Origin: a virus | IMG/VR virus record: IMGVR_UViG_3300036846_001111 | Span: 7,887 to 71,886 of that record | Strand: one strand, 5' to 3' | Length of the DNA stretch: 64,000 bases | Shown: piece after piece, positions 1-64,000 of the stretch | Numbering within the stretch: the first letter of the stretch is position 1 | How the letters are laid out: every line of letters begins with the position of its first letter | Position numbers and translations under genes: made by a program | Notes under the pieces: generated by a model | Databases searched by the model: none | What the model saw: only the letters and a program-made list of their open reading frames with translations | Told to the model about the DNA's origin: nothing

Positions 1-64
1 AAGTCGTCACGCTCGGCGGCGACGACCTGTCGCAAGACCGCCTCGAACTGCGCGCCTGACGCCA

Positions 65-1540
65 TCAGGGATGCGCCTCACCCTTCGGCGGCTTCGATCC
101 GTAGGCCGCGATCTTCTGCAGCCGGCCCTCGCCGGACCCGGCGCCGGCCTTCACCCGGCCGCCACGCTTGCGCATCGGCATCGGCGGCGGTGGGCCGCCG
201 GCGCCCGGCGGCGGCATCGGCATCGGCGGACCCCCGGGCGGCATCCCGGGCGGGCCGGCCGCGGCCGGCGGCGGCAGCACCGGCGGCGTCGGCGGGCGCA
301 TTGGCGCCAGCGGACCACCGGGCGGCGGCGCAGGCTGGGCGTTGGCCCCGCCGGGCGAGATGATGATGTTGATCTTGGTGCCGGCCTTGCCGCCCTTGGC
401 GCGCGCGGCGCGTCCGCCCTTGGCGCGGGCGTCGGCGTCGAACTTGGAGAGCAGGCCGCCCTTGGCCTTCTTCGCCGCGCAGCGCGGGCACGTGCAGTCC
501 GGCCCGTGGCCCTGTTTGGCCTCGGCCTTCACCGCCTCGCGGATGTTGGCGCCGCCAGCGGCCCTGGCGCGGCCGCCGGCCTTGTGGCCTTCGCCTTCGA
601 CGTCGTGGCGGAAGCTCTGCGCGTTCCAGCCGGCGCGCCAGCCCAGGTGCTCGGGGGAGTCGGCCTCGTGCGGGTTGTCGGCCTTCTGCCTGCCCTCCGT
701 GTGCGCCCGCTCGCCGACCTGAAACGCCTTGTCGTAGATCGGCAGGCGCGGATCGGGGTCCCACGCCGAGGCCGGGCCACCCTTGGCCTTGCCCTCGCGC
801 ATGGCGTCGTGCTCGGCATGGTGCGCGGCCAGCACCTTGGTCTCGACGCTGCCGCCGTCCTTACGGCCGACCCGGCCGTAGCGCGCCTGCGCCTTGGCGC
901 GGCCATCGGTGACGATGCCGCCGTGCTTGATGCCCAGCTTCGCCCCGGTCGAGGCCTGCGGCCCGAAGTTGAAGCCGAGCCGGCCCTGGCCGCCCATGCC
1001 GGCCGCCAGCGGCGTCGCCAGCGGACCCCCAGCCTGACGGGCGACGCGGCCGCCGGCGGCGCGGCCGCGGCGATCCTCGGCCGCCGGCCGTTCCTCGGTC
1101 GACACCGTCGAGGAGCCGGTCGAGCGCTTCAGGCGCCGGGTGGCGCTGGCGCCGGCGGCCTCGGCGTTGGGCAGGTAGCCGCCCTCGGCGCGATGGGTGC
1201 GCCCGCCCTTCTTCATGCCGCCGTTAGGGTAGTGGCCCTCGCGCTCGGCGTCGGCCGACTTGGCGTCGCGATTGACCAGCGCGTTGGCGAAGCCGCCGCC
1301 CTTGCGCGGGCTGCGGCCGGGGTTGCCGCCGGCGTGCATGCCGACCACCGCGCCGCCGTCCTTGCGGGCCTGCCGGGAGACCGGCCGCATGCCGGTCTTC
1401 ACCCCGGCGTAGAGCTTCTCGGCCGGGGTGAAGTCGGAGGCGTCGACGTTCCTGGCGTCCTCGCCGCCGCCCAGGCGCTCGGCCTTGGCCTTCATCGCCT
1501 CGCGATAGGACTTGGCATCCGCTGCGCTCGCGCCAGCCAT
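65..1540 (-). CDS. Putative virion/internal protein with ~15 [RKMIH]-x-x-GG motifs, embedded Rmf/CrpP-like segment and Pro-rich C-terminus
   Basis: ORF 65..1591; ATG at 1540 preceded by GGAGG; lies just downstream of portal; motifs RKDGG, MKKGG, RAEGG, RAAGG, KAKGG etc. Confidence 0.8.
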   Translation of the reverse strand: MAGASAADAKSYREAMKAKAERLGGGEDARNVDASDFTPAEKLYAGVKTGMRPVSRQARKDGGAVVGMHAGGNPGRSPRKGGGFANALVNRDAKSADAEREGHYPNGGMKKGGRTHRAEGGYLPNAEAAGASATRRLKRSTGSSTVSTEERPAAEDRRGRAAGGRVARQAGGPLATPLAAGMGGQGRLGFNFGPQASTGAKLGIKHGGIVTDGRAKAQARYGRVGRKDGGSVETKVLAAHHAEHDAMREGKAKGGPASAWDPDPRLPIYDKAFQVGERAHTEGRQKADNPHEADSPEHLGWRAGWNAQSFRHDVEGEGHKAGGRARAAGGANIREAVKAEAKQGHGPDCTCPRCAAKKAKGGLLSKFDADARAKGGRAARAKGGKAGTKINIIISPGGANAQPAPPPGGPLAPMRPPTPPVLPPPAAAGPPGMPPGGPPMPMPPPGAGGPPPPMPMRKRGGRVKAGAGSGEGRLQKIAAYGSKPPKGEAHP

Positions 1541-1541
1541 C

Positions 1542-2120
1542 TCAGCCTCCTTTGGGCGGGGCGACCATGCCGCTCGCGGCGGCCTCGCCAACGGTCATGT
1601 TCAGGCCCGGCCGCAGCGCCTTGTCGGCATAGGGGTCGGGCGGCTGCAGCAGGTGCTCGAACTGCAGGTGCGCCTCGGCCGTGAGTCGGGCTGCGCGTTC
1701 CAGCACCGCGAGCGATGGCACCTGCCCGCCCGGGGTCTGCGCCTCGACGAAGAGCCCGAGCGTCTCCTTCAGATGGGAAAGCGCGCTCCTCAGGGTGTCG
1801 TCGCGGTTGGCGCTCATCTGTGCAGCCTCCTTGGCAGCCTCCCTGAACGGGTCCCAGGCGCCGAAGTTGTCCGACCGCCGCGGGTCCAGCGGCTCGGTGA
1901 CGTCGACCCGGTGATTGGCGACGGCGCCCTCGCGCGGCACGCCGAACACGTCCTCGTAGGTCGGCAGCCAACTGCGCAGGGTCGCCAGCGCCACGGTGAG
2001 GTGCTCTTCGGCGCGGCGCAGGTCGCTGACCGACGGCTGGCCCCACATCGGGGTGATCAGGGTGCGCGCCGATGCGAGGCGCGATCGCAAGAGGTGGATG
2101 GCCTGATCGTCCATCTGCAT
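1542..2120 (-). CDS. Hypothetical protein
   Basis: ORF between portal and the GG-motif gene, normal composition, tightly packed. Confidence 0.7.
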   Translation of the reverse strand: MQMDDQAIHLLRSRLASARTLITPMWGQPSVSDLRRAEEHLTVALATLRSWLPTYEDVFGVPREGAVANHRVDVTEPLDPRRSDNFGAWDPFREAAKEAAQMSANRDDTLRSALSHLKETLGLFVEAQTPGGQVPSLAVLERAARLTAEAHLQFEHLLQPPDPYADKALRPGLNMTVGEAAASGMVAPPKGG

Positions 2121-2124
2121 CGCT

Positions 2125-4575
2125 CTAGTCCGAATCCCCACCCTTGTCCTTAGCGGCCGCCGCGGCCTGGATTTCCGCCTGCCGCACGTCAGCCGAGCGA
2201 TCGAGGGCGTTCTCGCGCTGCTCGTGGCCGTGCTCCATCTGGGTGGTGGCGACGTCGGTGTGGTGCGCCAGGATCGCCTTGACGAGGTCGACCCGGTCGG
2301 AGTTGGCCTCGGCCTGCCGGTCGGCGGCGCGATCGCCGCTCTGCTCCTTCATCTCGGCGGCCTTGAAGCCCACCTGCTTTTCCCGGGTCTTGGCGTCCAT
2401 GCGGCGGGTCTGGGCGTCCATCAGCTTGGCGTGGGTCTCCAGCGCGTCGAGGTGGTTGGGCTGCGCGTCGGCCTTGCCGAAGCCGCCCTGCTGAATCTTC
2501 GCCTGGGTCTCGGCCAGCTTCGCCTTCGCCACCTGGGCGCGCGCCTGGGCGTCCATGGTCTTGGCGTCGGCCTGCTGCTGCTTGGCCTTCATCTCGGCCT
2601 GCATCTGCTGCAGTTCGGGCGGCGGGTTGGCCATCGCCTGCGGCGGCACGAAGAACTGGCTGGGGTCGTTGATCCCCATGGTTTTCAACACGTAGGTGTC
2701 GACGGCGATCGGGTCGTAGAGGCTCTGGCTGGTGCCCTGAAGCTGCTTCAGCCCCATCGCCTTCATCGCCCGGTGCAGGTGGCTGGCGGTGTTCGGATCG
2801 GCCTGCGGGACGAGGTCGCAGGTCTGGATGGCGGTCAGGAAGGTCTGCTCGGTCCAGGGGTTCTGGCTCGTCTGTTCGAGGTTGAGGAAGTCCTCCGGGT
2901 GCTCGCGGAAGCAGGCCACCAACAGCTTGAACTCCTCGGCCTGGGAGGCGTGCAGGCGCTTGTGCACCGAGGACTCGATCTTGGTGGCCTGCTCGATCAA
3001 AGCGAGGGTGGTGCCGACCGGCGCGTCCTGGCGCCCCTCGCCGACCTGAATCTCGGCGGTGCCGCCGATCCGCGCGCCGGTGGTCGCCATGCCCTCGACG
3101 AGGCTCATCAGCGCCGGCATCTGCTGGGTGTTGTAGGGCAGCGGCATCACCGACTGGTTGATCGGCTTGCCCAGCGTGTCGATCGGCTGACCACCGCCGG
3201 GCGGCACCCGGATGACCGTGGTCTGCTGGCGGGTGGCAGATTTGGCGATGAGGAATCCCGGGAAGTTCGCGTACATCCCGTTGTCGAGCATCTCTCGCCA
3301 AGCAGCCGTGATGGCGTTCGTGGTATTGCCGAGGATGTGACCCAGGCCAAGATCATAGAAACCGAAGCCGGGGACGTAGGAATACTTGACGAACGTCTTG
3401 CGCTTTTTGGGGAGTTCATCATCGGACTTGGGCTCGTCGTAGTCCCTGACCAGCGCCAGCACCTGCCGGCTGGTGCGGTCGATGGTCACCCGGTAGGGAA
3501 TCTCCAGCCCGGAGTCCTTGCCCTTCCACTGGTGCTCGTAGCCGACGAGGTCGAGGTCGCAGTAGCACTCGTAGAGGTCGCGATCGCGATCGTCGGGGTT
3601 CTGCACGTCCTCGGCGATGCCCTGCTGGCGGCGCGCCTCGCGCTCGGCCTCGTTGAGGTCGCTCTGCAGCGGCGCGCCGAGGTCGACGTCGCGGTAGGCG
3701 CCGATGATCTGCATGCGCTTGATGGTGGTCGGCGACATGCGGATCGCGTGGGTGACGCGCCGCGCGTTGGCGAGGTCGGTGGCGTCGTTGGAGACGATCA
3801 GTTCGACCGCGGTCACCGTCTCGGAGACCGGCCGCATTCTGAGCGGACAGCGATAGATTTTCTTGAAGGTGGTGCCTTCCAGGCCGAGGCGGAAGTACAT
3901 CCGGTCGGTGTCCGGGTAGTACTCCGTCGCATGCGCCGTAAGGTAGTGGTTCATGTCGCTTTCGAGCGCGTCGGCCAAGAGCGCCTGCTGCGCCTGCCAC
4001 TGGCTGTCGTCGCGCACCTTCACCGGCCCGTCGGTCGGCAGCATCTCGGCCCGCGCGTTGGCCTGGAAGCGCAGGACCGCCTCCAGCAGCAGCGGGTGGC
4101 GCACCTTGCTCATGCCCTCGACCGGGGCCGAGTCGGCGACGCCGCCGATGTTCGGCACCTCGATGGTCACCCCGATCAGCTTGATGAAGGTGGCGACGGT
4201 GTCGATCCAGTCCTTGCGGCTGGCAATGTCGTCGTCGATGCCGCGGATCAGGTCTTCGGCGATCGTGCCAAGCTGGCCCTCGTCCAAGTCCTCGGCGAGG
4301 TTGGCGAACCAGTCCTGCGGACCCCGGTTGTGGCCGATCCCGTAGAGCGGCTTGTCGTTGACGCTGATGGTGACCGAGCCGTCGCCGTGCTCGATCGAGA
4401 ACACCTCGCCCTCGGTGTTGACCTGCGGCGCGTCGGCGTCCTCGTCGGGGTCGACGTCGACGACGATGTCGTCGTTGGCGCTGCTGACCGGCGCCGGCGA
4501 GACCAGCCGCAGGTTGGCGCGGCCGAAGCCCGAGCGCGCCATCTGGCCGGCGCCGAGGGTGGGGCGGCGCGCCAT
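2125..4575 (-). CDS. Portal protein (P22-like)
   Basis: 816 aa; HPLLLEAVLRFQA, FKKIY, PGFGFYDLG, APVGTTLALIEQ motifs; Gln-rich helical C-terminal barrel; follows terL. Confidence 0.9.
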   Translation of the reverse strand: MARRPTLGAGQMARSGFGRANLRLVSPAPVSSANDDIVVDVDPDEDADAPQVNTEGEVFSIEHGDGSVTISVNDKPLYGIGHNRGPQDWFANLAEDLDEGQLGTIAEDLIRGIDDDIASRKDWIDTVATFIKLIGVTIEVPNIGGVADSAPVEGMSKVRHPLLLEAVLRFQANARAEMLPTDGPVKVRDDSQWQAQQALLADALESDMNHYLTAHATEYYPDTDRMYFRLGLEGTTFKKIYRCPLRMRPVSETVTAVELIVSNDATDLANARRVTHAIRMSPTTIKRMQIIGAYRDVDLGAPLQSDLNEAEREARRQQGIAEDVQNPDDRDRDLYECYCDLDLVGYEHQWKGKDSGLEIPYRVTIDRTSRQVLALVRDYDEPKSDDELPKKRKTFVKYSYVPGFGFYDLGLGHILGNTTNAITAAWREMLDNGMYANFPGFLIAKSATRQQTTVIRVPPGGGQPIDTLGKPINQSVMPLPYNTQQMPALMSLVEGMATTGARIGGTAEIQVGEGRQDAPVGTTLALIEQATKIESSVHKRLHASQAEEFKLLVACFREHPEDFLNLEQTSQNPWTEQTFLTAIQTCDLVPQADPNTASHLHRAMKAMGLKQLQGTSQSLYDPIAVDTYVLKTMGINDPSQFFVPPQAMANPPPELQQMQAEMKAKQQQADAKTMDAQARAQVAKAKLAETQAKIQQGGFGKADAQPNHLDALETHAKLMDAQTRRMDAKTREKQVGFKAAEMKEQSGDRAADRQAEANSDRVDLVKAILAHHTDVATTQMEHGHEQRENALDRSADVRQAEIQAAAAAKDKGGDSD

Positions 4576-4893
4576 TCAGGCCTCCCAGACCGCGGCGATC
4601 TTGCGATCGTCGTCGCCGTGGCCGCCGGGCCGGGGCTCGCCGTAGACCACGTAGCGGACGAGGCCGTCGGGGCCGTCGGGGCCGTAGCGCCAGCGCTGGT
4701 GGACGCCGTCGACCTCGGCGTCGATGACGTCACCGTGCCGGACGGCGTCTTGAGGCGGCGCGGGGACCTCGTCGCGGGTGAGGATGCGCCCGCCGTCCGC
4801 CTTGCAGAAGTCGGTGAGGGTGATCTCGACCACCGGGACGCTCTTCAGGCGGGCCATCAGCGGCTCCTGCATGGCGTGCAGCACGCGGGCCAT
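4576..4893 (-). CDS. Hypothetical protein
   Basis: 105-aa ORF abutting the portal start. Confidence 0.65.
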   Translation of the reverse strand: MARVLHAMQEPLMARLKSVPVVEITLTDFCKADGGRILTRDEVPAPPQDAVRHGDVIDAEVDGVHQRWRYGPDGPDGLVRYVVYGEPRPGGHGDDDRKIAAVWEA

Positions 4894-5108
4894 CAGTTCG
4901 GCCGCTGCATGTCGGCGACGTAGAGGTCGAGGCCGGCGCGGCCGGCGATGTCGTCGGTGGCGGCGGCGATCTGGTAGACGCGCCGGGGCAGCTTGTCGCC
5001 GGTGATCAGTTCGCCCCAGCAGGTGACCCTGAACGGCGTCAGGTCGGCCTCGCAGGGGAACTTGGCGACGTCGACGACGGCCTGCGCCAGAATCTGGGGC
5101 CCGATCAT
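4893..5108 (-). CDS. Hypothetical protein
   Basis: ATG 5108 with GGAGGG RBS (MIGPQILAQ...); stop overlaps the next start. Confidence 0.65.
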   Translation of the reverse strand: MIGPQILAQAVVDVAKFPCEADLTPFRVTCWGELITGDKLPRRVYQIAAATDDIAGRAGLDLYVADMQRPN

Positions 5109-5265
5109 GGTCGGCCCTCCGTTGTGCCGCCCCTTCCTGAGGCGGCAGGCGCCAGGGCCGCGCTTGCGACGGTGGCTCACCGAGCGTCCTCTCGGAAGGC
5201 GCCCGGATGAGTGTCGCGGCCGGGAAGACTGGGGAGGCCTGCGGTTCCGAGCCGCCAGCCTGAGA

Positions 5266-7050
5266 TCAGCCCACACCGGGATAGAGCGGCTCTGGCGGGC
5301 GCGAGTATTGCTTGGCCGCGTCGATCTCCGCAAGCCGTTCGGCCGGCAGCTTCAGAATCCCGCGGTCGCGCAGGTGGCGCAGCGCCTGGGAGACGGTGTC
5401 GACGAGGTCGTCGTGCTTGCCCTTGGGGAAGCTCTCGCACTGGCGCGCCACTTCCTCGGCCCAGATGCGGAAGGTCGGCTGGCCCGGCGAGCTTGGGGCG
5501 TAGACGATGCCGTCGCGGGTGGGGACGAGGATCGGCGCGCCGCTGATCGGGTCGCGGACCACCTTGCCCTGCACGTCCTTCCGCTCGGTGAGTTCCGGCG
5601 CGAAGAAGGGGACCACGGAGTGCAACCGGGAGACCTTGTCGGTCGACTTCGGGTCGTTGAGTTCGACGCCCCAGTGCTCCTCGGCGTAGAGCCGCTGCAT
5701 CTCCTGGCTGACGCTGATGCCGGATGCCTTGTTCTCGATGAGCAGGAGGTCGACCTTGTAGCGCTTGCAGGTGTCGGCGGCGGTGGTGACCAGTTCATGC
5801 AGGGCGAGGCGCTTCTGCCAAGCGTACATCAGCATGACCTTGGCGCTGGGCTCGTAGAAGTTGCGCTCGGCGAGGTAGACCGGGCGCCCGTCGTGGTCGA
5901 TGTAGCGGCCCGGGATCGCCTCGATCGAATGGGACCAGACGCCCCAGACGGTGATGGCGGAAAAGTCGTTCTCGGTCTTCTCGGTGTAGGCGGTGTCGAG
6001 GCTGGCCAGCACGAAGTCCATCGGCGGGTAGCCGGCCGCCTCCCACGGCATCCACCACTCGTATTTCACGATGCCGCCGCCCTTCGGCTTGGGGCTCTGC
6101 TCCAACTGGCCGGCGGCGCCCCATGGGCCGAGGGTGCGTTCGAGGGCCCTGACCGCCGGCTCGGGGAAGCGCGTGGGCCACAGGAGTTCGCCCTCGCCGT
6201 CGCCGCCGTTGCGTTGATCGCGGGGGTCGGACCAGCCGATGGAAGTGTAGTAGAAGCGCTGCGGGTCGTAGTGCATCGGCAGTATAAGATTATCCCACTC
6301 GCCGATCTGCTGCTCCAGCACGTGTCCGGTGAGGTCGTTCTCGGCGAGGCGCTGCTGGATATTGATGTATGCGCCAGATGAGGGGTCGTTGAGGCGGGTG
6401 CTGGCGGTCTGATCCCACCACTCGATGACTTCCTCGATCGCCGCGTCCGAGTTGGCCTCGTTGGCGGCGTTGGCGTCGTCGATGACGAAGATGTTGCCGC
6501 CGAAGCCGGTGGCGGTGCCGTTGATCGAGGTGACGAGGCGCTCGCCGCCCTCCGAGTTGGCGAAGCGGTGGGCGCTGGATTCGTCGCTTAGGAGGGTGAA
6601 GCGCTGGTTGGGGCCGGCGAGGGCGCCCCAGCGCTGCTGATACCAGCCGGTGTTGATCAGGCGGCGGTTGCGGAGGCTGAAGCGCAGGGAGAGCTTCTCG
6701 GCGTAGCTGGCGTAGACGAACTGCACGGCCGCGCCCGACGTCGGGCTGTCGTGGTCAGGCGGCTGCGCCCACACCCAGGCCGGGAAGCAGACGCTGCAGA
6801 GCGTCGACTTGCCGCTCCTGGGGGGGATGTTGATGTTGAGCCGCTTGATCTGGCCGTCGACCACCGCCTCCAAGTGCTCGGCGATCGCCTGCAGCGGCCA
6901 GCCCGGGCGGAAGGGGGCGGGGTCGATCTGTTTCCAGGCCTGCTTGGTGAACTTGTAGAAACTCTCCTCGCAGTCGAAGCGGGAGAGGTCGATCCGCTGC
7001 TCGGCGGGATCGATCCTGATGTCACCGAAGTCGAGGAGCGGCATCGACAT
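5266..7050 (-). CDS. terL: Terminase large subunit
   Basis: Walker A-like NIPPRSGKS, Walker B VIDD, RNase H-like LASLDTAY, IENKASG, FPKGKHDDLVDT; start at 7050 is the preferred but uncertain choice. Confidence 0.95.
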   Translation of the reverse strand: MSMPLLDFGDIRIDPAEQRIDLSRFDCEESFYKFTKQAWKQIDPAPFRPGWPLQAIAEHLEAVVDGQIKRLNINIPPRSGKSTLCSVCFPAWVWAQPPDHDSPTSGAAVQFVYASYAEKLSLRFSLRNRRLINTGWYQQRWGALAGPNQRFTLLSDESSAHRFANSEGGERLVTSINGTATGFGGNIFVIDDANAANEANSDAAIEEVIEWWDQTASTRLNDPSSGAYINIQQRLAENDLTGHVLEQQIGEWDNLILPMHYDPQRFYYTSIGWSDPRDQRNGGDGEGELLWPTRFPEPAVRALERTLGPWGAAGQLEQSPKPKGGGIVKYEWWMPWEAAGYPPMDFVLASLDTAYTEKTENDFSAITVWGVWSHSIEAIPGRYIDHDGRPVYLAERNFYEPSAKVMLMYAWQKRLALHELVTTAADTCKRYKVDLLLIENKASGISVSQEMQRLYAEEHWGVELNDPKSTDKVSRLHSVVPFFAPELTERKDVQGKVVRDPISGAPILVPTRDGIVYAPSSPGQPTFRIWAEEVARQCESFPKGKHDDLVDTVSQALRHLRDRGILKLPAERLAEIDAAKQYSRPPEPLYPGVG

Positions 7051-7108
7051 GATGGGCGTCCGCGCGGTGGGCCCTTCTAGCGCACCCTGAGGCGACGCCA
7101 GAAGAGCC

Positions 7109-7167
7109 CCCATGCCATGCCTCGCCCCGCCCCGCCTACCTCGCCTTACCGCGCCAAGCCCGGCCTG
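7109..7167 (-). repeat. Degenerate GGCNN pentanucleotide tandem array (~11 units)
   Basis: Minus strand reads GGCCG GGCTT GGCGC GGTAA GGCGA GGTA GGCGG GGCGG GGCGA GGCAT GGCAT GG. Confidence 0.7.
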
Positions 7168-7217
7168 GACGCGCCGAGTCAACGCCGCCCCGGGAGGGAC
7201 GACGTCCGGGGGTCCTC

Positions 7218-7550
7218 TCACCAGTCGGGGAAGAGGTCAAGCTGGCCGTTCTTGGCGGATGGGCAACTGCCGTAGCCGGGGCGGCGGAACAGATCACCCT
7301 GGCGGGCCGGGTGGGGCTGCGTCGCCCTGATGATCGCCTCCATGTAGGGGCGGAAGGTTTGGGGGTAGAGCGCGAAGCAGTGGCTGCCGCTTTGGTTGGT
7401 CTTCTGGCGGTTGTCCTTGGGGGGGAGATGACCCTTGGTGAGGGTGGCCCAGGCGTCCCGCGTGCGGGCGCCGGCCTCCCAGGTGTGCTGCTTGGTGGGT
7501 TCGAGATGCAGAGCCCGGAAGACGTCAAGCACGGTGATCATATCGGGCAT
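7218..7550 (-). CDS. Hypothetical protein between terS and terL
   Basis: MPDMITVLDVFRALHLEP...; globular-looking composition. Confidence 0.6.
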   Translation of the reverse strand: MPDMITVLDVFRALHLEPTKQHTWEAGARTRDAWATLTKGHLPPKDNRQKTNQSGSHCFALYPQTFRPYMEAIIRATQPHPARQGDLFRRPGYGSCPSAKNGQLDLFPDW

Positions 7551-7880
7551 ACGGGGGCCCCAGGAATAGCAAGTACTACCACCGAAAAGGGGGCCCCGGC
7601 TACTCAGGGAATACGGGAGGGGACCCGCTTCGCGGCCGCCATCTGTCAAGCTATTCCTAGGGCGCTTGCCCCCGGGGGGTGCGGCGTGCTGTCGCAGTTG
7701 ACTGTTGCAGGCATGCCACTACACCCTATGGGTGTGTGCCCTGCCTGCGGCGTCAGGCCGCGGCGCAGCGGCGATGGGCTGCGGCCGGCAGCCGCAGGCT
7801 GTGCCGATCGTCCGTGACCGGACGATAGCGCCCAGCCCGCTGCGCGTTACCGCATGTGCCGCCGGGCGGATGCGACGTGT

Positions 7881-8498
7881 TCACACGTCGCCTTCGTCCG
7901 GCGGCTGACGATCGGCGAGCGGCCCGTCGGTCCAGACGGCGTCGACCGCGTCGTCGTCGTCTGCGTCGTCGGGCGGCGGGATCAGGCCGGCGGCCTGCGC
8001 CTGGGCGAGCAGCGCCCGCAGCGCAGCGCGCCCGGCGTCGTCGAGCACGCGCGCGTCGACCACGTGGCGCACCGTCTCGGTGACCACGGCGTCGACCTTC
8101 AGCGCGCGCTCGGGCTCGGCGTAGGTGCCCGACTGCCACGCCCGCAGCAGCCGCATCCGCGTCTCGATGCGCAGCTTGGAGCGCAGCACGGCCTCGTTGT
8201 TGAAGCGCCAGCCGGTGGGCTCACCATCGTGGTCGCGCGTCTCCATCCAGTCGTTTGTGCCGTCGTCGGCGATCTCCAGGCACTCGTGCGCCAGGGCGTC
8301 CCAGCCGAGTGATCGGGCCGCGGCGAGGTCCTCACTAAACTCAGGGTCGGTTGACTGCCACTGGTGCACACACTGGCGCGTGATATTGTTGGCGCGGGCC
8401 GCAACCGAGAGCGGTGTTCCGATACTCAAGGCGACCAGAATGTCGCGCTTGATTTCGGCCTCGTTAGAGCGCCGAGGCCTGCCGCGGTGTGTACTCAC
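7881..8498 (-). CDS. terS: Terminase small subunit (Sf6/P22 gp3-like)
   Basis: GRP followed by HTH-like segment, W...DPEF, LEIADD, RSKLRIETR motifs; GTG at 8498 with GAGGG RBS; upstream of terL. Confidence 0.85.
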   Translation of the reverse strand: MSTHRGRPRRSNEAEIKRDILVALSIGTPLSVAARANNITRQCVHQWQSTDPEFSEDLAAARSLGWDALAHECLEIADDGTNDWMETRDHDGEPTGWRFNNEAVLRSKLRIETRMRLLRAWQSGTYAEPERALKVDAVVTETVRHVVDARVLDDAGRAALRALLAQAQAAGLIPPPDDADDDDAVDAVWTDGPLADRQPPDEGDV

Positions 8499-8536
8499 GG
8501 TTGAACCCTCCTCGCTACTTTCGGTGCACCTAAAAC

Positions 8537-8844
8537 TCTGTCCCGTCGTAAGCTCTTGATCCTGCAGGCCTTTTTGGCGTTTTGGGACAGAGTGGACAGA
8601 CGGGACGCCGTTCTCCCAAGAAGGGCATGCGTTTTTGAAATGCTCCTGCGGGCGCGTAGCGTCAAATAATTGACGTCCGCGGATAGGCCTGCGCGGCCCC
8701 CACAAACAGGGCCACCCGTCCTATCGTCCGCCCAAAGCCGACTTTTATCCTGTGCGCGTATATACTGTCCCATCTGTCCCTTTGTCCCATAGCAATAAAA
8801 ACAACGCCTTGACCGGGACAGACTGGGACAGACCCGGGACAGAC
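8537..8844. repeat. Inverted GGGACA(GAC) repeat clusters flanking IHF-like sites; candidate pac/cos or replication origin
   Basis: TGTCCC-oriented copies at 8537, 8765, 8773, 8783; GGGACA-oriented copies at 8584, 8594, 8815, 8825, 8836; IHF-like sites at 8549-8561 and 8799-8811. Confidence 0.7.
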
Positions 8845-8960
8845 CGGCCCTCAACAGAGCGCATCCATCAACACCACAGAGCGCAACCGTCCGCTCACTG
8901 AGCACATGCGCCCACCACACCCTCCCCCGCTTCATGTCAAACTGCCGCATCAACACCAGC

Positions 8961-8989
8961 TTGACACATACGCCGCACACCCTTACAAA
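8961..8989 (+). promoter_or_regulatory. Sigma70-type early promoter
   Basis: TTGACA-N17-TACAAA upstream of the first early gene. Confidence 0.7.
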
Positions 8990-9035
8990 GGCTGCACACC
9001 ACACGGCGCCACGCCAGACGAAAGACCCGCCCGCC

Positions 9036-9377
9036 ATGACCGCCACCTACGCCACCGAGGCCGGCCGCAAGACCTGGGACGCCATGACCGACGCCGAGCG
9101 CGACCAGCGCAACGTCGAGGCCTGGGACGCCTGCTGCAGCCGCCTGCGCGACGCCTTGCGTGACGCCGAGGACCGGGGCGAGGCGATCGACCTCGACGAG
9201 GCCAAGGCGCGCGTCGAGGCCCGCATCGCCGTCGAGATGACCGAGAACACCCGCCTCGTCCGCCGTGGTCAGCGCACCCGCGCCACGCGCAGCGATCGCG
9301 ACAGCGCCCAGTGGGCCGCCCACCGCAACGCCGACCTCGGCCTCGACCTCGGCATGCTCTGGGACGTCGAACTCTAG
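9036..9377 (+). CDS. Hypothetical early protein
   Basis: High-GC3 ORF after the promoter. Confidence 0.75.
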   Translation: MTATYATEAGRKTWDAMTDAERDQRNVEAWDACCSRLRDALRDAEDRGEAIDLDEAKARVEARIAVEMTENTRLVRRGQRTRATRSDRDSAQWAAHRNADLGLDLGMLWDVEL

Positions 9378-9421
9378 GCCACCCGGCCAGCCCCTCACCC
9401 CTCACCGCCAGGAGTCACCCC

Positions 9422-9622
9422 ATGCAAATCCACCTCACCCGCGAAGGCTACCTGCCCGCCGGCCTGACCACGTTCTGGGTGGTCGAGGCCTGGGCCCGCC
9501 ACGCCACCGTGCACGGCCGCTTCACCACCCGCCTGGAGGCCGACGCCTGCGCCCTGGCGCACCGCAGCCGCTTCGGCCCCGACCCGGTCATCCGCCAGAT
9601 GGAGATGGCCCGGCCGGGCTGA
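9422..9622 (+). CDS. Hypothetical early protein
   Basis: AGGAG RBS, ATG 9422. Confidence 0.7.
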   Translation: MQIHLTREGYLPAGLTTFWVVEAWARHATVHGRFTTRLEADACALAHRSRFGPDPVIRQMEMARPG

Positions 9623-9648
9623 CGCCCTGCGTCACCTGACCGCACAAA

Positions 9649-9683
9649 CAGGACTTTACGTCCTGCACAGACCCCGGTAGAGT
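9649..9683 (+). promoter_or_regulatory. Palindromic operator/promoter copy 1
   Basis: CAGGAC-TTTAC-GTCCTG; -35 to TAGAGT spacing 17. Confidence 0.75.
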
Positions 9684-9710
9684 GCACGGGTCAACGAGGA
9701 GACACGCCAG

Positions 9711-9920
9711 ATGACCGCGGCCGACCAGTTCACCATCATCCAAGAGGACGCCACCCGGTTCATGCCGCATGACCCGACCGGCGTGGAATACGAGCACTTC
9801 GTCTACGCCGAGATGGGCCACAAGCACCCGCTGACCGGCGCGCCGCAGAAGACCCTGGTCTGCCGGGGTACGAAAGCCGCCTGCGAAGCCTTCATCAGCC
9901 TGCGGCTGGCGGCGCTCTAA
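9711..9920 (+). CDS. Hypothetical early protein
   Basis: GAGGAG RBS; 69 aa. Confidence 0.75.
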   Translation: MTAADQFTIIQEDATRFMPHDPTGVEYEHFVYAEMGHKHPLTGAPQKTLVCRGTKAACEAFISLRLAAL

Positions 9921-10032
9921 CCGCCCGGGCGCATCGGGAGGCCCACCCACTCGCGCTGAACGCGCCCAAGCCGGGAGCCCGCCAGGGTGGCCCGGCCGAG
10001 GGCGTGCAACCACACGCCAGGAGTCACCCGTC

Positions 10033-10641
10033 ATGGGCGCCTACATCTACGTCACCAAGCCGAGCCACGTCGCCACCGCCGTCGTCGAGATCGACGGCGT
10101 GCGCTCCGAGACCGAGGTCGCGCTCTACCGCTACGCCTTCAAGCCGTACCACTGGGACGAGCGGCTCAACGCCCGCATGCGCTTCTCCAGCGGCGCGCTG
10201 GCCTGCGCCGCCGCCTACGACCGCAGCGGCAAGGCGGTGCCCGCCTACGGCGTGTTCTTCGACGACGAGGCGGCCGAGGTCTACGCGGCCGGCCGCACCG
10301 ACGCCAACGGCTGCTTCCTGACCCACGGCGCCGTCGAGGTGGTCGACGACACCCGCACCAGCCGCGGCCGCGTGGTGCGCTGGGTGCGCCTGCCCAAGGG
10401 CGTCACCGAGGGCCGCATGCCTCTCGATCGGCGGCTGACGCCGACCACCGTGCTGCAGGTGCAGCCCAAGCCGGCCGCGGCCTTGAGCCCCAACGCCCCG
10501 GCGTTCTGGACCCGGCTGGCCGACAAGGCGACCGGCGAGGTGCAGCCGCAGTGGACGCTGGTGCGCACCCAGGCGGACCTCGAACGCCTCGCGCTCAGCT
10601 ACGGCGTGCTGGTCGAGCCCGCCCCCGCGGGGGCGCTCTGA
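10033..10641 (+). CDS. Hypothetical protein; C-terminal domain paralogous to 12940..13167
   Basis: AGGAG RBS; shared DRRLTPTTVL...FW.RL.D.A.GE.QP.WTL segment. Confidence 0.8.
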   Translation: MGAYIYVTKPSHVATAVVEIDGVRSETEVALYRYAFKPYHWDERLNARMRFSSGALACAAAYDRSGKAVPAYGVFFDDEAAEVYAAGRTDANGCFLTHGAVEVVDDTRTSRGRVVRWVRLPKGVTEGRMPLDRRLTPTTVLQVQPKPAAALSPNAPAFWTRLADKATGEVQPQWTLVRTQADLERLALSYGVLVEPAPAGAL

Positions 10642-10862
10642 TGGGCGCCCCCTGGCCCGGCATCTCGCTGGAGGTGCGCTGCGCGGCGCTGATCGAGGGC
10701 GCGCACCTGTGGACCCAGGCGACGCACACGCAGGGCGCCGCCCAGGCGGCCGCTGACGCCCGCTGGAAGGCCTGGAGGGCCCGCTGGGGCCCGCGCATGG
10801 CCGAGGCCGCCCAGGCGCTGCAGGCGAACGCCTGGGTGCGGGCGCGGGACTTCGTCGCCTGA
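10641..10862 (+). CDS. Hypothetical protein
   Basis: TGATG coupling; MGAPWPGISLEV... Confidence 0.65.
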   Translation: MGAPWPGISLEVRCAALIEGAHLWTQATHTQGAAQAAADARWKAWRARWGPRMAEAAQALQANAWVRARDFVA

Positions 10863-10867
10863 CGCCA

Positions 10868-10940
10868 GGGGGGACAACCGCGAATCCGGGTTGTCCCCCC
10901 CCGCATCCCCAGAACCTCGCGAACAATTCGCGAAGTTTTG
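10868..10940 (+). terminator. Double hairpin, putative terminator
   Basis: GGGGGGACAACC/GGTTGTCCCCCC stem, then TCGCGAA/TTCGCGA stem followed by T-run. Confidence 0.6.
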
Positions 10941-10968
10941 GGGCCCTGCGTCCGCCCGCCGCACAAAC

Positions 10969-11002
10969 AGGACTTGACGTCCTACCATCACCCCGGTATT
11001 GA
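10969..11002 (+). promoter_or_regulatory. Palindromic operator/promoter copy 2
   Basis: AGGAC-TTGAC-GTCCT; N17; TATTGA. Confidence 0.8.
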
Positions 11003-11031
11003 TGTTCTCGTCAAGAGGAGATGACGACCCC

Positions 11032-11925
11032 ATGAAGACCGACGAACTCTTCCGCACGATCACCGACCGCATCGTCGCCCAGATGGAAGCCGGCGTGCGG
11101 CCGTGGGCGCGGCCCTGGTCGGAGCGCACCACGGCGGCCGACTACGCGCTGCCGCACAACATCGCCGGGCGCCCCTACCGCGGCGCGAACATGTTCTGGC
11201 TGGCGATGGCGCAGAGCGCCCGCGGCTACACCTCGCCGGTGTGGCTGACCTTCAATCAGGCCAAGAAGGCCGGCGGCAACGTCAAGAAGGGCGAGGTCGG
11301 CACCCCGGTGTTCTTCTGGAAGTTCGACGAGAAGGTCGACCCGAAGACCAAGAAGAAGACGAAGACGGTGTGGGCCAAGGGCTACACGGTGTTCAACATC
11401 GCGCAGGTCGAGGGCGTCAAGGTCCCGGCGCGCCGCGAGCGCACCGCCGCCGAGCGCCACGCCGAGGCCGAAGCGCTGATGGCCTCGACCGGCGCCGACA
11501 TCCACTTCGGCGGCAACCGCGCCTGCTTCATCCCGGCGCTGGACATGGTGCAGCTACCGGTGCGCGAGGCCTTCAAGGCGCCCGATTTCTTCTACGCCAC
11601 CGCGTTCCATGAACTGGGCCACTGGACCGGCCACAAGACCCGGCTCGACCGCGAGTTCGGCAAGCGCTTCGGCGATCAGGCCTACGCCTTCGAGGAACTG
11701 GTGGCTGAACTGACCGCGGCCTTCGTCACCGGCACCCTCGGCCTCGCCAACCCCGAGCGCGAGGACCACGCGGCCTACCTGACGAACTGGCTGCAGGTGC
11801 TGAAGGGCGACCCCAAGGCGTTCATCACCGCAGCCGGCAAGGCCCAGGCCGCCGCCGACTACATCCTGGCCAAGGCCGAGGCCAGCGACGAGGACGTCGA
11901 CGCCGACCACGCCGAGGCCGCCTAG
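11032..11925 (+). CDS. ardC: ArdC-like antirestriction protein (ssDNA-binding N-domain plus zincin-like domain)
   Basis: PW.RPW, GRPYRGAN, WLTFNQA..GG.VKKGE, VFNIAQ, FHELGHWTGH, YAFEELVAEL, HAAYL..W motifs. Confidence 0.92.
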   Translation: MKTDELFRTITDRIVAQMEAGVRPWARPWSERTTAADYALPHNIAGRPYRGANMFWLAMAQSARGYTSPVWLTFNQAKKAGGNVKKGEVGTPVFFWKFDEKVDPKTKKKTKTVWAKGYTVFNIAQVEGVKVPARRERTAAERHAEAEALMASTGADIHFGGNRACFIPALDMVQLPVREAFKAPDFFYATAFHELGHWTGHKTRLDREFGKRFGDQAYAFEELVAELTAAFVTGTLGLANPEREDHAAYLTNWLQVLKGDPKAFITAAGKAQAAADYILAKAEASDEDVDADHAEAA

Positions 11926-11994
11926 CGCCAGCCCCACCACCAGCCAGCGGCCGATCGGCCGCTGGCGCCCCCTTCCAGCCCCGAGGAGAGCCTG

Positions 11995-12216
11995 ATGGCC
12001 CGCTACGCCCTGATCACCGTTGACCCCAACAGCCACACCCGCTCTGTGGTGAGCCTGCACCGCTCACTGCGCACGGCCGGCAAGGCCTACCAGCACCTTG
12101 CCTACGCCCGCTGGTCGTTCGTCGCCGAGCGCGACGAGCGCCTCGGCACCTGGGCGCTGCGCGGCGAGGCCGGCGACGTCACCAGCCTCGCCTGCGACGC
12201 CGCCAACGCCGCGTAG
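11995..12216 (+). CDS. Hypothetical protein
   Basis: GAGGAG RBS. Confidence 0.7.
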   Translation: MARYALITVDPNSHTRSVVSLHRSLRTAGKAYQHLAYARWSFVAERDERLGTWALRGEAGDVTSLACDAANAA

Positions 12217-12340
12217 GGGGGGCGGATCGCCTCCCCCGCCGGGGCGGATCGCCGCCTTGACAGGTGTCAACCCCAAAACCTCGGCGAATCTGGATGGGGT
12301 TATGGGGTGCGTCAATCTGCGCATCCTCATCCATCATGCC

Positions 12341-12373
12341 GGACTTGACGTCCTGGCAACTCCCCTGTACAAG
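12341..12373 (+). promoter_or_regulatory. Palindromic operator/promoter copy 3
   Basis: GGAC-TTGAC-GTCC; N17; TACAAG. Confidence 0.8.
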
Positions 12374-12399
12374 GGAGAGGTCGAACGGAGGACACGCCA

Positions 12400-12666
12400 G
12401 TGCACGTCAAACACCTGACCATCAGCGGCCGCGCCAACGGCGGCATGGGCGCGCCGGCCACCGGCATCGTCGTGTTCAGCGATGGCCGCGCCTACGAGTG
12501 GTTCACGCTGATCGAGCACGACCCGATCAGCGGCACCTACAAGCACATGGGCCAGTACCGCTTCGCCGGGGCCCGCAAGGCGCCCGGCGGCGGCTACGCG
12601 CTGCGCGTCACCTTCGCCAGCCGCCCCCGCGAGGTGGCGCTGATCGAGGCGCTCGCCGGCAACTGA
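12400..12666 (+). CDS. Hypothetical protein
   Basis: GGAGG RBS, GTG start. Confidence 0.75.
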   Translation: MHVKHLTISGRANGGMGAPATGIVVFSDGRAYEWFTLIEHDPISGTYKHMGQYRFAGARKAPGGGYALRVTFASRPREVALIEALAGN

Positions 12667-12721
12667 CCCCGCCAAGCGCGCCCGCGCGGCGCGCCCCCCT
12701 CTCACACGCCAGGAGACCACC

Positions 12722-12943
12722 ATGTCCCAAGAGTTCGCCCGCGGCATCCACACCGCCCGCTGCGTCACCCTCGCCCAGTTGAAGGCGGCCATCGAGTCGA
12801 TGGAAATCGCCGCGCTGATCGAGGGCGCCAGCCCCGACGAGGTCTACGTGAACACCTCGCAGGCCCCGAGCGCCGCCTTCACCCTGGTGGAGCGCACGCT
12901 GACCGACGGCTCCAAGGTCTACGACGTCGAGGTGGGCGCATGA
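12722..12943 (+). CDS. Hypothetical protein
   Basis: AGGAG RBS. Confidence 0.75.
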   Translation: MSQEFARGIHTARCVTLAQLKAAIESMEIAALIEGASPDEVYVNTSQAPSAAFTLVERTLTDGSKVYDVEVGA

Positions 12944-13167
12944 CCCGCGATCGGCGCCTGACGCCGACCACCGTGCTGATGATCCAGCCGCGCCACAGCG
13001 CCACCGATCCCGGCGGCTTCTGGATGCGGCTGGTCGACCCGGCCAGCGGCGAGGCGCAGCCCGAGTGGACGCTGGCCGCCGACCGCTGGGCGGTGCAGCA
13101 CTACGCCGACAGCTTCGGCGTGCAGGTCAAGATCGACCCCGAAACCGGAGAGGACTCCGACCAATGA
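12940..13167 (+). CDS. Hypothetical protein, paralog of the C-terminal domain of 10033..10641
   Basis: ATGA coupling; shared motif. Confidence 0.75.
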   Translation: MTRDRRLTPTTVLMIQPRHSATDPGGFWMRLVDPASGEAQPEWTLAADRWAVQHYADSFGVQVKIDPETGEDSDQ

Positions 13168-13625
13168 CCAAGCTTCCCCCCATCGTGCTCACCGTGGCCG
13201 CCGCCGAGGCCGCCCTGGCCGAGGCGCGCGACGCCCTCACCGAGGCCCAGGCGGCGCACAGCGCCGCGCAGCGGGCCTTCCGCGACGCCAGGGAGGCCGA
13301 GAAGGCCCAGCGCGAGCGCGACGCCCGCAACCGCACCAGCCGCGATCGCCGCAAGGCCCAGGCGCTGGCCAAGCGCTACGGCGTCTCGATCGAGCGCGAG
13401 GACTACGGCGACGGCCGCTACGGCTACTGGGTGCTGGGCCCCTGGAGCATCTACGGCGACGGCGACGGCATCGCCGACACCGAACAGTTCCCGCTGGGCA
13501 AGGTGGTCCGCGCCGACCCCTGCGAGGGCGATCACATCGCCTACGACTGGTCGGAGGTGCTGCACAACATCGGCATCTACGTGGCCGACATCGAGGCCTC
13601 CAAGGCCAAGCCAGAGGAGGGCTGA
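13164..13625 (+). CDS. Hypothetical protein with N-terminal coiled coil
   Basis: ATGA coupling, GAGG RBS. Confidence 0.75.
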   Translation: MTKLPPIVLTVAAAEAALAEARDALTEAQAAHSAAQRAFRDAREAEKAQRERDARNRTSRDRRKAQALAKRYGVSIEREDYGDGRYGYWVLGPWSIYGDGDGIADTEQFPLGKVVRADPCEGDHIAYDWSEVLHNIGIYVADIEASKAKPEEG

Positions 13626-13674
13626 CCACTGCGCCGGGCGGGTGCGTCAACTTGCGCATGCGCCTGTTACAAGT

Positions 13675-13708
13675 AGGACTTGATGTCCTGACCCGACCCC
13701 TGTAGAAG
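13675..13708 (+). promoter_or_regulatory. Palindromic operator/promoter copy 4
   Basis: AGGAC-TTGAT-GTCCT; N17; TAGAAG. Confidence 0.75.
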
Positions 13709-13745
13709 GAGGGGGTCGGGCAGGACCGCCCGGGAGACACGCCAG

Positions 13746-14123
13746 ATGACCACCCGCACCACCCTCGCCCGCGCCTGCGCCTACGTCGGCATCACCGGCC
13801 GCAAGCTGGGCCTCAAGGTCGACACCCGCATCGCGCTGTACGACTACGCCGACTTCGTGAAGGGCGCCGACGGCCTGCACAGCGAGGTGCTGAACGACGC
13901 CGGCCGCGCCCTGGCCGAGACCTCGCCGCTCTGGAAGGCGCACGCGGCGCTGGTCGCCCGCGGCTTCCACCTCGACCGCAACACCCGCCGCCAGCGGCCG
14001 AGCTACCTGCACTACGCCATGTGGGACGAGGACGCCCGCCGCCACCGCACGGCCTTCATCGCGAACGGCCAAGCCTACGTCCCGAGCCCGATCGGCAGCA
14101 CCTACCTGCCGCTCGCCGTCTGA
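13746..14123 (+). CDS. Hypothetical protein
   Basis: GGAG RBS, high GC3. Confidence 0.75.
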   Translation: MTTRTTLARACAYVGITGRKLGLKVDTRIALYDYADFVKGADGLHSEVLNDAGRALAETSPLWKAHAALVARGFHLDRNTRRQRPSYLHYAMWDEDARRHRTAFIANGQAYVPSPIGSTYLPLAV

Positions 14124-14134
14124 GGAGAGACCCT

Positions 14135-14683
14135 ATGACCACCGAGACCATCCCCGCCCCGGCCGACCTGCACGGCCAGTTCACCGTCGACGTCGATGGC
14201 AAGCGCTACGACGCCAGCTTCCACAAAGGCCGGCCCTGCGCGCTCAGCGTCACCTACCGGACACAGCCCGGCTTCCGCCGCAACAGCGGCCAGCGGCAGA
14301 CGCGCCGCGTCTGGTCGACGACCTACACCAACCCCGACGCCCCGACCGGCCGCGCCGCCGAAATCTTCGCGATGGTCTGCGACCCGGCCAAGGCCGCCAA
14401 GGCTGGCGCCCACGTCGAGACGCCCGAAGAGCGCTCGGCCCGCTGGCGGCGCGCGGACGACAAGCGGGCGGCTGACGATCGCCGGATGGCCGCAGCGGCC
14501 AAGGTGAGCGCCGCCGCGCCGGCCCTGCTGGCCGCCCTGGAGCGCCTCGCCGACGCGCAGCTACCCTTCAAGCTGCAGCCCGGCGAGAGCCGCATGGAGG
14601 CGTCGATCCGTTGGGGCGACGAGCGCAACGCAGCGCACGCGCACGCCCTCACGGTGATCGCCGCCGCCAAGGGAGACGCCTGA
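14135..14683 (+). CDS. Hypothetical protein
   Basis: GAGGAG RBS. Confidence 0.75.
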   Translation: MTTETIPAPADLHGQFTVDVDGKRYDASFHKGRPCALSVTYRTQPGFRRNSGQRQTRRVWSTTYTNPDAPTGRAAEIFAMVCDPAKAAKAGAHVETPEERSARWRRADDKRAADDRRMAAAAKVSAAAPALLAALERLADAQLPFKLQPGESRMEASIRWGDERNAAHAHALTVIAAAKGDA

Positions 14684-14877
14684 TGACCCAAGCCGAAGCC
14701 ACCGAACTGAAGGACTTCATCGAGGGCCTGTGCGGCTGCGAGAGCGTCAGCCTGCGGCGTCGCCGCCTGGGCGGCAGCGGCTACGCGATCACCGTCCGCA
14801 TGGTCGACACGCCGCCGCGCACCTACGCCAGCCACGCGCGGGCGTTCGCCGCCTACTGCGCCGGGGGCGAGGATTGA
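14683..14877 (+). CDS. Hypothetical protein
   Basis: TGATG coupling on both sides. Confidence 0.65.
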   Translation: MTQAEATELKDFIEGLCGCESVSLRRRRLGGSGYAITVRMVDTPPRTYASHARAFAAYCAGGED

Positions 14878-15527
14878 TGGCCGCGCCCATCATCCTGACT
14901 GACGGGCCGCCCCCCGAGCGCCACGCGGCGCGGGTGGTGGCCGAGATGTGCCGCTGGCTGGCCCGCGACCAGTGGCGCGTCGGCGCGCGGCTCAGCCAGC
15001 GCATCCGCGGCAAGGCCAAGGGCCTGGGCAATCCGAAGGCTCAGCGCCGCTTCATGGCGCGGCTGGCGAAGGACCCGGACCTCGGGCTGCTGGCGGTGCA
15101 GGTGCAGCCCGGCAAGCGCGGCCGGGCGGTGATGATGTTTCTCTCTTGGATGCTGGTGCAGCCGCACACCAGCGCGGAGATCAAAGAGGGCGACCCGATC
15201 CCCGACAAGCCGTGGCTGGCCTGCCACCTCGACGTGATGAACCTGAAGGACAAGGCCGCCAGCTTCGGCCGCCGCATCGTCACCTTCACCCACCACGCCC
15301 TGCAGCGGCTGGCCGAGCGCTGCGGCGCGCGCACCGTCGACGACCTCTTGGAGGCGCTGCGCGAGGTGGCGTTCTGGTTCTTCGACAACCGGCCGAAGGA
15401 CCGCGGGCCCACCCTCTACGTGCCGCTCGCCGGCGCCGGCGTCGCGGTGATCGTCTGGACCGAGGCGCACTACTGGCTGGTCAAGACGGTGCTTCCGGCC
15501 CCGGCAGAATCCGCTTCCGACTTTTGA
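14877..15527 (+). CDS. Hypothetical protein (TFTHHALQRLAERCG motif)
   Basis: TGATG coupling; HA..R..ER motif recalls BECR/DUF4258-type RNase folds (weak). Confidence 0.7.
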   Translation: MAAPIILTDGPPPERHAARVVAEMCRWLARDQWRVGARLSQRIRGKAKGLGNPKAQRRFMARLAKDPDLGLLAVQVQPGKRGRAVMMFLSWMLVQPHTSAEIKEGDPIPDKPWLACHLDVMNLKDKAASFGRRIVTFTHHALQRLAERCGARTVDDLLEALREVAFWFFDNRPKDRGPTLYVPLAGAGVAVIVWTEAHYWLVKTVLPAPAESASDF

Positions 15528-15568
15528 CCTGGGCGGATGCGGCAACTTGTCAGCACGCCTTCAGCAAA

Positions 15569-15602
15569 AGGACTTGACGTCCTGTCATCACCCCGCTACA
15601 AA
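15569..15602 (+). promoter_or_regulatory. Palindromic operator/promoter copy 5
   Basis: AGGAC-TTGAC-GTCCT; N17; (GC)TACAAA. Confidence 0.8.
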
Positions 15603-15628
15603 GCTCTCACACGCCAGGAGCCACGCCA

Positions 15629-16576
15629 GTGACCAACGCCTTCAACCCCGCCTCGGCCTTCGACGATCTGGAAGACGCCGCGTTCTGGGCTGACGAGCCC
15701 TCCGAGAACATCATCCCGTTCGGGACCCGCGAGGCGGTGGTCACCGAGATGCCGCCCGGCGGCGGCTACAAGCAGCGCTGCGACAAGTGCCAGGGCTCGG
15801 GCAAGTTCCGCGGCCGCAACGGCCGCATCTTCGGCGACTGCTTCGCCTGCAAGGGCGAAGGCTTCCTCACCTTCAAGACCTCGCCGCAGGAGCGCTCGAC
15901 GGCGCGCGGCCAGAGCGCCGCTCGCAAGGCGGCGATCCTCGCCCAGTGGCTGGAAGCCAACGTCGACGTGGTGGCCTGGGTGAAGCGCCGTTCGACCGGC
16001 GATCGCCCCTTCGACTTCGCGGTCGAACTGGCCGGCAAGCTGCAGCAGTACGGCACCCTCACCGACGGCGCCGTCGCCGCGGTCAAGCGCATGATCGCCC
16101 GCGACGCCGAGCGCGCCGCCGAGCGCGCCCAGGCCCAACCGGCCAAGCCGGCGGTCGACACCGGCCGCGTCGAGGCGGCGTTCGCCAAGGCGGTGGCGGT
16201 GGCCAAGGCCGAGGCCCAGGCCCGGGTCGGCGGCGAGGCCGATCGCGCCACCTTCAAGGCCCCCAAGCTGCGCCTGGGCGAGTTCTTCATCACCCTGGCC
16301 CCGATGCACGGCCGCAACGCCGGCGCCCTCTACGTCAAGCGGACCACCGATCGGGAGTACCTCGGCAAGATCGCCGGCGGCCAGTTCAGCAAGTCCTTCG
16401 TCTGCACGCCGGCCGAACAGGCGGCGGTGGTCGAGACCTGCGCCGACCCGGAGGCGGCGGCGGTGGCCTACGGCCGGCTGCACAGCCAGTGCGCCATCTG
16501 CGGCCGCGGCCTCGACAACTACGAATCGATCGAGCGCGGCATCGGCCCGATCTGCGCCAAGAAGTGGGGGTGGTGA
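15629..16576 (+). CDS. Zn-finger protein: DnaJ-type CxxCxGxG repeats plus C-terminal DUF6011-like domain
   Basis: CDKCQGSG...CFACKGEG; CAICGRGL...SIERGIGPICA. Confidence 0.85.
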   Translation: MTNAFNPASAFDDLEDAAFWADEPSENIIPFGTREAVVTEMPPGGGYKQRCDKCQGSGKFRGRNGRIFGDCFACKGEGFLTFKTSPQERSTARGQSAARKAAILAQWLEANVDVVAWVKRRSTGDRPFDFAVELAGKLQQYGTLTDGAVAAVKRMIARDAERAAERAQAQPAKPAVDTGRVEAAFAKAVAVAKAEAQARVGGEADRATFKAPKLRLGEFFITLAPMHGRNAGALYVKRTTDREYLGKIAGGQFSKSFVCTPAEQAAVVETCADPEAAAVAYGRLHSQCAICGRGLDNYESIERGIGPICAKKWGW

Positions 16577-16833
16577 TGCGCCCCGACACCACCGAGTGCG
16601 ACGCCTGGATGGCGACCGGGCCGAGCCGCGAGACCAGCCCCGAAATCATGGAGGCGATCTGGTTCCTGGCGCGCACCCCGGCCGAGGCCGAGACGCTCTG
16701 GGAGGGCGACGGCTTCGGCCGCATCGCCAACCTCTCGGACATCGTCGAGCGGGTGACGCGCAACGGCCGGCTCGACGCCCGCGACTTCGTCTGGGGCGGC
16801 GCCGGCAGCGCCTGGGCCGAGGAGATTTGCTGA
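16576..16833 (+). CDS. Hypothetical protein
   Basis: TGATG coupling. Confidence 0.7.
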   Translation: MRPDTTECDAWMATGPSRETSPEIMEAIWFLARTPAEAETLWEGDGFGRIANLSDIVERVTRNGRLDARDFVWGGAGSAWAEEIC

Positions 16834-16835
16834 CC

Positions 16836-17102
16836 ATGTCCCCCGACGAACGCCGCGAGCAGGTGCGGCAGTACAACCTGTCCCTCAAGCCGAAGAACTA
16901 CACCGCCATGTCCGCGAACGACTTCCGCACGCGGCTGGACGCGCTCGGCCTGACCCAGACCGGCCTCGCCAAGGTGCTCGACATCGATCCGCGCAGCGTG
17001 CGCCGCTACTGCGCCGGCACGCAGCGGGTGACCACCCTGGTGGCCTGGGCGCTTCGCGGCGTCAAAGCCGAGGTCGAGCGCCAGGAGACCCTCGATGCAT
17101 GA
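16836..17102 (+). CDS. XRE/Cro-like HTH regulator
   Basis: LGLTQTGLAKVLDIDPRSVRRY HTH pattern; GGAG RBS. Confidence 0.8.
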   Translation: MSPDERREQVRQYNLSLKPKNYTAMSANDFRTRLDALGLTQTGLAKVLDIDPRSVRRYCAGTQRVTTLVAWALRGVKAEVERQETLDA

Positions 17103-17265
17103 GGACCGCTTCCGCCGCATCGCCCGGCGCCCCGAGCGCGACCACCTGCCGTTCGAGACGGGCCGGCGCCGGGGCCCCTACCTCTCGCCGAGCGGCATCC
17201 GGGCGCTGGTCTTCCTGCTGGGCATGCTGGCGCTCGCCGGCATCGTGTTCGGCGCCCGCCCATGA
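17095..17265 (+). CDS. Small membrane protein (56 aa, not in ORF track)
   Basis: AGGAG RBS; C-terminal ALVFLLGMLALAGIVFG hydrophobic stretch. Confidence 0.6.
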   Translation: MHEDRFRRIARRPERDHLPFETGRRRGPYLSPSGIRALVFLLGMLALAGIVFGARP

Positions 17266-17462
17266 TGCACCAGACCACCGTCGTGGTCGGCGGGACGCGC
17301 TACAGCGTCACCTATGACGGCCGCGGCTTCGTGCACCGGGTGGCCCAGCAGATCGTGCCGATGCGCACCGCGATCTACTGGCGCGCCCTCAACCCCAGCA
17401 GCAAAGCTTTCAAGGCCGCGGTCGAGGCCGCCAACCGCAAGAAAGCCCAGGAGGCCCCATGA
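17262..17462 (+). CDS. Hypothetical protein
   Basis: ATGA coupling. Confidence 0.7.
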   Translation: MMHQTTVVVGGTRYSVTYDGRGFVHRVAQQIVPMRTAIYWRALNPSSKAFKAAVEAANRKKAQEAP

Positions 17463-17803
17463 TCCTGATGCGCATCGTCGGCCTGCCGACGATCGTCCAC
17501 GACCCGGACCCGAACGTGGTGGCGGCGATCAAGGCCGGCCATCCGATCTGGCTGAAGAGCTACGACGTCGAGGCCTTCAACGGCCGCGGCACGGCCTACT
17601 TCACCGACGTGCCTGAGAAGGCGCAGCGCTTCGCCGATCTGGGCGCGGCGTTCGAGGCCTGGAAGACGCAGTCGAAGACGCTGCCGCTGCGTCCCGACGG
17701 CAAGCCAAATCGCCCGCTGACCGCGTTCAGCATCACCTTCGACACCGCACCAGAGCCCGGGGGGGCCGACCATGACCGAGAAGGACCGGGAGACGCTGCT
17801 TGA
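17459..17803 (+). CDS. Hypothetical protein (RPDGKPNRPLTAF motif)
   Basis: GGAGG RBS, ATGA coupling. Confidence 0.75.
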   Translation: MILMRIVGLPTIVHDPDPNVVAAIKAGHPIWLKSYDVEAFNGRGTAYFTDVPEKAQRFADLGAAFEAWKTQSKTLPLRPDGKPNRPLTAFSITFDTAPEPGGADHDREGPGDAA

Positions 17804-17939
17804 TGCAGTCGAGGTCTTCAACCTGCACGGCGGCAAGGCCGCGGCGTTCTTCGCCGACGCCCTGGCGCAGCCAGAGAACGACGAGGCCCAGGCCTGGGTC
17901 GCGAGCCTATGGGAGCCCGAATACTTCGGGTCCAACTGA
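17772..17939 (+). CDS. Hypothetical 55-aa protein
   Basis: MTEKDRETLLDAVEV... read manually; fills the gap. Confidence 0.55.
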   Translation: MTEKDRETLLDAVEVFNLHGGKAAAFFADALAQPENDEAQAWVASLWEPEYFGSN

Positions 17940-17949
17940 GGAGAGATGG

Positions 17950-18165
17950 ATGACCGAGAAGACGTTCGGCATGAGCCGGCTGGGGAACCTCTGGACGGTC
18001 ACGGCCGGCCCCGAGAGCCTCGGGGTGGTGATCTGCATCTATCTCGCCGAGGCGCCCGCCCAGAGCCTCGCTGACGCCCTCAACGCGACGATCGAGACCC
18101 ACCATGCGGTCAACCACGCCGAGGCGCTGTGGGCCGTCAACGGCGCCGAGGGGCCACGCGCATGA
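17950..18165 (+). CDS. Hypothetical protein
   Basis: GAGGAG RBS. Confidence 0.65.
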   Translation: MTEKTFGMSRLGNLWTVTAGPESLGVVICIYLAEAPAQSLADALNATIETHHAVNHAEALWAVNGAEGPRA

Positions 18166-18392
18166 GGGCCGAAGAGCAGATGCAGCGCTACCGCGACGAG
18201 ATCGTCGGGCTGCGCAGATACGACGCCAACAGCACGATCGACGCCGCCGCCTACGCCTCGATGTGGGCGTCGTTCAGCACCGGCTTCCTGTTCGGCGCGG
18301 GGCTGCCGGCGGCGGCCGCGACGGTCGCCCACCTCTACCGGCGGGCCTACCCGGGCGCGGCCTTCCCGGTGCTCTGGGAGGGCGAGGCATGA
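18162..18392 (+). CDS. Hypothetical protein
   Basis: ATGA coupling. Confidence 0.65.
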   Translation: MRAEEQMQRYRDEIVGLRRYDANSTIDAAAYASMWASFSTGFLFGAGLPAAAATVAHLYRRAYPGAAFPVLWEGEA

Positions 18393-18658
18393 CCGAGGAC
18401 GAGAAGAAGGCCGCCCTGAAGGAGGGCGACATCATCCGGGTGACCTCGGACGCCGCGTCGAGCGCCAACCCAGGCATCCAGTACTTCGGCGCGCTCTGCA
18501 TCGTCGACGAGATCAGGGGCTGGGGCGTGCTCGCCATGATCCCGGTGCCGTGGGCAGCGATCGACGCGATCATCCCGGTGCGCCTCGCCTGGGAGGACTT
18601 CGACCTGACCGGCGGCAAGGTCCCGTTGGCCCCCCGCCAAGCGGACCACACGCTATGA
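18389..18658 (+). CDS. Small beta-barrel (KOW/SH3-like) protein, tandem paralog A
   Basis: L..GDI...GAL..V..I..WGV....P.PW...P..L.W.DF..TGG shared with the next gene. Confidence 0.75.
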   Translation: MTEDEKKAALKEGDIIRVTSDAASSANPGIQYFGALCIVDEIRGWGVLAMIPVPWAAIDAIIPVRLAWEDFDLTGGKVPLAPRQADHTL

Positions 18659-19146
18659 ACCCGGCCGAGTCCGCCGACCTCGCGCCGGGCGACATCGTCG
18701 AGGCGCGCGACAGCGCCCGCACCTTCCGCAGCCAGCGCGGCGACAACCTGCCGCAGGGCGACTGCCTGATGTGGGAGGGCGCGCTGGCGGTGGTCGAGCG
18801 CATCGAGGCCTGGGGCGTCGCCGGCTACGTGCCGGCGCCGTGGCTGGGCGGCGAGTTCCCGGTGCACCTGGGCTGGGCGGATTTCGAGCCAACCGGCGGG
18901 CGGGTGACCGCCTGGGCCTGGGACACCCGCCGCCACCGCCGGCACGTCAACGAGAACGCCGCGATCCGGGCGGCCGACGCCAAGGAAGAGGCCGAGGCCA
19001 AGGCGCACGCCGAGGCTCGCGCGCGCGCGCAAGCCGCATCGTCAGCACCGCCCCCCGAGCCGCCGCCGGCCAAACCGGCCAAGGCGGCCAAGGCCGCTCT
19101 GCCGGCGCCGAACGAAAACGACCTCTTCAAGGGATTCCCGCCATGA
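18655..19146 (+). CDS. Tandem paralog B with Ala/Pro-rich tail
   Basis: Same motif; ATGA coupling. Confidence 0.75.
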   Translation: MNPAESADLAPGDIVEARDSARTFRSQRGDNLPQGDCLMWEGALAVVERIEAWGVAGYVPAPWLGGEFPVHLGWADFEPTGGRVTAWAWDTRRHRRHVNENAAIRAADAKEEAEAKAHAEARARAQAASSAPPPEPPPAKPAKAAKAALPAPNENDLFKGFPP

Positions 19147-19418
19147 GGTTCCGCGAGCGCGGCAAGCCGATCGAGCAGACGTTCCCCGACGGTGACCTCG
19201 GGCGGCAGGCGATCGTCGAGTACCTGCGCGAGCAGTTCCGGCCCTGGCCGACCCTCGACCACATCGATTTCAGCACCCTCAAGAGCGAGTACAGCCACGA
19301 GTCGCCGGGCGCGGCCGAGCGCGAGGCGGGGCCCGGCTGGGGGCCGACCTACGTCGTCACCGTCAAGGGCTACGGCGTGGTCGGCTGGTGCGACAAACCC
19401 CTGGAGGAGAGCCCATGA
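19143..19418 (+). CDS. Hypothetical protein
   Basis: ATGA coupling. Confidence 0.7.
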   Translation: MRFRERGKPIEQTFPDGDLGRQAIVEYLREQFRPWPTLDHIDFSTLKSEYSHESPGAAEREAGPGWGPTYVVTVKGYGVVGWCDKPLEESP

Positions 19419-19735
19419 CCGAGACCATGCCCAAGGTGGTGAAGATCAACCCGGTGCAGAACAACCAGTACCTGAAGGCGCGGGTCGACGTGGCCTTCCC
19501 CTCGGGGCTGATCATCCATGCGGTGAGCGTCTTCCGCCGCCAGAACGGCGACCTGTCGATCGTCGAGCCGAACGCGGCGATGCTCGGCAAGGACGGCAAG
19601 GCGCTGACCGACGACCGCGGCAAGGTCCGCTACTGGCCGACCATCAGCTTCGCTGACAAGGCGGCGCAGGAGCGCTGGCGCCGCTCGGTGCTGGACGCCA
19701 TCCGGGCGATGGGCCCAGACGCGATCGACCGATGA
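19415..19735 (+). CDS. SpoVG-like nucleic-acid-binding protein
   Basis: LKARVDV.F...LIIH.V.V......LSI..P...Y..I.F......W...VLDA matches the SpoVG pattern. Confidence 0.65.
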   Translation: MTETMPKVVKINPVQNNQYLKARVDVAFPSGLIIHAVSVFRRQNGDLSIVEPNAAMLGKDGKALTDDRGKVRYWPTISFADKAAQERWRRSVLDAIRAMGPDAIDR

Positions 19736-20307
19736 TCATGCCGACGCCAGAGGAGCGGGCCGACTGGGTCGACCTGAAGCAGCGCTACCGCTGGCTCTAC
19801 GACTGCACCTTGGAGGAGGCGCTGATTACGCAGCGCCAGGACATCGGTGCGTGGTGGTACTTGGGAGGAGACCTGAAGATGCCAGGAAGGAAGCCGGCGG
19901 GTCCGACGAAGCGCGAGGTGACGAGCCCCGCCGGACCTTCACACGCCAGTGTGTCGCCGCCGGTCTCGTCGAGGAGATCAAACCCACCTGCGGCGCCGGT
20001 GAGCCTAGCAGAAGCCCGCGAGGCCGCGCAGCCCCCCCCACGTGGTCTGCCGCCGCAGGTCAAGACGATCATCCTGGGCGTCGCCGCCGAGACCGGCGTT
20101 GACGTCGCCCAGATCATGTCCGTTCGCCGCACCGGCCCGATCAGCGACGCCCGCCAGGAATGTTACCGCCGGTTACGGGCGATGCCCTGGCGCGGCGGCC
20201 ACCCCAGTCTGCTGCAGGTGGGCCTCTGGCTGCAGCGCGACCACACCACTGTGCTTCACGGCATCAACAAGCGAGGAGATCAAGATGGCCCGACGTCGTC
20301 GAGTTGA
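19732..20307 (+). CDS. Protein with DnaA C-terminal (domain IV) HTH
   Basis: VAAETGV....IMS.RR....ARQ.....SLLQVG..LQRDHTTVLHG signature. Confidence 0.85.
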   Translation: MIMPTPEERADWVDLKQRYRWLYDCTLEEALITQRQDIGAWWYLGGDLKMPGRKPAGPTKREVTSPAGPSHASVSPPVSSRRSNPPAAPVSLAEAREAAQPPPRGLPPQVKTIILGVAAETGVDVAQIMSVRRTGPISDARQECYRRLRAMPWRGGHPSLLQVGLWLQRDHTTVLHGINKRGDQDGPTSSS

Positions 20308-20503
20308 ACGTGTCACCACCCATGCCGGCGTGCGGCTGCGGTTCGAGACCAAGGACAGCCTCGCGCTGGTGATCGAGCCGGTCGGCGACGCCATGGCGGT
20401 GATCGTGCCGATGGAGGCCGCCGACTTGGCCGAACTCAAGCTGCTGGTCGAGACGGCGGCCGAACATCAAGTCCAGCTTGAGAAATCTGCAAAAGGGACT
20501 TGA
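20285..20503 (+). CDS. Hypothetical protein
   Basis: GAGGAG RBS. Confidence 0.7.
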   Translation: MARRRRVERVTTHAGVRLRFETKDSLALVIEPVGDAMAVIVPMEAADLAELKLLVETAAEHQVQLEKSAKGT

Positions 20504-20528
20504 CGTCCTAGGACGACCGCTGTACTGA
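20496..20528 (+). promoter_or_regulatory. Palindromic operator/promoter copy 6
   Basis: GGAC-TTGAC-GTCC-TAGGAC; N17; TACTGA. Confidence 0.8.
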
Positions 20529-20565
20529 TACGCCTTGTCAGGGCGACGTCGCCCGAGGAGATCAC

Positions 20566-21117
20566 ATGCCCAACCACCGCGCCGCCGCCGGCAGCCGCCG
20601 CCATCCCATCCAGTCCGACCTCGCCGGCGCCCTCGCCGACGGCATCTCGGACGTCGAGAACCTCAAGGAAGAGATGGAGGAGTGGGCCAACAGCCTCGAA
20701 TCCAACAACATGGAGCACCTGCCGAAGTACGACGAGGTGACCGAGGCCAAGGACGCGCTGGAGAACGGCCTCGACGGCCTGCAGGGGATCGAGGTCCCCG
20801 AGTTCCTGGGCGACCTCGACGCCAGCTTCACCATCGACACCCGCAAGAAGGCGCAGTCGCGCTCCTACCGCCTCGCCAACGCCATGAACGCCATCGACGC
20901 CGCCAAGTGCGCCGCCGAGTCGTGGCTGGAGGAGCACGACGAACTGGAACTGCCGAGCGAGGACGACGAGCCGGCCGAGGACGACGACGGCGAGCCGATC
21001 ACTCAGGAGATGATCGAGGAGCGCGACCGGCAGCGCGAGGCGGCCGAGGAGTTCGTCAACGAGGTCGAGAACGCCTACGCCGAACTGGAGAACGTCTCCT
21101 TCCCGGGCATGTACTGA
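20566..21117 (+). CDS. Highly acidic helical protein (candidate DNA mimic)
   Basis: About 48 D/E vs about 15 K/R in 183 aa (manual count); has its own promoter and RBS. Confidence 0.8.
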   Translation: MPNHRAAAGSRRHPIQSDLAGALADGISDVENLKEEMEEWANSLESNNMEHLPKYDEVTEAKDALENGLDGLQGIEVPEFLGDLDASFTIDTRKKAQSRSYRLANAMNAIDAAKCAAESWLEEHDELELPSEDDEPAEDDDGEPITQEMIEERDRQREAAEEFVNEVENAYAELENVSFPGMY

Positions 21118-21127
21118 TCAAGTCAAT

Positions 21128-21179
21128 CTTGCCAGGACGTCAAAAAGGACTTGACGTCCTGGCAAGTGCCCTGTATAGA
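21128..21179 (+). promoter_or_regulatory. Palindromic operator/promoter copy 7 with extended 16-bp inverted repeat
   Basis: CTTGCCAGGACGTCAA-aaaggac-TTGACGTCCTGGCAAG; N17; TATAGA. Confidence 0.85.
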
Positions 21180-21217
21180 TAGCGAACTGTCAGGGCGATG
21201 ACGCCCGAGGAGATGAC

Positions 21218-21421
21218 ATGGCCGACAACGCCCCCACCCCCGCCGAGATTTTCGCCGCCGACATGGCGACGATCCTGGCGACCACCGACCCGGACCTGCG
21301 CGCGATGCGGCTGCGCTGGCTGGTCACCGACGCCTTCTTCAAAGGCGCCGACTACGGCCACGACAACCTCTGCAAGGCGCTGAAGATCGGCCCCTACCGC
21401 CCGCCGGCCGAGGCCGCCTGA
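21218..21421 (+). CDS. Hypothetical protein
   Basis: GAGGAG RBS. Confidence 0.7.
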   Translation: MADNAPTPAEIFAADMATILATTDPDLRAMRLRWLVTDAFFKGADYGHDNLCKALKIGPYRPPAEAA

Positions 21422-21840
21422 TGGCCGAGGACTACTGCACCTGCCCGCCGCCGCCGCGGGGGCCGCCGTGGGACGACGGCTCCGAGAGCGGTCCCTGCGA
21501 ATACTGCGAACGCATCGCCGACGAGGAGCGCCAGATGGCCCGCACCTACACCTACGCCTGCAGCCTGGAGTGGGGCGGCGACACCCCGACCGCGGTGCTC
21601 GACGACGTCGTCGTCACCTACGGCGTCGACTGGGGCTGCCCCTACTCGCGCGACACCCCGCCCGAGTCGGCCGCGGTGATCGACATCGAGATCGTCTCGA
21701 TCGACGGCGTCGCCTGGGCCGACTGGGACGGTGGCTATGCCGGCCGCGCCTACTGGCAGGACGAGATCGTCAACAAGCTGGAGATGGACCGCGAGGATCA
21801 GATGATCGAGGCGGCCACCGAAGAGGAGGCCCCCGAGTGA
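21421..21840 (+). CDS. Acidic Cys-containing hypothetical protein
   Basis: TGATG coupling; CxC..CxxC. Confidence 0.7.
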   Translation: MAEDYCTCPPPPRGPPWDDGSESGPCEYCERIADEERQMARTYTYACSLEWGGDTPTAVLDDVVVTYGVDWGCPYSRDTPPESAAVIDIEIVSIDGVAWADWDGGYAGRAYWQDEIVNKLEMDREDQMIEAATEEEAPE

Positions 21841-22034
21841 ACCCGACCGAGAAGCGCGCGCTGCGCAAGGTCATCAAGCGCCTGCGGCCTCAGGAGGGTG
21901 TCACCCCGAGCATCCGCGAGGCGCTCAACGGCCCGGCCCGGCTCTACCTCGACACCTGGGTGATCGGGGTGCTGGAACTGCTGGTGAAGGACGACCGCAC
22001 CCTGGCCGAACTGAAGCTGGCGGCCGAGCTATGA
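21837..22034 (+). CDS. Hypothetical protein
   Basis: GTGA coupling, GGAGG RBS. Confidence 0.65.
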   Translation: MNPTEKRALRKVIKRLRPQEGVTPSIREALNGPARLYLDTWVIGVLELLVKDDRTLAELKLAAEL

Positions 22035-22312
22035 CCGGCCAGCCCCCGCACCCGGCCTACGGCCTGCCGCTGACCACCGGCAAGATCACCCTCACCAACG
22101 GCTGCGTGTTCCGCCCCTACAAGGCGGGCGTGGCGCTGGTGGTGCGCTGCAGCGACGATCATCGCATCACGCTGATCCCGCAGCCGGCCGGTTGGCTGGC
22201 CTTCGTCGACACCCAGCCGGTGGTCGGCAAGAACGGCGAGCGCCTGCGCTTCGCCACCCGCGAAGAGGCCGAGCGGACCACGGCGAAGCTGGCCAAGGAG
22301 GCGCGGCGCTGA
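22031..22312 (+). CDS. Hypothetical protein
   Basis: ATGA coupling. Confidence 0.7.
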   Translation: MTGQPPHPAYGLPLTTGKITLTNGCVFRPYKAGVALVVRCSDDHRITLIPQPAGWLAFVDTQPVVGKNGERLRFATREEAERTTAKLAKEARR

Positions 22313-22524
22313 TGGCCCTCTATTCGGTCTACCGCTGGCGGACCCGCAGCGGCTCGCGGAGCGGCGTGGTCCGTGTCTGGCAGGGCGAGGCCACCAGCGA
22401 GGCGCAGGCGGTCATGCGGGCCGCCCAGGCCCAGCGCGCGCGCCCTGGCTACGCCCTCTTCGCCCGCAAGGCCGGCGAAGACCCCTACGCGGATGATCCG
22501 CGCACCATCGTCGAAGAACCATGA
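22312..22524 (+). CDS. Hypothetical protein
   Basis: TGATG coupling, GGAGG RBS. Confidence 0.65.
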   Translation: MALYSVYRWRTRSGSRSGVVRVWQGEATSEAQAVMRAAQAQRARPGYALFARKAGEDPYADDPRTIVEEP

Positions 22525-22982
22525 AGCGCGGGACGTTAGAGGAGCGCCTCCTGGCTCGGATCGAGTTCGACACCAACGGCTGGGGCTGCTGGCTTTGGAG
22601 CGGTGATCTCTCTCAGAGCGGCTATGGCCGGATGAGGTTCGCTGGCACAGAGGCGCGCGCGAGCCGCTGGGCGTGGCGCGCATGGCGCGGCCCGATCCCT
22701 GCCGATCGGCCGAACGTCTGCCACCACTGCGATACCCGCCCCTGCATCCGGCCTGACCACCTGTTTGCCGGCACGCAAGCTGACAACCTTGGCGATATGG
22801 CCCGCAAGGGTCGGCAGGGCCGATCGATCCTGCAGGCATCCGACATCCCGCCGATCCGCGCCAGGGTGATGGCGGGTGAGACACAGACCGCTGTCGGTAT
22901 CGATTACGGCGTCGATTCGAGAACTATCCACAACATCATCGCGGGCCGCACATGGCGGCACGTCGTCGAGGAGAACCCATGA
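22521..22982 (+). CDS. HNH homing endonuclease with C-terminal HTH
   Basis: CWLWSG..SGYG, VCHHCDTRPCIRPDHL..GT.ADN..DM; lower GC3 than neighbours. Confidence 0.9.
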   Translation: MKRGTLEERLLARIEFDTNGWGCWLWSGDLSQSGYGRMRFAGTEARASRWAWRAWRGPIPADRPNVCHHCDTRPCIRPDHLFAGTQADNLGDMARKGRQGRSILQASDIPPIRARVMAGETQTAVGIDYGVDSRTIHNIIAGRTWRHVVEENP

Positions 22983-23425
22983 CCGAGTTCTACGTCAGCA
23001 GCAGCGGGCCCGACCGGGTCCGCGTCGCCTGGGCCGATCAGGAGGCCGACTACTACTTCCTGGCCAAGGTCGCCGGCGACGAGATCACCGAGATCACCAC
23101 CGGCTACCGCAAGTTCCCGACCATCTTCCGCCTCGCCAAACTCGGACGCGAGCGCCACCGCGGCACCCAGGCGCTCAGCGCCAACGAGCCGGCCTACGTG
23201 CCGATCGTCGACGAGGCGCGCATCGCGATCCGCGCCGAGCGGCTGGCGACCCGGGCGATGGAGGTGCGCGCGGCCGAGCGCGCGGAGGTGGCGGCCAAGA
23301 TCGTCGCCGAGAAGGCGGCCAAGCTGCGCACCATCATGGGCGAGCACCGGCTGCCGACCTTGCCCGAGGTCGCTGACGCGGTGCTCGCCGAGGTCTACGA
23401 CGCCATCCAGAACAGCGCGCTATGA
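22979..23425 (+). CDS. Hypothetical protein
   Basis: GAGGAG RBS, ATGA coupling. Confidence 0.75.
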   Translation: MTEFYVSSSGPDRVRVAWADQEADYYFLAKVAGDEITEITTGYRKFPTIFRLAKLGRERHRGTQALSANEPAYVPIVDEARIAIRAERLATRAMEVRAAERAEVAAKIVAEKAAKLRTIMGEHRLPTLPEVADAVLAEVYDAIQNSAL

Positions 23426-23931
23426 CCGAGGTCGCCCTCCCCAAGAGCCGCCGCAAGCACGGCGACGGCGACACCCACCGCCGCTGCGGCGACTGCACCG
23501 CCTGCTGCACCATCATGGGCGTCGACGACTACCAGCCCGAGCCCAAGAAGCCCGGCGTGGCCTGCCCGGACGTCTGCAGCCGCGGCTGCCGGCGCTACGC
23601 CACCCGGCCGCAGTCCTGCCGGGACTTCGCGTGCCTCTGGGTGCAGGGCGGCCTGCCGAAGTGGATGAAGCCCGACCGCATCGGCATCGTCTTCGTGCCC
23701 GACGACACCGACGGCCGCGAGGCGCTGCTGGGCCACGTCGACCTGAAGGTGGGCGACCGCTGGCTGAAGGACCGGGCCCTGGTCGACTACTTCGCGGCGA
23801 TCAGCACCAAGGGCCTCGTGGTGGCGCTGGGCCCGACCGGCTCACGCAAGGTCACCCACCAGTTCGTGGGCGGGACCTTGATGGTGCGGCCGGCTGACGC
23901 ACCCGAGCCAGAAGCGGAAATCCTCAAATAG
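23422..23931 (+). CDS. YkgJ/CxxCxxCC-family cysteine-cluster protein
   Basis: CGDCTACC...C...C..GC..Y..RP.SCRDF.C.W. Confidence 0.8.
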   Translation: MTEVALPKSRRKHGDGDTHRRCGDCTACCTIMGVDDYQPEPKKPGVACPDVCSRGCRRYATRPQSCRDFACLWVQGGLPKWMKPDRIGIVFVPDDTDGREALLGHVDLKVGDRWLKDRALVDYFAAISTKGLVVALGPTGSRKVTHQFVGGTLMVRPADAPEPEAEILK

Positions 23932-23963
23932 GACTTGACGTCCAGGCAAGTCCCCTGTACTGA
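23930..23963 (+). promoter_or_regulatory. Palindromic operator/promoter copy 8 (leaderless transcript)
   Basis: AGGAC-TTGAC-GTCCA; N17; TACTGA; 6 nt between the -10 and the ATG. Confidence 0.8.
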
Positions 23964-23969
23964 TACGTC

Positions 23970-25172
23970 ATGCACAAGGACTTGGACCTCCTCAACGCCT
24001 TCCTCACCCGCGCCGAGCGCGAGAAGGAGTTCCGCGGCTACCGGCATCTGCTGCGGCAGGCCGAGGCCTTCCACCTCGACCATGAGACCCTGGAGGTGGT
24101 CGGCGAGATGGCGTCGGGCGAGCAGCGCCACCGGATGATGCCGCTCTACCGGGAACTGGCCCGGCTGCCGTTCGAGACCGTCTGGATCGAGTTCGACTAC
24201 GCCCACCTGCATGCGTGGCGGGTCGCGTGCGGCTACACCAAGCCGCTCGATGCGCCCGACCAGAGCATGGTCTACGGCCTGGACTCGGACCGCCACGTGG
24301 TCGGCGTCCCGACCCAGATGGGGTTCCTCTGCGAGCGCCTGCAGGCACATGAGGACAGCTACCGGATCACCACCGTGGGCTGGATGAGCGCCGGCCACGG
24401 CGACCCGCCCGCTGCGTGCATGTTTCCGGTCTGCCACAACGTCACCACCGGCCGCGACAAGGTGATCTTCGGCGGCAATCGCGCCGACCGGGCCGAGATC
24501 AACGACATCATCTGGTCGGCGAACCGCAGCCCGATCCCGGCGATCGCCTGGGGGATGGAGGCCTACAACGGCGTCGACGTGCATGCGTGGCTGGCCTCGC
24601 CGCTCTGCCAGACCAACGGCGTCGAGCCCGAAGGCGTCTTCGAAGACACCATGATCCGCAAATACGGCCTGAAGGACGGGCTGGAGCGCATCCGCCGCGG
24701 CATGGAGGCCTTCACCCTGGAGCAGAAGGGCGATCTGCGCTTCGTGGTGGCCGCCCTGGCGCTGCTGAACCACGTGCCGGTCACCTACAAGCCCTACAAG
24801 CCGAAGGGCCGCATGCTGGCCTCGGGGACGACGCGGCCGTTCATGGAAAGCCGGGTGGTGCACATCGACGTGCCGTCGAGCCGGCGGCGGATCAAGGTGA
24901 TCGACCAGCATCTGCGCAACAGCCTCGTGCTGCAGCGGCGCAAGCGCCATAACGTGCGCGGCCACTGGCGCGTCTCGAACCGCAGCCACGGCGATCGGTG
25001 GCAGCCGTTCACCGACCCCTTCACCCTGCAGCGTCGGTGGCGCATCTGGATCGCTGACCACCAGCGCGGCGACGCCAGCCTGGGCTGGGTCGACCACCGC
25101 TATGAGATCGCCGGCCGCCCAGGCGCGCTGGCCGCTGTCCTGCCATCAACCGAGGAGAAGACCCATGCCTGA
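23970..25172 (+). CDS. Conserved phage hypothetical protein (H.VRGHWR...WI..H.RGD C-terminal motif)
   Basis: 400 aa; the C-terminal motif recalls other phage hypotheticals. Confidence 0.8.
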   Translation: MHKDLDLLNAFLTRAEREKEFRGYRHLLRQAEAFHLDHETLEVVGEMASGEQRHRMMPLYRELARLPFETVWIEFDYAHLHAWRVACGYTKPLDAPDQSMVYGLDSDRHVVGVPTQMGFLCERLQAHEDSYRITTVGWMSAGHGDPPAACMFPVCHNVTTGRDKVIFGGNRADRAEINDIIWSANRSPIPAIAWGMEAYNGVDVHAWLASPLCQTNGVEPEGVFEDTMIRKYGLKDGLERIRRGMEAFTLEQKGDLRFVVAALALLNHVPVTYKPYKPKGRMLASGTTRPFMESRVVHIDVPSSRRRIKVIDQHLRNSLVLQRRKRHNVRGHWRVSNRSHGDRWQPFTDPFTLQRRWRIWIADHQRGDASLGWVDHRYEIAGRPGALAAVLPSTEEKTHA

Positions 25173-25704
25173 CACCCCCTTCGACGCCGAGCACACGCTG
25201 CGCCTCAACCGGCTGGCCGACTATCTGGCGGCGGTGCCGCCCGAGCACCTCGTGATGAGCGCGTGGTTCAGCGACCACGCCAGCGGCGCCGCCATGCAGC
25301 TTGCCGAGAGCTTCGGCGGCGAGCGCCTCTTTCCGTCGCCCGAGGCGGCTGTAGCCGACTGCGGCACCGCCGCCTGCGTCGCCGGCCAAGCCGCGGCCCT
25401 CTTCCAGCTACGCGCCGAGAACGAGCGCGACTGGGGCCCGGTCGTGGCCGAGTACCTGGGCCTCAACAAGTCGCAGGAGAAAGACCTGTTCCTGCCCAGC
25501 GGCTACGAGGCGCACGGCGCCAAGCCCGGCGACTGGGCCTTCAACGACTTCGACCCCGAGGCGGTGCGCGACCTCTTCACCCCGGCCAACGCCGCCAGGG
25601 CGGTGCGCGAACTGGCCGAGACCGGCGGGGTGCCCCAGTGGTGGTGCGCCAACTCGGAGGTCATGAGGGCCGACGGCGACGAGGACGGCATCCAGAACGA
25701 CTGA
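25165..25704 (+). CDS. Hypothetical protein (CGTAACVAG motif)
   Basis: GAGGAG RBS; M..W...CGT.AC.AG phage family pattern. Confidence 0.75.
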   Translation: MPDTPFDAEHTLRLNRLADYLAAVPPEHLVMSAWFSDHASGAAMQLAESFGGERLFPSPEAAVADCGTAACVAGQAAALFQLRAENERDWGPVVAEYLGLNKSQEKDLFLPSGYEAHGAKPGDWAFNDFDPEAVRDLFTPANAARAVRELAETGGVPQWWCANSEVMRADGDEDGIQND

Positions 25705-25705
25705 C

Positions 25706-25897
25706 ATGTTCACCGCGGCCGAACTGGTGGAGGAGGCGGAGCGCGAGCTTCGCCTCCGCAAGCGGGTCTACCCAAATCGGGTATCCACCCGGCGGATGAC
25801 GCCGGCCCAGGCCCAGCGCCGGCTCGCCCTGATGGAGGCGATCATCGCAATTTTGCGATCGAGGCTCGCCGAGGAAGACCTCTTCGGCCGGCCTTGA
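25706..25897 (+). CDS. Small conserved phage protein (REL..RKRVYP..V motif)
   Basis: 63 aa; motif common in alphaproteobacterial phages. Confidence 0.75.
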   Translation: MFTAAELVEEAERELRLRKRVYPNRVSTRRMTPAQAQRRLALMEAIIAILRSRLAEEDLFGRP

Positions 25898-25951
25898 CTC
25901 GGGGCTGCCCGGCGCCTCAGGCTCGCTCTTTTCGTCCATACGTCATACACG

Positions 25952-25960
25952 TGTGGATAA
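25952..25960 (-). promoter_or_regulatory. Perfect DnaA box TTATCCACA
   Basis: TGTGGATAA on + strand, with a degenerate copy TGTGGACTC at 25963, upstream of the primase operon. Confidence 0.55.
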
Positions 25961-25987
25961 GTTGTGGACTCTTACGAGGAGAGAGGG

Positions 25988-26224
25988 ATGCCACGAGTTG
26001 CAAAGGCGCGCCACGGCACGCATTGGCGTGAACATCTGACCGACGTCGAGCGCCGCCGCGTCGCCCAGCTTGACGATAACGTCGAATGCGCCGAGCGCCT
26101 CGTGAGGGCCGCCAAGATCGAGCGTCAGGAGATCGCCGCGCGGGCCCAGCAGCGCATCGTCAGACTGGTGGCGCGCCGCCGAAAAGACCAGCCTACGGAC
26201 TACCCCGAGACGTCCGCAGCCTAG
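25988..26224 (+). CDS. Hypothetical basic helical protein
   Basis: GAGGAG RBS; precedes primase. Confidence 0.65.
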   Translation: MPRVAKARHGTHWREHLTDVERRRVAQLDDNVECAERLVRAAKIERQEIAARAQQRIVRLVARRRKDQPTDYPETSAA

Positions 26225-26238
26225 CACCGGAGGTCCCC

Positions 26239-28428
26239 ATGTCCGCGCGCGTGGACGAAGCGCTGCGTGTGGTGGAGGCCCTCGGATGCCGGCTCTTGCC
26301 GTGCGGCGCCGGGACCAAGAAGGCCCGGCTGAAGGACTGGCCGAACAAGGCCTCGGCCGACCCGGCCCAGATCGAGAAATGGTTCGGCGGCCGATCGCAG
26401 TCGAACCCCGCGGTGGTCGCCGGCTTCGAGTCGGGCTTCTTCATCCTCGACGTCGACCCCAAGCACGGCGGGGCCGAGACGCTGGCGGCCTGGGTCGAGA
26501 AGCACGGCCCGCTGCCCGAGACGCTGACCCTGAAGACGCCGAGCGGTGGTCGGCACCTCTACTTCCGCTGGCCGAACGGCGGCGGCATCGGCAACCGCGG
26601 CCACGTCGACGCCGGCATCGATATCCGCGGCGAGGGCGGCTACGCGCTGATCCCGCCCGCGGTGATGGCCGACGGGACCCTCTATGAGTGGGCGAACTGG
26701 GGCACGCCGCTCGCCGACGCGCCGCAGTGGCTGCTGACGCTGATCCGCCGGCATCCGCAGACCAAGGCCCCACCCCCAGGCCCGGCGCCGCTGCAGCCGC
26801 ACGGCTGGGGCGACAAGGACCGCGAGGAGCGGGTGGCGAAGGCGGCGCTCGACTCGATCTGCGGCGAAATCACCAACGCGGCGAACGGCGAGCAGGACAA
26901 CACCCTGAACGGCGGGGCCTACCGGATCGGCCGCTGGGTGCAGCGCGGCCACCTACCCGAGAGCTACGCCAGCGAGCGGCTGATCCACGCCGGGCTGACC
27001 ATGGCCAGCCACGATCCGGCCGACCCCTGGACGCCGCTGGTGATCGTCAGGAAGGTCAGCCGGGCGATGGCGGACGGGCGATCGGCGGGCCCGGCGGACC
27101 TCGCGCCGCGCGACCTGCCGGCGGTGATCGAGGGCGGCTCCAAGCGGCCGCGCGGGGCCAAGACACCCGAGGGCGAGGTGGCGCCGGACCTCAAGGTGGT
27201 GGCGACCAAGCACGACTGGCGCCGCGAGTTCGCCTACAAGGTCGGGGCGAAAGGCATCGACCCAAAGGACCCGCAGAACGTCCGGCTGGAGATCGAGCAC
27301 TGGCCAGCGCTGGCCGGCCGCTACACCTACGACAGTTGGTCCGACACGCTCATCATCAATCGTCCGTGGCCGGAGGATCAGCGCACCAACTACCCGCGGC
27401 CGGTCGAGGATGGCGACCTCTTCACGCTGATGGCGCATCTCTGGCGCCAGGGGCTGAAGCCGCCGCAGGGTGTCGTGGAGATCGCCCTGGTCGAGGTCGC
27501 CCGCCGGTGCTGGGCGATCAACCCGCTGGTCGACTACCTGACGAAGCTGGCCTGGGACGGCGAGGACCGGCTCGATGGCTGGCTGGCCAGCTACATGGGC
27601 GTGCCGGCGTCTCCCGAGGCGACGCTGTTCGGCCGCAAGTTCCTGATCGGCGCCGCGGCCCGGGCGACGCGGCCGCGCTGCAAGGTCGACACCATGCTGA
27701 CCCTGCAGGGGCCGCAGGGGCAGAAGAAGTCGACGGCGTGGCGCACGCTCTTCGGCGAGACCTACTTCAGCGACAACCTCGGCGACGTCCGCGACAAGGA
27801 CGCCCTGATGGGGCTCGCCGGCATGTGGGGCATCGAGTGGGCCGAGATGTCGGGACTGAGCCGGGTCTCGGCCGAGGACATGAAGGCCTTCCTGTCACGC
27901 CAGGAAGACCGCTTCCGGCCGCCCTACGGGCGCAGCGTCGTCATGCGGCCGCGCCGCTGCGTCTTCGTCGGATCGACCAACCAGCGGAGCTACCTGCGCG
28001 ACCCGTCCGGCGGGCGCCGCTACTGGCCGGTCACCTGCGTGCACACGATCGACCTCGCCGCGATCGAGCGCGACCGCAACCTCCTCTGGGCCGAGGCGAT
28101 GCACCGCTTGGAGGCCGGCGAGACGTGGTGGTTGGAGGGCCCGGCCGAGGAGGAGATCGCCAAGGTCGCCCAGGAGGGCGTGTACGACGCCGACCCATGG
28201 GAGGGGCCGATCATCGAGAAGCTGGCCGAGCAGATGCCGGGGGCCTGGGTGCCGACGCACGAAATCCTCTGGCTGTGGCTCGGCGTCGAGCGCTCCAAGC
28301 AGACCACCGCCCACTCCCAGCGCCTGGGCGGGATCATGGACCGGCTGGGTGTCCGCGGCGATCGCGCCTACCACCATGGCCGGCGCATGCGCGGCTACAT
28401 CTTCGGCGGGGCGCCCCCCGATGAGTGA
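26239..28428 (+). CDS. Bifunctional primase-polymerase (Prim-Pol) fused to VapE/VirE SF3 helicase
   Basis: LDVDPKHGG, TPSGGRHLYF, GIDIRGEGGY; Walker A GPQGQKKST, W.IEWAE, RPPYG, FVGSTN..YL.DPSGGRRYWP. Confidence 0.93.
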   Translation: MSARVDEALRVVEALGCRLLPCGAGTKKARLKDWPNKASADPAQIEKWFGGRSQSNPAVVAGFESGFFILDVDPKHGGAETLAAWVEKHGPLPETLTLKTPSGGRHLYFRWPNGGGIGNRGHVDAGIDIRGEGGYALIPPAVMADGTLYEWANWGTPLADAPQWLLTLIRRHPQTKAPPPGPAPLQPHGWGDKDREERVAKAALDSICGEITNAANGEQDNTLNGGAYRIGRWVQRGHLPESYASERLIHAGLTMASHDPADPWTPLVIVRKVSRAMADGRSAGPADLAPRDLPAVIEGGSKRPRGAKTPEGEVAPDLKVVATKHDWRREFAYKVGAKGIDPKDPQNVRLEIEHWPALAGRYTYDSWSDTLIINRPWPEDQRTNYPRPVEDGDLFTLMAHLWRQGLKPPQGVVEIALVEVARRCWAINPLVDYLTKLAWDGEDRLDGWLASYMGVPASPEATLFGRKFLIGAAARATRPRCKVDTMLTLQGPQGQKKSTAWRTLFGETYFSDNLGDVRDKDALMGLAGMWGIEWAEMSGLSRVSAEDMKAFLSRQEDRFRPPYGRSVVMRPRRCVFVGSTNQRSYLRDPSGGRRYWPVTCVHTIDLAAIERDRNLLWAEAMHRLEAGETWWLEGPAEEEIAKVAQEGVYDADPWEGPIIEKLAEQMPGAWVPTHEILWLWLGVERSKQTTAHSQRLGGIMDRLGVRGDRAYHHGRRMRGYIFGGAPPDE

Positions 28429-28786
28429 AGACGGTGAAGACGTCGTCGACCTCGCGACCTTCCTGAAGACCTTCGACCTCACCCCGGAACAGATGGTCGC
28501 GGAGATGGAGGCGGGGCGGCTGGTGGTGTTCACGACCGCGCTCAACGACGCCGACTGGCTCGCCGAGGCCTACCTCTACGCCGACGACGTCGACGACTGG
28601 CTGGAGTGTGGTTCGCCGCTGGCCGAGATCGTCAACATGCGCGTCCTGTTCGCCTGGATGAACATCACCGAGCATGAGAGGCGTCGGGTCGAGGCGGCGG
28701 CAGCCGAGCCGCGGCCGACGCCGTTCAAGGTGACCGGGCCGCCGCGGCAGTTGCGACAGGTGGCCGGCGGGCTGCCGCCGCGCTAG
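28421..28786 (+). CDS. Hypothetical protein
   Basis: Overlaps the primase stop. Confidence 0.65.
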   Translation: MSEDGEDVVDLATFLKTFDLTPEQMVAEMEAGRLVVFTTALNDADWLAEAYLYADDVDDWLECGSPLAEIVNMRVLFAWMNITEHERRRVEAAAAEPRPTPFKVTGPPRQLRQVAGGLPPR

Positions 28787-29082
28787 GCGTGCTTGGCCTT
28801 GGCCTTGGCCGCCTTGTCGCTGCCGTCGTCCTTGTCGTCGTCGTCGTCCTTCGGCTTGGGCGCGGCCTTGGCCGGCTCGGCCGGCGGCGTGAAGGCAACG
28901 CCATAGGCGGCGGCGAGATCGCGCGCCTCCTCGGCGTTCATGTGGCCCTCGGTGATGTCCTCGGTCAGCGCGTCGGCCAGCGCCTCCGACTCCAGAGTGT
29001 GTTCGCGCAGGTCGGCGCGCGCCTGGGCGACGGCGGCGACGGCCGCCTTGGTCTTCGGGGTCAGTACGGCGGGGATCGGCAT
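28783..29082 (-). CDS. Hypothetical protein with charged low-complexity tail
   Basis: AGGAG RBS. Confidence 0.7.
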   Translation of the reverse strand: MPIPAVLTPKTKAAVAAVAQARADLREHTLESEALADALTEDITEGHMNAEEARDLAAAYGVAFTPPAEPAKAAPKPKDDDDDKDDGSDKAAKAKAKHA

Positions 29083-29117
29083 GGTGGGTCTCCTGGGGGT
29101 GACCTCACCATAACACC

Positions 29118-29393
29118 TCAGTACGCAAGCCGATCGATCAGCGCCTGCACGCGCTCGCCGGTCTCATGGTCGAAATAGGTGGCCTCGCCCTCCTGCTTGA
29201 GCGGCGCGAAGCCCAGGCCGAGCGTGCCGTCGTCGAGGACGCCGGGCCGGTTCTTCATGGCCTCGGCGTGGATGGTGCGCACCCCGCGGCGGATCGCCTG
29301 GGCCAGGAACTGGCTGCGCGACTGACCGCCACGCATCGCGTTGACCACGGCCAGCAGGTCGTCGGTCAGGGTGGTGCGGCACTCTTTGCTCAT
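29118..29393 (-). CDS. Ribbon-helix-helix-like regulator
   Basis: CRTTLTDDLL..V...RG..SRSQFL..AI pattern. Confidence 0.6.
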   Translation of the reverse strand: MSKECRTTLTDDLLAVVNAMRGGQSRSQFLAQAIRRGVRTIHAEAMKNRPGVLDDGTLGLGFAPLKQEGEATYFDHETGERVQALIDRLAY

Positions 29394-29917
29394 ATCAGGA
29401 ACCCATCGTCTGGCGCCGGCTCCAGGCCGCTGACCGAGGCGTCGTAGCGGTTGGCCTGGGCGAGCGGCATCTTCAGGTCGATGCCCCAGCGCAGCAGGAT
29501 GGCCTCGACCTCGTCGAGCGTCTTCGCGCGGCCCCAGATGTCGCGGCCGCTGGCGAGGCAGTGGTCGCGGAAGGCGCGTTGTTCGCGCGACAGGTTCCCG
29601 TCGGGCGCCTTCAGTTCGATGTATCGGGTGATGCCGTCGGGCCCGAGAAGCTGGATGTCCGGCCAGCCGCGCTTGATGCCGGCCGCCTTCATCTTGACGG
29701 CGACCTGCATGCTCAGCCTGACGCCGGTCGCCGAGGCGGTGAACAGCCAACCATCGGGCAGCGCCCAGGTCAGCGCCGGGATCACGTGCGCGGCCTGGAA
29801 GTTGTGCTCGGGCTGGCCGATCTTGCGCACCGCGCGCCGCCGCCTCGGCTTCTTGTCGAAGAAGCCGGGCGTGCCCTGGCCAGGGCCGCGCCTGTAGGCG
29901 TAGGGCGGTTTGGTCAA
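29390..29917 (-). CDS. VRR-NUC domain nuclease (Holliday junction resolvase-like)
   Basis: EH..Q, G..GWPDI, YIELKAPDG.LS.EQ. Confidence 0.85.
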   Translation of the reverse strand: MTKPPYAYRRGPGQGTPGFFDKKPRRRRAVRKIGQPEHNFQAAHVIPALTWALPDGWLFTASATGVRLSMQVAVKMKAAGIKRGWPDIQLLGPDGITRYIELKAPDGNLSREQRAFRDHCLASGRDIWGRAKTLDEVEAILLRWGIDLKMPLAQANRYDASVSGLEPAPDDGFLI

Positions 29918-30138
29918 CTGGCGAGGCTCGTCAGTTCAGCAGCGCGGCGGGCGATCAGCTTGTCGAGCGCGCCGTTCAGTTCGTTCCACCTGTCCACCGA
30001 CGGCTGCTGCCGGCCGTGCCGGTAGCGCGAGATCGTGGCGCAGGCGACGCCTGACTCTTCGGCCAGTTCCTCGTCTTTGATGCGGGCGTGACGACGACGC
30101 TGGTCGAAGTCACGCATTTGGTCGGAAAAAGATTTCAT
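29914..30138 (-). CDS. XRE/Cro-like HTH repressor
   Basis: DEELAEESGVACATISRYRHG..QPS; divergent from the rightward promoter. Confidence 0.85.
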   Translation of the reverse strand: MKSFSDQMRDFDQRRRHARIKDEELAEESGVACATISRYRHGRQQPSVDRWNELNGALDKLIARRAAELTSLAS

Positions 30139-30199
30139 GCGATGCATGTTGCCACAGCTTCAATCGGATAGCAATCATGTCGCATCCGCCAAGTGGCTA

Positions 30200-30228
30200 T
30201 TGACGCGGACACTCGCCACCGGCATAGT
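30200..30228 (+). promoter_or_regulatory. Sigma70-type promoter for recombination operon
   Basis: TTGACG-N17-CATAGT in the divergent intergenic region. Confidence 0.6.
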
Positions 30229-30259
30229 CGCAACTCCAGTGACGCCAGTGAGTCGAGAG

Positions 30260-30466
30260 ATGACGACCCCACATAAACCGATCGCTTGGCTGATCCGCGA
30301 GAGCGGCGCCCGAACCGGCGGCTCACCACGGGTGATGGCCGGTAAGATGTACGTCACGCGCGAGGCAGCGATCGTCGCCGCTGCACGGATGAGCAGCCGC
30401 TTCTGGAAGCGCGAGGCCTTTCCGGTGTTCGAGCCGACGGCCGATCAGCTTGAGGGGTGGAGGTGA
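30260..30466 (+). CDS. Hypothetical protein
   Basis: First ORF after the promoter. Confidence 0.6.
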   Translation: MTTPHKPIAWLIRESGARTGGSPRVMAGKMYVTREAAIVAAARMSSRFWKREAFPVFEPTADQLEGWR

Positions 30467-30711
30467 CCGAGCGTTTTGTGGCCATCCGCGGCGACGTCTG
30501 GGACCAGACGACGATGCCGGCGCGCCGCCTGCATCTGGACGATGCGCGCGCGCTCGCTGACACGTGGCGGCGCGAGGCCGAGGCCTGCCGCCAGAAGGGC
30601 GCCTACGATCAGGTCAAGCTGTGGTCGGGGCCCGCCGCGTTGCTGGTCATAGCGATCGACTCGGCCGTCGTGCAGCGCCGCATGATGGGCTGGAAGGATA
30701 CCGCGTCGTGA
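30463..30711 (+). CDS. Hypothetical protein
   Basis: GTGA coupling. Confidence 0.65.
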   Translation: MTERFVAIRGDVWDQTTMPARRLHLDDARALADTWRREAEACRQKGAYDQVKLWSGPAALLVIAIDSAVVQRRMMGWKDTAS

Positions 30712-30890
30712 GCCGCGAGACCCAGAAGCAGCGGATCGCGCGTCTCGACTGGGCGCTCACCGAGATCACCCGGGTAACGGCGATCCCGGCCAACAAGCGC
30801 GGCGATCTCGACTGGCTGCGCGCCGCCTGCAGCCTCGCCCATGTCTACGCCAAGGCCGGGCGGGCGCCGCCCCCGGAGCCGCCGCCTTGA
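30708..30890 (+). CDS. Hypothetical protein
   Basis: GTGA coupling. Confidence 0.6.
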   Translation: MSRETQKQRIARLDWALTEITRVTAIPANKRGDLDWLRAACSLAHVYAKAGRAPPPEPPP

Positions 30891-31000
30891 TGCCGCAACG
30901 CCGCCCTCAGGTCTGGCGGGAAATCCTGATCCTCGCCGCGCTCAGCCTCGCGCTGTTCGCCGGCATCCTGTTCGCCATGCTGAAAGAGCACGCCCTATGA
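30890..31000 (+). CDS. 36-aa single-pass membrane peptide
   Basis: MPQRRPQVWREILILAALSLALFAGILFAMLKEHAL; coupled on both sides. Confidence 0.55.
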   Translation: MPQRRPQVWREILILAALSLALFAGILFAMLKEHAL

Positions 31001-31884
31001 GAGCCTTCCGCTTCAATGGTCAGCAGATCACCCAGCCCGGGGCCTACGTGGGCGTCGACATCGACCGCTACCACGGCGACCTTGTCCCGCACCGCTTCGT
31101 CACCGCCTCGTCGCTGAAGCGCGCTGATCGCTCGATGGCTCACTTCTGGGCCTTCTGCGCGTGGAACCCCGACCGCGAGCCGCCGGACGTCGACACCGAC
31201 GCGCTGCGCCTGGGCAAGGCCTCGCACCTGCTGGCGTTCCAGCCCGAACTCTTCAATCTCCAGTTCGCCGTGTGCCCCTATGGGGATGACTACCGGCTGA
31301 AGGACGCCAAGCAGTGGCGCGAGCAACTGCCGGCCGACATCCTGCCGCTGAAGCCGAAGGAGCACGTCACCATCCAGCGCATGGCGGCCGCCCTCTACAG
31401 GGACCCGGACGCGCGCTCGCTGTTCGCCAAGGGCCTGCCCGAGATGACGTTCTGCGCGCCCGACCCGATCACCGGCATCTGGATGCTGACCCGGCCGGAC
31501 TTCACGCCGGCCGCCAACGGCCGCGGCCTCGTCGACTACAAGACCGCCGAGAACGGCGCCTGGGAGCCCTTCGGCCGGCGCGCGTTTGACTACGGGTATC
31601 ACCTGCAGGTAGCCCTGGCGGTCGACGTCGTGGCGGCCGCGACCGGCGAGATGCGGCCGACCATGTGGTTCGTGGTGCAGGAAAAAGAGCCGCCCTACTG
31701 CGTCTCGGTGCACCGCTGGGAGCCGGACCAGATCATGTATGGTAGACGCAGAGTGCGCGATCTACTTGACCAAATCGCCAAGTGCGTCGAGACTGGCGAG
31801 TGGCCCGGCTACGGCCCGGCTTCATCGCTGGTCACGCCCTTCTACATCCAACGCCAGATCGAGAACGCTGATGCCGCCGTCTGA
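30997..31884 (+). CDS. PD-(D/E)XK exonuclease, RecE/ExoVIII (DUF3799)-like
   Basis: YH...S.LK, G.A.H, RPD...LVDYKT, YGYHLQ.A, FVVQEKEPPY, C...GEWPGY. Confidence 0.9.
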   Translation: MRAFRFNGQQITQPGAYVGVDIDRYHGDLVPHRFVTASSLKRADRSMAHFWAFCAWNPDREPPDVDTDALRLGKASHLLAFQPELFNLQFAVCPYGDDYRLKDAKQWREQLPADILPLKPKEHVTIQRMAAALYRDPDARSLFAKGLPEMTFCAPDPITGIWMLTRPDFTPAANGRGLVDYKTAENGAWEPFGRRAFDYGYHLQVALAVDVVAAATGEMRPTMWFVVQEKEPPYCVSVHRWEPDQIMYGRRRVRDLLDQIAKCVETGEWPGYGPASSLVTPFYIQRQIENADAAV

Positions 31885-32752
31885 TATCGACCCCGTCGCC
31901 CTGGAAGGCCCCGCCGGCCCGGAAGAGGGGCAGAAGCGCGCGGTGCGCGCCGGCGCCTCGATCAAGGCGGGCGCGCCTGTCGCCGGCCTCGTGCCGCGCA
32001 CGATCGAGGAGGCGTGGCGACTCGCGGTGGCGATCGCCCGCTCGCGCCTCGCGCCCAAGGACATGCAGCGGCCCGAGCAGATCATGGTCGCCATCATGGG
32101 CGGCGCCGAACTCGGCATCCCGCCGTTCTCGGCGCTGCAGTCGTTCGCGGTGATCAACAACCGGCCGGTGATGTGGGGCGATGGCCTACTGGGCGTGGTG
32201 CGCGCCCGCGGCGTCAAGGTGAAGGAGTGGGCCGAGGGCGAGGGCGAGGCGATGGTCGCGTGGTGCACCGTCACCCGGCCCGACACCGACGAGGAGCCGA
32301 CCACGCGCTTCTTCAGCGTCGACGACGCCAAGCGCGCCAAGCTGTGGATGAAGAAGGGCGCGCAAGGTCAAGATACGCCTTGGATTACTTATCCGCGCAG
32401 GATGTTGCAGATGCGCGCCCGCTCCTGGGCGATCCGCGACGGCTGCGCCGACATCCTGCGCGGCATCCAAGTGCGCGAGGAGGTCGAGGACTACGACGAC
32501 GTCGAGGTGCGCGACGTTACCCCGACGGTGAGCCAGTTCCTGGCCGCCGACGTTGCGGAGGGCGAGGACGCCGAGATCGAGATCGTCGACGCGGTGGTCG
32601 AGGAGCCAGTGACGCAGGGTGACGCACCGACCGAAACTGTCGCAACCGTCGCAGCCGAGGACGAATCGGCAACGGAGCCGGAACAGGTGGAGGTGAAGAA
32701 CCGCCGCCAGGGCCTGAAGGAACCGCCTCAGGCCGATACGCCAGAGAACTGA
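31871..32752 (+). CDS. RecT/Red-beta-like single-strand annealing protein
   Basis: G.ELG.PP..ALQ...VIN.RP..WGD, W.TYPRRML.MRA...A.RD; acidic C-tail; adjacent to the exonuclease. Confidence 0.8.
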   Translation: MPPSDIDPVALEGPAGPEEGQKRAVRAGASIKAGAPVAGLVPRTIEEAWRLAVAIARSRLAPKDMQRPEQIMVAIMGGAELGIPPFSALQSFAVINNRPVMWGDGLLGVVRARGVKVKEWAEGEGEAMVAWCTVTRPDTDEEPTTRFFSVDDAKRAKLWMKKGAQGQDTPWITYPRRMLQMRARSWAIRDGCADILRGIQVREEVEDYDDVEVRDVTPTVSQFLAADVAEGEDAEIEIVDAVVEEPVTQGDAPTETVATVAAEDESATEPEQVEVKNRRQGLKEPPQADTPEN

Positions 32753-32780
32753 CTGAATACGAGAAAGTGTCGAGGAGATA

Positions 32781-33140
32781 ATGGCAGCCATCAAAACCGC
32801 GCCCGAAGTGGTGCAGAGCACAGTCAAGCTACAGGACAAACTGACCGCCGAGCAGCGACAGCACAACAAGGCCGTCGACGCTGAGCGCGAGCGTCTCGAA
32901 TACTACGGCGACCTGCGCGACGACGTGGTCAGCCTCGTCCGAAACTCACACCTGACGTTCGAGGAAATCCACGGCAGGCTCGGACCCCACCCCAGCACGC
33001 TGACGAAGTGGGACGAGAAGACCACCAAGGCGCCGCAGTTCCGCAAGCTGCAGGCCACCTGCCGCATCCTCGGCTACGACATCGGCATCGTGGACGGCCC
33101 GCGCCGCCCGGCGATCCGCAAGGTGGTGCTGCTGCCGTGA
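32781..33140 (+). CDS. XRE-like HTH protein
   Basis: LTFEEI......STLTKW....K.PQF..LQA...LG; GAGGAG RBS. Confidence 0.7.
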   Translation: MAAIKTAPEVVQSTVKLQDKLTAEQRQHNKAVDAERERLEYYGDLRDDVVSLVRNSHLTFEEIHGRLGPHPSTLTKWDEKTTKAPQFRKLQATCRILGYDIGIVDGPRRPAIRKVVLLP

Positions 33141-33463
33141 GCCTGATCAAGCCGGCGACTGAGGAGGCGGCGTTCGAGGCCTACCGCAAGAGCACGCGCT
33201 TCCACTACGTCTGCCAAGCCGTCGTCATCCAAGAGATGCACTTCGCCCGGCGGGCGCTCGACGAGTGCGAGCGCGACCCCTATCGGGTGCGCGAGGTGGC
33301 CGACCGCATCGCCACCGGCGTCGCCGCGCGGGTGCTGCAGACGGTCTACGAGAACGACACCGAGATCGCTGAGTTGAGAACCCAGGTCGAGCGGCTGACC
33401 GCGATCCTCACCGAGGGCGGCTACCTCCTGCGGCCGCCGACGATGATCATCCCGAAGCCATGA
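33137..33463 (+). CDS. Hypothetical protein
   Basis: GTGA coupling. Confidence 0.65.
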   Translation: MSLIKPATEEAAFEAYRKSTRFHYVCQAVVIQEMHFARRALDECERDPYRVREVADRIATGVAARVLQTVYENDTEIAELRTQVERLTAILTEGGYLLRPPTMIIPKP

Positions 33464-33607
33464 CCGAGCCGCCGACCCACCTTGCGATCTGCACCCGCAC
33501 CGGCGGACCACTGGCGTGGCGCTGCCTGGGCGAGCGGCGCGAGGGCGGAATCTGGTCGGTGGTGTGCCCCAACTGCAGCCCAGCCGACTGGCTGGTGAGG
33601 AGACAAA

Positions 33608-34069
33608 ATGACCGAGACGCATGGGCCAACCCCGAGCCCCTTGCAGCACCTGATGCGCGCACGCGCCGACGCGCTCGACATCGCCATCATGCTGATGAAG
33701 CGGCATCTGGAGGCCGCCACGCCCGACGGCGCCGGGCGCGAGAGCGCGGCCTACCTGACGGCGGCAGGCCGGGTGGAGACGCTGCAGAACCTCAGGACGG
33801 CTCTGGAGAGTGACGAGCCGGACTTCCTGGCCGAGCCCACCTACCCCGATCGGGCGGACGACGACCCGCGCCAGCCACTTCCTGACGGCGCCCGGATCGA
33901 GACCATCTTCGAAGCCCGGGTGCAGGGCGATCTGCCGGGCGCGCAGCGGGCGCTGCTGACCACGCGCATCCTCCACATGGCGAGCCAGATCACCGGCCAG
34001 CAGGTGCTGGTGATCGGCCGCCAGGAGGTGTTCCCGGCCGAGGAAGAGCCGGCGGACGGTGACCTATGA
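33608..34069 (+). CDS. Hypothetical protein
   Basis: GAGGAG RBS; upstream ORF 33460..33813 (Cys-containing N-terminus) overlaps it and may also be real. Confidence 0.7.
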   Translation: MTETHGPTPSPLQHLMRARADALDIAIMLMKRHLEAATPDGAGRESAAYLTAAGRVETLQNLRTALESDEPDFLAEPTYPDRADDDPRQPLPDGARIETIFEARVQGDLPGAQRALLTTRILHMASQITGQQVLVIGRQEVFPAEEEPADGDL

Positions 34070-34317
34070 GCCGGCCCGAGGACTCGCCGCTGGAGCCGGT
34101 CAAGTACCGGGTGCGCGTCGAAATCCTCGACGGCGACGACGAGGTGGTCGGCACCGTGATGGTCGAGGGCGGCCGGCCCGAGGAGAACGCCACCCTGGAG
34201 GTGACCGGCGTCTGCGCGCTGGGCGCCGACACGCCGCTGGCGACGGCGACGTTTTTTTTGACGCTCTCGAACGACATCAAGCAGACCGGCCGGATGGAAG
34301 GGAAGCTGGACGCATGA
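34066..34317 (+). CDS. Hypothetical protein containing a T8 run
   Basis: ATGA coupling. Confidence 0.65.
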   Translation: MSRPEDSPLEPVKYRVRVEILDGDDEVVGTVMVEGGRPEENATLEVTGVCALGADTPLATATFFLTLSNDIKQTGRMEGKLDA

Positions 34318-34661
34318 GCGACGACCTGGGCCCCGGCGACTGCGTCGAGGCGCGCATCACGATGCACATCAGCCCGCCTTGGGTGGATGGCGGGGGAGGG
34401 ACCTACGACATCCCTGCAGGCACGCGCACGGTGGTGGTGCGCGTCACGGCCGGGCGTAGTTCGTTCTGCCACACCTGCGGCGCCAACAACGGCCCCGGTC
34501 TCATCCTCCACGACTACCCGCTGGTCCCGTTCGTTAGCTGGTGCAGTTGCGAATGGCGCAAGGTTGGCGGCGGCAAGGAGGAGCACCTGCGGCAGTTCGC
34601 CGAATATCTGCGGCAGCGCGACGCGGCGGACATCGAGAAGCTGGTGCGGAGCCTCCCATGA
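34314..34661 (+). CDS. Hypothetical Cys-containing protein
   Basis: ATGA coupling; CxxC...CxC. Confidence 0.65.
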   Translation: MSDDLGPGDCVEARITMHISPPWVDGGGGTYDIPAGTRTVVVRVTAGRSSFCHTCGANNGPGLILHDYPLVPFVSWCSCEWRKVGGGKEEHLRQFAEYLRQRDAADIEKLVRSLP

Positions 34662-34933
34662 GCGATCGGCCAGCTTGGCAGATAAGCGACCGCAGGATCG
34701 CGCCGTTCAAGCGGGTGAGGATACGCCAGGGCTGCAGGCTGATGTCTGGGTGGCGCGGCAAGGCGACGATGATGCCCGATGGCCGCGCGCTCAAGGATAG
34801 CGGCGCCGATCTGTTCTGGGACACCGCGATGGCTTGTGGCTACGAGTGGGTGGTGCTGCGCGATCAGACCCCGAACCCGGAGCATCCGCAGACCGAGGAA
34901 GAGTGGCTTGAGAGGTCGCGATGCCTAGCCTGA
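34658..34933 (+). CDS. Hypothetical protein
   Basis: GGAG RBS, ATGA coupling. Confidence 0.55.
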   Translation: MSDRPAWQISDRRIAPFKRVRIRQGCRLMSGWRGKATMMPDGRALKDSGADLFWDTAMACGYEWVVLRDQTPNPEHPQTEEEWLERSRCLA

Positions 34934-35598
34934 ACGCTTCGATTCGCGACATCCCCCTCCCCTTCAACATGCAGGCGCTGCCGATCGACGCGCGCGGCTT
35001 CCCGGTCCCCTGGTTCGTCGCGTGGCGCAAGGACACCCGCCAGCCCGACTTTCGGGTGATCGGCCCAGGCCGGCGCGAGAAGGCGCTCAAGGAGCAGCGC
35101 TGCTGGGTCTGCGGCCTCAAGCTGGGCCGGCTGAAGGTGACGGTGATCGGGCCAATGTGCGCGGTGAACAAGGTCTCCTCGGAGCCGCCGTCGCACCTCG
35201 AATGTGGCCGCTATGCGGCCAAGGCGTGCCCCTTCCTGGCCAACCCGCGCATGCGCCGCAACGAGAAGAACGCCGTCGACGAGCGCTGGATACCCGGCGA
35301 CCACATCGATCGCAACCCGGGCGTCGCCGCTCTGTGGATCAGCCTCTACCCGTCCAAGCCCTTCCCAGATGGCAAGGGCAGCTACCTCCTCGACCTCGGC
35401 CCGGTCGACCGCGTCGAGTGGTACGCATACGGACGATCAGCCACCTACGACGAGGTGGTGACGTCGATCGCCACCGGCCTGCCGGCGCTCGCCAAGCTGG
35501 CCAACGCCGAGGGTCAGGAGGCCGTCGACGCGCTCGGCAAGGCGATGGTCGAGACCGCCAAGCTGCTGCCGCCCGACCCGGCGCTGGAGGGCGTATGA
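34921..35598 (+). CDS. Conserved Cys/His-rich hypothetical protein
   Basis: RG.PVPWF, CWVCG, GPMC, EPP.H.EC..YA...CPFL. Confidence 0.8.
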   Translation: MPSLNASIRDIPLPFNMQALPIDARGFPVPWFVAWRKDTRQPDFRVIGPGRREKALKEQRCWVCGLKLGRLKVTVIGPMCAVNKVSSEPPSHLECGRYAAKACPFLANPRMRRNEKNAVDERWIPGDHIDRNPGVAALWISLYPSKPFPDGKGSYLLDLGPVDRVEWYAYGRSATYDEVVTSIATGLPALAKLANAEGQEAVDALGKAMVETAKLLPPDPALEGV

Positions 35599-35822
35599 AC
35601 ATCAACCACACGATCCAAGCCGACCTGCGCGCGCGCGGGATCAGTGTCGCGCCGTGCGAGATCGCGCACGTCATGGCGGACGAGGGCCTGACGAAGCGGA
35701 TCGCCTACAACCGGATCGATCCGAACCGCCGGGTCAGGCCGTGTCGGCCAGCAAAGCGGCCGGCGATCCTCGCGGCGCTGCGTCGCCTTGGGCTGCTGGA
35801 GGCTGACCATGAGCGCGGCTGA
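35595..35822 (+). CDS. Hypothetical protein
   Basis: GGAGG RBS. Confidence 0.6.
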   Translation: MNINHTIQADLRARGISVAPCEIAHVMADEGLTKRIAYNRIDPNRRVRPCRPAKRPAILAALRRLGLLEADHERG

Positions 35823-36009
35823 CGCAGCCCACCGCTTGCATATCTTCGTCGAGGCGCCGGGCGACTACATCAACCCGCTCGCGGTGGCGTATGGTGGTCT
35901 CGACGCCTACGAGCAGGCGATGTCGGCGTTCAAGGCCGACATCAGAGCCGTGCTGCAGGCGCTAGAGGAGAGCCAGGATGCAAACGGAACAGATCACCGT
36001 CGACCGTGA
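35809..36009 (+). CDS. Hypothetical protein
   Basis: GGAGG RBS. Confidence 0.6.
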   Translation: MSAADAAHRLHIFVEAPGDYINPLAVAYGGLDAYEQAMSAFKADIRAVLQALEESQDANGTDHRRP

Positions 36010-36547
36010 AGAGGCGCGCGCGCTCTACCGGAAATATCGGGAGCACCAGCACTACAGCACGCCGATCGATCTCGAAATCCAGCGTGTCTACGATGCGATC
36101 GCTAAGGGCCGGGTCGTCATCCGGGCGCTGGCCAGCATCGCCCAAGCGGGCCTCGGCGAAGACCATCTACCGAAGCTGGCCATCGTCCGCGCCAACGCCA
36201 CCGACTGCTTCGTGCAGATGCGCGCAGACGGCAGCGCCCGGTTCTCGTCGAAGCAGTACCCGCCCGAGAACCACTGGCGCACCTACGTCGACGTGCCCGC
36301 CGGCAGCTTCCCCGAGCGCAGCTACAGCGGCCGCAGCCACGCCGCCCAGGTCCCGCTGGTGCCGATCCACCTGCGGCCGAAGCGCGGCCTGGAGAATTAC
36401 CATGTGCTCTTCGAGGCCATCTGGCGGCCGGTGCCGCCAGTCGACCCGCTGCTGGTCCGTCGGGTTGGTCGCAGCGATCTCTGGATCGTCTGCGCCGCGT
36501 GGGACCTGACCGAGATCGAGCGCGCTGTCCTGGCGGGGCGGCTGTGA
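35978..36547 (+). CDS. Hypothetical protein
   Basis: GAGGAG RBS; ...DPLL......W.V.AAWDLT..E. Confidence 0.75.
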   Translation: MQTEQITVDREEARALYRKYREHQHYSTPIDLEIQRVYDAIAKGRVVIRALASIAQAGLGEDHLPKLAIVRANATDCFVQMRADGSARFSSKQYPPENHWRTYVDVPAGSFPERSYSGRSHAAQVPLVPIHLRPKRGLENYHVLFEAIWRPVPPVDPLLVRRVGRSDLWIVCAAWDLTEIERAVLAGRL

Positions 36548-36765
36548 GCGACCCCACCACCTTCGACTACCTACAGCCGACCGTGGGGCAGATGGAGCGC
36601 ATGAACGACGCGCGCGCCGCTGCCCGCGCCTACGCCGCCTGTCTGGAGGCGCTGGTGCCAGACGGTCCCGACAAGACCTACCTGCTGCGCAAGCTGCGCG
36701 AGGTGGCGATGTGGGCGAACATCGCGATCACCCGCCACGCCGACGGGTCGCCCCGGCAGCTATGA
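36544..36765 (+). CDS. Acb2/Tad1-like hairpin anti-defence sponge protein
   Basis: F.Y..P...Q..R....R..A...A..L...VP....K......L.E..MWAN.AI.R pattern; 73 aa. Confidence 0.7.
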   Translation: MSDPTTFDYLQPTVGQMERMNDARAAARAYAACLEALVPDGPDKTYLLRKLREVAMWANIAITRHADGSPRQL

Positions 36766-36926
36766 GCGACCTGACCACCTTGGCGACGCTGGAGCGGATC
36801 GTGGAGCGGGCGCGCGTGCGGCTGCAGAAGACACCTTGGGCGGTGAGCGCCACCCTGGCGCTCGATGCGCTGGCCGAGGAGATCAAGGCCGAGCGCGAGG
36901 CCAAGCCGCCGCACGTGAAGGCCTAG
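36762..36926 (+). CDS. Hypothetical protein
   Basis: ATGA coupling. Confidence 0.6.
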   Translation: MSDLTTLATLERIVERARVRLQKTPWAVSATLALDALAEEIKAEREAKPPHVKA

Positions 36927-37102
36927 ATGCCGTAGCGCCGGCGCCAGACCTCGCGGCGCTCGGCGTAGGCTTGGTTGAAGGTGACGCCCAGCCACGCCGC
37001 GGCGTCCCTGATCTCGTCCATCGTCTTGGTGCGGAGCAGTAAGGCGACGCGCTCGGCGTCGGACCAATCGGTGGTCGGCGGGACGAGGCGCAGCGTGCTC
37101 AA
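36923..37102 (-). CDS. Hypothetical small protein
   Basis: TTG start coupled to the upstream membrane gene. Confidence 0.5.
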   Translation of the reverse strand: MSTLRLVPPTTDWSDAERVALLLRTKTMDEIRDAAAWLGVTFNQAYAERREVWRRRYGI

Positions 37103-37254
37103 TGGCTGGTGAGTGCGCCCCAGGCCCAGACCACCGCGGCGGCCAGGAAGAAGCCGCGCGCGATGCGCTCGGCGAGCGGCACGCCGGGCCACGTGGCGAT
37201 CAGCCAGAAGATGAAGCCGACCACGACGAGGATGGCGAAGATGATGGTGGGCAT
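37099..37254 (-). CDS. 51-aa two-TM membrane protein (not in ORF track)
   Basis: AGGAG RBS; MPTIIFAILVVVGFIFWLIATWPGVPLAERIARGFFLAAAVVWAWGALTSH. Confidence 0.7.
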   Translation of the reverse strand: MPTIIFAILVVVGFIFWLIATWPGVPLAERIARGFFLAAAVVWAWGALTSH

Positions 37255-37334
37255 GAGGTGCTCCTGCGGATGCTCCCGTCACGCAACTGGGTTACAGAGG
37301 GGCGCACCATACCCCCAGGAGAGCACCTCACCAC

Positions 37335-37847
37335 ATGGCTGATCCCTTCCTCGCCATCGCCTACCCGATCGCCGGCCTTCCGCACGTCGGCGGCGGTCCC
37401 ATGCCGGGTGGTCCCAGCGGCGTCGACCCCAGCTACGGCCAGGGTCACCCGGTCCCGCCGCACATCGGCGGCGGCCCGGTCTACCGGCCTCCGCATGCAG
37501 GTGGCAGCCCGGCCGATCCGACCCGGCCGGCCGATCCCAGCTACGGCGTAGGGCTCTGGCCACCGCACGTCGGTGGCGGCCCGGCGGCCCCGCCCGGGAC
37601 TCCCGGTCAGCTTCCGAGCGGCGACGGCGCCGTCGTGATGCCGCCGATCCACTACCCGCCGACCATCTGGCCGCCGAACAGCCCGGCGCCCGACCCGACG
37701 AAGGACATCTTGGTGCTGGTCTGGGTGCCGAACGTCGGCCTCGCCTGGATTGCCGTCGACAAAGACCTGATGCCGTCGCACGAACTGCCCGAGCCGCCCG
37801 CGCATGTCGGCGGCGGCCCGGCCCCGACGCCGGCGCCGAAGACCTGA
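37335..37847 (+). CDS. Pro/Gly-rich protein with five P-x-H-[VIA]-GG[GS]P repeats
   Basis: AGGAG RBS; repeats visible in translation. Confidence 0.8.
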   Translation: MADPFLAIAYPIAGLPHVGGGPMPGGPSGVDPSYGQGHPVPPHIGGGPVYRPPHAGGSPADPTRPADPSYGVGLWPPHVGGGPAAPPGTPGQLPSGDGAVVMPPIHYPPTIWPPNSPAPDPTKDILVLVWVPNVGLAWIAVDKDLMPSHELPEPPAHVGGGPAPTPAPKT

Positions 37848-38003
37848 CCTCGGCCGCGTTGACCCTCCCAGTCACCCCTACAGGTGAAGCCCCCGGGTGG
37901 GGCGCGGCATGAGCAGCGGCCAGGAGCCCACCACCCCAGCCGGTGCGGACTCCTGGCCGCATGTTAAGCTTGAACCGCATGGCGGATGCGTCATAATCAG
38001 CTT

Positions 38004-38130
38004 CGCGCTCGGGGCCCCGCTACCCTTCCTGAACAAGCCCCCAAAGCCCTGAACGAAGGGCTGCCGCTCCGAGCGTCCGGCGTCACACCGGTCAGGCCCG
38101 CCGAGAACCCCCCTCGGCGGGCCTCTTCGT
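38004..38130 (+). ncRNA. Candidate structured sRNA
   Basis: TTGAAC-N16-CATAAT promoter at 37970-37997; CGCTCGGGGC/GCTCCGAGCG closing stem; AGGCCCGCCGAG/CTCGGCGGGCCT terminal hairpin. Confidence 0.5.
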
Positions 38131-38310
38131 CTGGCTTGCCGCAATCGCACAGTACGCCGGGCGCTTTGCTCACAAAAAAGGCGCGGATATGTCAGATTGC
38201 CGCTTGAAGTGTCACGAAACCCTGATAGCTTCGTGAACACCAAGCTTCACTTGGTGGGGGACTGGCGCGACCCGAACCATCGCGTCTTCACAACAGGGAC
38301 TATCATCCTC

Positions 38311-38655
38311 ATGCGCAAGCTTTTCGCAGCGGCCGCGGCCGTTGCCATGCTCGGCTTCGGCGGCTCGGCTCTGGCCGCGACCGCCACCACGGCGACCGCC
38401 GCCAGCGGCGCCGCCAGCGGCACCTTCAGCGCCCAGGTCGGTGCGGGCACCACCCAGTCGGTGTCGGCCTCCACCAACCACACCGTCTCCACCGGCACGG
38501 CGCTCAGCCTGCAGCCGGTGTTCTCGACGGCGACCGCCAACACCACGACCACGGGCAGCGGCGTCAACGCCTCGACCTCGAACGCCCCGGCCTCGATCTC
38601 GGGCGGCTTCAGCTTCCAGACCGGCTTCGGCACGGCTTCGGCGCTGTCGCACTGA
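38311..38655 (+). CDS. Secreted Ser/Thr/Ala/Gly-rich protein
   Basis: Sec signal MRKLFAAAAAVAMLGFGGSALA; mature part essentially uncharged. Confidence 0.8.
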   Translation: MRKLFAAAAAVAMLGFGGSALAATATTATAASGAASGTFSAQVGAGTTQSVSASTNHTVSTGTALSLQPVFSTATANTTTTGSGVNASTSNAPASISGGFSFQTGFGTASALSH

Positions 38656-38717
38656 GTCGAGCCGACTGCTAACCGCGATGGGAGCCCTCCTCTCGCGGAC
38701 CCGGTCGGACACGAAGG

Positions 38718-38756
38718 GAGGCGGTGGGGCATGCTCCCGCCGCCTCTTTCTTCTTC
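38718..38756 (+). terminator. Rho-independent terminator
   Basis: GAGGCGG...CCGCCTC stem followed by TTTCTTCTT. Confidence 0.6.
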
Positions 38757-38778
38757 AACACCCTGGTGGGGGACACCC

Positions 38779-39714
38779 ATGCAACGACTTCTCGCGACCA
38801 CGGCGGTCGCGTTCCTGCTGATCGGCGGCGCGGCCTACGGCCAACAGACCTCGACCAGCGATGCGGCCTCGAACGCCCAGCAGGCGCAGGGCCAGACCCA
38901 GACGCAGAGCCAAGGCGCGCAGACGAATAGCAACGGCGCGCAGACCACCTCGGTCGGCCCGCAGACCTCGACCTCGAACGCCGCTTCCGGTTCGGTTTCC
39001 GGGTCGAACTCGGCGGCCAACAACGGCGGCCAGAACGTGACGACGACCGTCTCGCCGGTCTCGACGTCGGCCAACGACACCTCGAACAGCATCGCGCACT
39101 CGAACAGCGACTCGGCTTCCCACTCGACCGCCACCGGCGGCCAGGGCGGCTCGTCCACCTCGACCTCGCAGGGCGGTTCCTCGCAGGCGGCGGCCAACAA
39201 CGCCGCCACCAACGCCGGCAACGCGCAGAGCGTGACGTTGAACAGCAACGTGCCGGCCAATACGCGAGCGGACATCCGCACGGTCGCCCAGGTGAGCGCA
39301 CCCGCGCTGACCACGACCCTCACCGACACCTGCATGGGCTCGTCTTCGATGAGCGGCACCGGCATGGGCTGGGGCCTCTCGTTCGGTTCGACCTGGGAGG
39401 ATCACAACTGCAACCGGCGGCTCTACGCCCGCGAGGTCGCCAGCCTCACCGGCGACCGCGAGGCGGCGCGCGCCATCCTCTGCCAGGACAAGGACGTGCG
39501 GCAGGCGTTCGAAGACGTCGGCCGGCCCTGCCCGACGCCGCAGGCGGCCCAAGGCCCGTCGTCCTACGTGCCGCCCCCGCTGCCCCCGCCGCCGGCCCAG
39601 TACCTGTACGCTGCCCCGCCGCCGCCGCCGCCCGAGAGCGAGCAGCAGTCGGCGCCCGGCACGATGGCGCCGATCCCGAACCCGTCCGAGGCGCCGAAAT
39701 CGCCCCGGAATTAA
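38779..39714 (+). CDS. Secreted S/T/N/Q-rich protein with 4-Cys C-terminal domain
   Basis: Signal MQRLLATTAVAFLLIGGAAYG; AP....DTCMGS.S.......LSFG....D.NC.R....R.......AA...LCQ...V..A....G.PCP. Confidence 0.8.
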   Translation: MQRLLATTAVAFLLIGGAAYGQQTSTSDAASNAQQAQGQTQTQSQGAQTNSNGAQTTSVGPQTSTSNAASGSVSGSNSAANNGGQNVTTTVSPVSTSANDTSNSIAHSNSDSASHSTATGGQGGSSTSTSQGGSSQAAANNAATNAGNAQSVTLNSNVPANTRADIRTVAQVSAPALTTTLTDTCMGSSSMSGTGMGWGLSFGSTWEDHNCNRRLYAREVASLTGDREAARAILCQDKDVRQAFEDVGRPCPTPQAAQGPSSYVPPPLPPPPAQYLYAAPPPPPPESEQQSAPGTMAPIPNPSEAPKSPRN

Positions 39715-39862
39715 GTTAGAGATTGGTCTGCCGCCTCGGCCATCGCACGCCCCCACGGCATGGCTTAAAGCCCCGACCCCCGGCGGCAGGCCTACGGTCG
39801 GCCTCGGCCCCTCCTTCCACATTCCCGGGAGGGGCCGGGGTCGATTTCCCGAGGAGAGCACC

Positions 39863-40156
39863 ATGACCGACCCTGTCATCGTCGCCGCGGCCATCCTGCT
39901 GATGCCGTCGCTGGCGCCGGACATCCACGTGCCGGCGCTGCACGCCTTCACCGTCCCGCAGGCCGTCGCCGCCTACTCGACGCTCTGCCAGACCGACTAC
40001 CGGATCATCCGCGAGGCCGAGGCCACCACGCTGCCGCACGCCGATCCGCACGCCCTGGTCAGGGCCCGGCAGGCCAACGGCAACCGGCTGACCATCGCCC
40101 CGCGTCCCGCGCCGGCGCCGCGCCACTACCGGCATCGCCACCACCACCACCGATGA
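39863..40156 (+). CDS. Hypothetical protein with His-rich C-terminus
   Basis: GAGGAG RBS. Confidence 0.65.
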   Translation: MTDPVIVAAAILLMPSLAPDIHVPALHAFTVPQAVAAYSTLCQTDYRIIREAEATTLPHADPHALVRARQANGNRLTIAPRPAPAPRHYRHRHHHHR

Positions 40157-40329
40157 ACGAGATCGTCGCCGATGCCGCCCTGATCGCGGCGGCAGTCAGC
40201 ATCGCGGCGGCCTGTTTCGCGGTTGGCTGGAGGATCGGCTACTGGATGCGTGAGCGCCACTGGGCGCGGGTGGCGCGCGAGGAGGCCGAGTCGGCGGCCA
40301 GCTACAAGGGCGCGGACGGGCATGAGTGA
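40153..40329 (+). CDS. Small membrane protein (58 aa)
   Basis: ATGA coupling; hydrophobic N-terminus. Confidence 0.55.
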   Translation: MNEIVADAALIAAAVSIAAACFAVGWRIGYWMRERHWARVAREEAESAASYKGADGHE

Positions 40330-40573
40330 CGGCTGGCACCGCATCTACGGCCGCGCCGACTACAACGGCTGGCGGCTCTACATCCTTGGCACCAAGGCCA
40401 AGATGTACGTGGGGTCAAGCTTCGCGAGATGCCTCTGGATGGTCGTGGCCTTCAGGCTGCAGCGCCTCATCGGCGGCTGGATCGAGCTAGAGCCGGTCGG
40501 CCGGGTGCTGGAGATCAGGATGGTCTCGCCGCGGCAGTGGCCGAAGGAGAGCGCCAGCCGTGACCAGACATGA
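40322..40573 (+). CDS. Hypothetical protein
   Basis: Overlapping start/stop chain. Confidence 0.55.
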   Translation: MSDGWHRIYGRADYNGWRLYILGTKAKMYVGSSFARCLWMVVAFRLQRLIGGWIELEPVGRVLEIRMVSPRQWPKESASRDQT

Positions 40574-40793
40574 CATCTCCGAGGCGATCCTCGCCGAACT
40601 GCGCGCCGGCGCCCTGGCCGATCTGGCGTCCTGGCAAGACCTCGGCTTCGCCTCGCCGCTGGTCGAGCAGCACCTCGCCGAGCGCATCCCGCCGCTGCGG
40701 CCCTGGCAGGCGCGCGCCGGGATCGAGCCGCTGGGTGATCTGAAGGTGGAAATCCGCGCCGAGTTCGCGCGCCTGTTCGATCAGATTCGCTGA
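40560..40793 (+). CDS. Hypothetical protein
   Basis: AGGAG RBS, GTG start. Confidence 0.6.
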   Translation: MTRHDISEAILAELRAGALADLASWQDLGFASPLVEQHLAERIPPLRPWQARAGIEPLGDLKVEIRAEFARLFDQIR

Positions 40794-40797
40794 CCAC

Positions 40798-40872
40798 TGG
40801 CCCTTCCCCGAGGGTTCGAACCTCAATTCCTCGGACCAAAGCCGAGTGTCCTACCGATTAGACGAGGGAAGG
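40798..40872 (-). tRNA. tRNA-Gln (anticodon TTG), CCA encoded
   Basis: CCTTCCC TC GTC-TAATCGGTAG-GAC A CTCGG-CTTTGGT-CCGAG GAAT TGAGG-TTCGAAC-CCTCG GGGAAGG G CCA. Confidence 0.92.
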
Positions 40873-40909
40873 CGGTCGGTGGGGCGACCGGCGCCGCCCC
40901 ACCTCGCCG

Positions 40910-41068
40910 TTAGGCCTCTTCTTCGTGGGCCTCTTCGGCCTCTTCTTCGTGAGCCTCCTCGGCCTCCTCGGACGCTTCGGCGCTGGTGGCCATGTCCTCG
41001 GCGGGGGCCTCGACCTTCTCTTCGGTCATCGGCTCGGGATGCTCTTCGTGCTCGTGGGTTTCGCTCAT
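40910..41068 (-). CDS. Very acidic Glu/His-rich 52-aa peptide
   Basis: GAGGAG RBS; AEEAHEEE x2 (24-bp tandem repeat). Confidence 0.7.
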   Translation of the reverse strand: MSETHEHEEHPEPMTEEKVEAPAEDMATSAEASEEAEEAHEEEAEEAHEEEA

Positions 41069-41168
41069 GTCGCTATCTCCTCTGCTGGGTGCGAACGCAT
41101 CAAGCGTAGCTAAACCTATGAGGAAGTCGAGGGGGGCCGATGCGATATCAACACTTGATGCCGACCCG

Positions 41169-41252
41169 TTAGCCGGCGCCCTTCGCCCAGAACAGCCCGA
41201 CGGCGATCGCCAGGAACGCCAGGGCCAGGAGGATGCCGAGCGCGGCACGCAT
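41169..41252 (-). CDS. 27-aa hydrophobic peptide
   Basis: MRAALGILLALAFLAIAVGLFWAKGAG immediately after the tail gene stop. Confidence 0.45.
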   Translation of the reverse strand: MRAALGILLALAFLAIAVGLFWAKGAG

Positions 41253-41933
41253 TTAGGTGTAGGCGAACGCGGCCGCCCCGCTGAGCCCTGGCGAAGCGTT
41301 GCCGTTGACCACGATCGAGGCGTCGCCGCCGGCCCCGCTGCTGATCAGCGCGCCGACCACCGCCGGGCCGCCCTTGGAGGGCGTCGGGTAGTACTGGTCA
41401 CCCTGGCCGATATTACCGTTGAGGTTGGGCGATCCGCCCGAGCCGACCCCGCCTGCCCCACCCGCGCCTGGATTCCACGTGCCCCCCTGGCCGCCGCCGG
41501 CCTGCATGTTCACGGCGCGCGAGAAGGTGCCGTTGACGATCGAGGAGGCCAAGCCGGCGCGGCCGTTGAAGTTGACCACGGTGTCGCCGCCGTCGGCGCC
41601 CGGCGAGACGGTAAGGTTGAAGGTCTTGCCCCAGTCCGCCGACGTCAGCGGGAAGGTCACGCGGCAGATCGCGCCCGAGCCGCCCGAGCCCGCCACGATC
41701 GGCGTCGAGTTGGTCAGGTAGGGCGAGTAGCTGCCGCCGCCGCCCGGGCCGCCGACCTCGGCGACCAGTTGGGATGGACCGACGCCAGTTACCGGGTTGC
41801 CGGGCACGGTCTCGGTGAAGCTGCCAGGGGACGAGTACTGGTGGGTGACCGGCGTGAAGGTCGGGGGAGGTCCGCCGCCGCCGCCCCCACCACTGCCCCC
41901 AGGATCGATCTGCTGGCGGGCGGCAAACGTCAT
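41253..41933 (-). CDS. Glycine-rich tail-associated/receptor-binding protein
   Basis: PGSF...VP......V.GPGGGG...GSGGSG, AGGGQGG glycine-rich domain pattern. Confidence 0.75.
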   Translation of the reverse strand: MTFAARQQIDPGGSGGGGGGGPPPTFTPVTHQYSSPGSFTETVPGNPVTGVGPSQLVAEVGGPGGGGSYSPYLTNSTPIVAGSGGSGAICRVTFPLTSADWGKTFNLTVSPGADGGDTVVNFNGRAGLASSIVNGTFSRAVNMQAGGGQGGTWNPGAGGAGGVGSGGSPNLNGNIGQGDQYYPTPSKGGPAVVGALISSGAGGDASIVVNGNASPGLSGAAAFAYT

Positions 41934-42840
41934 CTAAGCGAAGCCCTTCAGCAGGCTCGCCAGCCACGTCTGTGACGCGCCGAAATAGGTCGCCACCAAG
42001 AGGTCGACGGCGTTGGCGGTGGTCGAGAGCACCCCGGCCGCGCCGCCGGCCCAACGGAAACTGGAGGGCCACACCGCGGTGCGCGCGCCGGCGGTGTCCT
42101 GCTGCAGGCGCACGTTGATGGTCTGCCCATCGACCATATTCGACAGCGCCGGCGCGCCGGTGAGCGAGGCCGTGAGGATGACCGAGAACACGTTCGACTT
42201 GGAGCAGTCGACCGCCATGGCGCTGGCCGCGAAGGTCAGCGGCAGCGTCTGGGTGGTCGCGCCGCCGCCCTGCATCACCAGCTTCGACGTCATCACGCCG
42301 CCGATCGCGAGGTTGCCGCCGACGCCCAGCGGCCCGCCGATGGTCAGCCCCTGCGTCGCGGTGCTGTAGGTGAGGCCGGTGTCGCCGGCGAGCGCACCGC
42401 CGACGTTGATCTGCACCTCACCGGGCACGCCGCCGGCGGTGGTGGCGACGGTGTTGCCGAGCCGCGCGCCGTTCACCGGGTCGATAACGACGGCGGTGGC
42501 CGCGCCCTTCGGGATGGTCGCCACCGCGCCGCCGCTGGCCGAGGCGAACGAGATCAGCGGCGCGCCGCCGGTGTTGTCATCGACGAAGAAGAACCGCCCG
42601 GCGCCGGCGGGTAGCTGGTAGGTGACCGCGGCCGCCGGCGTGCCGGTGATGACGAGGTTGGCGCAGGTGAACTGCGCCGTGGTCAGCGCGATCGTTCCTG
42701 ACGCACCCTGCGCGTTGAGGGTGGCGAGGCTGCCGAGCGCCGCGTCGACGGTGCCCGAGTTCTGGTTGACCGGCTGATCCCAGGTGCCGACGTCGCTGTT
42801 GTTGGGCGGGGTGACAAGCTGCAGGTTGGGGGTCGCCATC
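41934..42840 (-). CDS. Tail fibre-like structural protein
   Basis: TPNLQL..P......TW...N.N...D N-terminus; C-terminal QDTAGART..WP...W.GG....ST.ANAVD domain. Confidence 0.75.
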
Positions 42841-44830
42841 AAAGTCCCCTATTCGCCAGCGCCAGCGCCTTTACGACGGTAGCGTCGTCAAGGCCGAGCA
42901 GCGGCTTGGTGGCGGCGCGGCTGGCCTTCCCCTCACGCTCGGCGCGCGACATCAGCCGATCGGTGAGGCTGACCACCTTGCCGCCGTCGGCATATCCGAC
43001 AGCGCCGCCGGCAGCCTGGGGAAGCGGCACCTGCGAGAGATCGACACCACCATCTGCAGCCGCCGGCGCGGGAGCGGGAGCGGCAGCGCGCGGGCGCTCG
43101 GCCTTACGTTCAGGTTCCGGCGGCGGCGGGGGTGGAGCGGAGGCAGACTCGGGCTGGAGCGCGCCCGGGTCTGGGGGTTCTTCGTCGATGCCGGGCACGG
43201 TCGAAAGGTCGACAGGCGCGTCTTTCTCAGGGGTCGCTGGAGCGGACTGATCCACCCCTGGCGTCGTCGAGAGATCGGGGGCCGCCGGCGGCGCGTTGGC
43301 CGGGCCGGCGCGCTCTTCAGGTGGCGGCGGGGTCGGCGGCAGAGCGCCTGACCGCTGCAGGAACGGCGCGGTGCGCGCGCCGATGTCAGCGCCGGCGCCA
43401 GCGGCCTCGATCGGCGCGGCCCAGCCGCCGTGCACCGGCGCGCCGCCGGTGAGGGTGCGCTTCTCGGCCAGCTTGGCGAAGTAGGGGTCGAAGAACTGCT
43501 CGCCGAGCGCGCCGAGCCCGAACTCGCCGCCGACCAGCCCGGCGCCCGGGATCATGTGGAGGAGGTCGGACGCGCCCAGCGCATGCAGACCCGCGCCCAC
43601 GGCGGCCGTAGCGCCGGCGCCGACGCCGGCGCGCGCGATCCTGCCGACCCACGACGGCGCCATGCGCTCGCCGAGCCCTGGCTCGGCGTCGAGGATCGCC
43701 TTGCCGTTCGCAGCGAGGTTGAGGTCGGATAGCTCGGTCGGACTGAAGAGCGCCCGATCCGGGTGGGCGGGATCGGCCACCATCTCGCTGGTCTTGGCCG
43801 GATCGAACGCGCCGTCGGTCTTAACCGCGTTCATACGTCCCGCCTTCCACGTGTCGACCGCTGACGAATAGGGCTCGGTGGGCGGCGGACCCTTGCCGAC
43901 CATGTTGTCGACCTTGTTGTCGATGGCGGTGTGCGCGAGCCCCCTGGCCCGATCGACGCCCTCCGCGATGTGGCCGCTGGGCGGCGCGCGCTGGGTGACG
44001 GTCGGCATCGGGGCGGGGGCCGGCTCCTGAGGTGTGCCATGATAGGTCACCACCGCCTCGCGCGCGGCGTCCGGCGTGTTGCCCTTCGCGGTCAGGGTCC
44101 GGGCGAGGTGCGGCTTGAAGTTGGGGTTCTGGAGATCGGCCGGGCTGATGTTGGCCTTGGCCGCGGCGCGCTGCGCATTCGGGGTGAACTCGCCGTTCAC
44201 CACTGCCGGGCCGCCGCGGGCGATCTGCGTGCCCTTGCTGACCAAAGCGCCCGCGCCGGCGGCCGGATTGACGACGTAGTTGGCGCCGCGCGCGGTCCTG
44301 GCCGCGCCGCTGGCCACGCGCGCCGCGGCAGAAGCCTCGGGCAGCCGCGCCGCCAGCCCCTCCAGGCCGCCCTCGCCGGCCGTCAGCAGCATCGAGGCGT
44401 CCTGCACCACGCGCTCGGGATGGGTCGCCCAGGTCTGCTTGAGGCCGCCGGGAGAGAGGTAGGCGTTGCGGTAGTCGCGCGCGATGAGGTGGGCGGCATG
44501 GAAGGCGTCGACCGGCGAGCGGGCGACGTCGCCGACGGTCGGCCGCGCCATCACGTTCGGATTGCCAGAGACGACGCCGAGCGCCGCGCGGGTCGCGGTC
44601 AGCGAGGGTGATTCGCCGCGGCCGGCCGGGGTGCTCAGCGCCGTGGCGACGTTGTGCGCCTGATCGGTGATCCCGCCCCAGAGCGAGCTAGCGGTGGCCG
44701 GGATGACCTTCTTGGCGCCCTCCCAGAAGGCGTCGCCGGCGGACGCCTTCCGCCAGTTCTTCGGCGGCGCCGGCTTGGCTGGTGCGGGCTTGGACGGATC
44801 AGCGCCGGGCGCGAGTTTCCACTCAGGCAT
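42839..44830 (-). CDS. Putative DNA-ejection/internal virion protein
   Basis: Ala/Gly-rich helices, hydrophobic segment; QAAGG/YADGG; C-terminal TKPLL...D..V.KAL..A. Confidence 0.7.
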   Translation of the reverse strand: MPEWKLAPGADPSKPAPAKPAPPKNWRKASAGDAFWEGAKKVIPATASSLWGGITDQAHNVATALSTPAGRGESPSLTATRAALGVVSGNPNVMARPTVGDVARSPVDAFHAAHLIARDYRNAYLSPGGLKQTWATHPERVVQDASMLLTAGEGGLEGLAARLPEASAAARVASGAARTARGANYVVNPAAGAGALVSKGTQIARGGPAVVNGEFTPNAQRAAAKANISPADLQNPNFKPHLARTLTAKGNTPDAAREAVVTYHGTPQEPAPAPMPTVTQRAPPSGHIAEGVDRARGLAHTAIDNKVDNMVGKGPPPTEPYSSAVDTWKAGRMNAVKTDGAFDPAKTSEMVADPAHPDRALFSPTELSDLNLAANGKAILDAEPGLGERMAPSWVGRIARAGVGAGATAAVGAGLHALGASDLLHMIPGAGLVGGEFGLGALGEQFFDPYFAKLAEKRTLTGGAPVHGGWAAPIEAAGAGADIGARTAPFLQRSGALPPTPPPPEERAGPANAPPAAPDLSTTPGVDQSAPATPEKDAPVDLSTVPGIDEEPPDPGALQPESASAPPPPPPEPERKAERPRAAAPAPAPAAADGGVDLSQVPLPQAAGGAVGYADGGKVVSLTDRLMSRAEREGKASRAATKPLLGLDDATVVKALALANRGL

Positions 44831-44833
44831 GGA

Positions 44834-47800
44834 TCACCCATCCCGCTTCCCGGCCGTCCAGTAAATCTCGCCTTTGTGCTGCCCATACGGGACGACGTAG
44901 GGCGTGCCCGGCGGCAGCTTCTTGGCGGTCGCTTCATCGGCCGGGTGGCGCGGGAAGGCCTTCTTTCCGGCCTCCGACATGCCGGCGTAGTAGGGGATGT
45001 TGTCGGACATCGGCGCTTCGTAGCGGCTGAGCGGGTGCTCGCCGGCATAGTCGGTGTCGTACTGGCCGACGTTGTCGACGCGGTTCTGGTTGGCCCCCCA
45101 GTTCTTCCAGTATTCCTGGCCCCACTTCAAAGCCTGCGCCGTCTGCACCGACAGTTCGTAACGAGCATCGGGCTGCATCTTCGGGTCCGGCACGGTCTTG
45201 CCGATCAGGTTGGTCACGGTCGCGGGCGCGCCCTCGGCGAGATGGCTGAGATTCGCCTGCATGATGGTCTGCGCCGCGGTCAGCTTGGTCGCGAGGTCGT
45301 TGGACGCCTGATAGTCGCCGAAGGCCTTCTGGACGATCGGCCCGATCCCCGGCAGCGACGACAGCCGGCCGACCACCTCGGCGATCTGCGGCGTCAGCCG
45401 GTTGGTGTTGTGGTCGCGGTAGGTCAGGTTGATCGCGTTTTCGAGATTCCAGGCCGCCGGCGCCGTGGCGGACCATTCGCTCGCCTGCGCACCCTTGGCG
45501 ACCTTGGCCTTGGCAAACTCGCCCTCGGTCAGGTTCTGCTGACCCAGCTTCTGGCTGTACTGGTAGTACCCGTTGTACGGGTTGCCGTTGATGTCGTAGG
45601 GCGTCGTCTTGCCGTCACGGATCGACTGCGCAGTGGCGAGCATAGTCGCACCCTGCTGCTTCTCTTCCGGTGTCCGCCCCATCTGGACAAGGTCTTGGCC
45701 GTGCTGCGTCAGCCACTCCGGATCGGACATCTGCTGAAGCTGGACCGGAGGCTTGGGCTCGGGCAGATCGATGCCGGTGTTGAGGTAGTAGCCGCCAGCT
45801 AGCTTGTCTTTAAGCGGCGCGGTTGCAGCGATGTGACGCTTGACGCCAGTCGGCGCTGGCGCGGGGACATGAGCCACTGCTCCATCTCCAGGCGCTCTTG
45901 TTGCGACCGCTGCTGGCGGATGGCTGCCATCACCCCCTCGTACTTCGCCCGGTCCTCCCGATGGCGGTTGTCCGCCGCTATTAGGATGCGGCTGAGCGCC
46001 GACAGCAGCGGCGCCATCACCAGTAGGAGCAGGAGTAGGAGGCCCAAGGTTCGCTCCGTCAGCAGGCGGTGGGGTGGCGGAAACGCCATGCGAGGCGGCC
46101 ACATCTGAGCCACCCATAGCATCAATATACGGCCCCATCACTTGCTCATATCGCCGCGCATAGTCGTCGTTCGTGAGGAAGTTGCCGCTCATATCCTGCC
46201 AGCCACGCTCCGCATTGGGACCGAGCGCCGGCCTGAACATCATCTGGAAGCGCTGCTGCGCCAGTTGCGCCGCCTGGGCGCGGGCCTGCAGCATCCCGGC
46301 TTGAGCGGTCATCACACCGGTCGGGGCGCCGGCCGCCAGGGTCGTCTCCTGCAGGTTCTTCTGCGCGGCGCCCATCTCGTAGGCACGCTGATCCTGATAG
46401 CCCTTGGCGAACTGGCCAGCCCCAACCAGGGCGGCCACGAGCGGATGCTGGGTCGGCGCGCTCGCCCAGGCCGCCGCGCCTTCCAGCGCCGGAATCCAGA
46501 AGTCCGGCGACGTGATCTTGTCCATCAGCGTGCGCTTGGTCGGGTTCTGGGCGTGGACGAGGCCCTGCAAGTTCTCGGTCGCGGCCTGCGTCGCCGCCTC
46601 CGCGGACGTCTGGTAGTCCTCCGTCGTCGCGGGCCTCATCTGCACGGCCGGCGCGGCATCGGCTGCCGGCCCAGGCTGCGCGGCCGCGGCGAGGCCGGTG
46701 GGCGCCGGCGCGGCATCGACCGACGCGGCAGCCGCAGCCGGGGTGGCGGCCGCACCGTGCTTGGGCACGGACACCGTCGGATTGTCGGGATCGTTCGGGT
46801 CGACGAGGCTGCCGTCAGCATAGCCGGCGCGGCCACCTGCAGCGCGGCCGCGGCGCGACATCTGCGCTATGCGCTGGCCGGCCCAGCCGACGAACTGCCC
46901 GGCCGTCTTGCCCTTCATAATCGAGGGGTTGGCGGCGATCGAGGCGGGGCTGACTACTTGGCTGAGCGGCGTCGACGGGTCGGCGTGCAGCACCCGGATG
47001 GCGTCGTGCGGGCCGAGCACCCAAGCCGAGTAGGCGTTGCCCGGCGAGGTCGGATCGATGCCGGCGTGGGTGAGCGCCAGGGCGTTCTGCTTGGCCAGCA
47101 CCGGCGCCAGTTGCGCCGATAGCTGGTCGCCCTCGGGCGTCGAGCGCAGCGCCTTGATATCGCCCTTCGACATGCTGGCGGCGCGCTGCGGGTACTGCTG
47201 GCGGAACAGCCCCTCGAACGTCGAGTCGATCATCTGGAAGGGGCCGCGGGCCGACGAGGACGGATTCTTGCCGGTGCCCTCGGCGCGCGCGATCGCGCCC
47301 AGCAGGCCACCGGGAGGGGCAGGTCCGGCGTCGGAAGGCCCCGCAGCCGCGCCAGGAGGGGCGCCAGAGCCGCCCGGAGGCGCGGCGCCTGCGAAGCCAG
47401 CGGCGGCCGCCGGCGGGCCTCCAGCGGCGTCTGTGGGGCCGCCAGCCTGTGGTGCGCCGCTGTCGGCATGGGCGAAGCCGCTGGCTGGGTGCAGGTTCGC
47501 CTCGAACCGGCGCAACAGGATGTTGTCGACCGGATCGCCGCCGGACGGGTCCTCGCCGCCGAGCGCCTGATCGACCGCATCCGGCGCACCACCGTCGGCA
47601 AAGCCGATGCGGCCGCCACGGTTGGCGAACATCGCGGCGATCTTCGCGATGTCCATGATGTCGGACATGGTCTGGTCGCCGCCGCTGCCGCTCTTGGACG
47701 GCTGGGAGACCGCAAGCTGGGCGCGCGGCGCTTCCTCGGGGATGTCGAGGCCCGCGCCGTGGTCGTTATAGAGATCGTCGGGCGTGTCGCCACCCTCGGC

Positions 47801-49789
47801 GCGTCTGATGCGGCCGCCGCGCGACGCCAGCATCAGGAACGGCAGCAGGCTCGCCATGCCGCTCGCGCCGGCGCCGATGCCCGCGCCGATGCCCGCCATG
47901 CCGGCCCCCGCAGCGCCAGCCGCAGCGCCGGCGCCACCCAAGCCGCCCATCAGGCCAGAGATGCCGCTGCCGATCGCGGGCGCGAGTTTCGCAGCGCCCT
48001 CGCCGATCTGGGCGATGTCGGCCCCGGCGCCGAGCGCCTTGGAGAAGCCGCTCTCGCCCTGGCTGGGCGGCGCGGCCGTCTTCAACTGCTGCGGGGTCTG
48101 GCCTTGGGTAGGGATATGCAGGCCCGGCCCCGAGCCGCCGCCGTAAGGGTTGTCGTTCTCGGGATCGGAAAGGTCGCCGCCGCCCTGCCGGTGGGCGCGC
48201 GCGAAGCCGCCGAAGGCGAACGGGACGACCGGATCGGGCTCGCGCCCAGAAGCCCACTGCGCCATCTCAGCAGTGCTCGGCGGCGCGGCAGCCTCGGCCA
48301 AGTCCGCGTCCGAGATGCCCTTGGTCGGATCGAAGGTCGGCGACCACGACTGGTCGCTCAGCCAGTTCGCCGCCTTCTGGCCGGTCTCTGCCATCGACTT
48401 GACATCGCCGGCGGCCTCGGCGGCCTTGTGCAGGCCGGCCTGGGGCGATTCCGTCGGCGGGTGGGCGATCTGCAACTGCCCGACCGGCAGGCTCGCCTGA
48501 GGCACGTAGCCCATGGCGCCGCCGTGGGGCGCACCACTGGCGCTCGCACCGTAGAGCGCGCCCTGCTGGTAGGGCCCGTACATCTGCTCCTGCGCCTGCA
48601 GCAGTTGCGCGATGACCATCGGGTTGGCGCCGCCAGGGTACATGCCCCACTCGGAGAGCCCGCCGCCCTGGCGCGCGATGCGCCCGCCGGCGGCGCGCGC
48701 GCGGCGCGCCTCGGGCTCGGGTTCCCAGTCGTCGTTGGCGGCGAGCGCGAAGCCGGCGGATTCGGCGGTGGCGCGGCCATAGTCGACGGCCAGGAAACCG
48801 CTCGGGTGGTGGATGATCGCCTCGGGGTGGAAGCGCGTGGTCTCCTGGGCCGAGAGGCCGATCCGCACCGTCGGATCGCCGCGGTAGCGGAAGCGGATGA
48901 CGTTCTGGCCTTCGAACGTCTTGCCGATCGGGATGATGTCTTCCTTGAGCCGATCGTCAGAGAATAGACCGCCGGGCTGCGTGGTCGTCGTAGTAGAACC
49001 GGACAGAGCGCCGGTGCCTTCAGCGATATTGGCCAAGAATTGAGCGGTCTGGAACGGGTAGCTTTGCTGTTGAAGGAACTGGTTATACAAAGCTGTCAAC
49101 CCAGCTTGCTGGGTCTGTTGCTCGACTTGGCCCGCGCCCAACTGTGCTTGCGCACCACTGAGGGCAGCGCCCTGCGCGCCGGTGCCGAGGCCGGCCAGCG
49201 CTTCGCCGGTCTGCTGCAGCGCGCCGCGGTTGGCCTGCTGCGCGGCGAGGCCGACGCCCTGCTGCTGCATCGCCGTCTGCTGGGCCTGCTGGTAGGCGTC
49301 GGAGAGGATGCCTGAGTAGGTCTGCCCGGCGGCCAGTTGCTGCTGCTGCGCGAGGTTGGCCGCGGCGATGCCCGAGCGATCGCCGCCGAACGCGCCCGAC
49401 TGGATCGCGGTGCCAAGCTGGCCCGCCTGCTGCTGCTGGTTGGTCTGGTTGATCAGTTGCTCGGTCGAGCCCAGCACGCTGCCGACATACGGGTTGTAGT
49501 ACTGGCCGATGTTGAGCGCGCCGGGGTCCACCGCCTGCGATCCAGCCAGGGCAAAGCCGCTGGCCGCGTTGAAATACGGCTGCGCCATGCCGGCCGCGGT
49601 GTTGGTATTGGCGATGCCGGCTTCCTGGGTCGGCGTCACCGGCGCGACGAAGGCGTTCGGGTTGCTGCTGTACTGCTGGAACGGCGTCTGCGCGACGTTC
49701 TGGGCGGTGGCGTTGACGGCGTTGTACCTCGCCAAGACTTCAGGCGGGATGGTGACGCCAGAGGTCGAGGTACTGGTCTTACCGCCCAT
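44834..49789 (-). CDS. Large ejection/internal virion protein: Gln-rich N-domain, internal peptidase S74-like chaperone domain, lysozyme/transglycosylase-like domain
   Basis: SDDRLKEDI...IGLSAQE...G.LAVDY; AIARAE..KNPSSSARGPFQMIDSTF; five GG doublets. Confidence 0.85.
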   Translation of the reverse strand: MGGKTSTSTSGVTIPPEVLARYNAVNATAQNVAQTPFQQYSSNPNAFVAPVTPTQEAGIANTNTAAGMAQPYFNAASGFALAGSQAVDPGALNIGQYYNPYVGSVLGSTEQLINQTNQQQQAGQLGTAIQSGAFGGDRSGIAAANLAQQQQLAAGQTYSGILSDAYQQAQQTAMQQQGVGLAAQQANRGALQQTGEALAGLGTGAQGAALSGAQAQLGAGQVEQQTQQAGLTALYNQFLQQQSYPFQTAQFLANIAEGTGALSGSTTTTTQPGGLFSDDRLKEDIIPIGKTFEGQNVIRFRYRGDPTVRIGLSAQETTRFHPEAIIHHPSGFLAVDYGRATAESAGFALAANDDWEPEPEARRARAAGGRIARQGGGLSEWGMYPGGANPMVIAQLLQAQEQMYGPYQQGALYGASASGAPHGGAMGYVPQASLPVGQLQIAHPPTESPQAGLHKAAEAAGDVKSMAETGQKAANWLSDQSWSPTFDPTKGISDADLAEAAAPPSTAEMAQWASGREPDPVVPFAFGGFARAHRQGGGDLSDPENDNPYGGGSGPGLHIPTQGQTPQQLKTAAPPSQGESGFSKALGAGADIAQIGEGAAKLAPAIGSGISGLMGGLGGAGAAAGAAGAGMAGIGAGIGAGASGMASLLPFLMLASRGGRIRRAEGGDTPDDLYNDHGAGLDIPEEAPRAQLAVSQPSKSGSGGDQTMSDIMDIAKIAAMFANRGGRIGFADGGAPDAVDQALGGEDPSGGDPVDNILLRRFEANLHPASGFAHADSGAPQAGGPTDAAGGPPAAAAGFAGAAPPGGSGAPPGAAAGPSDAGPAPPGGLLGAIARAEGTGKNPSSSARGPFQMIDSTFEGLFRQQYPQRAASMSKGDIKALRSTPEGDQLSAQLAPVLAKQNALALTHAGIDPTSPGNAYSAWVLGPHDAIRVLHADPSTPLSQVVSPASIAANPSIMKGKTAGQFVGWAGQRIAQMSRRGRAAGGRAGYADGSLVDPNDPDNPTVSVPKHGAAATPAAAAASVDAAPAPTGLAAAAQPGPAADAAPAVQMRPATTEDYQTSAEAATQAATENLQGLVHAQNPTKRTLMDKITSPDFWIPALEGAAAWASAPTQHPLVAALVGAGQFAKGYQDQRAYEMGAAQKNLQETTLAAGAPTGVMTAQAGMLQARAQAAQLAQQRFQMMFRPALGPNAERGWQDMSGNFLTNDDYARRYEQVMGPYIDAMGGSDVAASHGVSATPPPADGANLGPPTPAPTGDGAAAVGAQPHPNSGGQPPSGGPGEVRGGDGSHPPAAVATRAPGDGAVAHVPAPAPTGVKRHIAATAPLKDKLAGGYYLNTGIDLPEPKPPVQLQQMSDPEWLTQHGQDLVQMGRTPEEKQQGATMLATAQSIRDGKTTPYDINGNPYNGYYQYSQKLGQQNLTEGEFAKAKVAKGAQASEWSATAPAAWNLENAINLTYRDHNTNRLTPQIAEVVGRLSSLPGIGPIVQKAFGDYQASNDLATKLTAAQTIMQANLSHLAEGAPATVTNLIGKTVPDPKMQPDARYELSVQTAQALKWGQEYWKNWGANQNRVDNVGQYDTDYAGEHPLSRYEAPMSDNIPYYAGMSEAGKKAFPRHPADEATAKKLPPGTPYVVPYGQHKGEIYWTAGKRDG
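45799..46047 (-). CDS. Putative overprinted membrane protein (+1 frame inside the ejection gene)
   Basis: GGAG-N6-TTG; MGLLLLLLLVMAPLLSALSRILIAA then a charged helix; G/C-ending codons favour this frame over the host frame locally. Confidence 0.45.
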   Translation of the reverse strand: MGLLLLLLLVMAPLLSALSRILIAADNRHREDRAKYEGVMAAIRQQRSQQERLEMEQWLMSPRQRRLASSVTSLQPRRLKTS

Positions 49790-50348
49790 CGTCGTCGGCC
49801 TTCATGCCGCGCGAGCCCGGTTGGTATATCCAGTATGCGCCTGCGGGCTTGCCGAGGACGCGCTGATAGAGCCTGACCTTCGCCGCTGTCCGGTGGTTCG
49901 ACAGCACCCCGATCGAGAGCGGCAGGCCGAGGTTATCAGCAACGTCCATGCTGAACTCCGCGAGTCGCGCCGCGCGGCCTCCACGCGCCCCTCGGAAGGC
50001 GGGATGCACGAAGATCGCACGCTCCTCGACGTGCTCTTGGTCCGTGTACCACATGTTTCCGATGCGCAGCAGAACGGCCCCCTCCAGTGGTCGGCTGCCC
50101 GGCGCCCCGATCACCCCGATGATGCCCTTTTCGAGGTTGAGGGCGGCCCAGACGTCCTGCAGGACGCGGATGGGATTGTGGATTTGGAACTCGTTCTCGG
50201 CGCAGCCCATCAGCGCCAGTTCCATGACGGCGTCGACCTCGTCGGGCGTCGCCGTGCGCACGTGCGGCAGCGGCGGCTTCTCGACCATCGGCCGCTCGTA
50301 GAGCCCGGGCTCGATCTGCTCCTCGGTCATGGTGATCTTCTCAGTCAC
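49779..50348 (-). CDS. GNAT-fold virion assembly protein (positional analog of P22 gp14/T7 gp13)
   Basis: VR.ATP.E, IFVHPAFRG...A..L, LY.R motifs; lies directly upstream of the ejection gene. Confidence 0.7.
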   Translation of the reverse strand: MTEKITMTEEQIEPGLYERPMVEKPPLPHVRTATPDEVDAVMELALMGCAENEFQIHNPIRVLQDVWAALNLEKGIIGVIGAPGSRPLEGAVLLRIGNMWYTDQEHVEERAIFVHPAFRGARGGRAARLAEFSMDVADNLGLPLSIGVLSNHRTAAKVRLYQRVLGKPAGAYWIYQPGSRGMKADDDGR

Positions 50349-53082
50349 GCGCCGGCCCCGGCAGCTTCTGCAGCGTCTGGATATGCTTGGCGCGCGACCG
50401 CTTGACGAACTCATCGAGCACCCGGCAGCCAAGCTCGGGATCACCGCGGCCGGCGGCGCGCACCTGCTGCGGCGAGAGCACGTACTCGCCGCCCGCCGCC
50501 ACGATCGGCACGCCCTCGTCGCCGTGGTCGGTGGCCGCCCCGCCACGCGACTGGAAGCGTGGATCGGTGATGTCGACCATGTCGTCGGGCTCGTCGTAGG
50601 CGCTTAGCTGCCGGCCGATCGCCGCCTTCTTGACGTCGGCCGCGGTCTGCCGCTCGCGCGCCTGGGCGGTCTGGTGGCGCAGCATGAACTTCTCGGGCAG
50701 GTGCTTCATGCCGCCGCCCTTGATGTGCAGCACGCCGTCGTGGTCGCGCTCGGCCTCCAGGCGGTTGTCCTCGCCGGCCGGCATGCCCCGCAGCGCCTCG
50801 GGGACGTCAGGATTGCCCGAACTCAGGTACTCGCTGGCGTCGTGGTGGATCGCCTTGTCGGCTGGCCACCACACGTGCCCAGCCGGGCTGGCGAGGCCGC
50901 GGGCGATCTTCTGCGGCGGCGCGCCGGGGATTTCGGCCTGCATCGGCTTGGCGGCGTCGACGATCTCGCGCACCCGGCTGGCCGGCGGATTGTCGTGGAA
51001 AAGGACACTCTGTCCGCGCACGGAGCCGCCGAAGGCGCGGTTCTGGATGTCCTCGCCGTAGGGGCCCGAGCCCTGGCCGTAGGGTCCGCCGCTCTGGCCG
51101 TAGGGCGCGCCGCCGAAGAGCCGCCGCATCACCTTGAAGCCGGCCTGGGTGTTGCCCTCGCCGTGGCTGCTGACCACGTCCGCTGGCAGCACGTAGGAGC
51201 CGGACGGCACGTGCATGTTGAGGTGGTCGGTGCGGCCCGAGACGTGGCTGTGGATCGGCCCGACGTGCAGGTGGTGGCCCTTCAGGTTGGAGTGGAAGAG
51301 CCGCGGCCCGGCCGGCCCGCCCTCGGCGCGCCCCACCCGGCCACCGGCATGCCGCAGCGGCATCTCGCCCCGGATGAACCGATCGCGGACGTCGCGCGGG
51401 TCCATGCCGGTTTCGTGCGCGGTCTGGTGGATGCGGTCGGTGAGGAAGCCCATGAACGGCTTGGAGGAGTCGGAGGCGAGGCCGGTCTTGGCGCCGCCGC
51501 CCACCCAGCCTGAGGCCTGCGTCTCGGCCGGCGCCATGCCCATCTCGCGCCCCATGCCTTGATAGTAGTGCTCCATCGCGGCGTACTCGTTGGCGTTCGG
51601 CTGCTCGGTCCAGTAGGCGGCGTGCTCGGGATCGAGCGCCTCGCTCATCGGTGTGATGCCCTGCGCGACCTCGCGCTGGATGTTCCGCTGCGGGATGCCC
51701 TTGCCGGTCTGGTAGCCGGTGGTCAGGAAGCGCGGGTCCTGCGCCAGGATCGCCGGCAGCCGGAAAGCATGGGTGTCGATCGTCGCCGGGCGCCAGTTGC
51801 CGGTGAGATTCTCGACGAAGCTGGCCGGCTTCGGGTTCTGCAGCGGGTCCCAGCCGGCGCCGTGCACCCGTTGCGCGTTGAGGATGTGCAGGTCTTGCGC
51901 CATATGCCCGTAGGGCTGCGGCAGTTTCTTCCCGCCAAACACCTTCTCGCCGGTCGGCATGGGCTGCCCGGTGACGTCGCGGTGGAAGTAGTAGGAGGCG
52001 TTGCGCGCGTTGGCGCTCACGTCTGAGCGCGGCGAGGTCGCGGCCACGTAGTCCATGTAGCGGCGGAACATCCGGTTGCCGGTGTCCTCGCCGTGGTGGC
52101 GGACGAACTCCTGGCGCAGCGGCTCGGCGTTGTACCAGTTCTGGGCGCCCGCCTGTCGACCACGCTCGATGTGCTCCATCACCCCCTGCCGCACCTGCTT
52201 GTTGGCGACGAGGTCGGCTACCCGCTTGGAGACGCCGCGCGGCGGGTCGTAGCGGGGCAGATCGAACTGCGGGACGTCGGGCGGCCGCTCCATGTGCGAC
52301 ATGTCGAACAGCGGCTCGTTCGGCGGCCCCGGGTCGAACTTCTTGGTCTTCGGCAGGCCCTGCCAGCCGCCGGGCGTCCACAGTTGGCTCTCCGCGGCGC
52401 CGCCGCCCTGTCGTCCCACGCGGCCGCCGCGCGCGTACTCGGGCTCCTGGCCCAGCGACATCCGCGCGACGTTCTGGGGCGACCACTTGCCCGGCGTCTG
52501 CTCACCGCCGTTGAACCAGCGCACCTCGGCGCGGACCTTCGGCACGCTGAGCGCCTTGGCGATCGCGGCGCGGGTGTTGCCCTCGGCGAGGTAGGCATGG
52601 CCGTGGTGGTTGACGGTGACGAAGACCGGGTGGTTGTGCGGATCGAAGCCGCCCTGCTCCTTCACTTGACCCATCAGGCGGTCGTACTGCGGGTCGCCCG
52701 GCTTGCGGTCCTCGTTGTTGATGCCGCCGAGCGCCGCCAGATGCTTGGTCGGCAGCATCGGGTACTCGGCGAGATGGGCGGTCATCGCGCCGTTGAGGCC
52801 CTTGGCGCCGAAGCCCATCTTGCCCGCGCCACCACGCGCGGCGGCGTCCTCGTCGGCCCACCGCTGCTTGGAAGCCAGCCAGTCCCCGCCAGGATTGTCA
52901 GCCTTGAAGCCAAGGGTCTGCAGGTGGTCAGCGACGAGACCGCTGCCGCCGCCATCGGCGCGACTCTCGCGCGCGGTGCGCATCGCCGCGGCCACCGCCT
53001 GCCGCTGCGGATGGCCGGCGTGCACCATCTCACGGATGTTCGACGATATAGTTTTTTCGGAAGATCCTGACTCCAGCGGCAT
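50341..53082 (-). CDS. Multidomain virion cargo protein: conserved N-terminal peptide, ParB/Srx-like domain, HhH-glycosylase-like (DUF7178-type) domain, split conserved core
   Basis: MPL..GSS..TISSNI.EM...GHPQ.QAVA.A; LAEGNTRA..A; WY...AATSP..V..N...K...F..NL.G...TIDTH...QA..W; GRTDHL...GSYVLPADVV / GGEYVLSP..V. Confidence 0.8.
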   Translation of the reverse strand: MPLESGSSEKTISSNIREMVHAGHPQRQAVAAAMRTARESRADGGGSGLVADHLQTLGFKADNPGGDWLASKQRWADEDAAARGGAGKMGFGAKGLNGAMTAHLAEYPMLPTKHLAALGGINNEDRKPGDPQYDRLMGQVKEQGGFDPHNHPVFVTVNHHGHAYLAEGNTRAAIAKALSVPKVRAEVRWFNGGEQTPGKWSPQNVARMSLGQEPEYARGGRVGRQGGGAAESQLWTPGGWQGLPKTKKFDPGPPNEPLFDMSHMERPPDVPQFDLPRYDPPRGVSKRVADLVANKQVRQGVMEHIERGRQAGAQNWYNAEPLRQEFVRHHGEDTGNRMFRRYMDYVAATSPRSDVSANARNASYYFHRDVTGQPMPTGEKVFGGKKLPQPYGHMAQDLHILNAQRVHGAGWDPLQNPKPASFVENLTGNWRPATIDTHAFRLPAILAQDPRFLTTGYQTGKGIPQRNIQREVAQGITPMSEALDPEHAAYWTEQPNANEYAAMEHYYQGMGREMGMAPAETQASGWVGGGAKTGLASDSSKPFMGFLTDRIHQTAHETGMDPRDVRDRFIRGEMPLRHAGGRVGRAEGGPAGPRLFHSNLKGHHLHVGPIHSHVSGRTDHLNMHVPSGSYVLPADVVSSHGEGNTQAGFKVMRRLFGGAPYGQSGGPYGQGSGPYGEDIQNRAFGGSVRGQSVLFHDNPPASRVREIVDAAKPMQAEIPGAPPQKIARGLASPAGHVWWPADKAIHHDASEYLSSGNPDVPEALRGMPAGEDNRLEAERDHDGVLHIKGGGMKHLPEKFMLRHQTAQARERQTAADVKKAAIGRQLSAYDEPDDMVDITDPRFQSRGGAATDHGDEGVPIVAAGGEYVLSPQQVRAAGRGDPELGCRVLDEFVKRSRAKHIQTLQKLPGPARD

Positions 53083-53092
53083 AATCGTGCCC

Positions 53093-53491
53093 TTACGAGT
53101 ACGAAACCGTGACGGTCATGCCCGCGCCAGGGATCACCACCAGCCCCAGGCTGAGCGGCAGGTTCACGAACACCGATCCGACCGCGTTCGGTATCACATA
53201 GATCACCGGCGCTGTCGCGGCGGCGCTGTTGGAGTCGACGATCGCGCCCGGCGCGGTGCCGGCGACGGTGACGTTGACGAACGCCACCCGGCCGGGACCC
53301 AGCTTCGACTGCACCGGGCCGCCGGTGAGCGCCGGGGCCGACTGCTGACCGTTGATCGCCAGCAGCGTCTGCCCGAGGTTGGCGATGTTGACGGCGACGT
53401 TCTTCACGGCGGTCAACAGGTCGCTGAGAGACGCGCCCGCCGGGCCTTGGCCGTGGCCCGGATGTGGGCCCGGGGTCGGATCGTAGGTCAT
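53093..53491 (-). CDS. Hypothetical structural protein
   Basis: Coupled to the nozzle gene; beta-rich C-terminus. Confidence 0.7.
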   Translation of the reverse strand: MTYDPTPGPHPGHGQGPAGASLSDLLTAVKNVAVNIANLGQTLLAINGQQSAPALTGGPVQSKLGPGRVAFVNVTVAGTAPGAIVDSNSAAATAPVIYVIPNAVGSVFVNLPLSLGLVVIPGAGMTVTVSYS

Positions 53492-55569
53492 CCGTACCTA
53501 CCCGCGGGCTGCCCGCGGTAGCGGAAGCGGCCGAGCCGCCAGAACGAGCCGACGTCGTTGGAGAGAAGCTGGAAGGCGAAGAGCCGCGCGCGGGCCCGAA
53601 GGTTGAACCACGTCGATAGCTGGGTGACGTTGAACGGGCCGACCACCAGCGTCGGCTGCTCGGGGAAGTCAGTCAGCCAGAAGGTGATCTGCAACGTGGC
53701 GTTCTGCGGCGAGCCGTACTGGCCGTAGCGCGCGTCCGGCCAGACCTCGTCGACGAAGGTCTTCATGTCCCCCTCGTTGAGGGTGAAGAAGCCGGTCTGG
53801 AACCACGACACCAGCGGCTGGCCATCGGCGTCGTTCGACGTCTCGTGCTGGTAGATGAAGCGGCTGCCCGGGTCGGCGCCGATCGGTGCTCCGAGCACGG
53901 ACTGATCGATCCACGCCGAGCGCGCCAGCAGCCCGTAATCCCACCAGCCCAAGGCATAGTTATATTTGAGGAAGGTGCCGACCTCGCCGTTCGACCCCAA
54001 GGTCGGGATGTACCACGCGATCTCGTTGAAGCGGCTGTTCACCGCGACCCTGATCTTGTCGAGGTTGGCCTCGTCGACGTCTTGGAACGCGACGTCCCAC
54101 ACGGGACACGCGAGTGGCTGGACCCCTTCACTCGTCAATGAGTAGAACTGGGTGGGCCCCATCCAGTAGACGACGCCGTTGGCCGCCGCAGCGGCCTTGC
54201 GGCTGATCAGGCCGCAGCCGGTGGCCACCTCGTTGAAGCTGTAGATGTAGGGCGGCCCGATGTACTGCATCGTCCAGATCGCGAGGTCGGTCCACAGCAG
54301 CCCCTGCTGCGGCCCCTGGATTCCCCCGACGATTTTGGAGCCGCGCGGCAGCCGGAACTTGCCGGCCTGATTGGTCACCGAGCCGATCCACGAATTGAAG
54401 TTGGAGACGTCACACCAGCGCACGAGGAGGGGGTCCTGCACCCCGGTGTCGGTCGAGCCCCAGGCGATGATCTGGCGCTGCGGCATGCCGACGAAGAAGC
54501 CGTCGTTGACGGTCGGCGCGTTGGGGATCACCGAGGCCTGCGGTGCGCCCGAGGTCGGGTCCCACTGGTAGATCGGCTGGAACAGGGTGCCGTTGATCGG
54601 ACACGACAGCAGCACCTGCCCGAAGTTGTCGAGCACCCAGTCCGAGGCGGTGATGAAGGCGCCGGTGGCGACGTTGGGGTTCTGCCCGGCGCCGCCGAAC
54701 GCGCCGGCCCCGAAGCCACCGATGCCGAAGCCGGTGGCCGGCAGGGTGGGGCCGATGCCGAACGAATAGAGGATGCGCGCGTTGCCGCCGTTCACCGAAG
54801 CGGTCGCCGCCGCCGTGGCGCTGGCGTTGGCGATGATGGTGAACGTGTTCGGCGAAAGCACCGTCGAGACGGTGTAGTTGCCGAAGATGGTGACGCCGCC
54901 GACCGTGGTGGGCACCACCACCGCGTAGTTGGCGCCCGCTACGAGGCCGTGGTTCGGCAGCGCGACGCTGACCACCGGCGAGTTCGCAGTGGTGGTGTAG
55001 GCGGCGACGAGGCCCGGCGAGTCGGCGCTCGCCGCCGGCAGCGGATTGCCCAGCACGTCGGTGGCGATGATCGAGTAGTGGGTCGCGTCGATCGCCGTGG
55101 TCGGGTAGGCGCCGAACAGGTGGATGCCGCCGACGCTGATGTTGGTCTGGATATAGACCGTGTCGAACGAGGTGACGTTCGGCATCGAGGCGTCGGTGAC
55201 GGTGACCACCGGCGAGCCGGCGGTGGTGGCGAAGGCCGGCGCCGGGTTGGTGACGCCCGAGGTCGGCGTGACGTCCTGCACGACGCCTTTGGTGACCACC
55301 GCAAGCTGGGCGCGCGCCCCATAGGCCTCGGTGCCGTAGGCGAGATGCTTCAGCGCGTTGGTATCTTCCCAACCCCAGAGCGCCCGCACCTTCGCCGGCG
55401 TCGGCGTCGGCAGGTACTTCTGCCAGCCGCCCAGCTTCTGCACCATCGGGCGCTGGTCGTCGTCGTACTGGTAGCGGATCAGTTGGCTGGCCGAGAGCCC
55501 GAACTGGTTGAGCGCTGGCGTACGATTCACGTTGACGCCATCGCTGAGTTCGACCGGCTGGTGGGGCAT
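53488..55569 (-). CDS. Tail nozzle / packaged DNA stabilization protein (P22 gp10-like)
   Basis: K.GGW, W.LDNFG..L, DPLLVRWCD, NQAG..RL..GS.I, CGLI, YWMG...FY, FNEI.W; GGAGG RBS. Confidence 0.85.
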   Translation of the reverse strand: MPHQPVELSDGVNVNRTPALNQFGLSASQLIRYQYDDDQRPMVQKLGGWQKYLPTPTPAKVRALWGWEDTNALKHLAYGTEAYGARAQLAVVTKGVVQDVTPTSGVTNPAPAFATTAGSPVVTVTDASMPNVTSFDTVYIQTNISVGGIHLFGAYPTTAIDATHYSIIATDVLGNPLPAASADSPGLVAAYTTTANSPVVSVALPNHGLVAGANYAVVVPTTVGGVTIFGNYTVSTVLSPNTFTIIANASATAAATASVNGGNARILYSFGIGPTLPATGFGIGGFGAGAFGGAGQNPNVATGAFITASDWVLDNFGQVLLSCPINGTLFQPIYQWDPTSGAPQASVIPNAPTVNDGFFVGMPQRQIIAWGSTDTGVQDPLLVRWCDVSNFNSWIGSVTNQAGKFRLPRGSKIVGGIQGPQQGLLWTDLAIWTMQYIGPPYIYSFNEVATGCGLISRKAAAAANGVVYWMGPTQFYSLTSEGVQPLACPVWDVAFQDVDEANLDKIRVAVNSRFNEIAWYIPTLGSNGEVGTFLKYNYALGWWDYGLLARSAWIDQSVLGAPIGADPGSRFIYQHETSNDADGQPLVSWFQTGFFTLNEGDMKTFVDEVWPDARYGQYGSPQNATLQITFWLTDFPEQPTLVVGPFNVTQLSTWFNLRARARLFAFQLLSNDVGSFWRLGRFRYRGQPAGRYG

Positions 55570-56040
55570 CTACACCTCCAGATGCCGCCAGCTTTTCCGG
55601 GTGCGGAGCATGCGAATAGCGGCGGCGCTGACGCCATAGGTCGCCCCGACCTCGGCACTGGTCATGCTGGATGGCAACATAAAGATCGTGCGCGCCTGGG
55701 TCTCTGTCAGCTTGGCGCGAGCGTTGATTTCTCCGCGGGGACGTCCCTGCCGACCTTTCCCGTTTCGATCAGCCATGTTCGCAGCGTGATCGCCAAGGAC
55801 GAGGTGGTCGCGGCTGCGACAGAGAGGCGTATCGCAGGTATGCATAACCTGCGCACCGGGCGGGACCGGGCCGTGCTCGACCTCCCAGGCAGCACGGTGG
55901 ACGGGAACCGCCCGCCCTTTGACCGTCAGCCGTCCATAGCCCTTGCGTGTATCGCCAAGCCACAACTGGCAGTGCCCCTCAACGTAGGGCTCTGAAAAGG
56001 CATCCAGCCGTTCCGCCAGAGGTTTCGCTTTGCGGGGCAT
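55570..56040 (-). CDS. HNH homing endonuclease with C-terminal HTH
   Basis: C.LW.G...GYG, VHRAAW, VMHTCDTPLC...HL.LG.HA.N..D; lower GC. Confidence 0.9.
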   Translation of the reverse strand: MPRKAKPLAERLDAFSEPYVEGHCQLWLGDTRKGYGRLTVKGRAVPVHRAAWEVEHGPVPPGAQVMHTCDTPLCRSRDHLVLGDHAANMADRNGKGRQGRPRGEINARAKLTETQARTIFMLPSSMTSAEVGATYGVSAAAIRMLRTRKSWRHLEV

Positions 56041-56044
56041 GCGC

Positions 56045-56836
56045 TCACGTCCGCGTCGGGGTGGCGATCGGCGACGACGCGCGCGACGTCCAGGCGTCGG
56101 CCTCGAAGCGCTTGCGGTACTCCTCCTTGTCGACCGAGGCCAAGAGCGTGCCGTACTGGGCCTCGTAGGAGAGCGCCATCTGCGGGTCGTCGGACTGGCG
56201 GCCGAAGTCCCTCTGGTAGGCCGAGACGTAGATCATGCACGCCATCACCAAGAGGTCCGGCAGCCACGTCGAGAGCCATGTGGTCCCGACGCCCGCCTGG
56301 GAGGGCGTCGCATAGGTCGCCAGCGACGGCGCGCGGGTCGTGCCGTAGGCGTAGACCGCATAGGCCTGATCCGGCGTCGGCCCGAACGCGACGATGGTGC
56401 CGACGAGACCGGCCGCGAAGCCACCGATCATCGCGAACACCTTCGGCGGGCCCAGCGGCGCCTGCGCCAGGGTGGCCAGGAGGTAGTCCCGGCTCACCGG
56501 GTTCAGCGGGTAGAAGCCGCCGCTGGGGTTGAAAGCCCCCAGCGCCTCGATGACGACGAAGTCGGCGGCCGGGATGGCGAGGTTCGCGTTACCTGGGGTC
56601 AGATGATAGACGTTGGCCGCCCCGCCACGCAGCGCCTGCAGGTCGAGATCGCGCTGAATCCGCTGCTCGGCGTAGTTCAGCATCTGGCTGATCAGCGTGG
56701 TGAAGTCGCCAGGGTTCGCCGGCGTGATGGGGACGATGCCCTGCAGCACACCGTTCACCAACTGCGTCTGGTAGGGCGCCAGCAGCGCCACCTGGGCGAC
56801 GAGGCCGTTGTAGGTGAGGGCGGTGGTGGCGGGCAT
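56045..56836 (-). CDS. Head-tail adaptor-like virion protein
   Basis: TY..L, I..AEQRI.R, GPTPD..Y, TTWLS...PDLL..A motifs. Confidence 0.75.
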   Translation of the reverse strand: MPATTALTYNGLVAQVALLAPYQTQLVNGVLQGIVPITPANPGDFTTLISQMLNYAEQRIQRDLDLQALRGGAANVYHLTPGNANLAIPAADFVVIEALGAFNPSGGFYPLNPVSRDYLLATLAQAPLGPPKVFAMIGGFAAGLVGTIVAFGPTPDQAYAVYAYGTTRAPSLATYATPSQAGVGTTWLSTWLPDLLVMACMIYVSAYQRDFGRQSDDPQMALSYEAQYGTLLASVDKEEYRKRFEADAWTSRASSPIATPTRT

Positions 56837-56839
56837 CTG

Positions 56840-57175
56840 TCAGAGGGTCGGGATCGGCTGGTCGGGCGTCGGCGCGGGCGGGTTCAGCGGGTCTTTCGGA
56901 AAACGGGTGGAGGCCGGCGGCGCGTCGGTGCTGACCGCCGGCGGCATCTCCACGCCGTCGAACGGGTTGATCTCGGGCAGTCTCGCGGCGCCCGACCCGA
57001 AGTAGCCGGGGAAGACGCCGGCATCCTCTTCCAGCGCCACCATCAGGTTAGAGAAGGTCGCCCAGGCGTAGGCCACCACCAGCGCCTGCTGCGGCTCGGT
57101 GACCAGGGTGCGCAGGATGTCGAACGCCTGCCGCACCCGCACCGCCCTGGCGTTCAATTCCTGAGGCGCGAGCAT
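56840..57175 (-). CDS. Hypothetical protein (possible tail fibre chaperone)
   Basis: TGATG-coupled to the tail fibre. Confidence 0.65.
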   Translation of the reverse strand: MLAPQELNARAVRVRQAFDILRTLVTEPQQALVVAYAWATFSNLMVALEEDAGVFPGYFGSGAARLPEINPFDGVEMPPAVSTDAPPASTRFPKDPLNPPAPTPDQPIPTL

Positions 57176-60100
57176 CACATGGGTCCTCCGACTGCCATCA
57201 CCCACCACTTGCCGCCGGGCGCGGCGGGGTTGCCGTTCCCGACCCACTTGAGCCGGACGATGGTCTGCTGACCACTCTGGCCGATGTTGATGGTCGGCGT
57301 CGGCGCCCGCACCGTATTCGGGTCCCACTGCACGACCATACCGCCGGCGATGGTCGCGCCGGGGGTCAGGAACAGGTCGATGTCGACGATGAGGCCCGGC
57401 CCGAGCGCCTGCACGCCGAGCACGGTGTTATTCGCCGAGACGGTGCAGATGACGTTCGACTGGCTGAGAAAGCCGATGCCGATGACGTAGGGGCTGGTCG
57501 ACGCGCTCACCGTGAAGCGCGGCGGCACCGTGAACACCGCGCTGTTCTTGAAGGAGAACTGCCCGAGGTAGCCCTCGCCGGGGCGGATCGCCTGACCCTG
57601 GATGCCGCCCGGCAGGCCAGGGTTGTCCATCCGGCCGATGGCGGTGACCTTGCCGGCGCTGCCAAGCTGGCACTGGTCGAGCGCGCCGACGCCGTACATC
57701 GCGTCGAAGTCGATGACCATGTGAATGAGGCCGCCGTCGGGGATGCCGGCGCTGTAGTAGCCGAAGCCGTCGATCGCGTTGTTGGCCGCCACCACCGGGC
57801 CACCCAGGTTGTCGACGATGTCCCAGAGCGGTGGCGTGGTCGAGGCGACGCCGGTGAACATCTCCTCGCTGGCGATCGGCGCGCCGAGCGTCTGGTTGAT
57901 CACGTAGACGCCGATGCCGCCGGTGGTGTTGGCGCTCATCGCGCTCGACGGCACGAGGATGTTGCCGAGGCCGGTCAGCGTGTAGGTGCCGGTGCCGCCG
58001 GTGCCGGTGTCGGTCACCGCCTTGCCGATCGTCGCCAGCGCGGTCTGGCCCGGCGCGCCGCCGGTCACCGGCACGTTGACGGTCTGGCCGACGCCCAGCA
58101 CGCCGCCGGCCATCGCGGTCACGGTCAGGATGTTGCCGAAGGAGCCCGCGCCGTTGTCGATATAGCCGGTGAACTGCGCCGCCAGCCCGCCGCCACTGAG
58201 CGGCCACGACGCGGTCATCGCAATCGGGCCGATGTTCTGGTCGACGTTGATGTTGTAGGTCCCGACGCCGCCGGTCGTGCCGCTGATCTGGTTGGCGACG
58301 TAGGTCGGGATGACGCCGGCGCCCTGGATCAGATGGCCGGGGATCAGCGCGCCCGAGGCGACCGCGCTGACGGTCAGCACCCCGGAGGTGTTGATCGTGC
58401 CGGTGAAGGCGCACTGGCCGCTGAGTTGCGCCGCGCCGCTGACGTTGTAGGTCCCGGCCCCGCCGGCCGGGCCGCTGATCTGGCTGACGATGACGGTGCC
58501 GGCGTTGACCTTGCCGCCGGTCAGCGGCGAGCCCAGGCGCACCGCGCCGGCGGTCACCCCTGTGACGGTCAGGATGGCGCCCGGCGTGACGCCGCCGGTG
58601 CCGTCGTCCACGTAGCCGGTGAACCCGGAGCCGAGCGCGGTGATCTGCGCCGGCGGCGAGGTCGGCAGGCCGGTCCCGCCGAGGTACTGGCCTGCCGCCA
58701 GGACGCCGGTGTTGACCGCGGTCACCGTCAAGAGGGCGCCGTTGATCGAGCCGGTGAAGTCGACGCCGATGGTCTGCGGGAACGCCAGCGTGTACTGGCC
58801 GGCGCCGCCAGCCGGGCCTGAGACCTGCCCGGTGAGGAAGTTGAAGCCGGTGGCGGACGGGACAGCGCCCAGCAGAATCGGGTTGGTGGGCGCGCCGAAG
58901 ATGTTCGCGGTCGGCCCGGCCGACTGCAGATACCAGCCGCTGGAGCCTGGGTGCTGCGGGCCCTGCACCCTCCCCGACAGCGCGCACGATATCCCGGTGC
59001 CGTCAGGGAAGACGCCCTGGTTGGGCAGCATCACATAGTCGCCCGCAAGGAGCCCGGTGGCGCTGGCGAGCCGGTTGAAGCCCTTCCCGATGGTGGCGCC
59101 CCAACCGCTGGCGTTGCGGGCGAACTGGCCAAAGCGGGTGGTGGCGCCCCAGTTCGGCGCAGCGCCGCCCGAGGAGGCGAACAGCTTCCACCAGTGCGCG
59201 CCCGCGGCCGCCACCGGGTTCACCAGGGTCAGCGTGCTGGCGGTGTTGGAGGCGACGACGTTGGAGGAGCCGTTGCGCCCCGAGAGCAGCCAGATGCCGT
59301 AGCCCGCCCACTTGTTCACCGGCCAGTTCGGGCTCGGGGTGAACGAGATCACCGTCGTCGTCGAGGTGGCGTCGCTCTGCATCCAGGGCGGACCACCGTC
59401 GTCGACGATCATCACCAGTGCGTAGTTGTCGAGCGCGTTGGTGACCTGCAGCAGCGACTGCGGCGTCCAGTGTGCGTTGGGTGTCCAGGCGTAGAAATAG
59501 CCGCCGCTCGTCCAGTTCATCACGCTGGACTCGTGGCTCATGTCGATCATGCCGACCGTGGCCTCGGAGCGGGTGCCGATGCACACGCACGACTCGGTGG
59601 CCACCTGCTGGGCGAAGAAGTCGGCGCCGCCCAAGTGAATCTGGTAGCGCTGCGGGACCCCGAAGTAGTTGTAGGCCGACGCATCGTTCTCAGCGAGCAT
59701 CGTGTAGGCGCTGAACGAGCCGCCGAACGCCGCGACGCCGTAGCGGGGGCAGGCGAGGGTCTGACCACCCCAGAAGGCGCCGGCGATGGCATTGTCGCCG
59801 CCGAAGGTGATCCCGTCGTCGCAGCCGGCCGCCGTGATCAACTGGAACATCTCGGTGTCGCCCTGCGCGGCGCCGCCCTCGGGCGACACGGCGATGCAGC
59901 ACTTGCTGGTCGCGTAGTTGCCGCTGATGAACCAGTCGCTGAGAGTATTGTTCTGGACGTTGAGGCCCGGCGCGCCCGGGGTGTGCGAGAGGCTGACGAG
60001 ATAGTTGGCAACGCCGGCCAGAGATTGGTCGATCACCTGTAGGCTTTTGACCGTGCTGTAGTTCAGGCTGTTGAACTTGATCGCTGGACCGACATTCAAG

Positions 60101-61338
60101 GTGCCGGTGGCGTTGCCATACCAGTAAAGGGCGGTGCCCAGCCTTGAGGCGAACAGCAGATCAAGCCCGCCGCCGTTCACGATCAGCATCTGGTTCAGGT
60201 ACATCACCCCGCGCGGGCAGAAGCCGGGGACGTTGCGGTAGCGCTGACCGCCGATCGTGTTCCACGTCGGGCCGCCGACACCGGTCATGGTGGTCGAGGG
60301 GACGTTCTGCTTGATGCCGATGTTCCAGTCGGCCTGGGCGCCGAGGCCGCCGCCGGGCGGGCCGTCGATCTGCGGGCCGACCACGGTGCCGGGCAGCACG
60401 CCCTCGTAGAAGCTGTTCGGCGGATAGAGCGGGTCGAGTAGCTCGTCGCCGGGCTGCAGCAGCGGGCCGGCGAAAGCGCTGCCCTGCGAGGTCAGCACGG
60501 TGCCCTCGACCCAGCCGCGGAACTGGGTGTTCTGGCTGGTGGTGATGTTGAGGCCGGTGGTGTTGTGGGCGAGCCCGACCCAGTAGACGTCCGGGTCCGG
60601 GTCGGTGGCGGTGACGAAGAGCCCGGGCGCGACGCCGGGGCCGACGATCGGCTGGCCGATGCCGAGGTACGCCGGGCCGGTCAGCCACTGGCTGATGCGC
60701 ACCCGGCCGTCGTTCAGCATGGCGCCGACGAAGGTCGACTGCGGCACCGAGCGCTCGGCCGCGCAGGCGTAAATCCACTCCTGCAGGCAGACGAAGTCCC
60801 AGTACGTCCCCAGCGGGTAGGGCTGCGCCACCTGCACGCCCGTGCCGCCATCGTCGGGGAGGCCCACCCACTGCGGGTTCGCGGCGATGTCGGCGGCGGT
60901 GATTTTCGCCGGCCCCGAGCCCAGCGTGGTCGGGTTGCCGAGGCTGTCGGGCGGCCCCGAGTAGAACCACGCGGCGTTGATGCGCTCGTCGTAGACGCGC
61001 CACCACATCTGGCCGCTGGCGTCCTTGATCCGGGTGCCGCCGTTGTCGGGCAGCGTCGAGGGGCTGCGCACGAAGAAGCCGGCCTTGTAAACGTCGCTCA
61101 GCAGCACCGAGGTGACCGAGTCGGGGAAGGCGGTGGCGCGCAAGGTGGCGTAGTCGGGGACCGAGGGCGCGCCGCTGCCGCCACCTCCCCCGCCGCCGCC
61201 GGTGCTCGCCACCAGCGCCGCGATCATCCGCGCGGTGGCGCGCCGGTCGACGCCAGCTTGGTTGACCCAAAGCTGCTCGGGCCCGGCGAGCGCGATGGCG
61301 GGCGGCAGGTTGGGGATGGACTGGACCGGGTTGCCCAT
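57175..61338 (-). CDS. Large tail fibre/tailspike (1387 aa) with central beta-helix-like region and repeated FTG.I...LTVTA...G.L..G modules
   Basis: LRA..F...G.FV...LPDNGGT.I....W.R head-binding-like motif; about 6 repeat modules. Confidence 0.8.
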   Translation of the reverse strand: MGNPVQSIPNLPPAIALAGPEQLWVNQAGVDRRATARMIAALVASTGGGGGGGGSGAPSVPDYATLRATAFPDSVTSVLLSDVYKAGFFVRSPSTLPDNGGTRIKDASGQMWWRVYDERINAAWFYSGPPDSLGNPTTLGSGPAKITAADIAANPQWVGLPDDGGTGVQVAQPYPLGTYWDFVCLQEWIYACAAERSVPQSTFVGAMLNDGRVRISQWLTGPAYLGIGQPIVGPGVAPGLFVTATDPDPDVYWVGLAHNTTGLNITTSQNTQFRGWVEGTVLTSQGSAFAGPLLQPGDELLDPLYPPNSFYEGVLPGTVVGPQIDGPPGGGLGAQADWNIGIKQNVPSTTMTGVGGPTWNTIGGQRYRNVPGFCPRGVMYLNQMLIVNGGGLDLLFASRLGTALYWYGNATGTLNVGPAIKFNSLNYSTVKSLQVIDQSLAGVANYLVSLSHTPGAPGLNVQNNTLSDWFISGNYATSKCCIAVSPEGGAAQGDTEMFQLITAAGCDDGITFGGDNAIAGAFWGGQTLACPRYGVAAFGGSFSAYTMLAENDASAYNYFGVPQRYQIHLGGADFFAQQVATESCVCIGTRSEATVGMIDMSHESSVMNWTSGGYFYAWTPNAHWTPQSLLQVTNALDNYALVMIVDDGGPPWMQSDATSTTTVISFTPSPNWPVNKWAGYGIWLLSGRNGSSNVVASNTASTLTLVNPVAAAGAHWWKLFASSGGAAPNWGATTRFGQFARNASGWGATIGKGFNRLASATGLLAGDYVMLPNQGVFPDGTGISCALSGRVQGPQHPGSSGWYLQSAGPTANIFGAPTNPILLGAVPSATGFNFLTGQVSGPAGGAGQYTLAFPQTIGVDFTGSINGALLTVTAVNTGVLAAGQYLGGTGLPTSPPAQITALGSGFTGYVDDGTGGVTPGAILTVTGVTAGAVRLGSPLTGGKVNAGTVIVSQISGPAGGAGTYNVSGAAQLSGQCAFTGTINTSGVLTVSAVASGALIPGHLIQGAGVIPTYVANQISGTTGGVGTYNINVDQNIGPIAMTASWPLSGGGLAAQFTGYIDNGAGSFGNILTVTAMAGGVLGVGQTVNVPVTGGAPGQTALATIGKAVTDTGTGGTGTYTLTGLGNILVPSSAMSANTTGGIGVYVINQTLGAPIASEEMFTGVASTTPPLWDIVDNLGGPVVAANNAIDGFGYYSAGIPDGGLIHMVIDFDAMYGVGALDQCQLGSAGKVTAIGRMDNPGLPGGIQGQAIRPGEGYLGQFSFKNSAVFTVPPRFTVSASTSPYVIGIGFLSQSNVICTVSANNTVLGVQALGPGLIVDIDLFLTPGATIAGGMVVQWDPNTVRAPTPTINIGQSGQQTIVRLKWVGNGNPAAPGGKWWVMAVGGPM

Positions 61339-62243
61339 TACTGCGCCGTCCTCGTCTTCGCCGACTGCGGCTGGCCGGTCTGCGGCAGCGCCGGGTGCGA
61401 GCGCGGGCCGCCGACCTGGGCGGTGACGATCTGCGTCTCGCTCTCCAGCAGCGAGCCAGGGTCGATCGGCGAATAGGCGCCGTAGGCGAAGGCGGTGGCG
61501 GTCATCACGATGACGCTGAACATGCCGTCCGCGAGCGGATTACCCGCGCCCTGCACGGCGATCTGCTGGTTGGGCGCGAGGCCGTGCGGCGCCCGGCAGG
61601 TGACGCGCACGAGCGGGGTGCCGTCGGAGATCATCGAGGTGATGGGGAGCGGCACGCCGTAGTGGACAGGCTGACCATCGGTCTGGGCCAGGGGCATCAC
61701 GGCCTCCAGGGCGTAGCCGGGCGGTCGCCCGGTGGGCGTCGGACCCATTAGCACGGCCCCCGTCTGCTGCGGAGCGGCCCAGGAGAGCGCCGGGATCAGC
61801 ACCATCTGCGCGCCGTCGGTGGTGCCCATCGCGGTCAGGTGGTCGGCCTCGGCCATGCCGATGAAGGTCTCGGCCGGCAGCGCGGTGAGCCCGGTGGTCT
61901 CCATCGCCGTCTTGCCGGGGATCGGGAGGCCGGTCCTCGGGTCGATGGTGGTCTGGCTGAGCCCCATCACCGTGGTCGAGGCGGCGTCGAAGTCCTCGGG
62001 CCTGGGCAGTTGGATCGGCACCGGGTCGGCCGGCAGCACGATCGCCCGGTCGTTCTCCTGCGGGGTGTCGTAGCAGCGGTTGCAGACGAACTGCCAGATC
62101 GGCAGCAGCGCCGCGCCCTGCCACTTCATCTGGTTGCGCAGGTCGACGCGGTTGTACCAGAAGCCGCAGCGGTCGCAGCGCGCGAACGCCTCGGGGTGGG
62201 AGGCGCTGACCCGCGCCCGACCGGAGCGGCTGGCATAGGCCAT
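61338..62243 (-). CDS. Virion protein with N-terminal CxxC...CxxC zinc finger and C-terminal FCCH-like beta domain
   Basis: CDRCGF...VCNRCYD.PQ...ADP.P...PRP; VT...PHGL......V.G. Confidence 0.75.
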   Translation of the reverse strand: MAYASRSGRARVSASHPEAFARCDRCGFWYNRVDLRNQMKWQGAALLPIWQFVCNRCYDTPQENDRAIVLPADPVPIQLPRPEDFDAASTTVMGLSQTTIDPRTGLPIPGKTAMETTGLTALPAETFIGMAEADHLTAMGTTDGAQMVLIPALSWAAPQQTGAVLMGPTPTGRPPGYALEAVMPLAQTDGQPVHYGVPLPITSMISDGTPLVRVTCRAPHGLAPNQQIAVQGAGNPLADGMFSVIVMTATAFAYGAYSPIDPGSLLESETQIVTAQVGGPRSHPALPQTGQPQSAKTRTAQ

Positions 62244-62932
62244 CAGGGCCTCCAGTACCCGCTGACCATCGGCGAGATATAGAACGCCGCGTTCTCGGTG
62301 TTGCGGTTGACGGCGATCTCGTAGGCCTCGTCGGCGAGCGTCTTCAGGCCCGCCGCCATGCCCGGGTTCCACACCTGCGCGAGCCGCTGCGCGAGCGCGG
62401 TGGCGTAGGCCTCAAGGAAGTAGAACGGCATCTCGGGCGACGAAGCGCCGGCCATCACCGCGTCCTGAATCTGCCGCACCCGGTAGTAGTTGACCGCCGC
62501 GTCGCGACCGTCCGGGGTCTGGTAGAAGGTGATCGTCGGGGCGAGAAGTTGGTCGTACCAGAAGGTGGTGATGCCGCCCGGCTGCGCCTTGTTCGAATAG
62601 CTCGCGTACTCGGTGCGGCTGACCGGCAGGATGATGCGGTCGCGCTGCGCCACGCCGGCGCCGCGGCTGGCGTAGGCGTCGAGGATGGCGACGGTGTTCG
62701 CCGGCACCGAGTAGGTGGCGTTGCCGGGGATGATCTGGATGGTCTGCAGGTCGACGGCCCAGAGGTTGATCCCCATCGCGCTCCAGCGCGAGTTGATCAT
62801 GTTCGCCGCGATCCGGGCGCTTTCCATATGGCTTTGGGTAAGCGCGGTGGAGCGCACGCCGGCGACGTTGAAGGCGTAGAGCGTCAGTTCGCCGAGCGAG
62901 GGCGTGAAGCTGAAGGTCCCCGAGGTCGTCAT
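62243..62932 (-). CDS. Tail tubular A / P22 gp4-like adaptor
   Basis: MTTSGT.SF, SAR...N.....W...G.NLW, SR.EY....NK...G, LA..LA motifs. Confidence 0.8.
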   Translation of the reverse strand: MTTSGTFSFTPSLGELTLYAFNVAGVRSTALTQSHMESARIAANMINSRWSAMGINLWAVDLQTIQIIPGNATYSVPANTVAILDAYASRGAGVAQRDRIILPVSRTEYASYSNKAQPGGITTFWYDQLLAPTITFYQTPDGRDAAVNYYRVRQIQDAVMAGASSPEMPFYFLEAYATALAQRLAQVWNPGMAAGLKTLADEAYEIAVNRNTENAAFYISPMVSGYWRP

Positions 62933-63999
62933 CACCCGGCTCCCAGGTAAACGCCGCCGGCATGGATCGTGTACTGGGTGCCGCTGACGAGGCCGTAGAG
63001 GCCGGGGCCGAAGAAGTTGCCCATGTAGTTGTTGCCGTTGATCTCGCCGAGCAGGTTGAGGCCGCTCACCACGCCGAGGAGGTGATCCGCCGGGGCGCCC
63101 GGCAACGGCGTCACCGCGTACTGGCAGTAGCCAGGACCGCCGAATTGGTTCGGCAGCCCCTGGATTTGGAAGGAGTTGGCGGCGGTGGTGTAGGTCAGGG
63201 TGAAGCGGACGTTCACCCAGAACCAGATCAGCATGCCGATCCGCGCATAGCCGCCGCTGGCGGTGACGGCGCTGAAGACCCCGTCGCCCGGCGTCTGCAG
63301 CACCAAGGTCGGCGTGATCGCGGTGTATGCCACCCGGTCACTGAGGCTCTGAGTGCTCGGCTGCGCCGCCACCGGCTGGCCGCTGACGCCGATGCTGGTC
63401 AGGAATTGGTTGGCGACCGCCGCCAGCGACATCACGCCGCCGAGCGAGGCGGCGGCCGGCGGCGGCAGATCGGTCCCAGCCAGCTTGCGCATGCTGGGCG
63501 GCCCGGCCGCGGCGGCCGGGCTCGCCCAGACGCGGCCCTGCGCGAACGATGGCCACACCGGCACCTGCCCGAGCGTCTCGACGCCGGGGATGGAGACGTT
63601 GCCGGCGCCGTCGATGGTCACGTAGTTGGTCGCGCCGTAGAGGCCGAGCGTCGCGAGGTTGGCGGCCGAACCGGCGCCGCCGACGTTGGTGAACCCGAAG
63701 TTAGCCGAGTTGTAGGTGGTGGCCGCGGCGCCCACCGACAGCGCCTCGTTCTGGCCGGTGGCGAGCGCCGGCTTGTAGATCGTCGCGGGGATCGTTCCGA
63801 CGCTGCCGCCGACCGCGATGGCCAGCGAAGAGCCGTTGAACCCGGTCCCGTTCAGCGGGCCGTAGAGGGTGGTGGACTGGTCGGCGTTGAAGGAGGCGGC
63901 AGCGGCGAAGGCCCCGCCGGCGCCCGGCGTGCGCACCCGGATGATGAACTGGCCGCCGATATTGTTCGGGCCGACCACGTTCGTGGCGACGCCCGCCAA
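62932..63999 (-). CDS. Tail fibre protein (5'-truncated by window edge)
   Basis: Open frame to the window end; GP..RKL..DLP fibre motif; G.Y.RIG..... C-terminal knob pattern. Confidence 0.7.
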   Translation of the reverse strand: MAGVATNVVGPNNIGGQFIIRVRTPGAGGAFAAAASFNADQSTTLYGPLNGTGFNGSSLAIAVGGSVGTIPATIYKPALATGQNEALSVGAAATTYNSANFGFTNVGGAGSAANLATLGLYGATNYVTIDGAGNVSIPGVETLGQVPVWPSFAQGRVWASPAAAAGPPSMRKLAGTDLPPPAAASLGGVMSLAAVANQFLTSIGVSGQPVAAQPSTQSLSDRVAYTAITPTLVLQTPGDGVFSAVTASGGYARIGMLIWFWVNVRFTLTYTTAANSFQIQGLPNQFGGPGYCQYAVTPLPGAPADHLLGVVSGLNLLGEINGNNYMGNFFGPGLYGLVSGTQYTIHAGGVYLGAG

Positions 64000-64000
64000 C

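Follow-up and report, generated by a model that had tools for sequence, protein, structure and literature searches.

Phages and conjugative elements encode polyvalent proteins (Iyer, Burroughs, Anand, de Souza and Aravind 2017, PMC5512222), which are predicted to be packed into the head, injected and processed, and zincin-like MPTase domains have been proposed as the processing enzyme; the main text of that paper mentions neither glycine nor linker nor Gly-Gly. In T4, diverse internal proteins are packed via a conserved capsid-targeting sequence (PMC3012670), and in SPN3US a short motif is where the prohead protease cleaves many head and ejection proteins, with several cuts in one propeptide being common (PMC10052503). 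Here we describe a late operon from an uncultured short-tailed phage, which encodes head-packaged cargo/ejection proteins built like beads on a string, with a short motif in disordered sequence as the connector, perhaps also a cutting site. The window that we analyzed, a stretch of 64,000 nucleotides, covers most of this podophage genome, which is complete at 71.9 kb and has 70% GC. Our literature searches found no earlier description of a Gly-Gly junction motif.

The motif unit is [K/R/F/Y/M]-A-x-G-G, and it is frequently doubled as GG-R-[V/I/A/T]-x-[R/K/Y/F]-[A/Q]-x-GG. The motif had been noticed in a first-pass annotation, and the observation holds well beyond the source genome. The four motif-bearing late ORFs named there all exist, and almost all copies in the whole genome fall in these four proteins and one small basic protein:

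50341..53082, minus strand: P0001, 913 aa, a conserved ejection-protein core of about 200 aa plus three inserted modules
44834..49789, minus strand: P0002, 1651 aa, ejection protein (phrog_4287 'DNA ejection protein' over aa 1-343)
42839..44830, minus strand: P0003, 663 aa, late ORF with one doublet
65..1540, minus strand: P0004, 491 aa, post-portal, with 13 matches to the single motif strung along it, four within doublets

For P0004, the ATG that gives 65..1540 is the most likely start of a 508-aa ORF (65..1591); this is the extent already annotated, and it agrees with the 491-aa database copy P0005. The motif string reported there is present, at 13 counted matches rather than about 15. Matches to [RKYFM][AKQ]xGG number 13 in P0004, 7 in P0002, 5 in P0001 and 1 in P0003, or 26 in 3,735 residues, whereas 500 residue shuffles averaged 2.7 matches and never exceeded 8. 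The remaining 89 rough gene calls hold 12 matches in 17,878 residues (shuffle mean 5.2, maximum 12) and are therefore also slightly enriched. The strict doublet pattern was matched nine times among 93 gene calls, always within the four late proteins. When 805 six-frame ORFs were scanned with a matrix trained on 319 motif instances from 111 homologues, all in other genomes, matches were found only in P0004, P0002, P0001 and a 64-aa basic protein, and reversed ORFs from six genomes gave no hits. The 64-aa protein lies at genome positions 1662-1856, just beyond the window edge. A scan of the genome, as the annotation had proposed, thus finds the motif confined to late, internal or ejection-type proteins.

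Doublet spacing is fixed at 6 (351 observed versus 30 in shuffles); inside the doublet an Arg is conserved, as is V/I/A/T, and R/K swaps with Y/F at one position. Both doublet halves and the two single sites of P0001 (A and B, below) follow one pattern, in which P5 is a large residue and P4 is Ala, Gly-Gly comes next and a small residue follows. Ala makes up 79% of P4 residues at site B (n=135) and 61% at site A (n=77), and K/F/R are favoured at P5 even after Pro/Tyr/Gly-rich, non-helical sequence. The five-residue pattern is kept across clusters of about 40-60% identity, and low-GC relatives retain the motif with Lys replacing Arg; what stays invariant is Gly-Gly and Ala rather than charge. 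Because the motif codons vary synonymously, the signal lies at the protein level and is not a DNA repeat. A short helix, x-x-K-A-L-x-h-A, stands before or after Gly-Gly at the ends of many cargo proteins and is also present in stand-alone DUF7178 proteins of about 343 aa.

The annotation placed the motif at the domain borders of the 913-aa P0001, and independent homology does put the module ends beside the motifs:

52963..53082, minus strand: N-peptide, aa 1-40, two helices, DUF6496/phrog_2423-like (phrog_2423 over aa 1-42, E 2.5e-11)
52948..52962, minus strand: site A, single motif RADGG, aa 41-45, adjoining the phrog_2423 match
52438..52947, minus strand: inserted module 1, aa 46-215, judged by eye to resemble ParB/Srx
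52399..52437, minus strand: doublet YARGGRVGRQGGG, aa 216-228, matrix score 21.8 bits
51346..52335, minus strand: inserted module 2, DUF7178 domain, aa ~250-579 (Pfam E 3.2e-5, below the curated cut-off)
51316..51354, minus strand: doublet RHAGGRVGRAEGG, aa 577-589, adjoining the end of the DUF7178 alignments
51040..51306, minus strand: core half 1, aa 593-681 (by BLAST, related loci hold 60+ homologous ORFs)
51025..51039, minus strand: opening copy of site B, RAFGG, aa 682-686, which corresponds by homology to the [K/F/R]-A-x-GG conserved ahead of core half 2
50554..51024, minus strand: inserted module 3, aa 687-843, function not assigned, missing from most relatives
50539..50553, minus strand: site B closing copy QSRGG, aa 844-848, also found in other representatives
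50344..50538, minus strand: core half 2, aa 849-913 (homologue alignments)

The core, made up of the N-peptide and the two core halves, belongs to a family of 3,620 cluster representatives. Two confident helices are seen for the N-peptide in the model of a short homologue, and the Gly-Gly of site A is near-invariant in 24 short homologues and present in 60 of 65 anchored representatives. Stand-alone homologues of module 1 align to aa 59-200 (the 159-aa protein) and 50-210 (the 185-aa protein), ending ahead of the doublet at aa 216-228, and a tblastn match in a Dolichospermum phage covers aa 59-215; the ParB-like assignment made for this module was not confirmed by Pfam. Module 2 had been called glycosylase-like, for which we find DUF7178 and fold matches to 8-oxoguanine DNA glycosylases that are weak and non-significant. 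There are 258 shorter DUF7178 homologues, and the 120 listed span 263-498 aa; among these 120, BLAST alignments of the stand-alone proteins to P0001 start at aa 258 in 70 cases and mostly end at 575-588. Only aa ~250-579 are confident in the AlphaFold model of P0001 (pLDDT 75-98), and the first Gly-Gly of RHAGGRVGRAEGG aligns with the F-A-N-G-G that closes the stand-alone DUF7178 proteins of about 343 aa. Core half 1 aligns with a 193-aa protein of MW202675.1, ending ahead of RAFGG, and module 3 is missing from that homologue. The closing copy at site B recurs in cluster representatives such as P0202 and P0222. Both sites lie in linkers of pLDDT<50 adjoining confident modules; site A caps a helix directly, and site B separates, in the predicted model, the halves of a single conserved fold with two lobes. 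This core model had no structural match in the PDB, and the core halves were separate genes in none of the 150 best representatives.

Across a large uncultured clade, insertions, losses and moves of enzyme and mini-protein modules fall exactly on the Gly-Gly junctions, which is what the annotation had proposed looking for. Both Gly-Gly sites are invariant or nearly so in the 24 short core homologues, relative to which each insert begins right behind Gly-Gly and finishes in [R/K]-A-x-GG. Among diverse cluster representatives, 36 of 39 long inserts have a closing motif at most 45 aa from core half 1, versus 7 of 26 short linkers (Fisher p 5e-8, the rows not being independent). At the two core sites relatives carry Nudix, ART-PolyVal, InPase, GNAT, ParB-like and small helical modules; these are effector types known from phage polyvalent proteins, as the earlier idea of effector cassettes would have it, and no peptidase domain was found among the inserts of 93 longer core-family members. 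In a 739-aa protein of MW202675.1 the order is GNAT, YASGG, M15 and YADGG and, further along, KAAGG, ART-PolyVal and HARGG, and the post-portal polyvalent proteins of MW202675.1, L099, L100, L113 and L119 share the Gly-Gly junctions. The phrog_2423 and DUF6496 families consist of proteins of about 52-58 aa. The more distant relatives RW and CRP-901 have no motif, and CRP-901 encodes DUF7178 as a separate gene; no cultured member of the clade was found in the phage collection. Since one motif joins the modules and relatives swap modules there, it looks like a standard connector for swappable cargo.

The other three late proteins carry the following features:

48944..48961, minus strand: P0002, SDDRLK, aa 277-282, Ser-x4-Lys signature (S74 match and alignment)
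48659..48697, minus strand: P0002, doublet RAAGGRIARQGGG, aa 365-377 (pattern and matrix)
48176..48214, minus strand: P0002, looser doublet FGGFARAHRQGGG, aa 526-538, spacer of 8 (pattern)
47789..47827, minus strand: P0002, doublet ASRGGRIRRAEGG, aa 655-667, right behind a Gly/Ala-rich hydrophobic stretch
47588..47626, minus strand: P0002, doublet ANRGGRIGFADGG, aa 722-734, with an amphipathic helix-like stretch in front
46808..46846, minus strand: P0002, doublet RAAGGRAGYADGS, aa 982-994, GS-ended (pattern)
42980..43018, minus strand: P0003, doublet QAAGGAVGYADGG, aa 605-617 (pattern)
1178..1216, minus strand: P0004, doublet MKKGGRTHRAEGG, aa 109-121 of the 491-aa form, the genome's top matrix score (36 bits)
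1025..1063, minus strand: P0004, doublet RAAGGRVARQAGG, aa 160-172 (matrix)
626..733, minus strand: P0004, RMF-like small module between KAKGG and HKAGG (Pfam RMF)
389..427, minus strand: P0004, doublet RAKGGRAARAKGG, aa 372-384 (matrix)
134..172, minus strand: P0004, variant doublet RKRGGRVKAGAGS, aa 457-469, GS-ended (pattern)

P0002 consists of a fibre-like N-terminal part, a Peptidase_S74 module and a mosaic middle with the five doublets expected from the annotation, namely four and a looser fifth, the one at aa 982-994 ending in GS. The Pfam S74 match covers aa 277-318, and S74 in the MW202675.1 homologue scores 43.8 bits, above the Pfam cut-off; Ser-x4-Lys in SDDRLK is what we take to be the signature of the S74 intramolecular-chaperone autocleavage site. 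Aligned with five close relatives, the middle of P0002 is a shuffled mosaic, and the helix-plus-doublet cassette of ANRGGRIGFADGG is found at different positions in relatives. That the motif brackets every domain was too strong a claim, as no copy occurs in the final ~650 aa of P0002 or in P0003 before about aa 600. In the P0003 family, only the doublet and the last ~45 aa are conserved in relatives. P0004 contains small modules (the RMF match has E 1.9e-4 and 21.9 bits, under the 27.9-bit cut-off), a Pro-rich stretch and a conserved GAGSGEGRL-type C-terminal end; its family has 1,559 matches at E<=0.001, and the P0004 position is occupied by exactly one ORF with 1-7 doublets in 34 of 37 portal-centred loci.

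We lean, tentatively, towards the prediction that the motif is a processing site at which an endoproteolytic cut after Gly-Gly would free the modules. The polyproteins would be packed into the procapsid and cut either as the head matures or once they have entered the host, and the freed modules, which are stand-alone proteins elsewhere (DUF7178, ParB-like protein, Nudix, ART, InPase, GNAT, DUF6496 and RMF-like peptide), would act on their own; cutting would turn P0004 into about 24 peptides, all short and most of them basic. We count in favour of processing the restriction of the motif to four late proteins and one small basic protein, the bracketing of inserts, the occurrence of modules as whole proteins elsewhere, the polyvalent proteins with the same junctions, and the T4, SPN3US and polyvalent-protein precedents. 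The repeated five-residue unit also looks like a P5-P1 protease subsite pattern, the position of both sites in linkers of pLDDT<50 would make them accessible, and the self-cleaving S74 module of P0002 indicates that proteolytic maturation is not foreign to these proteins.

Against processing, we found no conserved protease. The complete genome gave no hits to PF04586, PF14550, PF03412, PF02902, PF00770, PF14464, PF01551 or PF01343, nor was an adenain/Ulp-like, C39, JAB, M23, S49 or HK97-type prohead protease found in it, so that the search for a cysteine/Ulp-like or prohead protease suggested by the annotation came back empty. When the late proteins were scanned with PHROG and Pfam, and 20 early/middle proteins with Pfam, the sole peptidase named was an ArdC-type MPTase; its gene lies on the early strand, and the family is missing in all five complete relatives that have the motif. 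The capsid protein has 304 aa and is accompanied by a separate coiled-coil scaffold-like protein, an arrangement in the style of T7 and P22, and short-tailed phages with a separate scaffold usually lack a prohead protease. The inserts hold no peptidase, and site B splits one fold whose halves are separate genes in none of those 150 representatives. The protease could be a host enzyme or a fold that has so far escaped recognition as a peptidase, the clade-specific P0001 core being a candidate.

The constraint on the doublet likewise exceeds the need of two adjacent cut sites and fits a single bound unit. This agrees with a possible but rather doubtful alternative, an uncleaved docking motif for encapsidation, in which a short linear peptide would bind a many-copy procapsid partner (the inner capsid surface, scaffold, portal or P0001 core), and the carriers would be co-assembled, held in the head and ejected intact as strings of domains, with encapsulin cargo-loading peptides and the T4 capsid-targeting sequence as precedents. 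Confinement to internal proteins, the high multivalency of P0004-like proteins, and the fixed spacing, conserved inner residues and R/K-Y/F interchange typical of a pocket-binding peptide all argue for docking, as do the P0003 family's retention of only the doublet and C-terminal tail, the tag-like terminal helix by Gly-Gly, the negative protease searches and the unsplit core halves. A single tag per protein would suffice, however, which leaves the closing copy of each inserted module and the conservation of single five-residue copies unexplained; the partner is hypothetical, and modules that act as free proteins of ~50 aa elsewhere would stay tied in a chain of ~500 aa.

It is unlikely that the motif is a linker idiom spread by recombination, a lineage-specific flexible connector of helix end and Gly-Gly hinge that tolerates insertions and may ease the unfolding of long chains and their passage through the tail; the copies flanking inserts would be left over from recombination between stretches that encode linkers, and nothing would read them specifically. 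The junctions are disordered, site A caps a helix, inserts could survive only in linkers, the P0002 middle is a mosaic, and neither reader nor protease is known, all of which would suit a linker. Yet the five-residue pattern persists at the identities given above, with its P4 Ala and P5 preferences, the fixed spacing of 6 is not seen in generic linkers, and, given the differing codons and the Lys-for-Arg replacement, DNA homology alone cannot maintain the motif. Very improbable is a DNA-contact role, in which Arg/Lys-/Gly-rich repeats would bind packaged DNA like RGG boxes or AT-hooks, condensing it and tethering the cargo to the genome for a joint exit: P0004 is very basic (net charge +38), with a K- and R-rich family consensus and a His/Cys knuckle-like element, GPDCxCxxC, but the P0002 and P0003 doublets are neutral or acidic (GGRIGFADGG, GGAVGYADGG), P0002 has a net charge of -33, and charge is not among the invariant features. 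The earlier interpretation is partly supported, namely in the confinement of the motif, the exchange of domains at Gly-Gly and the effector types; a protease site and an encapsidation tag are both candidate roles.

Like polyvalent proteins, the proteins described here join unrelated effector domains in one polypeptide (ART-PolyVal, InPase, NUDIX, GNAT, M15, ParB-like), and their genes lie among the virion genes of portal-terminase phages; the absence of the MPTase family from the five relatives departs from the polyvalent-protein model. In the T4 gp21 and phiKZ/SPN3US gp245 systems we see the same use of a short common signal to mark diverse internal or ejection proteins, many times per protein, with diverse anti-host proteins as cargo, although a prohead protease has been identified there and none was found in this phage. 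T4 cuts at L/I-x-E and the phiKZ group at A/S/G-x-E, in both cases after Glu, and these proteases mostly remove N-terminal propeptides, whereas the present motif ends in Gly-Gly and sits between modules, and its cleavage is putative. Gly-Gly tails are processed by adenovirus adenain, ASFV pS273R and Ulp/deubiquitinases. The likeness to these lies in Gly-Gly at P2-P1, in polyprotein or head-to-tail units ending x-x-G-G, and in basic DNA-associated peptides released from precursors, a release that is proposed here; in contrast, no C5 or C48 peptidase was found in the genome, P4 is Ala rather than Met/Leu/Ile, and adenain and pS273R belong to eukaryotic viruses, so homology is not implied. Encapsulin cargo-loading peptides stand at a terminus, one to each cargo, and stay uncut; they too are short Gly-containing peptides with flexible linkers, bringing varied cargo to the interior of an HK97-fold shell, but the present motif is internal and repeated and brackets modules, and its capsid binding is putative. 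The block of small and large ejection-protein genes behind a nozzle-like gene is like T7 gp13-gp16, and the proteins of ~130, ~200 and >1,100 aa are close in size to those of T7; no sequence or fold match to the T7 internal core proteins gp13-gp16 was found, and to our knowledge those have no such motif and no inserted effector domains. What distinguishes the present proteins from polyvalent proteins is a defined five-residue junction motif and a dedicated carrier of about 200 aa with two fixed insertion sites, and these are new features.

The first-pass annotation had proposed that a Gly-Gly motif, [RKYFM]-[AKQ]-x-G-G, often doubled, marks four late proteins of this phage, here P0001 (913 aa), P0002 (1651 aa), P0003 (663 aa), and P0004 (491 aa), all on the minus strand. 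The unit is better written [K/R/F/Y/M]-A-x-G-G, often as a doublet of two Gly-Gly spaced by 6 (GG-R-[V/I/A/T]-x-[R/K/Y/F]-[A/Q]-x-GG). The proposal was borne out by the strict doublet pattern, for which all 9 matches among 93 rough gene calls fell within P0001 to P0004. When the single pattern was scanned for restriction to late proteins, it was about 10 times denser in these four (26 matches in 3,735 residues; mean 2.7 and maximum 8 in 500 shuffles) than in the other 89 gene calls, whose 12 matches in 17,878 residues are themselves a slight excess over shuffles (mean 5.2, maximum 12). To avoid circularity, a scoring matrix was built from other genomes, in which 111 P0004-family proteins supplied 319 Gly-Gly/6/Gly-Gly instances for training. 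Among 805 six-frame ORFs of the present genome it matched only P0004, P0002, P0001, and a 64-aa basic protein beside the capsid gene, and on the reversed ORFs of six genomes it matched nothing at any of three thresholds. Gly runs in the P0004 family are separated by exactly 6 residues in 351 cases versus 30 in shuffles, and the family logo reads [R/M/K/L]-[K/A]-x-G-G-R-[A/T/V]-x-[R/K]-A-x-G-G. Codons differ between motif copies, so selection acts on the peptide. The 64-aa protein is encoded downstream of the capsid gene, just outside the window (1662-1856, minus strand, of L001, the whole contig); it has longer homologues in three other genomes (G001, G003, and G004), which have a 'HAGRKPRK-GG' stretch in common with the N-terminal part of P0004.

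The source contig is a single sequence of 71,886 bp and 69.5% GC, of which the window takes bases 7887-71886, and it was rated 100% complete with terminal repeats by the source collection. One late operon on the minus strand crosses the contig junction. Terminase, portal, capsid, adaptor, and ejection-protein genes share a strand, which is the virion setting of a portal-terminase phage, and the gene layout is of the short-tailed type. Megablast found no DNA-level neighbour in the phage collection, and in tblastn searches for cultured relatives, run with P0001, P0004, and a homologue of the core, the core and P0004 matched only uncultured Manatee Spring records.

Order of genes in the late operon
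First part: small terminase, large terminase, portal, 199-aa protein, motif-rich P0004
Next: GroES-like protein, coiled-coil scaffold-like 335-aa protein, 304-aa capsid protein
Past the contig junction: fibre-like genes, 1,387-aa protein, SU10-type adaptor, HNH endonuclease, 693-aa virion protein
Last part: 132-aa protein, P0001, weak GNAT-like ORF, P0002, P0003, tail fibre

Features placed within the late operon
L001 7364-7753, minus strand: GroES-like co-chaperonin gene in the head module; also in phages RW and CRP-901
Window 62932-63999, minus strand: contig-end ORF, into which the ORF at the contig start (L001 1-844) runs on
Window 55570-56040, minus strand: HNH endonuclease gene, between the adaptor gene and the 693-aa virion protein gene
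Window 49779-50546, minus strand: weak GNAT-like ORF between P0001 and P0002 (Pfam E 0.0031; PHROG acetyltransferase E 3.9e-4)

The two contig ends have 29 nt in common. The contig-end ORFs are continuous, so one fibre-like gene spans the junction. The true start of the GNAT-like ORF is probably later, since the listed start overlaps the end of P0001; an annotated acetyltransferase sits at the equivalent position in MW202675.1, the record of a related uncultured phage.

In P0001, three segments correspond to separate proteins, and each adjoins a motif.

Segments of P0001 with separate counterparts
aa 1-42: ~52-aa phage family phrog_2423; adjoins RADGG at 41-45
aa 50-210 (ParB-like module): two proteins that occur on their own, 159 and 185 aa long; adjoins the doublet at 216-228
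aa 258 to 575-588: 258 DUF7178 proteins that stand alone, of which the 120 listed measure 263-498 aa; adjoins the doublet at 577-589
Window 51346-52335, minus strand: DUF7178 domain, with a confident all-helical model

The AlphaFold model of P0001 is confident exactly over ~250-579 and falls below 50 from residue 580; in that full-length run the core and ParB-like parts were modelled poorly, leaving DUF7178 as the sole confident part. In a stand-alone DUF7178 class of ~343 aa, the domain is followed by F-A-N-G-G and then by a 20-aa tail with a short helix, so this motif of separate cargo genes is homologous to the Gly-Gly that opens the P0001 doublet at 577-589. P0001 itself scores 24.4 bits against DUF7178 (Pfam PF23802), where the cut-off is 27 bits, and PF23802 is precomputed for most of the 120 listed homologues, whose identity falls from ~60% for the first listed to 45-50% for the last. 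Foldseek gave weak rows only for this domain, the best being 8-oxoguanine DNA glycosylases (1xqo, E 0.059; 3n0u, target-normalised TM-score 0.54), and there is a weak sequence row to GH19 chitinases (E 0.036).

The nearest annotated relative of P0001, a 193-aa protein of MW202675.1, aligns to aa 1-45, 605-686, and 856-913 only. Across 80 related loci compared around the 693-aa gene, the N-peptide, core half 1, and core half 2 are conserved, and inserts of 0 to ~1,100 aa are placed after the N-peptide and sometimes between the core halves. The idea that domains are gained and lost at Gly-Gly held in this alignment: every insert starts directly after site A, which follows the N-peptide, or site B, which precedes core half 2, and ends with its own [R/K]-A-x-G-G. 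Examples include a ~45-aa 'LYANIHAK' module in three loci, a ParB-type module in L016, and a Nudix domain in L027. The Gly-Gly of both sites is invariant or nearly so in 24 short homologues.

At E<=0.001, a core profile matched 3,620 cluster representatives, the best 150 of which range in length from 173 to 1,500 aa. Both the N-peptide and core anchors matched in 65 of these 150. There, a closing motif lies within 45 aa of core half 1 in 36 of the 39 proteins with an insert of >90 aa versus 7 of the 26 with short linkers, a contrast whose Fisher p of 5e-8 overstates the evidence because the rows are related. In 108 of the 121 anchor-matched proteins among the best 150 of the 3,620 representatives, site B has a Gly-Gly <=22 aa from core half 2, and the residues three and two places ahead of that Gly-Gly (P5-P4) are mostly KA, FA, RA, MA, or YA; with a looser core-half-2 anchor (n=135), Ala occupies P4 in 79%. 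Pfam domains in 93 longer representatives comprise ART-PolyVal (8), NUDIX (3), GNAT (3), InPase (2), and single cases of DUF7178, a nucleotidyltransferase, and DUF6098, with no peptidase domain among them.

An AlphaFold model of a 200-aa core homologue, built with 24 sequences, has confident lobes at a pTM of 0.44. Foldseek found no match to it in the PDB at E<=0.001, and a protein-atlas search returned unnamed viral clusters and a 0.77-score lead to a crAss cargo family that is at chance level. Searches of solved structures with the P0001, 199-aa post-portal, and 335-aa scaffold-like sequences gave nothing significant. A predicted complex of the core (alignment A1) and a 63-aa P0004-like fragment of the same relative scored 0.00, a value that, run without controls, speaks neither for nor against binding.

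The P0004 family has 1,559 matches at E<=0.001. In 34 of 37 portal-centred loci, doublets (1-7 of them) are confined, among the ORFs listed, to a single ORF at the same post-portal position; of the remaining three loci, two stop just past the portal and one has a homologue with single motifs only. P0004 is very basic (charge +38) and, when cut computationally at each Gly run, gives 24 pieces of 5-68 aa. Its modules vary between relatives, again with indels at Gly-Gly, and the relatives' large post-portal proteins have the same Gly-Gly junctions between Pfam domains. Pfam finds DUF6496 in 3 of 107 family members. A stretch of P0004 resembling RMF (window 626-733, minus strand; 21.9 bits, below the 27.9-bit cut-off), found in 1 of the 107, is a lead only. 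A His/Cys knuckle-like element, 'GPDCxCxxC', at aa ~340-350 is conserved in homologues.

P0002 matches a PHROG family named 'DNA ejection protein'. Its relatives have an N-terminal fibre-like part and an S74 module in common, followed by a mosaic middle in which the helix-plus-doublet cassettes sit at different places from one relative to the next. Aa 277-318 match Peptidase_S74 below the 22-bit cut-off (17.8 bits, E 0.004), the MW202675.1 homologue scores 43.8 bits, and SD[DE]R[LV]K is kept in 6 of 6 aligned P0002-type proteins. The Ser-x4-Lys at aa 277-282 we take to be the signature dyad of the Peptidase_S74 intramolecular-chaperone module. This signature (window 48944-48961, minus strand) lies mid-protein in P0002 rather than C-terminally, and aa 1-276 would be released by autocleavage at this point. 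A putative lytic transglycosylase at aa ~830-980 was read by eye; SLT is present in the MW202675.1 homologue, Pfam makes no SLT call in P0002, and aa 801-1000 have no PDB sequence match.

Relatives of P0003 have only a doublet and the last ~45 aa in common. A short terminal helix, x-x-K/R-A-L-x-h-A/T, occurs at the N or C termini of cargo proteins, usually beside Gly-Gly, as at the P0003 C terminus (window 42839-42880, minus strand) and in L099, L113, L119, MW202675.1 proteins, and P0275-P0305. It may be a packaging tag. A strict 'K-A-L' pattern matches only the P0003 C terminus in this genome, and a first pattern matched 1 of 120 DUF7178 tails; with counts this low, the helix tag rests on the listed examples.

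We conclude that the motif marks the points where head-packaged proteins exchange modules, and that this junction signal is conserved, specific, and disordered. As to what it does, we tentatively favour a processing site that may be cut after Gly-Gly, because each module brings its own closing copy, because modules are whole proteins elsewhere, because both doublet halves and both single sites have one P5-P1 pattern, and because T4 and the phiKZ group offer a precedent for short motifs on internal proteins. A more far-reaching version, which seems to us rather doubtful, is that a large clade of uncultured tailed phages has a Gly-Gly-specific virion polyprotein system with a new phage-encoded protease that cuts after [K/R/F/Y]-A-x-G-G. 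That protease might be the clade-specific, two-lobed P0001 core itself, which is flanked by two sites of its own. A few long chains would then be packed, from which cutting would release exchangeable anti-host enzymes, mini-proteins, and basic peptides, with the two fixed sites of the ~200-aa carrier acting as a plug-in socket for injected cargo.

The cysteine/Ulp-like or prohead protease considered in the first-pass annotation did not emerge from a six-frame search of the complete genome with eight peptidase families, all of which were negative. The Gly-Gly-type peptidases PF00770, PF02902, PF03412, and PF14464 (clan CE/C39/JAB) gave no match, nor did the prohead protease families PF04586, PF14550, and PF01343, the T4-type PF03420 lying outside the search, and no late protein has a PHROG protease label. 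The family searches and PHROG/Pfam scans found a single peptidase in the genome:

Window 10999-11925, plus strand: early-strand zincin gene with ArdC-N and MPTase-PolyVal (E 3e-36 and 1e-46)

This protein is likely an anti-restriction protein. It was rejected as a conserved partner, PF18818 being present in 0 of 5 complete relatives, and neither it nor the SprT-like protein of MW202675.1 had a tblastn match in the related loci examined. The main weakness of the processing reading is that these searches yielded no protease and that the sole peptidase is not conserved.

A serious rival, which we nevertheless hold to be less than probable, is that the motif is an uncleaved docking motif. The fixed geometry of the doublet and the conservation of the terminal helices are in keeping with docking, as is the position of site B inside one fold whose halves are never split into two genes. 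A pure linker idiom is unlikely: it fits the disorder of the junctions and their mosaicism, but not their conservation at the level of single residues. A role in DNA contact is very improbable, as it fails for neutral and acidic copies.

P0001-P0004-type proteins fall under the concept of polyvalent proteins. Like these, P0001 combines a DUF7178 domain, a ParB-like module, and an insert of unknown kind in a carrier core, a 739-aa protein of MW202675.1 combines GNAT, M15, and ART-PolyVal, and the genes lie among the virion genes of a portal-terminase phage. In polyvalent proteins, as far as the main text of the defining paper describes them, a linked zincin-like MPTase is proposed as the common processing domain, frequent but not universal (PMC5512222); here, in contrast, MPTase-PolyVal occurs only in the separate ArdC-like early gene. 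That main text does not name a junction motif (PMC5512222), and a literature search, with supplements outside its scope, returned nothing on a Gly-Gly junction in phage cargo, on DUF6496, or on polyvalent-protein cleavage in virion mass spectrometry. Caulobacter phage RW and Roseobacter phage CRP-901 have a similar head-gene order and portals of ~28-32% identity; neither has the motif, the core, or P0004, and CRP-901 encodes DUF7178 as a separate gene. In T4 and the phiKZ group, a short motif marks internal proteins, according to the parts of those studies that treat it (PMC3012670, PMC10052503). Our proteins likewise have a short motif in common, but unlike in those phages no prohead protease was found with the families searched. 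Cutting at the junctions would make this the first polyprotein processing system of the Gly-Gly type in tailed phages and a concrete, testable answer to how polyvalent proteins become working effectors, a question dating from 2017. If they are uncut, the results still define a very common carrier (3,620 cluster representatives) that takes inserts at two fixed sites by way of a five-residue connector, nature's means of loading different enzymes into phage heads. They also flag P0004-like post-portal proteins and the core family as abundant, unstudied virion components, and give a rule by which cargo can be read in uncultured phages and which may serve as a design rule for packing chosen proteins into particles.

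Follow-up and report, generated by a model that had tools for sequence, protein, structure and literature searches.

A candidate small membrane-protein gene in the +1 frame of a phage ejection-protein linker

The ejection-protein gene and its linker

The window is the whole 64,000-nt stretch of viral DNA analysed here. On its minus strand, positions 44834..49789 encode P0001, a protein of 1651 aa. An ejection-protein domain forms its N-terminus; the protein further contains a weak Peptidase_S74-like motif, a middle part resembling transglycosylases and, at the C-terminus, a module composed of a pre-domain, a linker and a post-domain. P0001 matched PHROG 6121 (E 1e-19) and PHROG 4287 'DNA ejection protein', while its match to Pfam PF13884 was under the cutoff. 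The tblastn search matched P0001 to phage tape-measure transglycosylase regions as well as to 'internal virion protein D', and the genes beside 44834..49789 matched tail fibre and virion structural families (PHROG). Judged by this family similarity and by its place among virion genes, the host gene is a podovirus ejection or internal virion protein.

The main-frame inter-domain linker (aa 1222–1330; 45800..46126, minus strand) is rich in Gly, Pro and Ala, and codon counts confirmed the odd T- and A-ending codons that an initial annotation of this DNA had reported there. We found 45 homologues of the C-terminal module. These carry an unalignable low-complexity linker in the equivalent place, followed by a conserved Lys/Leu/Gly/Tyr motif, and every full-length homologue has the main-frame low-complexity linker here. 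A sequencing error or compensated frameshift was rejected on this ground, and also because the contig of the probable source run was identical over the region. Within the phage collection, the post-domain was not found in any cultured phage.

Layout of the +1-frame ORF

An ORF in the +1 frame lies wholly inside the host gene on the same strand, reading codon positions 2 and 3 of the main frame together with the next position 1. The full ORF comprises 108 codons (45799..46125, minus strand), from TTG at 46125 to TAG at 45801–45799, with other possible starts at ATG 46122, 46104 and 46089 on the same strand. Its likeliest coding part is the candidate P0049 (45799..46047, minus strand), a product of 82 aa starting at TTG 46047. 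A GGAG ribosome-binding-like motif (46054..46057, minus strand) is located 6 nt before this TTG (46047–46045). Residues 2–25 (45973..46044, minus strand) form a membrane-like hydrophobic segment with a top 19-residue Kyte–Doolittle mean of 2.53, followed in the translation by a charged, helix-like C-terminal tail of 57 aa (45802..45972, minus strand) that arises from A-ending codons of the main frame. The TM-like stretch, the charged stretch behind it and the GGAG had all been described in the initial annotation, and the translation from TTG 46047 was exactly as quoted there. The AT-rich TATATT that it had placed upstream is present at 46129–46124 (minus strand); however, no promoter-like or terminator match was found, and TATATT belongs to none. 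The missing promoter-like site and the use of TTG as start both count against a gene.

We found no homologue of P0049 among proteins of 59–189 aa, no second copy of the +1 peptide in its own genome, and no PHROG or Pfam match at an E of 0.01 or better; among RNA data sets, none was listed as containing this DNA. An antisense gene, the plus-strand ORF at 45833..46108, was rejected for its poor codon scores (plus frames −0.28 to −0.97) and its Arg/Ser/Cys-rich peptide.

Codon use and hydrophobicity in the window

GC3 of the main frame fell to 0.37–0.53 over about 46144–45874 (30-codon windows with starts at 46144–45919) compared with 0.844 for the whole gene, and this drop coincides exactly with the ORF span; the main frame here reads GGG CCT CCT ACT CCT GCT CCT ACT GGT and onward. 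The GC1/2/3 of the +1 ORF was gene-like (0.69/0.46/0.82). T-ending codons accounted for 21/69 in the linker, 20/142 in the other linkers of the gene and 46/584 elsewhere in it, and A-ending codons for 15/69, 8/142 and 9/584, respectively. This surplus of T- and A-ending codons and the resulting +1 hydrophobicity are beyond chance. The codon log-odds over the ORF favoured the +1 frame (+0.01; main frame, −0.55). As a control, 165 other +1 windows in the genes of this phage gave a mean of −0.73 (sd 0.18, max −0.17), and real-gene windows gave a mean of 0.51 with a 5th percentile of 0.05, the +1 ORF sitting only at about this 5th percentile.

The open +1 frame by itself is not beyond chance: 17% of 3000 resamplings with the codon usage of the gene had no +1 stop over 108 codons. 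Openness says little because a +1 stop requires T at the main second position, which is rare in Gly/Pro/Ala linkers, and the high GC3 of the +1 frame is forced because Gly, Ala and Pro codons start with G or C. The open +1 frame and its mostly G/C-ending codons, both noted in the initial annotation, are real but not beyond chance.

A rival reading, short of even odds and somewhat less probable than an embedded gene, is that there is no second gene and that the +1 ORF is a by-product of NCT, GGT and A-ending codon use in a fast-evolving low-complexity linker, as the genetic code automatically yields an open, hydrophobic +1 frame from such codons. Such usage could come from slippage or expansion of short T-containing units, from avoidance of extreme local GC, or from rare codons that slow inter-domain translation. 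Besides the frame being open by construction in such linkers, a by-product is favoured by a six-base micro-repeat of 3.3 copies detected by repeat search at 46022..46041, by a total GC of the linker (about 0.66, from position values) that stays near the genome average (0.70 for the window), and by the absence of a P0049 homologue among the proteins searched. However, the micro-repeat accounts for merely about 20 nt of the T-ending run, and the T-ending codons are clustered and followed by A-ending ones, such that only 0.03% of within-linker synonymous shuffles matched the observed hydrophobicity. RNA folding over the linker also gave no structure signal (z = −0.26), which likewise speaks against a by-product.

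Comparison of three close-subfamily loci

The close-subfamily DNA comparison comprised three loci only: the window and the distant relatives L004 and L021. In the homologous linker, L004 has a +1 ORF of 60 aa and L021 one of 55 aa; both peptides have two membrane-like segments, whereas the window ORF has one segment plus the tail. The three +1 peptides share no sequence; the +1 ORF is kept in kind, not in sequence, in 2/2 close-subfamily relatives with DNA. The top 19-residue hydrophobicity means were 2.53 in the window, 2.33 in L004 and 2.34 in L021, and resampling with the gene codon usage reached the observed value in 0/3000 runs at each locus. The +1 log-odds was 0.15 in L004 compared with a maximum of −0.23 in 52 windows of its own gene, and −0.04 in L021 compared with a maximum of −0.14 in 47 windows.

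The T-ending codons were enriched over the other linkers of the same gene at all three loci (Fisher P = 0.009 for the window, 0.0004 for L004 and 0.002 for L021). These other linkers were themselves T-enriched relative to the gene remainder (14% vs 8% in the window, 13.5% vs 6% in L004 and 25% vs 17% in L021), a milder bias of about twofold, and some general linker effect therefore exists, in favour of a by-product. This general bias nevertheless failed to reproduce the signal, because resampling with the codons of the other linkers reached the observed hydrophobicity in 0/5000 runs for the window, 0/5000 for L004 and 1/5000 for L021. In addition, the L021 linker has T-ending codons at 19/32 positions and A-ending codons at 0/32, which suits a hydrophobic constraint better than a rare-codon preference.

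A ribosome-binding motif was detected 5–8 nt before a start codon, immediately upstream of the hydrophobic run, in all three loci (motif-spacing-start: GGAG-6-TTG in the window, GAGGAGG-5-GTG in L004 and GGGAGG-8-ATG in L021), the motifs of L004 and L021 being the stronger ones, and this is a further point against a by-product. In the resamplings, we counted how often such a motif and a start codon occurred no more than 10 codons from the hydrophobic run. For the window, L004 and L021, the chance was 0.20, 0.13 and 0.03 when linker codon usage was applied, and 0.003, 0.023 and 0.066 when the usage of the gene was applied. This ribosome-binding-site test, like the thresholds of the analysis, was chosen post hoc, with the data already in view.

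Programmed +1 frameshifting offers another account of these motifs, in which they would be stimulators instead of start signals. The ribosome would then make a second ejection-protein form, consisting of residues 1 to about 1246 and a C-terminal membrane anchor. Ejection proteins must enter membranes, the +1 frames of L004 and L021 end shortly past the hydrophobic part, and in the window GGAG is followed 5 nt later by CTT G, a context similar to the Leu-codon +1 shift site of prfB. However, L004 and L021 have nothing comparable, so that no shift-prone site is common to the three loci, and in the window no stop or clearly hungry codon stands behind CTT. No stable structure was found over the linker, where the one Rfam match was sub-threshold (E 0.98; 17.5 bits vs a gathering score of 56), and a start codon follows the motif in all three loci. 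We regard frameshifting as most unlikely.

Survey of linkers and relatives

The linker survey covered the window and 40 of 80 loci, the remainder having no ORF of at least 900 codons that bears the family motif. Homologous genes with a GC3 of 0.65 or higher contain 53 Gly/Ala/Pro/Ser/Thr-rich linkers, of which only three reached a +1 mean of 1.6 (the next was 1.56). These three were the linkers of the window, L004 and L021, all at the homologous position, which a by-product of linker composition does not readily explain. We also scanned 91 coding-like ORFs (57,930 codons) from high-GC loci, from which L021 was left out owing to its GC3 of 0.66. Three places had an alternative-frame mean of at least 2.0, and two of them were the linkers of the window and L004. 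The third, at 30887..31000, is a plausible stand-alone membrane-protein ORF of 37 aa.

Six more distant relatives have a linker at this place, and five of them showed no +1 hydrophobic excess (L073, P = 0.19; L093, P = 0.23; L037, P = 0.67; L049, P = 0.08; L103, P = 0.28), which counts against a conserved gene; two of these five carry +1 stops. L071 was the only significant one of the six; its linker is a repetitive run of T-ending Ala and Pro codons, as would be expected of a by-product. L084 was not counted, the segment taken being pre-domain and not linker. Seven further relatives had no linker and many +1 stops.

Single-protein scans of viral contigs and metagenome contigs yielded no close relatives of the window. 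Apart from distant members, the alignment-based scans brought back only the known L004 and L021, and queries with the C-terminal regions of these two loci hit nothing except their own contigs. A genome-contig scan with alignment A1 gave 10 loci, with the C-terminal module only in L093.

One close relative (run X2, record 11) was compared with the window. There, 165 unlike letters stand in place of the 216-nt core of the ORF (45821..46036), between flanks of 92–97% identity. The replaced core counts against a conserved gene because dual coding should make a region more conserved than the sequence on either side, and such hypervariability between close strains suits a by-product. The initial annotation had named interruption of the +1 frame in close relatives, together with no detected translation, as grounds for dropping the nested gene; the frame is open in the distant relatives L004 and L021, and in the X2 relative its core has been exchanged. 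Its proposal of a nested +1 membrane-protein gene is partly supported, by a linker-specific codon anomaly that recurs with motif and start in L004 and L021, and weakened by the lack of a homologue (59–189 aa), of sequence conservation and of a stable core between close strains.

An exchangeable core would also fit a relic, in which a former small gene or foreign coding DNA merged into the linker through gene fusion or insertion, kept a coding-like composition and is no longer separately translated. High-GC coding DNA read out of frame gives Gly/Pro/Ala/Arg-rich peptides of low GC3, as observed, and the overlapping-gene codon-usage criterion, as given in the available part of PMC3494269, makes the +1 frame look older. 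About 9 database proteins of 270–311 aa consist of the post-domain alone, and split forms may therefore exist; however, several of these short proteins may be fragments, and the start of P0004 is a semi-conserved Met internal to the fused form. The main-frame low-complexity linker of every full-length homologue also argues against a relic, as does the +1 peptide having neither a homologue (59–189 aa) nor a second genomic copy. Moreover, the three linkers are mutually unalignable and an unselected relic should decay, yet hydrophobic ORFs and start signals persist. We consider a relic very unlikely.

A proposed embedded membrane-protein gene as the best explanation

We favour a real embedded gene for a small membrane protein in the +1 frame of the ejection-protein linker, with a probability of roughly 45%. 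We infer that translation would begin inside the late mRNA of the ejection gene, at GGAG-6 nt-TTG (46047), giving a predicted product of 82 aa with one N-terminal membrane-spanning helix and a charged helical tail of 57 aa. The main-frame linker is probably unstructured and would tolerate nearly any Gly/Pro/Ala-rich sequence, so that its third positions could double freely as the second positions of embedded codons; T there would specify hydrophobic residues and A charged ones. The logic would be that of lambda Rz1 within the Rz linker. Given the position-equivalent ORFs of L004 and L021, what is constrained would be the nature of the product as a small membrane protein and not its sequence, with fast turnover of the cassette. 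By extension, this ejection-protein subfamily of uncultured high-GC soil and peat phages may share a position-conserved, sequence-hypervariable embedded +1 gene with its own start, encoding a membrane protein of 55–82 aa, a generalisation that we put forward tentatively.

If the gene is real, its function is a matter of guesses. Foremost among ours, and still doubtful, is a late membrane-active accessory protein of the holin or pinholin type; a protein that helps the ejection protein to insert into the membrane is a somewhat unlikely guess, something else altogether is unlikely, and exclusion or defence is quite unlikely. The superinfection-exclusion or ejection-partner role suggested in the initial annotation, by analogy with P22, is unsupported. 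The ORF matched no family (PHROG, Pfam), and a location within a late structural gene is an odd placement for exclusion.

An embedded gene would have several consequences. It would represent a second, independent 'Rz1-in-the-Rz-linker' solution, here inside a virion gene, and would mean that unstructured linkers of large virion proteins can hide small membrane proteins, that the genes of ejection proteins may harbour a membrane partner coupled to them in function, and that frame-specific codon and hydrophobicity tests find such genes without sequence conservation. Turnover of the cassette even between close strains would suggest an arms-race or lysis-timing role. If the gene is not real, the locus is a warning that a high-GC Gly/Pro/Ala linker with T-ending codons automatically mimics a membrane-protein gene, ribosome-binding-like motifs included.

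Comparison with known systems

To our knowledge, very few nested same-strand genes have been proven in dsDNA phages, and gene callers reject such genes by rule. Our full-text literature search found no nested gene within an ejection-protein gene. The closest parallel is lambda Rz1-in-Rz, likewise a small same-strand +1 ORF wholly inside a larger phage gene, where, in the available text of PMC5295617, the mature part of Rz1 is encoded within a mutationally silent, unstructured linker of Rz. The candidate ORF similarly sits at a probably unstructured host-protein linker and may have a start of its own inside the host gene. Rz1 differs from the candidate in several ways: it is a lipoprotein of the outer membrane that carries a signal sequence and a lipoylated Cys, it is conserved and backed by genetic proof, and it lies in a lysis gene, whereas the host gene in our case encodes a virion ejection protein. 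Neither P0049 nor P0002 has any Cys, and thus no lipobox Cys of an o-spanin (Rz1-like lipoprotein).

The candidate also resembles overprinted viral genes, for which the available part of PMC3494269 describes one frame with genome-like codon usage and one without, one disordered partner and fast evolution. Contrasting codon usage of the two frames, a disordered partner and fast evolution are all seen here, but the frame with atypical codons is the linker of a large, clearly ancestral gene, and the second frame is putative.

E of phiX174 is read in a different frame from within D, a structural or assembly gene. Like E and other single-gene lysis proteins, as described in the available text of 10.1101/2023.10.16.562596, the predicted product is small with an N-terminal membrane helix. 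Those proteins come from very small ssDNA and ssRNA phages whose size is strongly limited, whereas the present phage has 72 kb of dsDNA.

SieA of P22 is encoded by a separate, larger gene that is not nested. The likeness would lie in the link between a membrane protein and the ejection genes in a podovirus-like phage; in contrast to SieA, the candidate ORF is nested in a late gene, which is unusual for exclusion, and has no similarity to it. Known exclusion proteins of the SieA or Imm type gave no family match (PHROG, Pfam) and no homologue of 59–189 aa.

Holins and pinholins are small phage membrane proteins with 1–3 membrane helices and a charged C-terminus, and holin families are very diverse in sequence. 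P0049 agrees with them in size and layout (82 aa, one helix plus charged tail), and so do the 60- and 55-aa ORFs of L004 and L021 with two helices each. It differs in having no PHROG or Pfam family match and in lying within a structural gene, not beside an endolysin. Among 10 nearby or membrane-type small ORFs inspected for a lysis cassette, none had a PHROG lysis match. Other small membrane-protein ORFs in the genome could be the holin.

Host gene and its linker

The virus record was complete (71,886 bp with direct terminal repeats), and the GC content of the window was 69.7%. The host gene P0001 (44834..49789, minus strand; 1651 aa) contains a +1 open reading frame (ORF) at 45799..46125 (minus strand). 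The naming of P0001 as an ejection protein is reasonable: its N-terminus matched PHROG families with the annotations 'DNA ejection protein' and 'virion structural protein', the protein matched an 'internal virion protein D' in tblastn, transglycosylase regions of phage tape-measure proteins were matched by its middle part, and the adjoining genes matched tail-fibre and virion structural families. The N-terminal domain of P0001 was shared by 80 viral loci, most of which had a different C-terminal module. The closest relative (L002, 5992-10653) was 74% identical to P0001 over the first 480 aa only, with an unrelated C-terminal part, and two loci, L004 (GC3 0.83) and L021 (GC3 0.66), had the C-terminal module in common with P0001 at 28-34% identity. 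The family is mosaic. The post-linker domain on its own made up some nine database proteins (P0004, P0021, P0023, P0026, P0028, P0029, P0035, P0036 and P0046; 270-311 aa), which may be forms of a split gene or fragments from the edges of contigs.

An HMMER search recovered 45 homologues of the C-terminal module. All full-length homologues carried an unalignable Gly/Pro/Ala/Ser linker at the place of the +1 ORF, followed by a conserved motif, and a contig from the probable source run was identical to the window across the linker region. These results indicate that the main-frame linker is genuine, and rule out both an assembly artefact and a recent compensated frameshift as the source of the linker reading. 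At window position 45120, beside a run of four C, one base was absent from a separate assembly of the probable source run, and its loss would put the final ~95 codons of P0001 out of frame; homologues supported the window's frame to the end.

Two further regions of P0001 were recorded. At 48836..48961 (minus strand; aa 277-318), a weak match to Peptidase_S74, the intramolecular chaperone of endosialidase (E 0.004, below cutoff), directly followed a conserved Thr-rich motif that was nearly invariant in 20 homologues; together these hint at self-cleavage of the N-terminal domain. Nowhere was the main protein more hydrophobic than in a Gly/Ala/Met-rich stretch at about 47830..48010 (minus strand; aa about 594-653), which is Leu/Pro/Phe-rich at its end; with a 19-residue mean of about 1.5, this stretch may be a membrane-active segment of P0001 itself.

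Codon usage across the linker

The initial annotation had proposed an overprinted membrane-protein gene here, and its sequence observations were borne out: a main-frame run of CCT, ACT and GCT codons, an open +1 frame (a 108-codon ORF) encoding hydrophobic and then charged peptides, a GGAG 6 nt before TTG 46047, and a TATATT. The frame-specific GC3 analysis that it had called for agreed, with main-frame GC3 at 0.37-0.53 over about 46144-45874 compared to 0.844 for the gene. The +1 frame was also preferred by a codon log-odds model trained on the phage's own genes, in windows of 25 codons with starts from 46159 to 45889; over the whole +1 ORF, the model gave +0.01 for the +1 frame and -0.55 for the main frame. 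The 165 other +1 windows never exceeded -0.17, and real-gene windows averaged 0.51 (5th percentile 0.05). In each of the window, L004 and L021, no other +1 window in the gene had log-odds as high as those at the linker. By a codon-usage criterion for overprinted viral genes (PMC3494269), the +1 frame looks genome-like and the linker frame atypical.

Because a +1 stop requires T at the second position of a main-frame codon, which is absent from Gly/Pro/Ala/Ser/Thr codons, the +1 frame is open by construction; zero +1 stops occurred in 17% of resamplings. The high GC3 of the +1 ORF is likewise forced, since G or C is the first base of Gly, Ala and Pro codons. What is truly anomalous is a surplus of main-frame codons that end in T or A: T-ending codons numbered 21/69 in the linker, versus 20/142 in P0001's other linkers and 46/584 elsewhere, and A-ending codons 15/69, versus 8/142 and 9/584. 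The T-ending bias was also present in the other linkers but was milder there, so some general linker effect exists, which lends support to a +1 ORF that is a by-product, with no second gene. This is a real possibility; however, the +1 signal is specific to this one of the P0001 linkers and is not reproduced by the codon bias that linkers show in general.

Hydrophobicity of the +1 frame in three loci

The homologous linkers of L004 and L021 also held +1 ORFs of almost wholly uncharged hydrophobic residues, with uncharged runs of 46 residues (L004) and 43-48 residues (L021); both had a ribosome-binding motif and start in front of the ORF, GAGGAGG-5-GTG leading to 60 aa in L004 and GGGAGG-8-ATG to 55 aa in L021. 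Under synonymous resampling with gene codon usage, the observed hydrophobicity was reached in 0/3000 cases each in the window, L004 and L021, and, when codon usage was taken from the remaining linkers of each gene, in 0/5000, 0/5000 and 1/5000, respectively. Shuffling codons within the linker gave, in the same order, P = 0.0003, 0.032 and 0.15 for hydrophobicity and P = 0.035, 0.0007 and 0.013 for uncharged-run length. Of 53 such linkers in homologues whose GC3 was 0.65 or more, these were the only three with a 19-residue mean above 1.6. A scan of coding-like ORFs in high-GC loci (57,930 codons) found an alternative-frame mean of 2.0 or more at only three places: the window linker, the L004 linker and a plausible ordinary 37-aa membrane-protein gene, which serves as a positive control. 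A ribosome-binding motif with a start beside the hydrophobic run, a test defined after the data were seen, arose by chance in 20% (window), 13% (L004) and 3% (L021) of resamplings with linker codon usage.

Conservation and candidate function of the +1 ORF

The +1 peptides of the three loci were unrelated in sequence and differed in layout. A close relative from another study (sequencing run X2) had 38 differences from the window in 476 nt (45345-45820) and 5 in 175 nt (46037-46211), while 45821-46036 was exchanged, in frame, for 165 unlike letters. Outside the linker, 25/39 listed differences lay at main-frame third positions and 18/31 changed codons were synonymous; the relative's main gene is therefore under purifying selection, whereas the ORF core lacks conservation. 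The ribosome-binding motif, TTG and stop of the +1 ORF all lay within the retained flanks. We regard it as improbable that the +1 frame is a relic, and about equally improbable that it yields a +1 frameshift product.

More distant relatives with the post-linker domain were taken from the HMM search, with L103 added. The +1 hydrophobic excess was missing in 5/6 of those having the linker here, and the L073 and L103 linkers also had +1 stops. L071 carried a significant +1 poly-Leu stretch (value reached in 0/2000 resamplings), but it was broken by Lys/Arg and is not a clean membrane segment. The poly-Leu stretch comes from a long run of T-ending Ala/Pro codons at the homologous linker (about aa 1036-1095) of L071, a relative with a GC3 of 0.48. 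Seven further relatives lacked such a linker and had many stops in the +1 frame. No homologue of the +1 peptide was found among database proteins of 59-189 aa, nor any PHROG or Pfam family match, promoter-like site at the +1 ORF, or Rfam family or RNA structure signal at the linker, and no RNA run was among those listed for the region.

The +1 signal thus recurs in three lineages with mutually unalignable linkers, which, judging by the X2 relative, are subject to fast turnover. It is unlikely that a slow mutational bias shaped linker sequence this young alike three times, and the recurrence suggests that either selection on the +1 frame or some process specific to the linker is at work. We put the probability of a real embedded small membrane-protein gene in the +1 frame at roughly 0.45, well short of proof because of non-conservation, the few loci with DNA and post hoc statistics. 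If real, this candidate gene would have an arrangement like that of lambda Rz1, the mature part of which, as described in PMC5295617, occupies the +1 frame of an Rz linker that is unstructured and mutationally silent. The 82-aa product from TTG 46047 (P0049) was rejected as an o-spanin because it has no Cys. The candidate product shares size and layout with holins and pinholins, but has no family match and is not beside a lysin. The superinfection-exclusion role suggested initially is conjecture by analogy with P22, with nothing further in its favour.

Other small membrane-type ORFs

An ORF of 37 aa (30887..31000, plus strand), with a single strong membrane-like helix, lay between ORF 30564..30890 and a 347-aa ORF (30841..31884), and looks like an ordinary small membrane-protein gene of the sort that would escape long-ORF calling. 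The 347-aa ORF probably starts in truth at an internal Met near 30997, since its first 52 residues resemble Arg/Pro-rich sequence read out of frame. Two ORFs without a PHROG match had gene-like codon positions and membrane-like helices, one of 58 aa with one helix and a charged tail (40153..40329, plus strand) and one of 51 aa with two helices (37099..37254, minus strand); both are possible lysis or membrane accessory genes.
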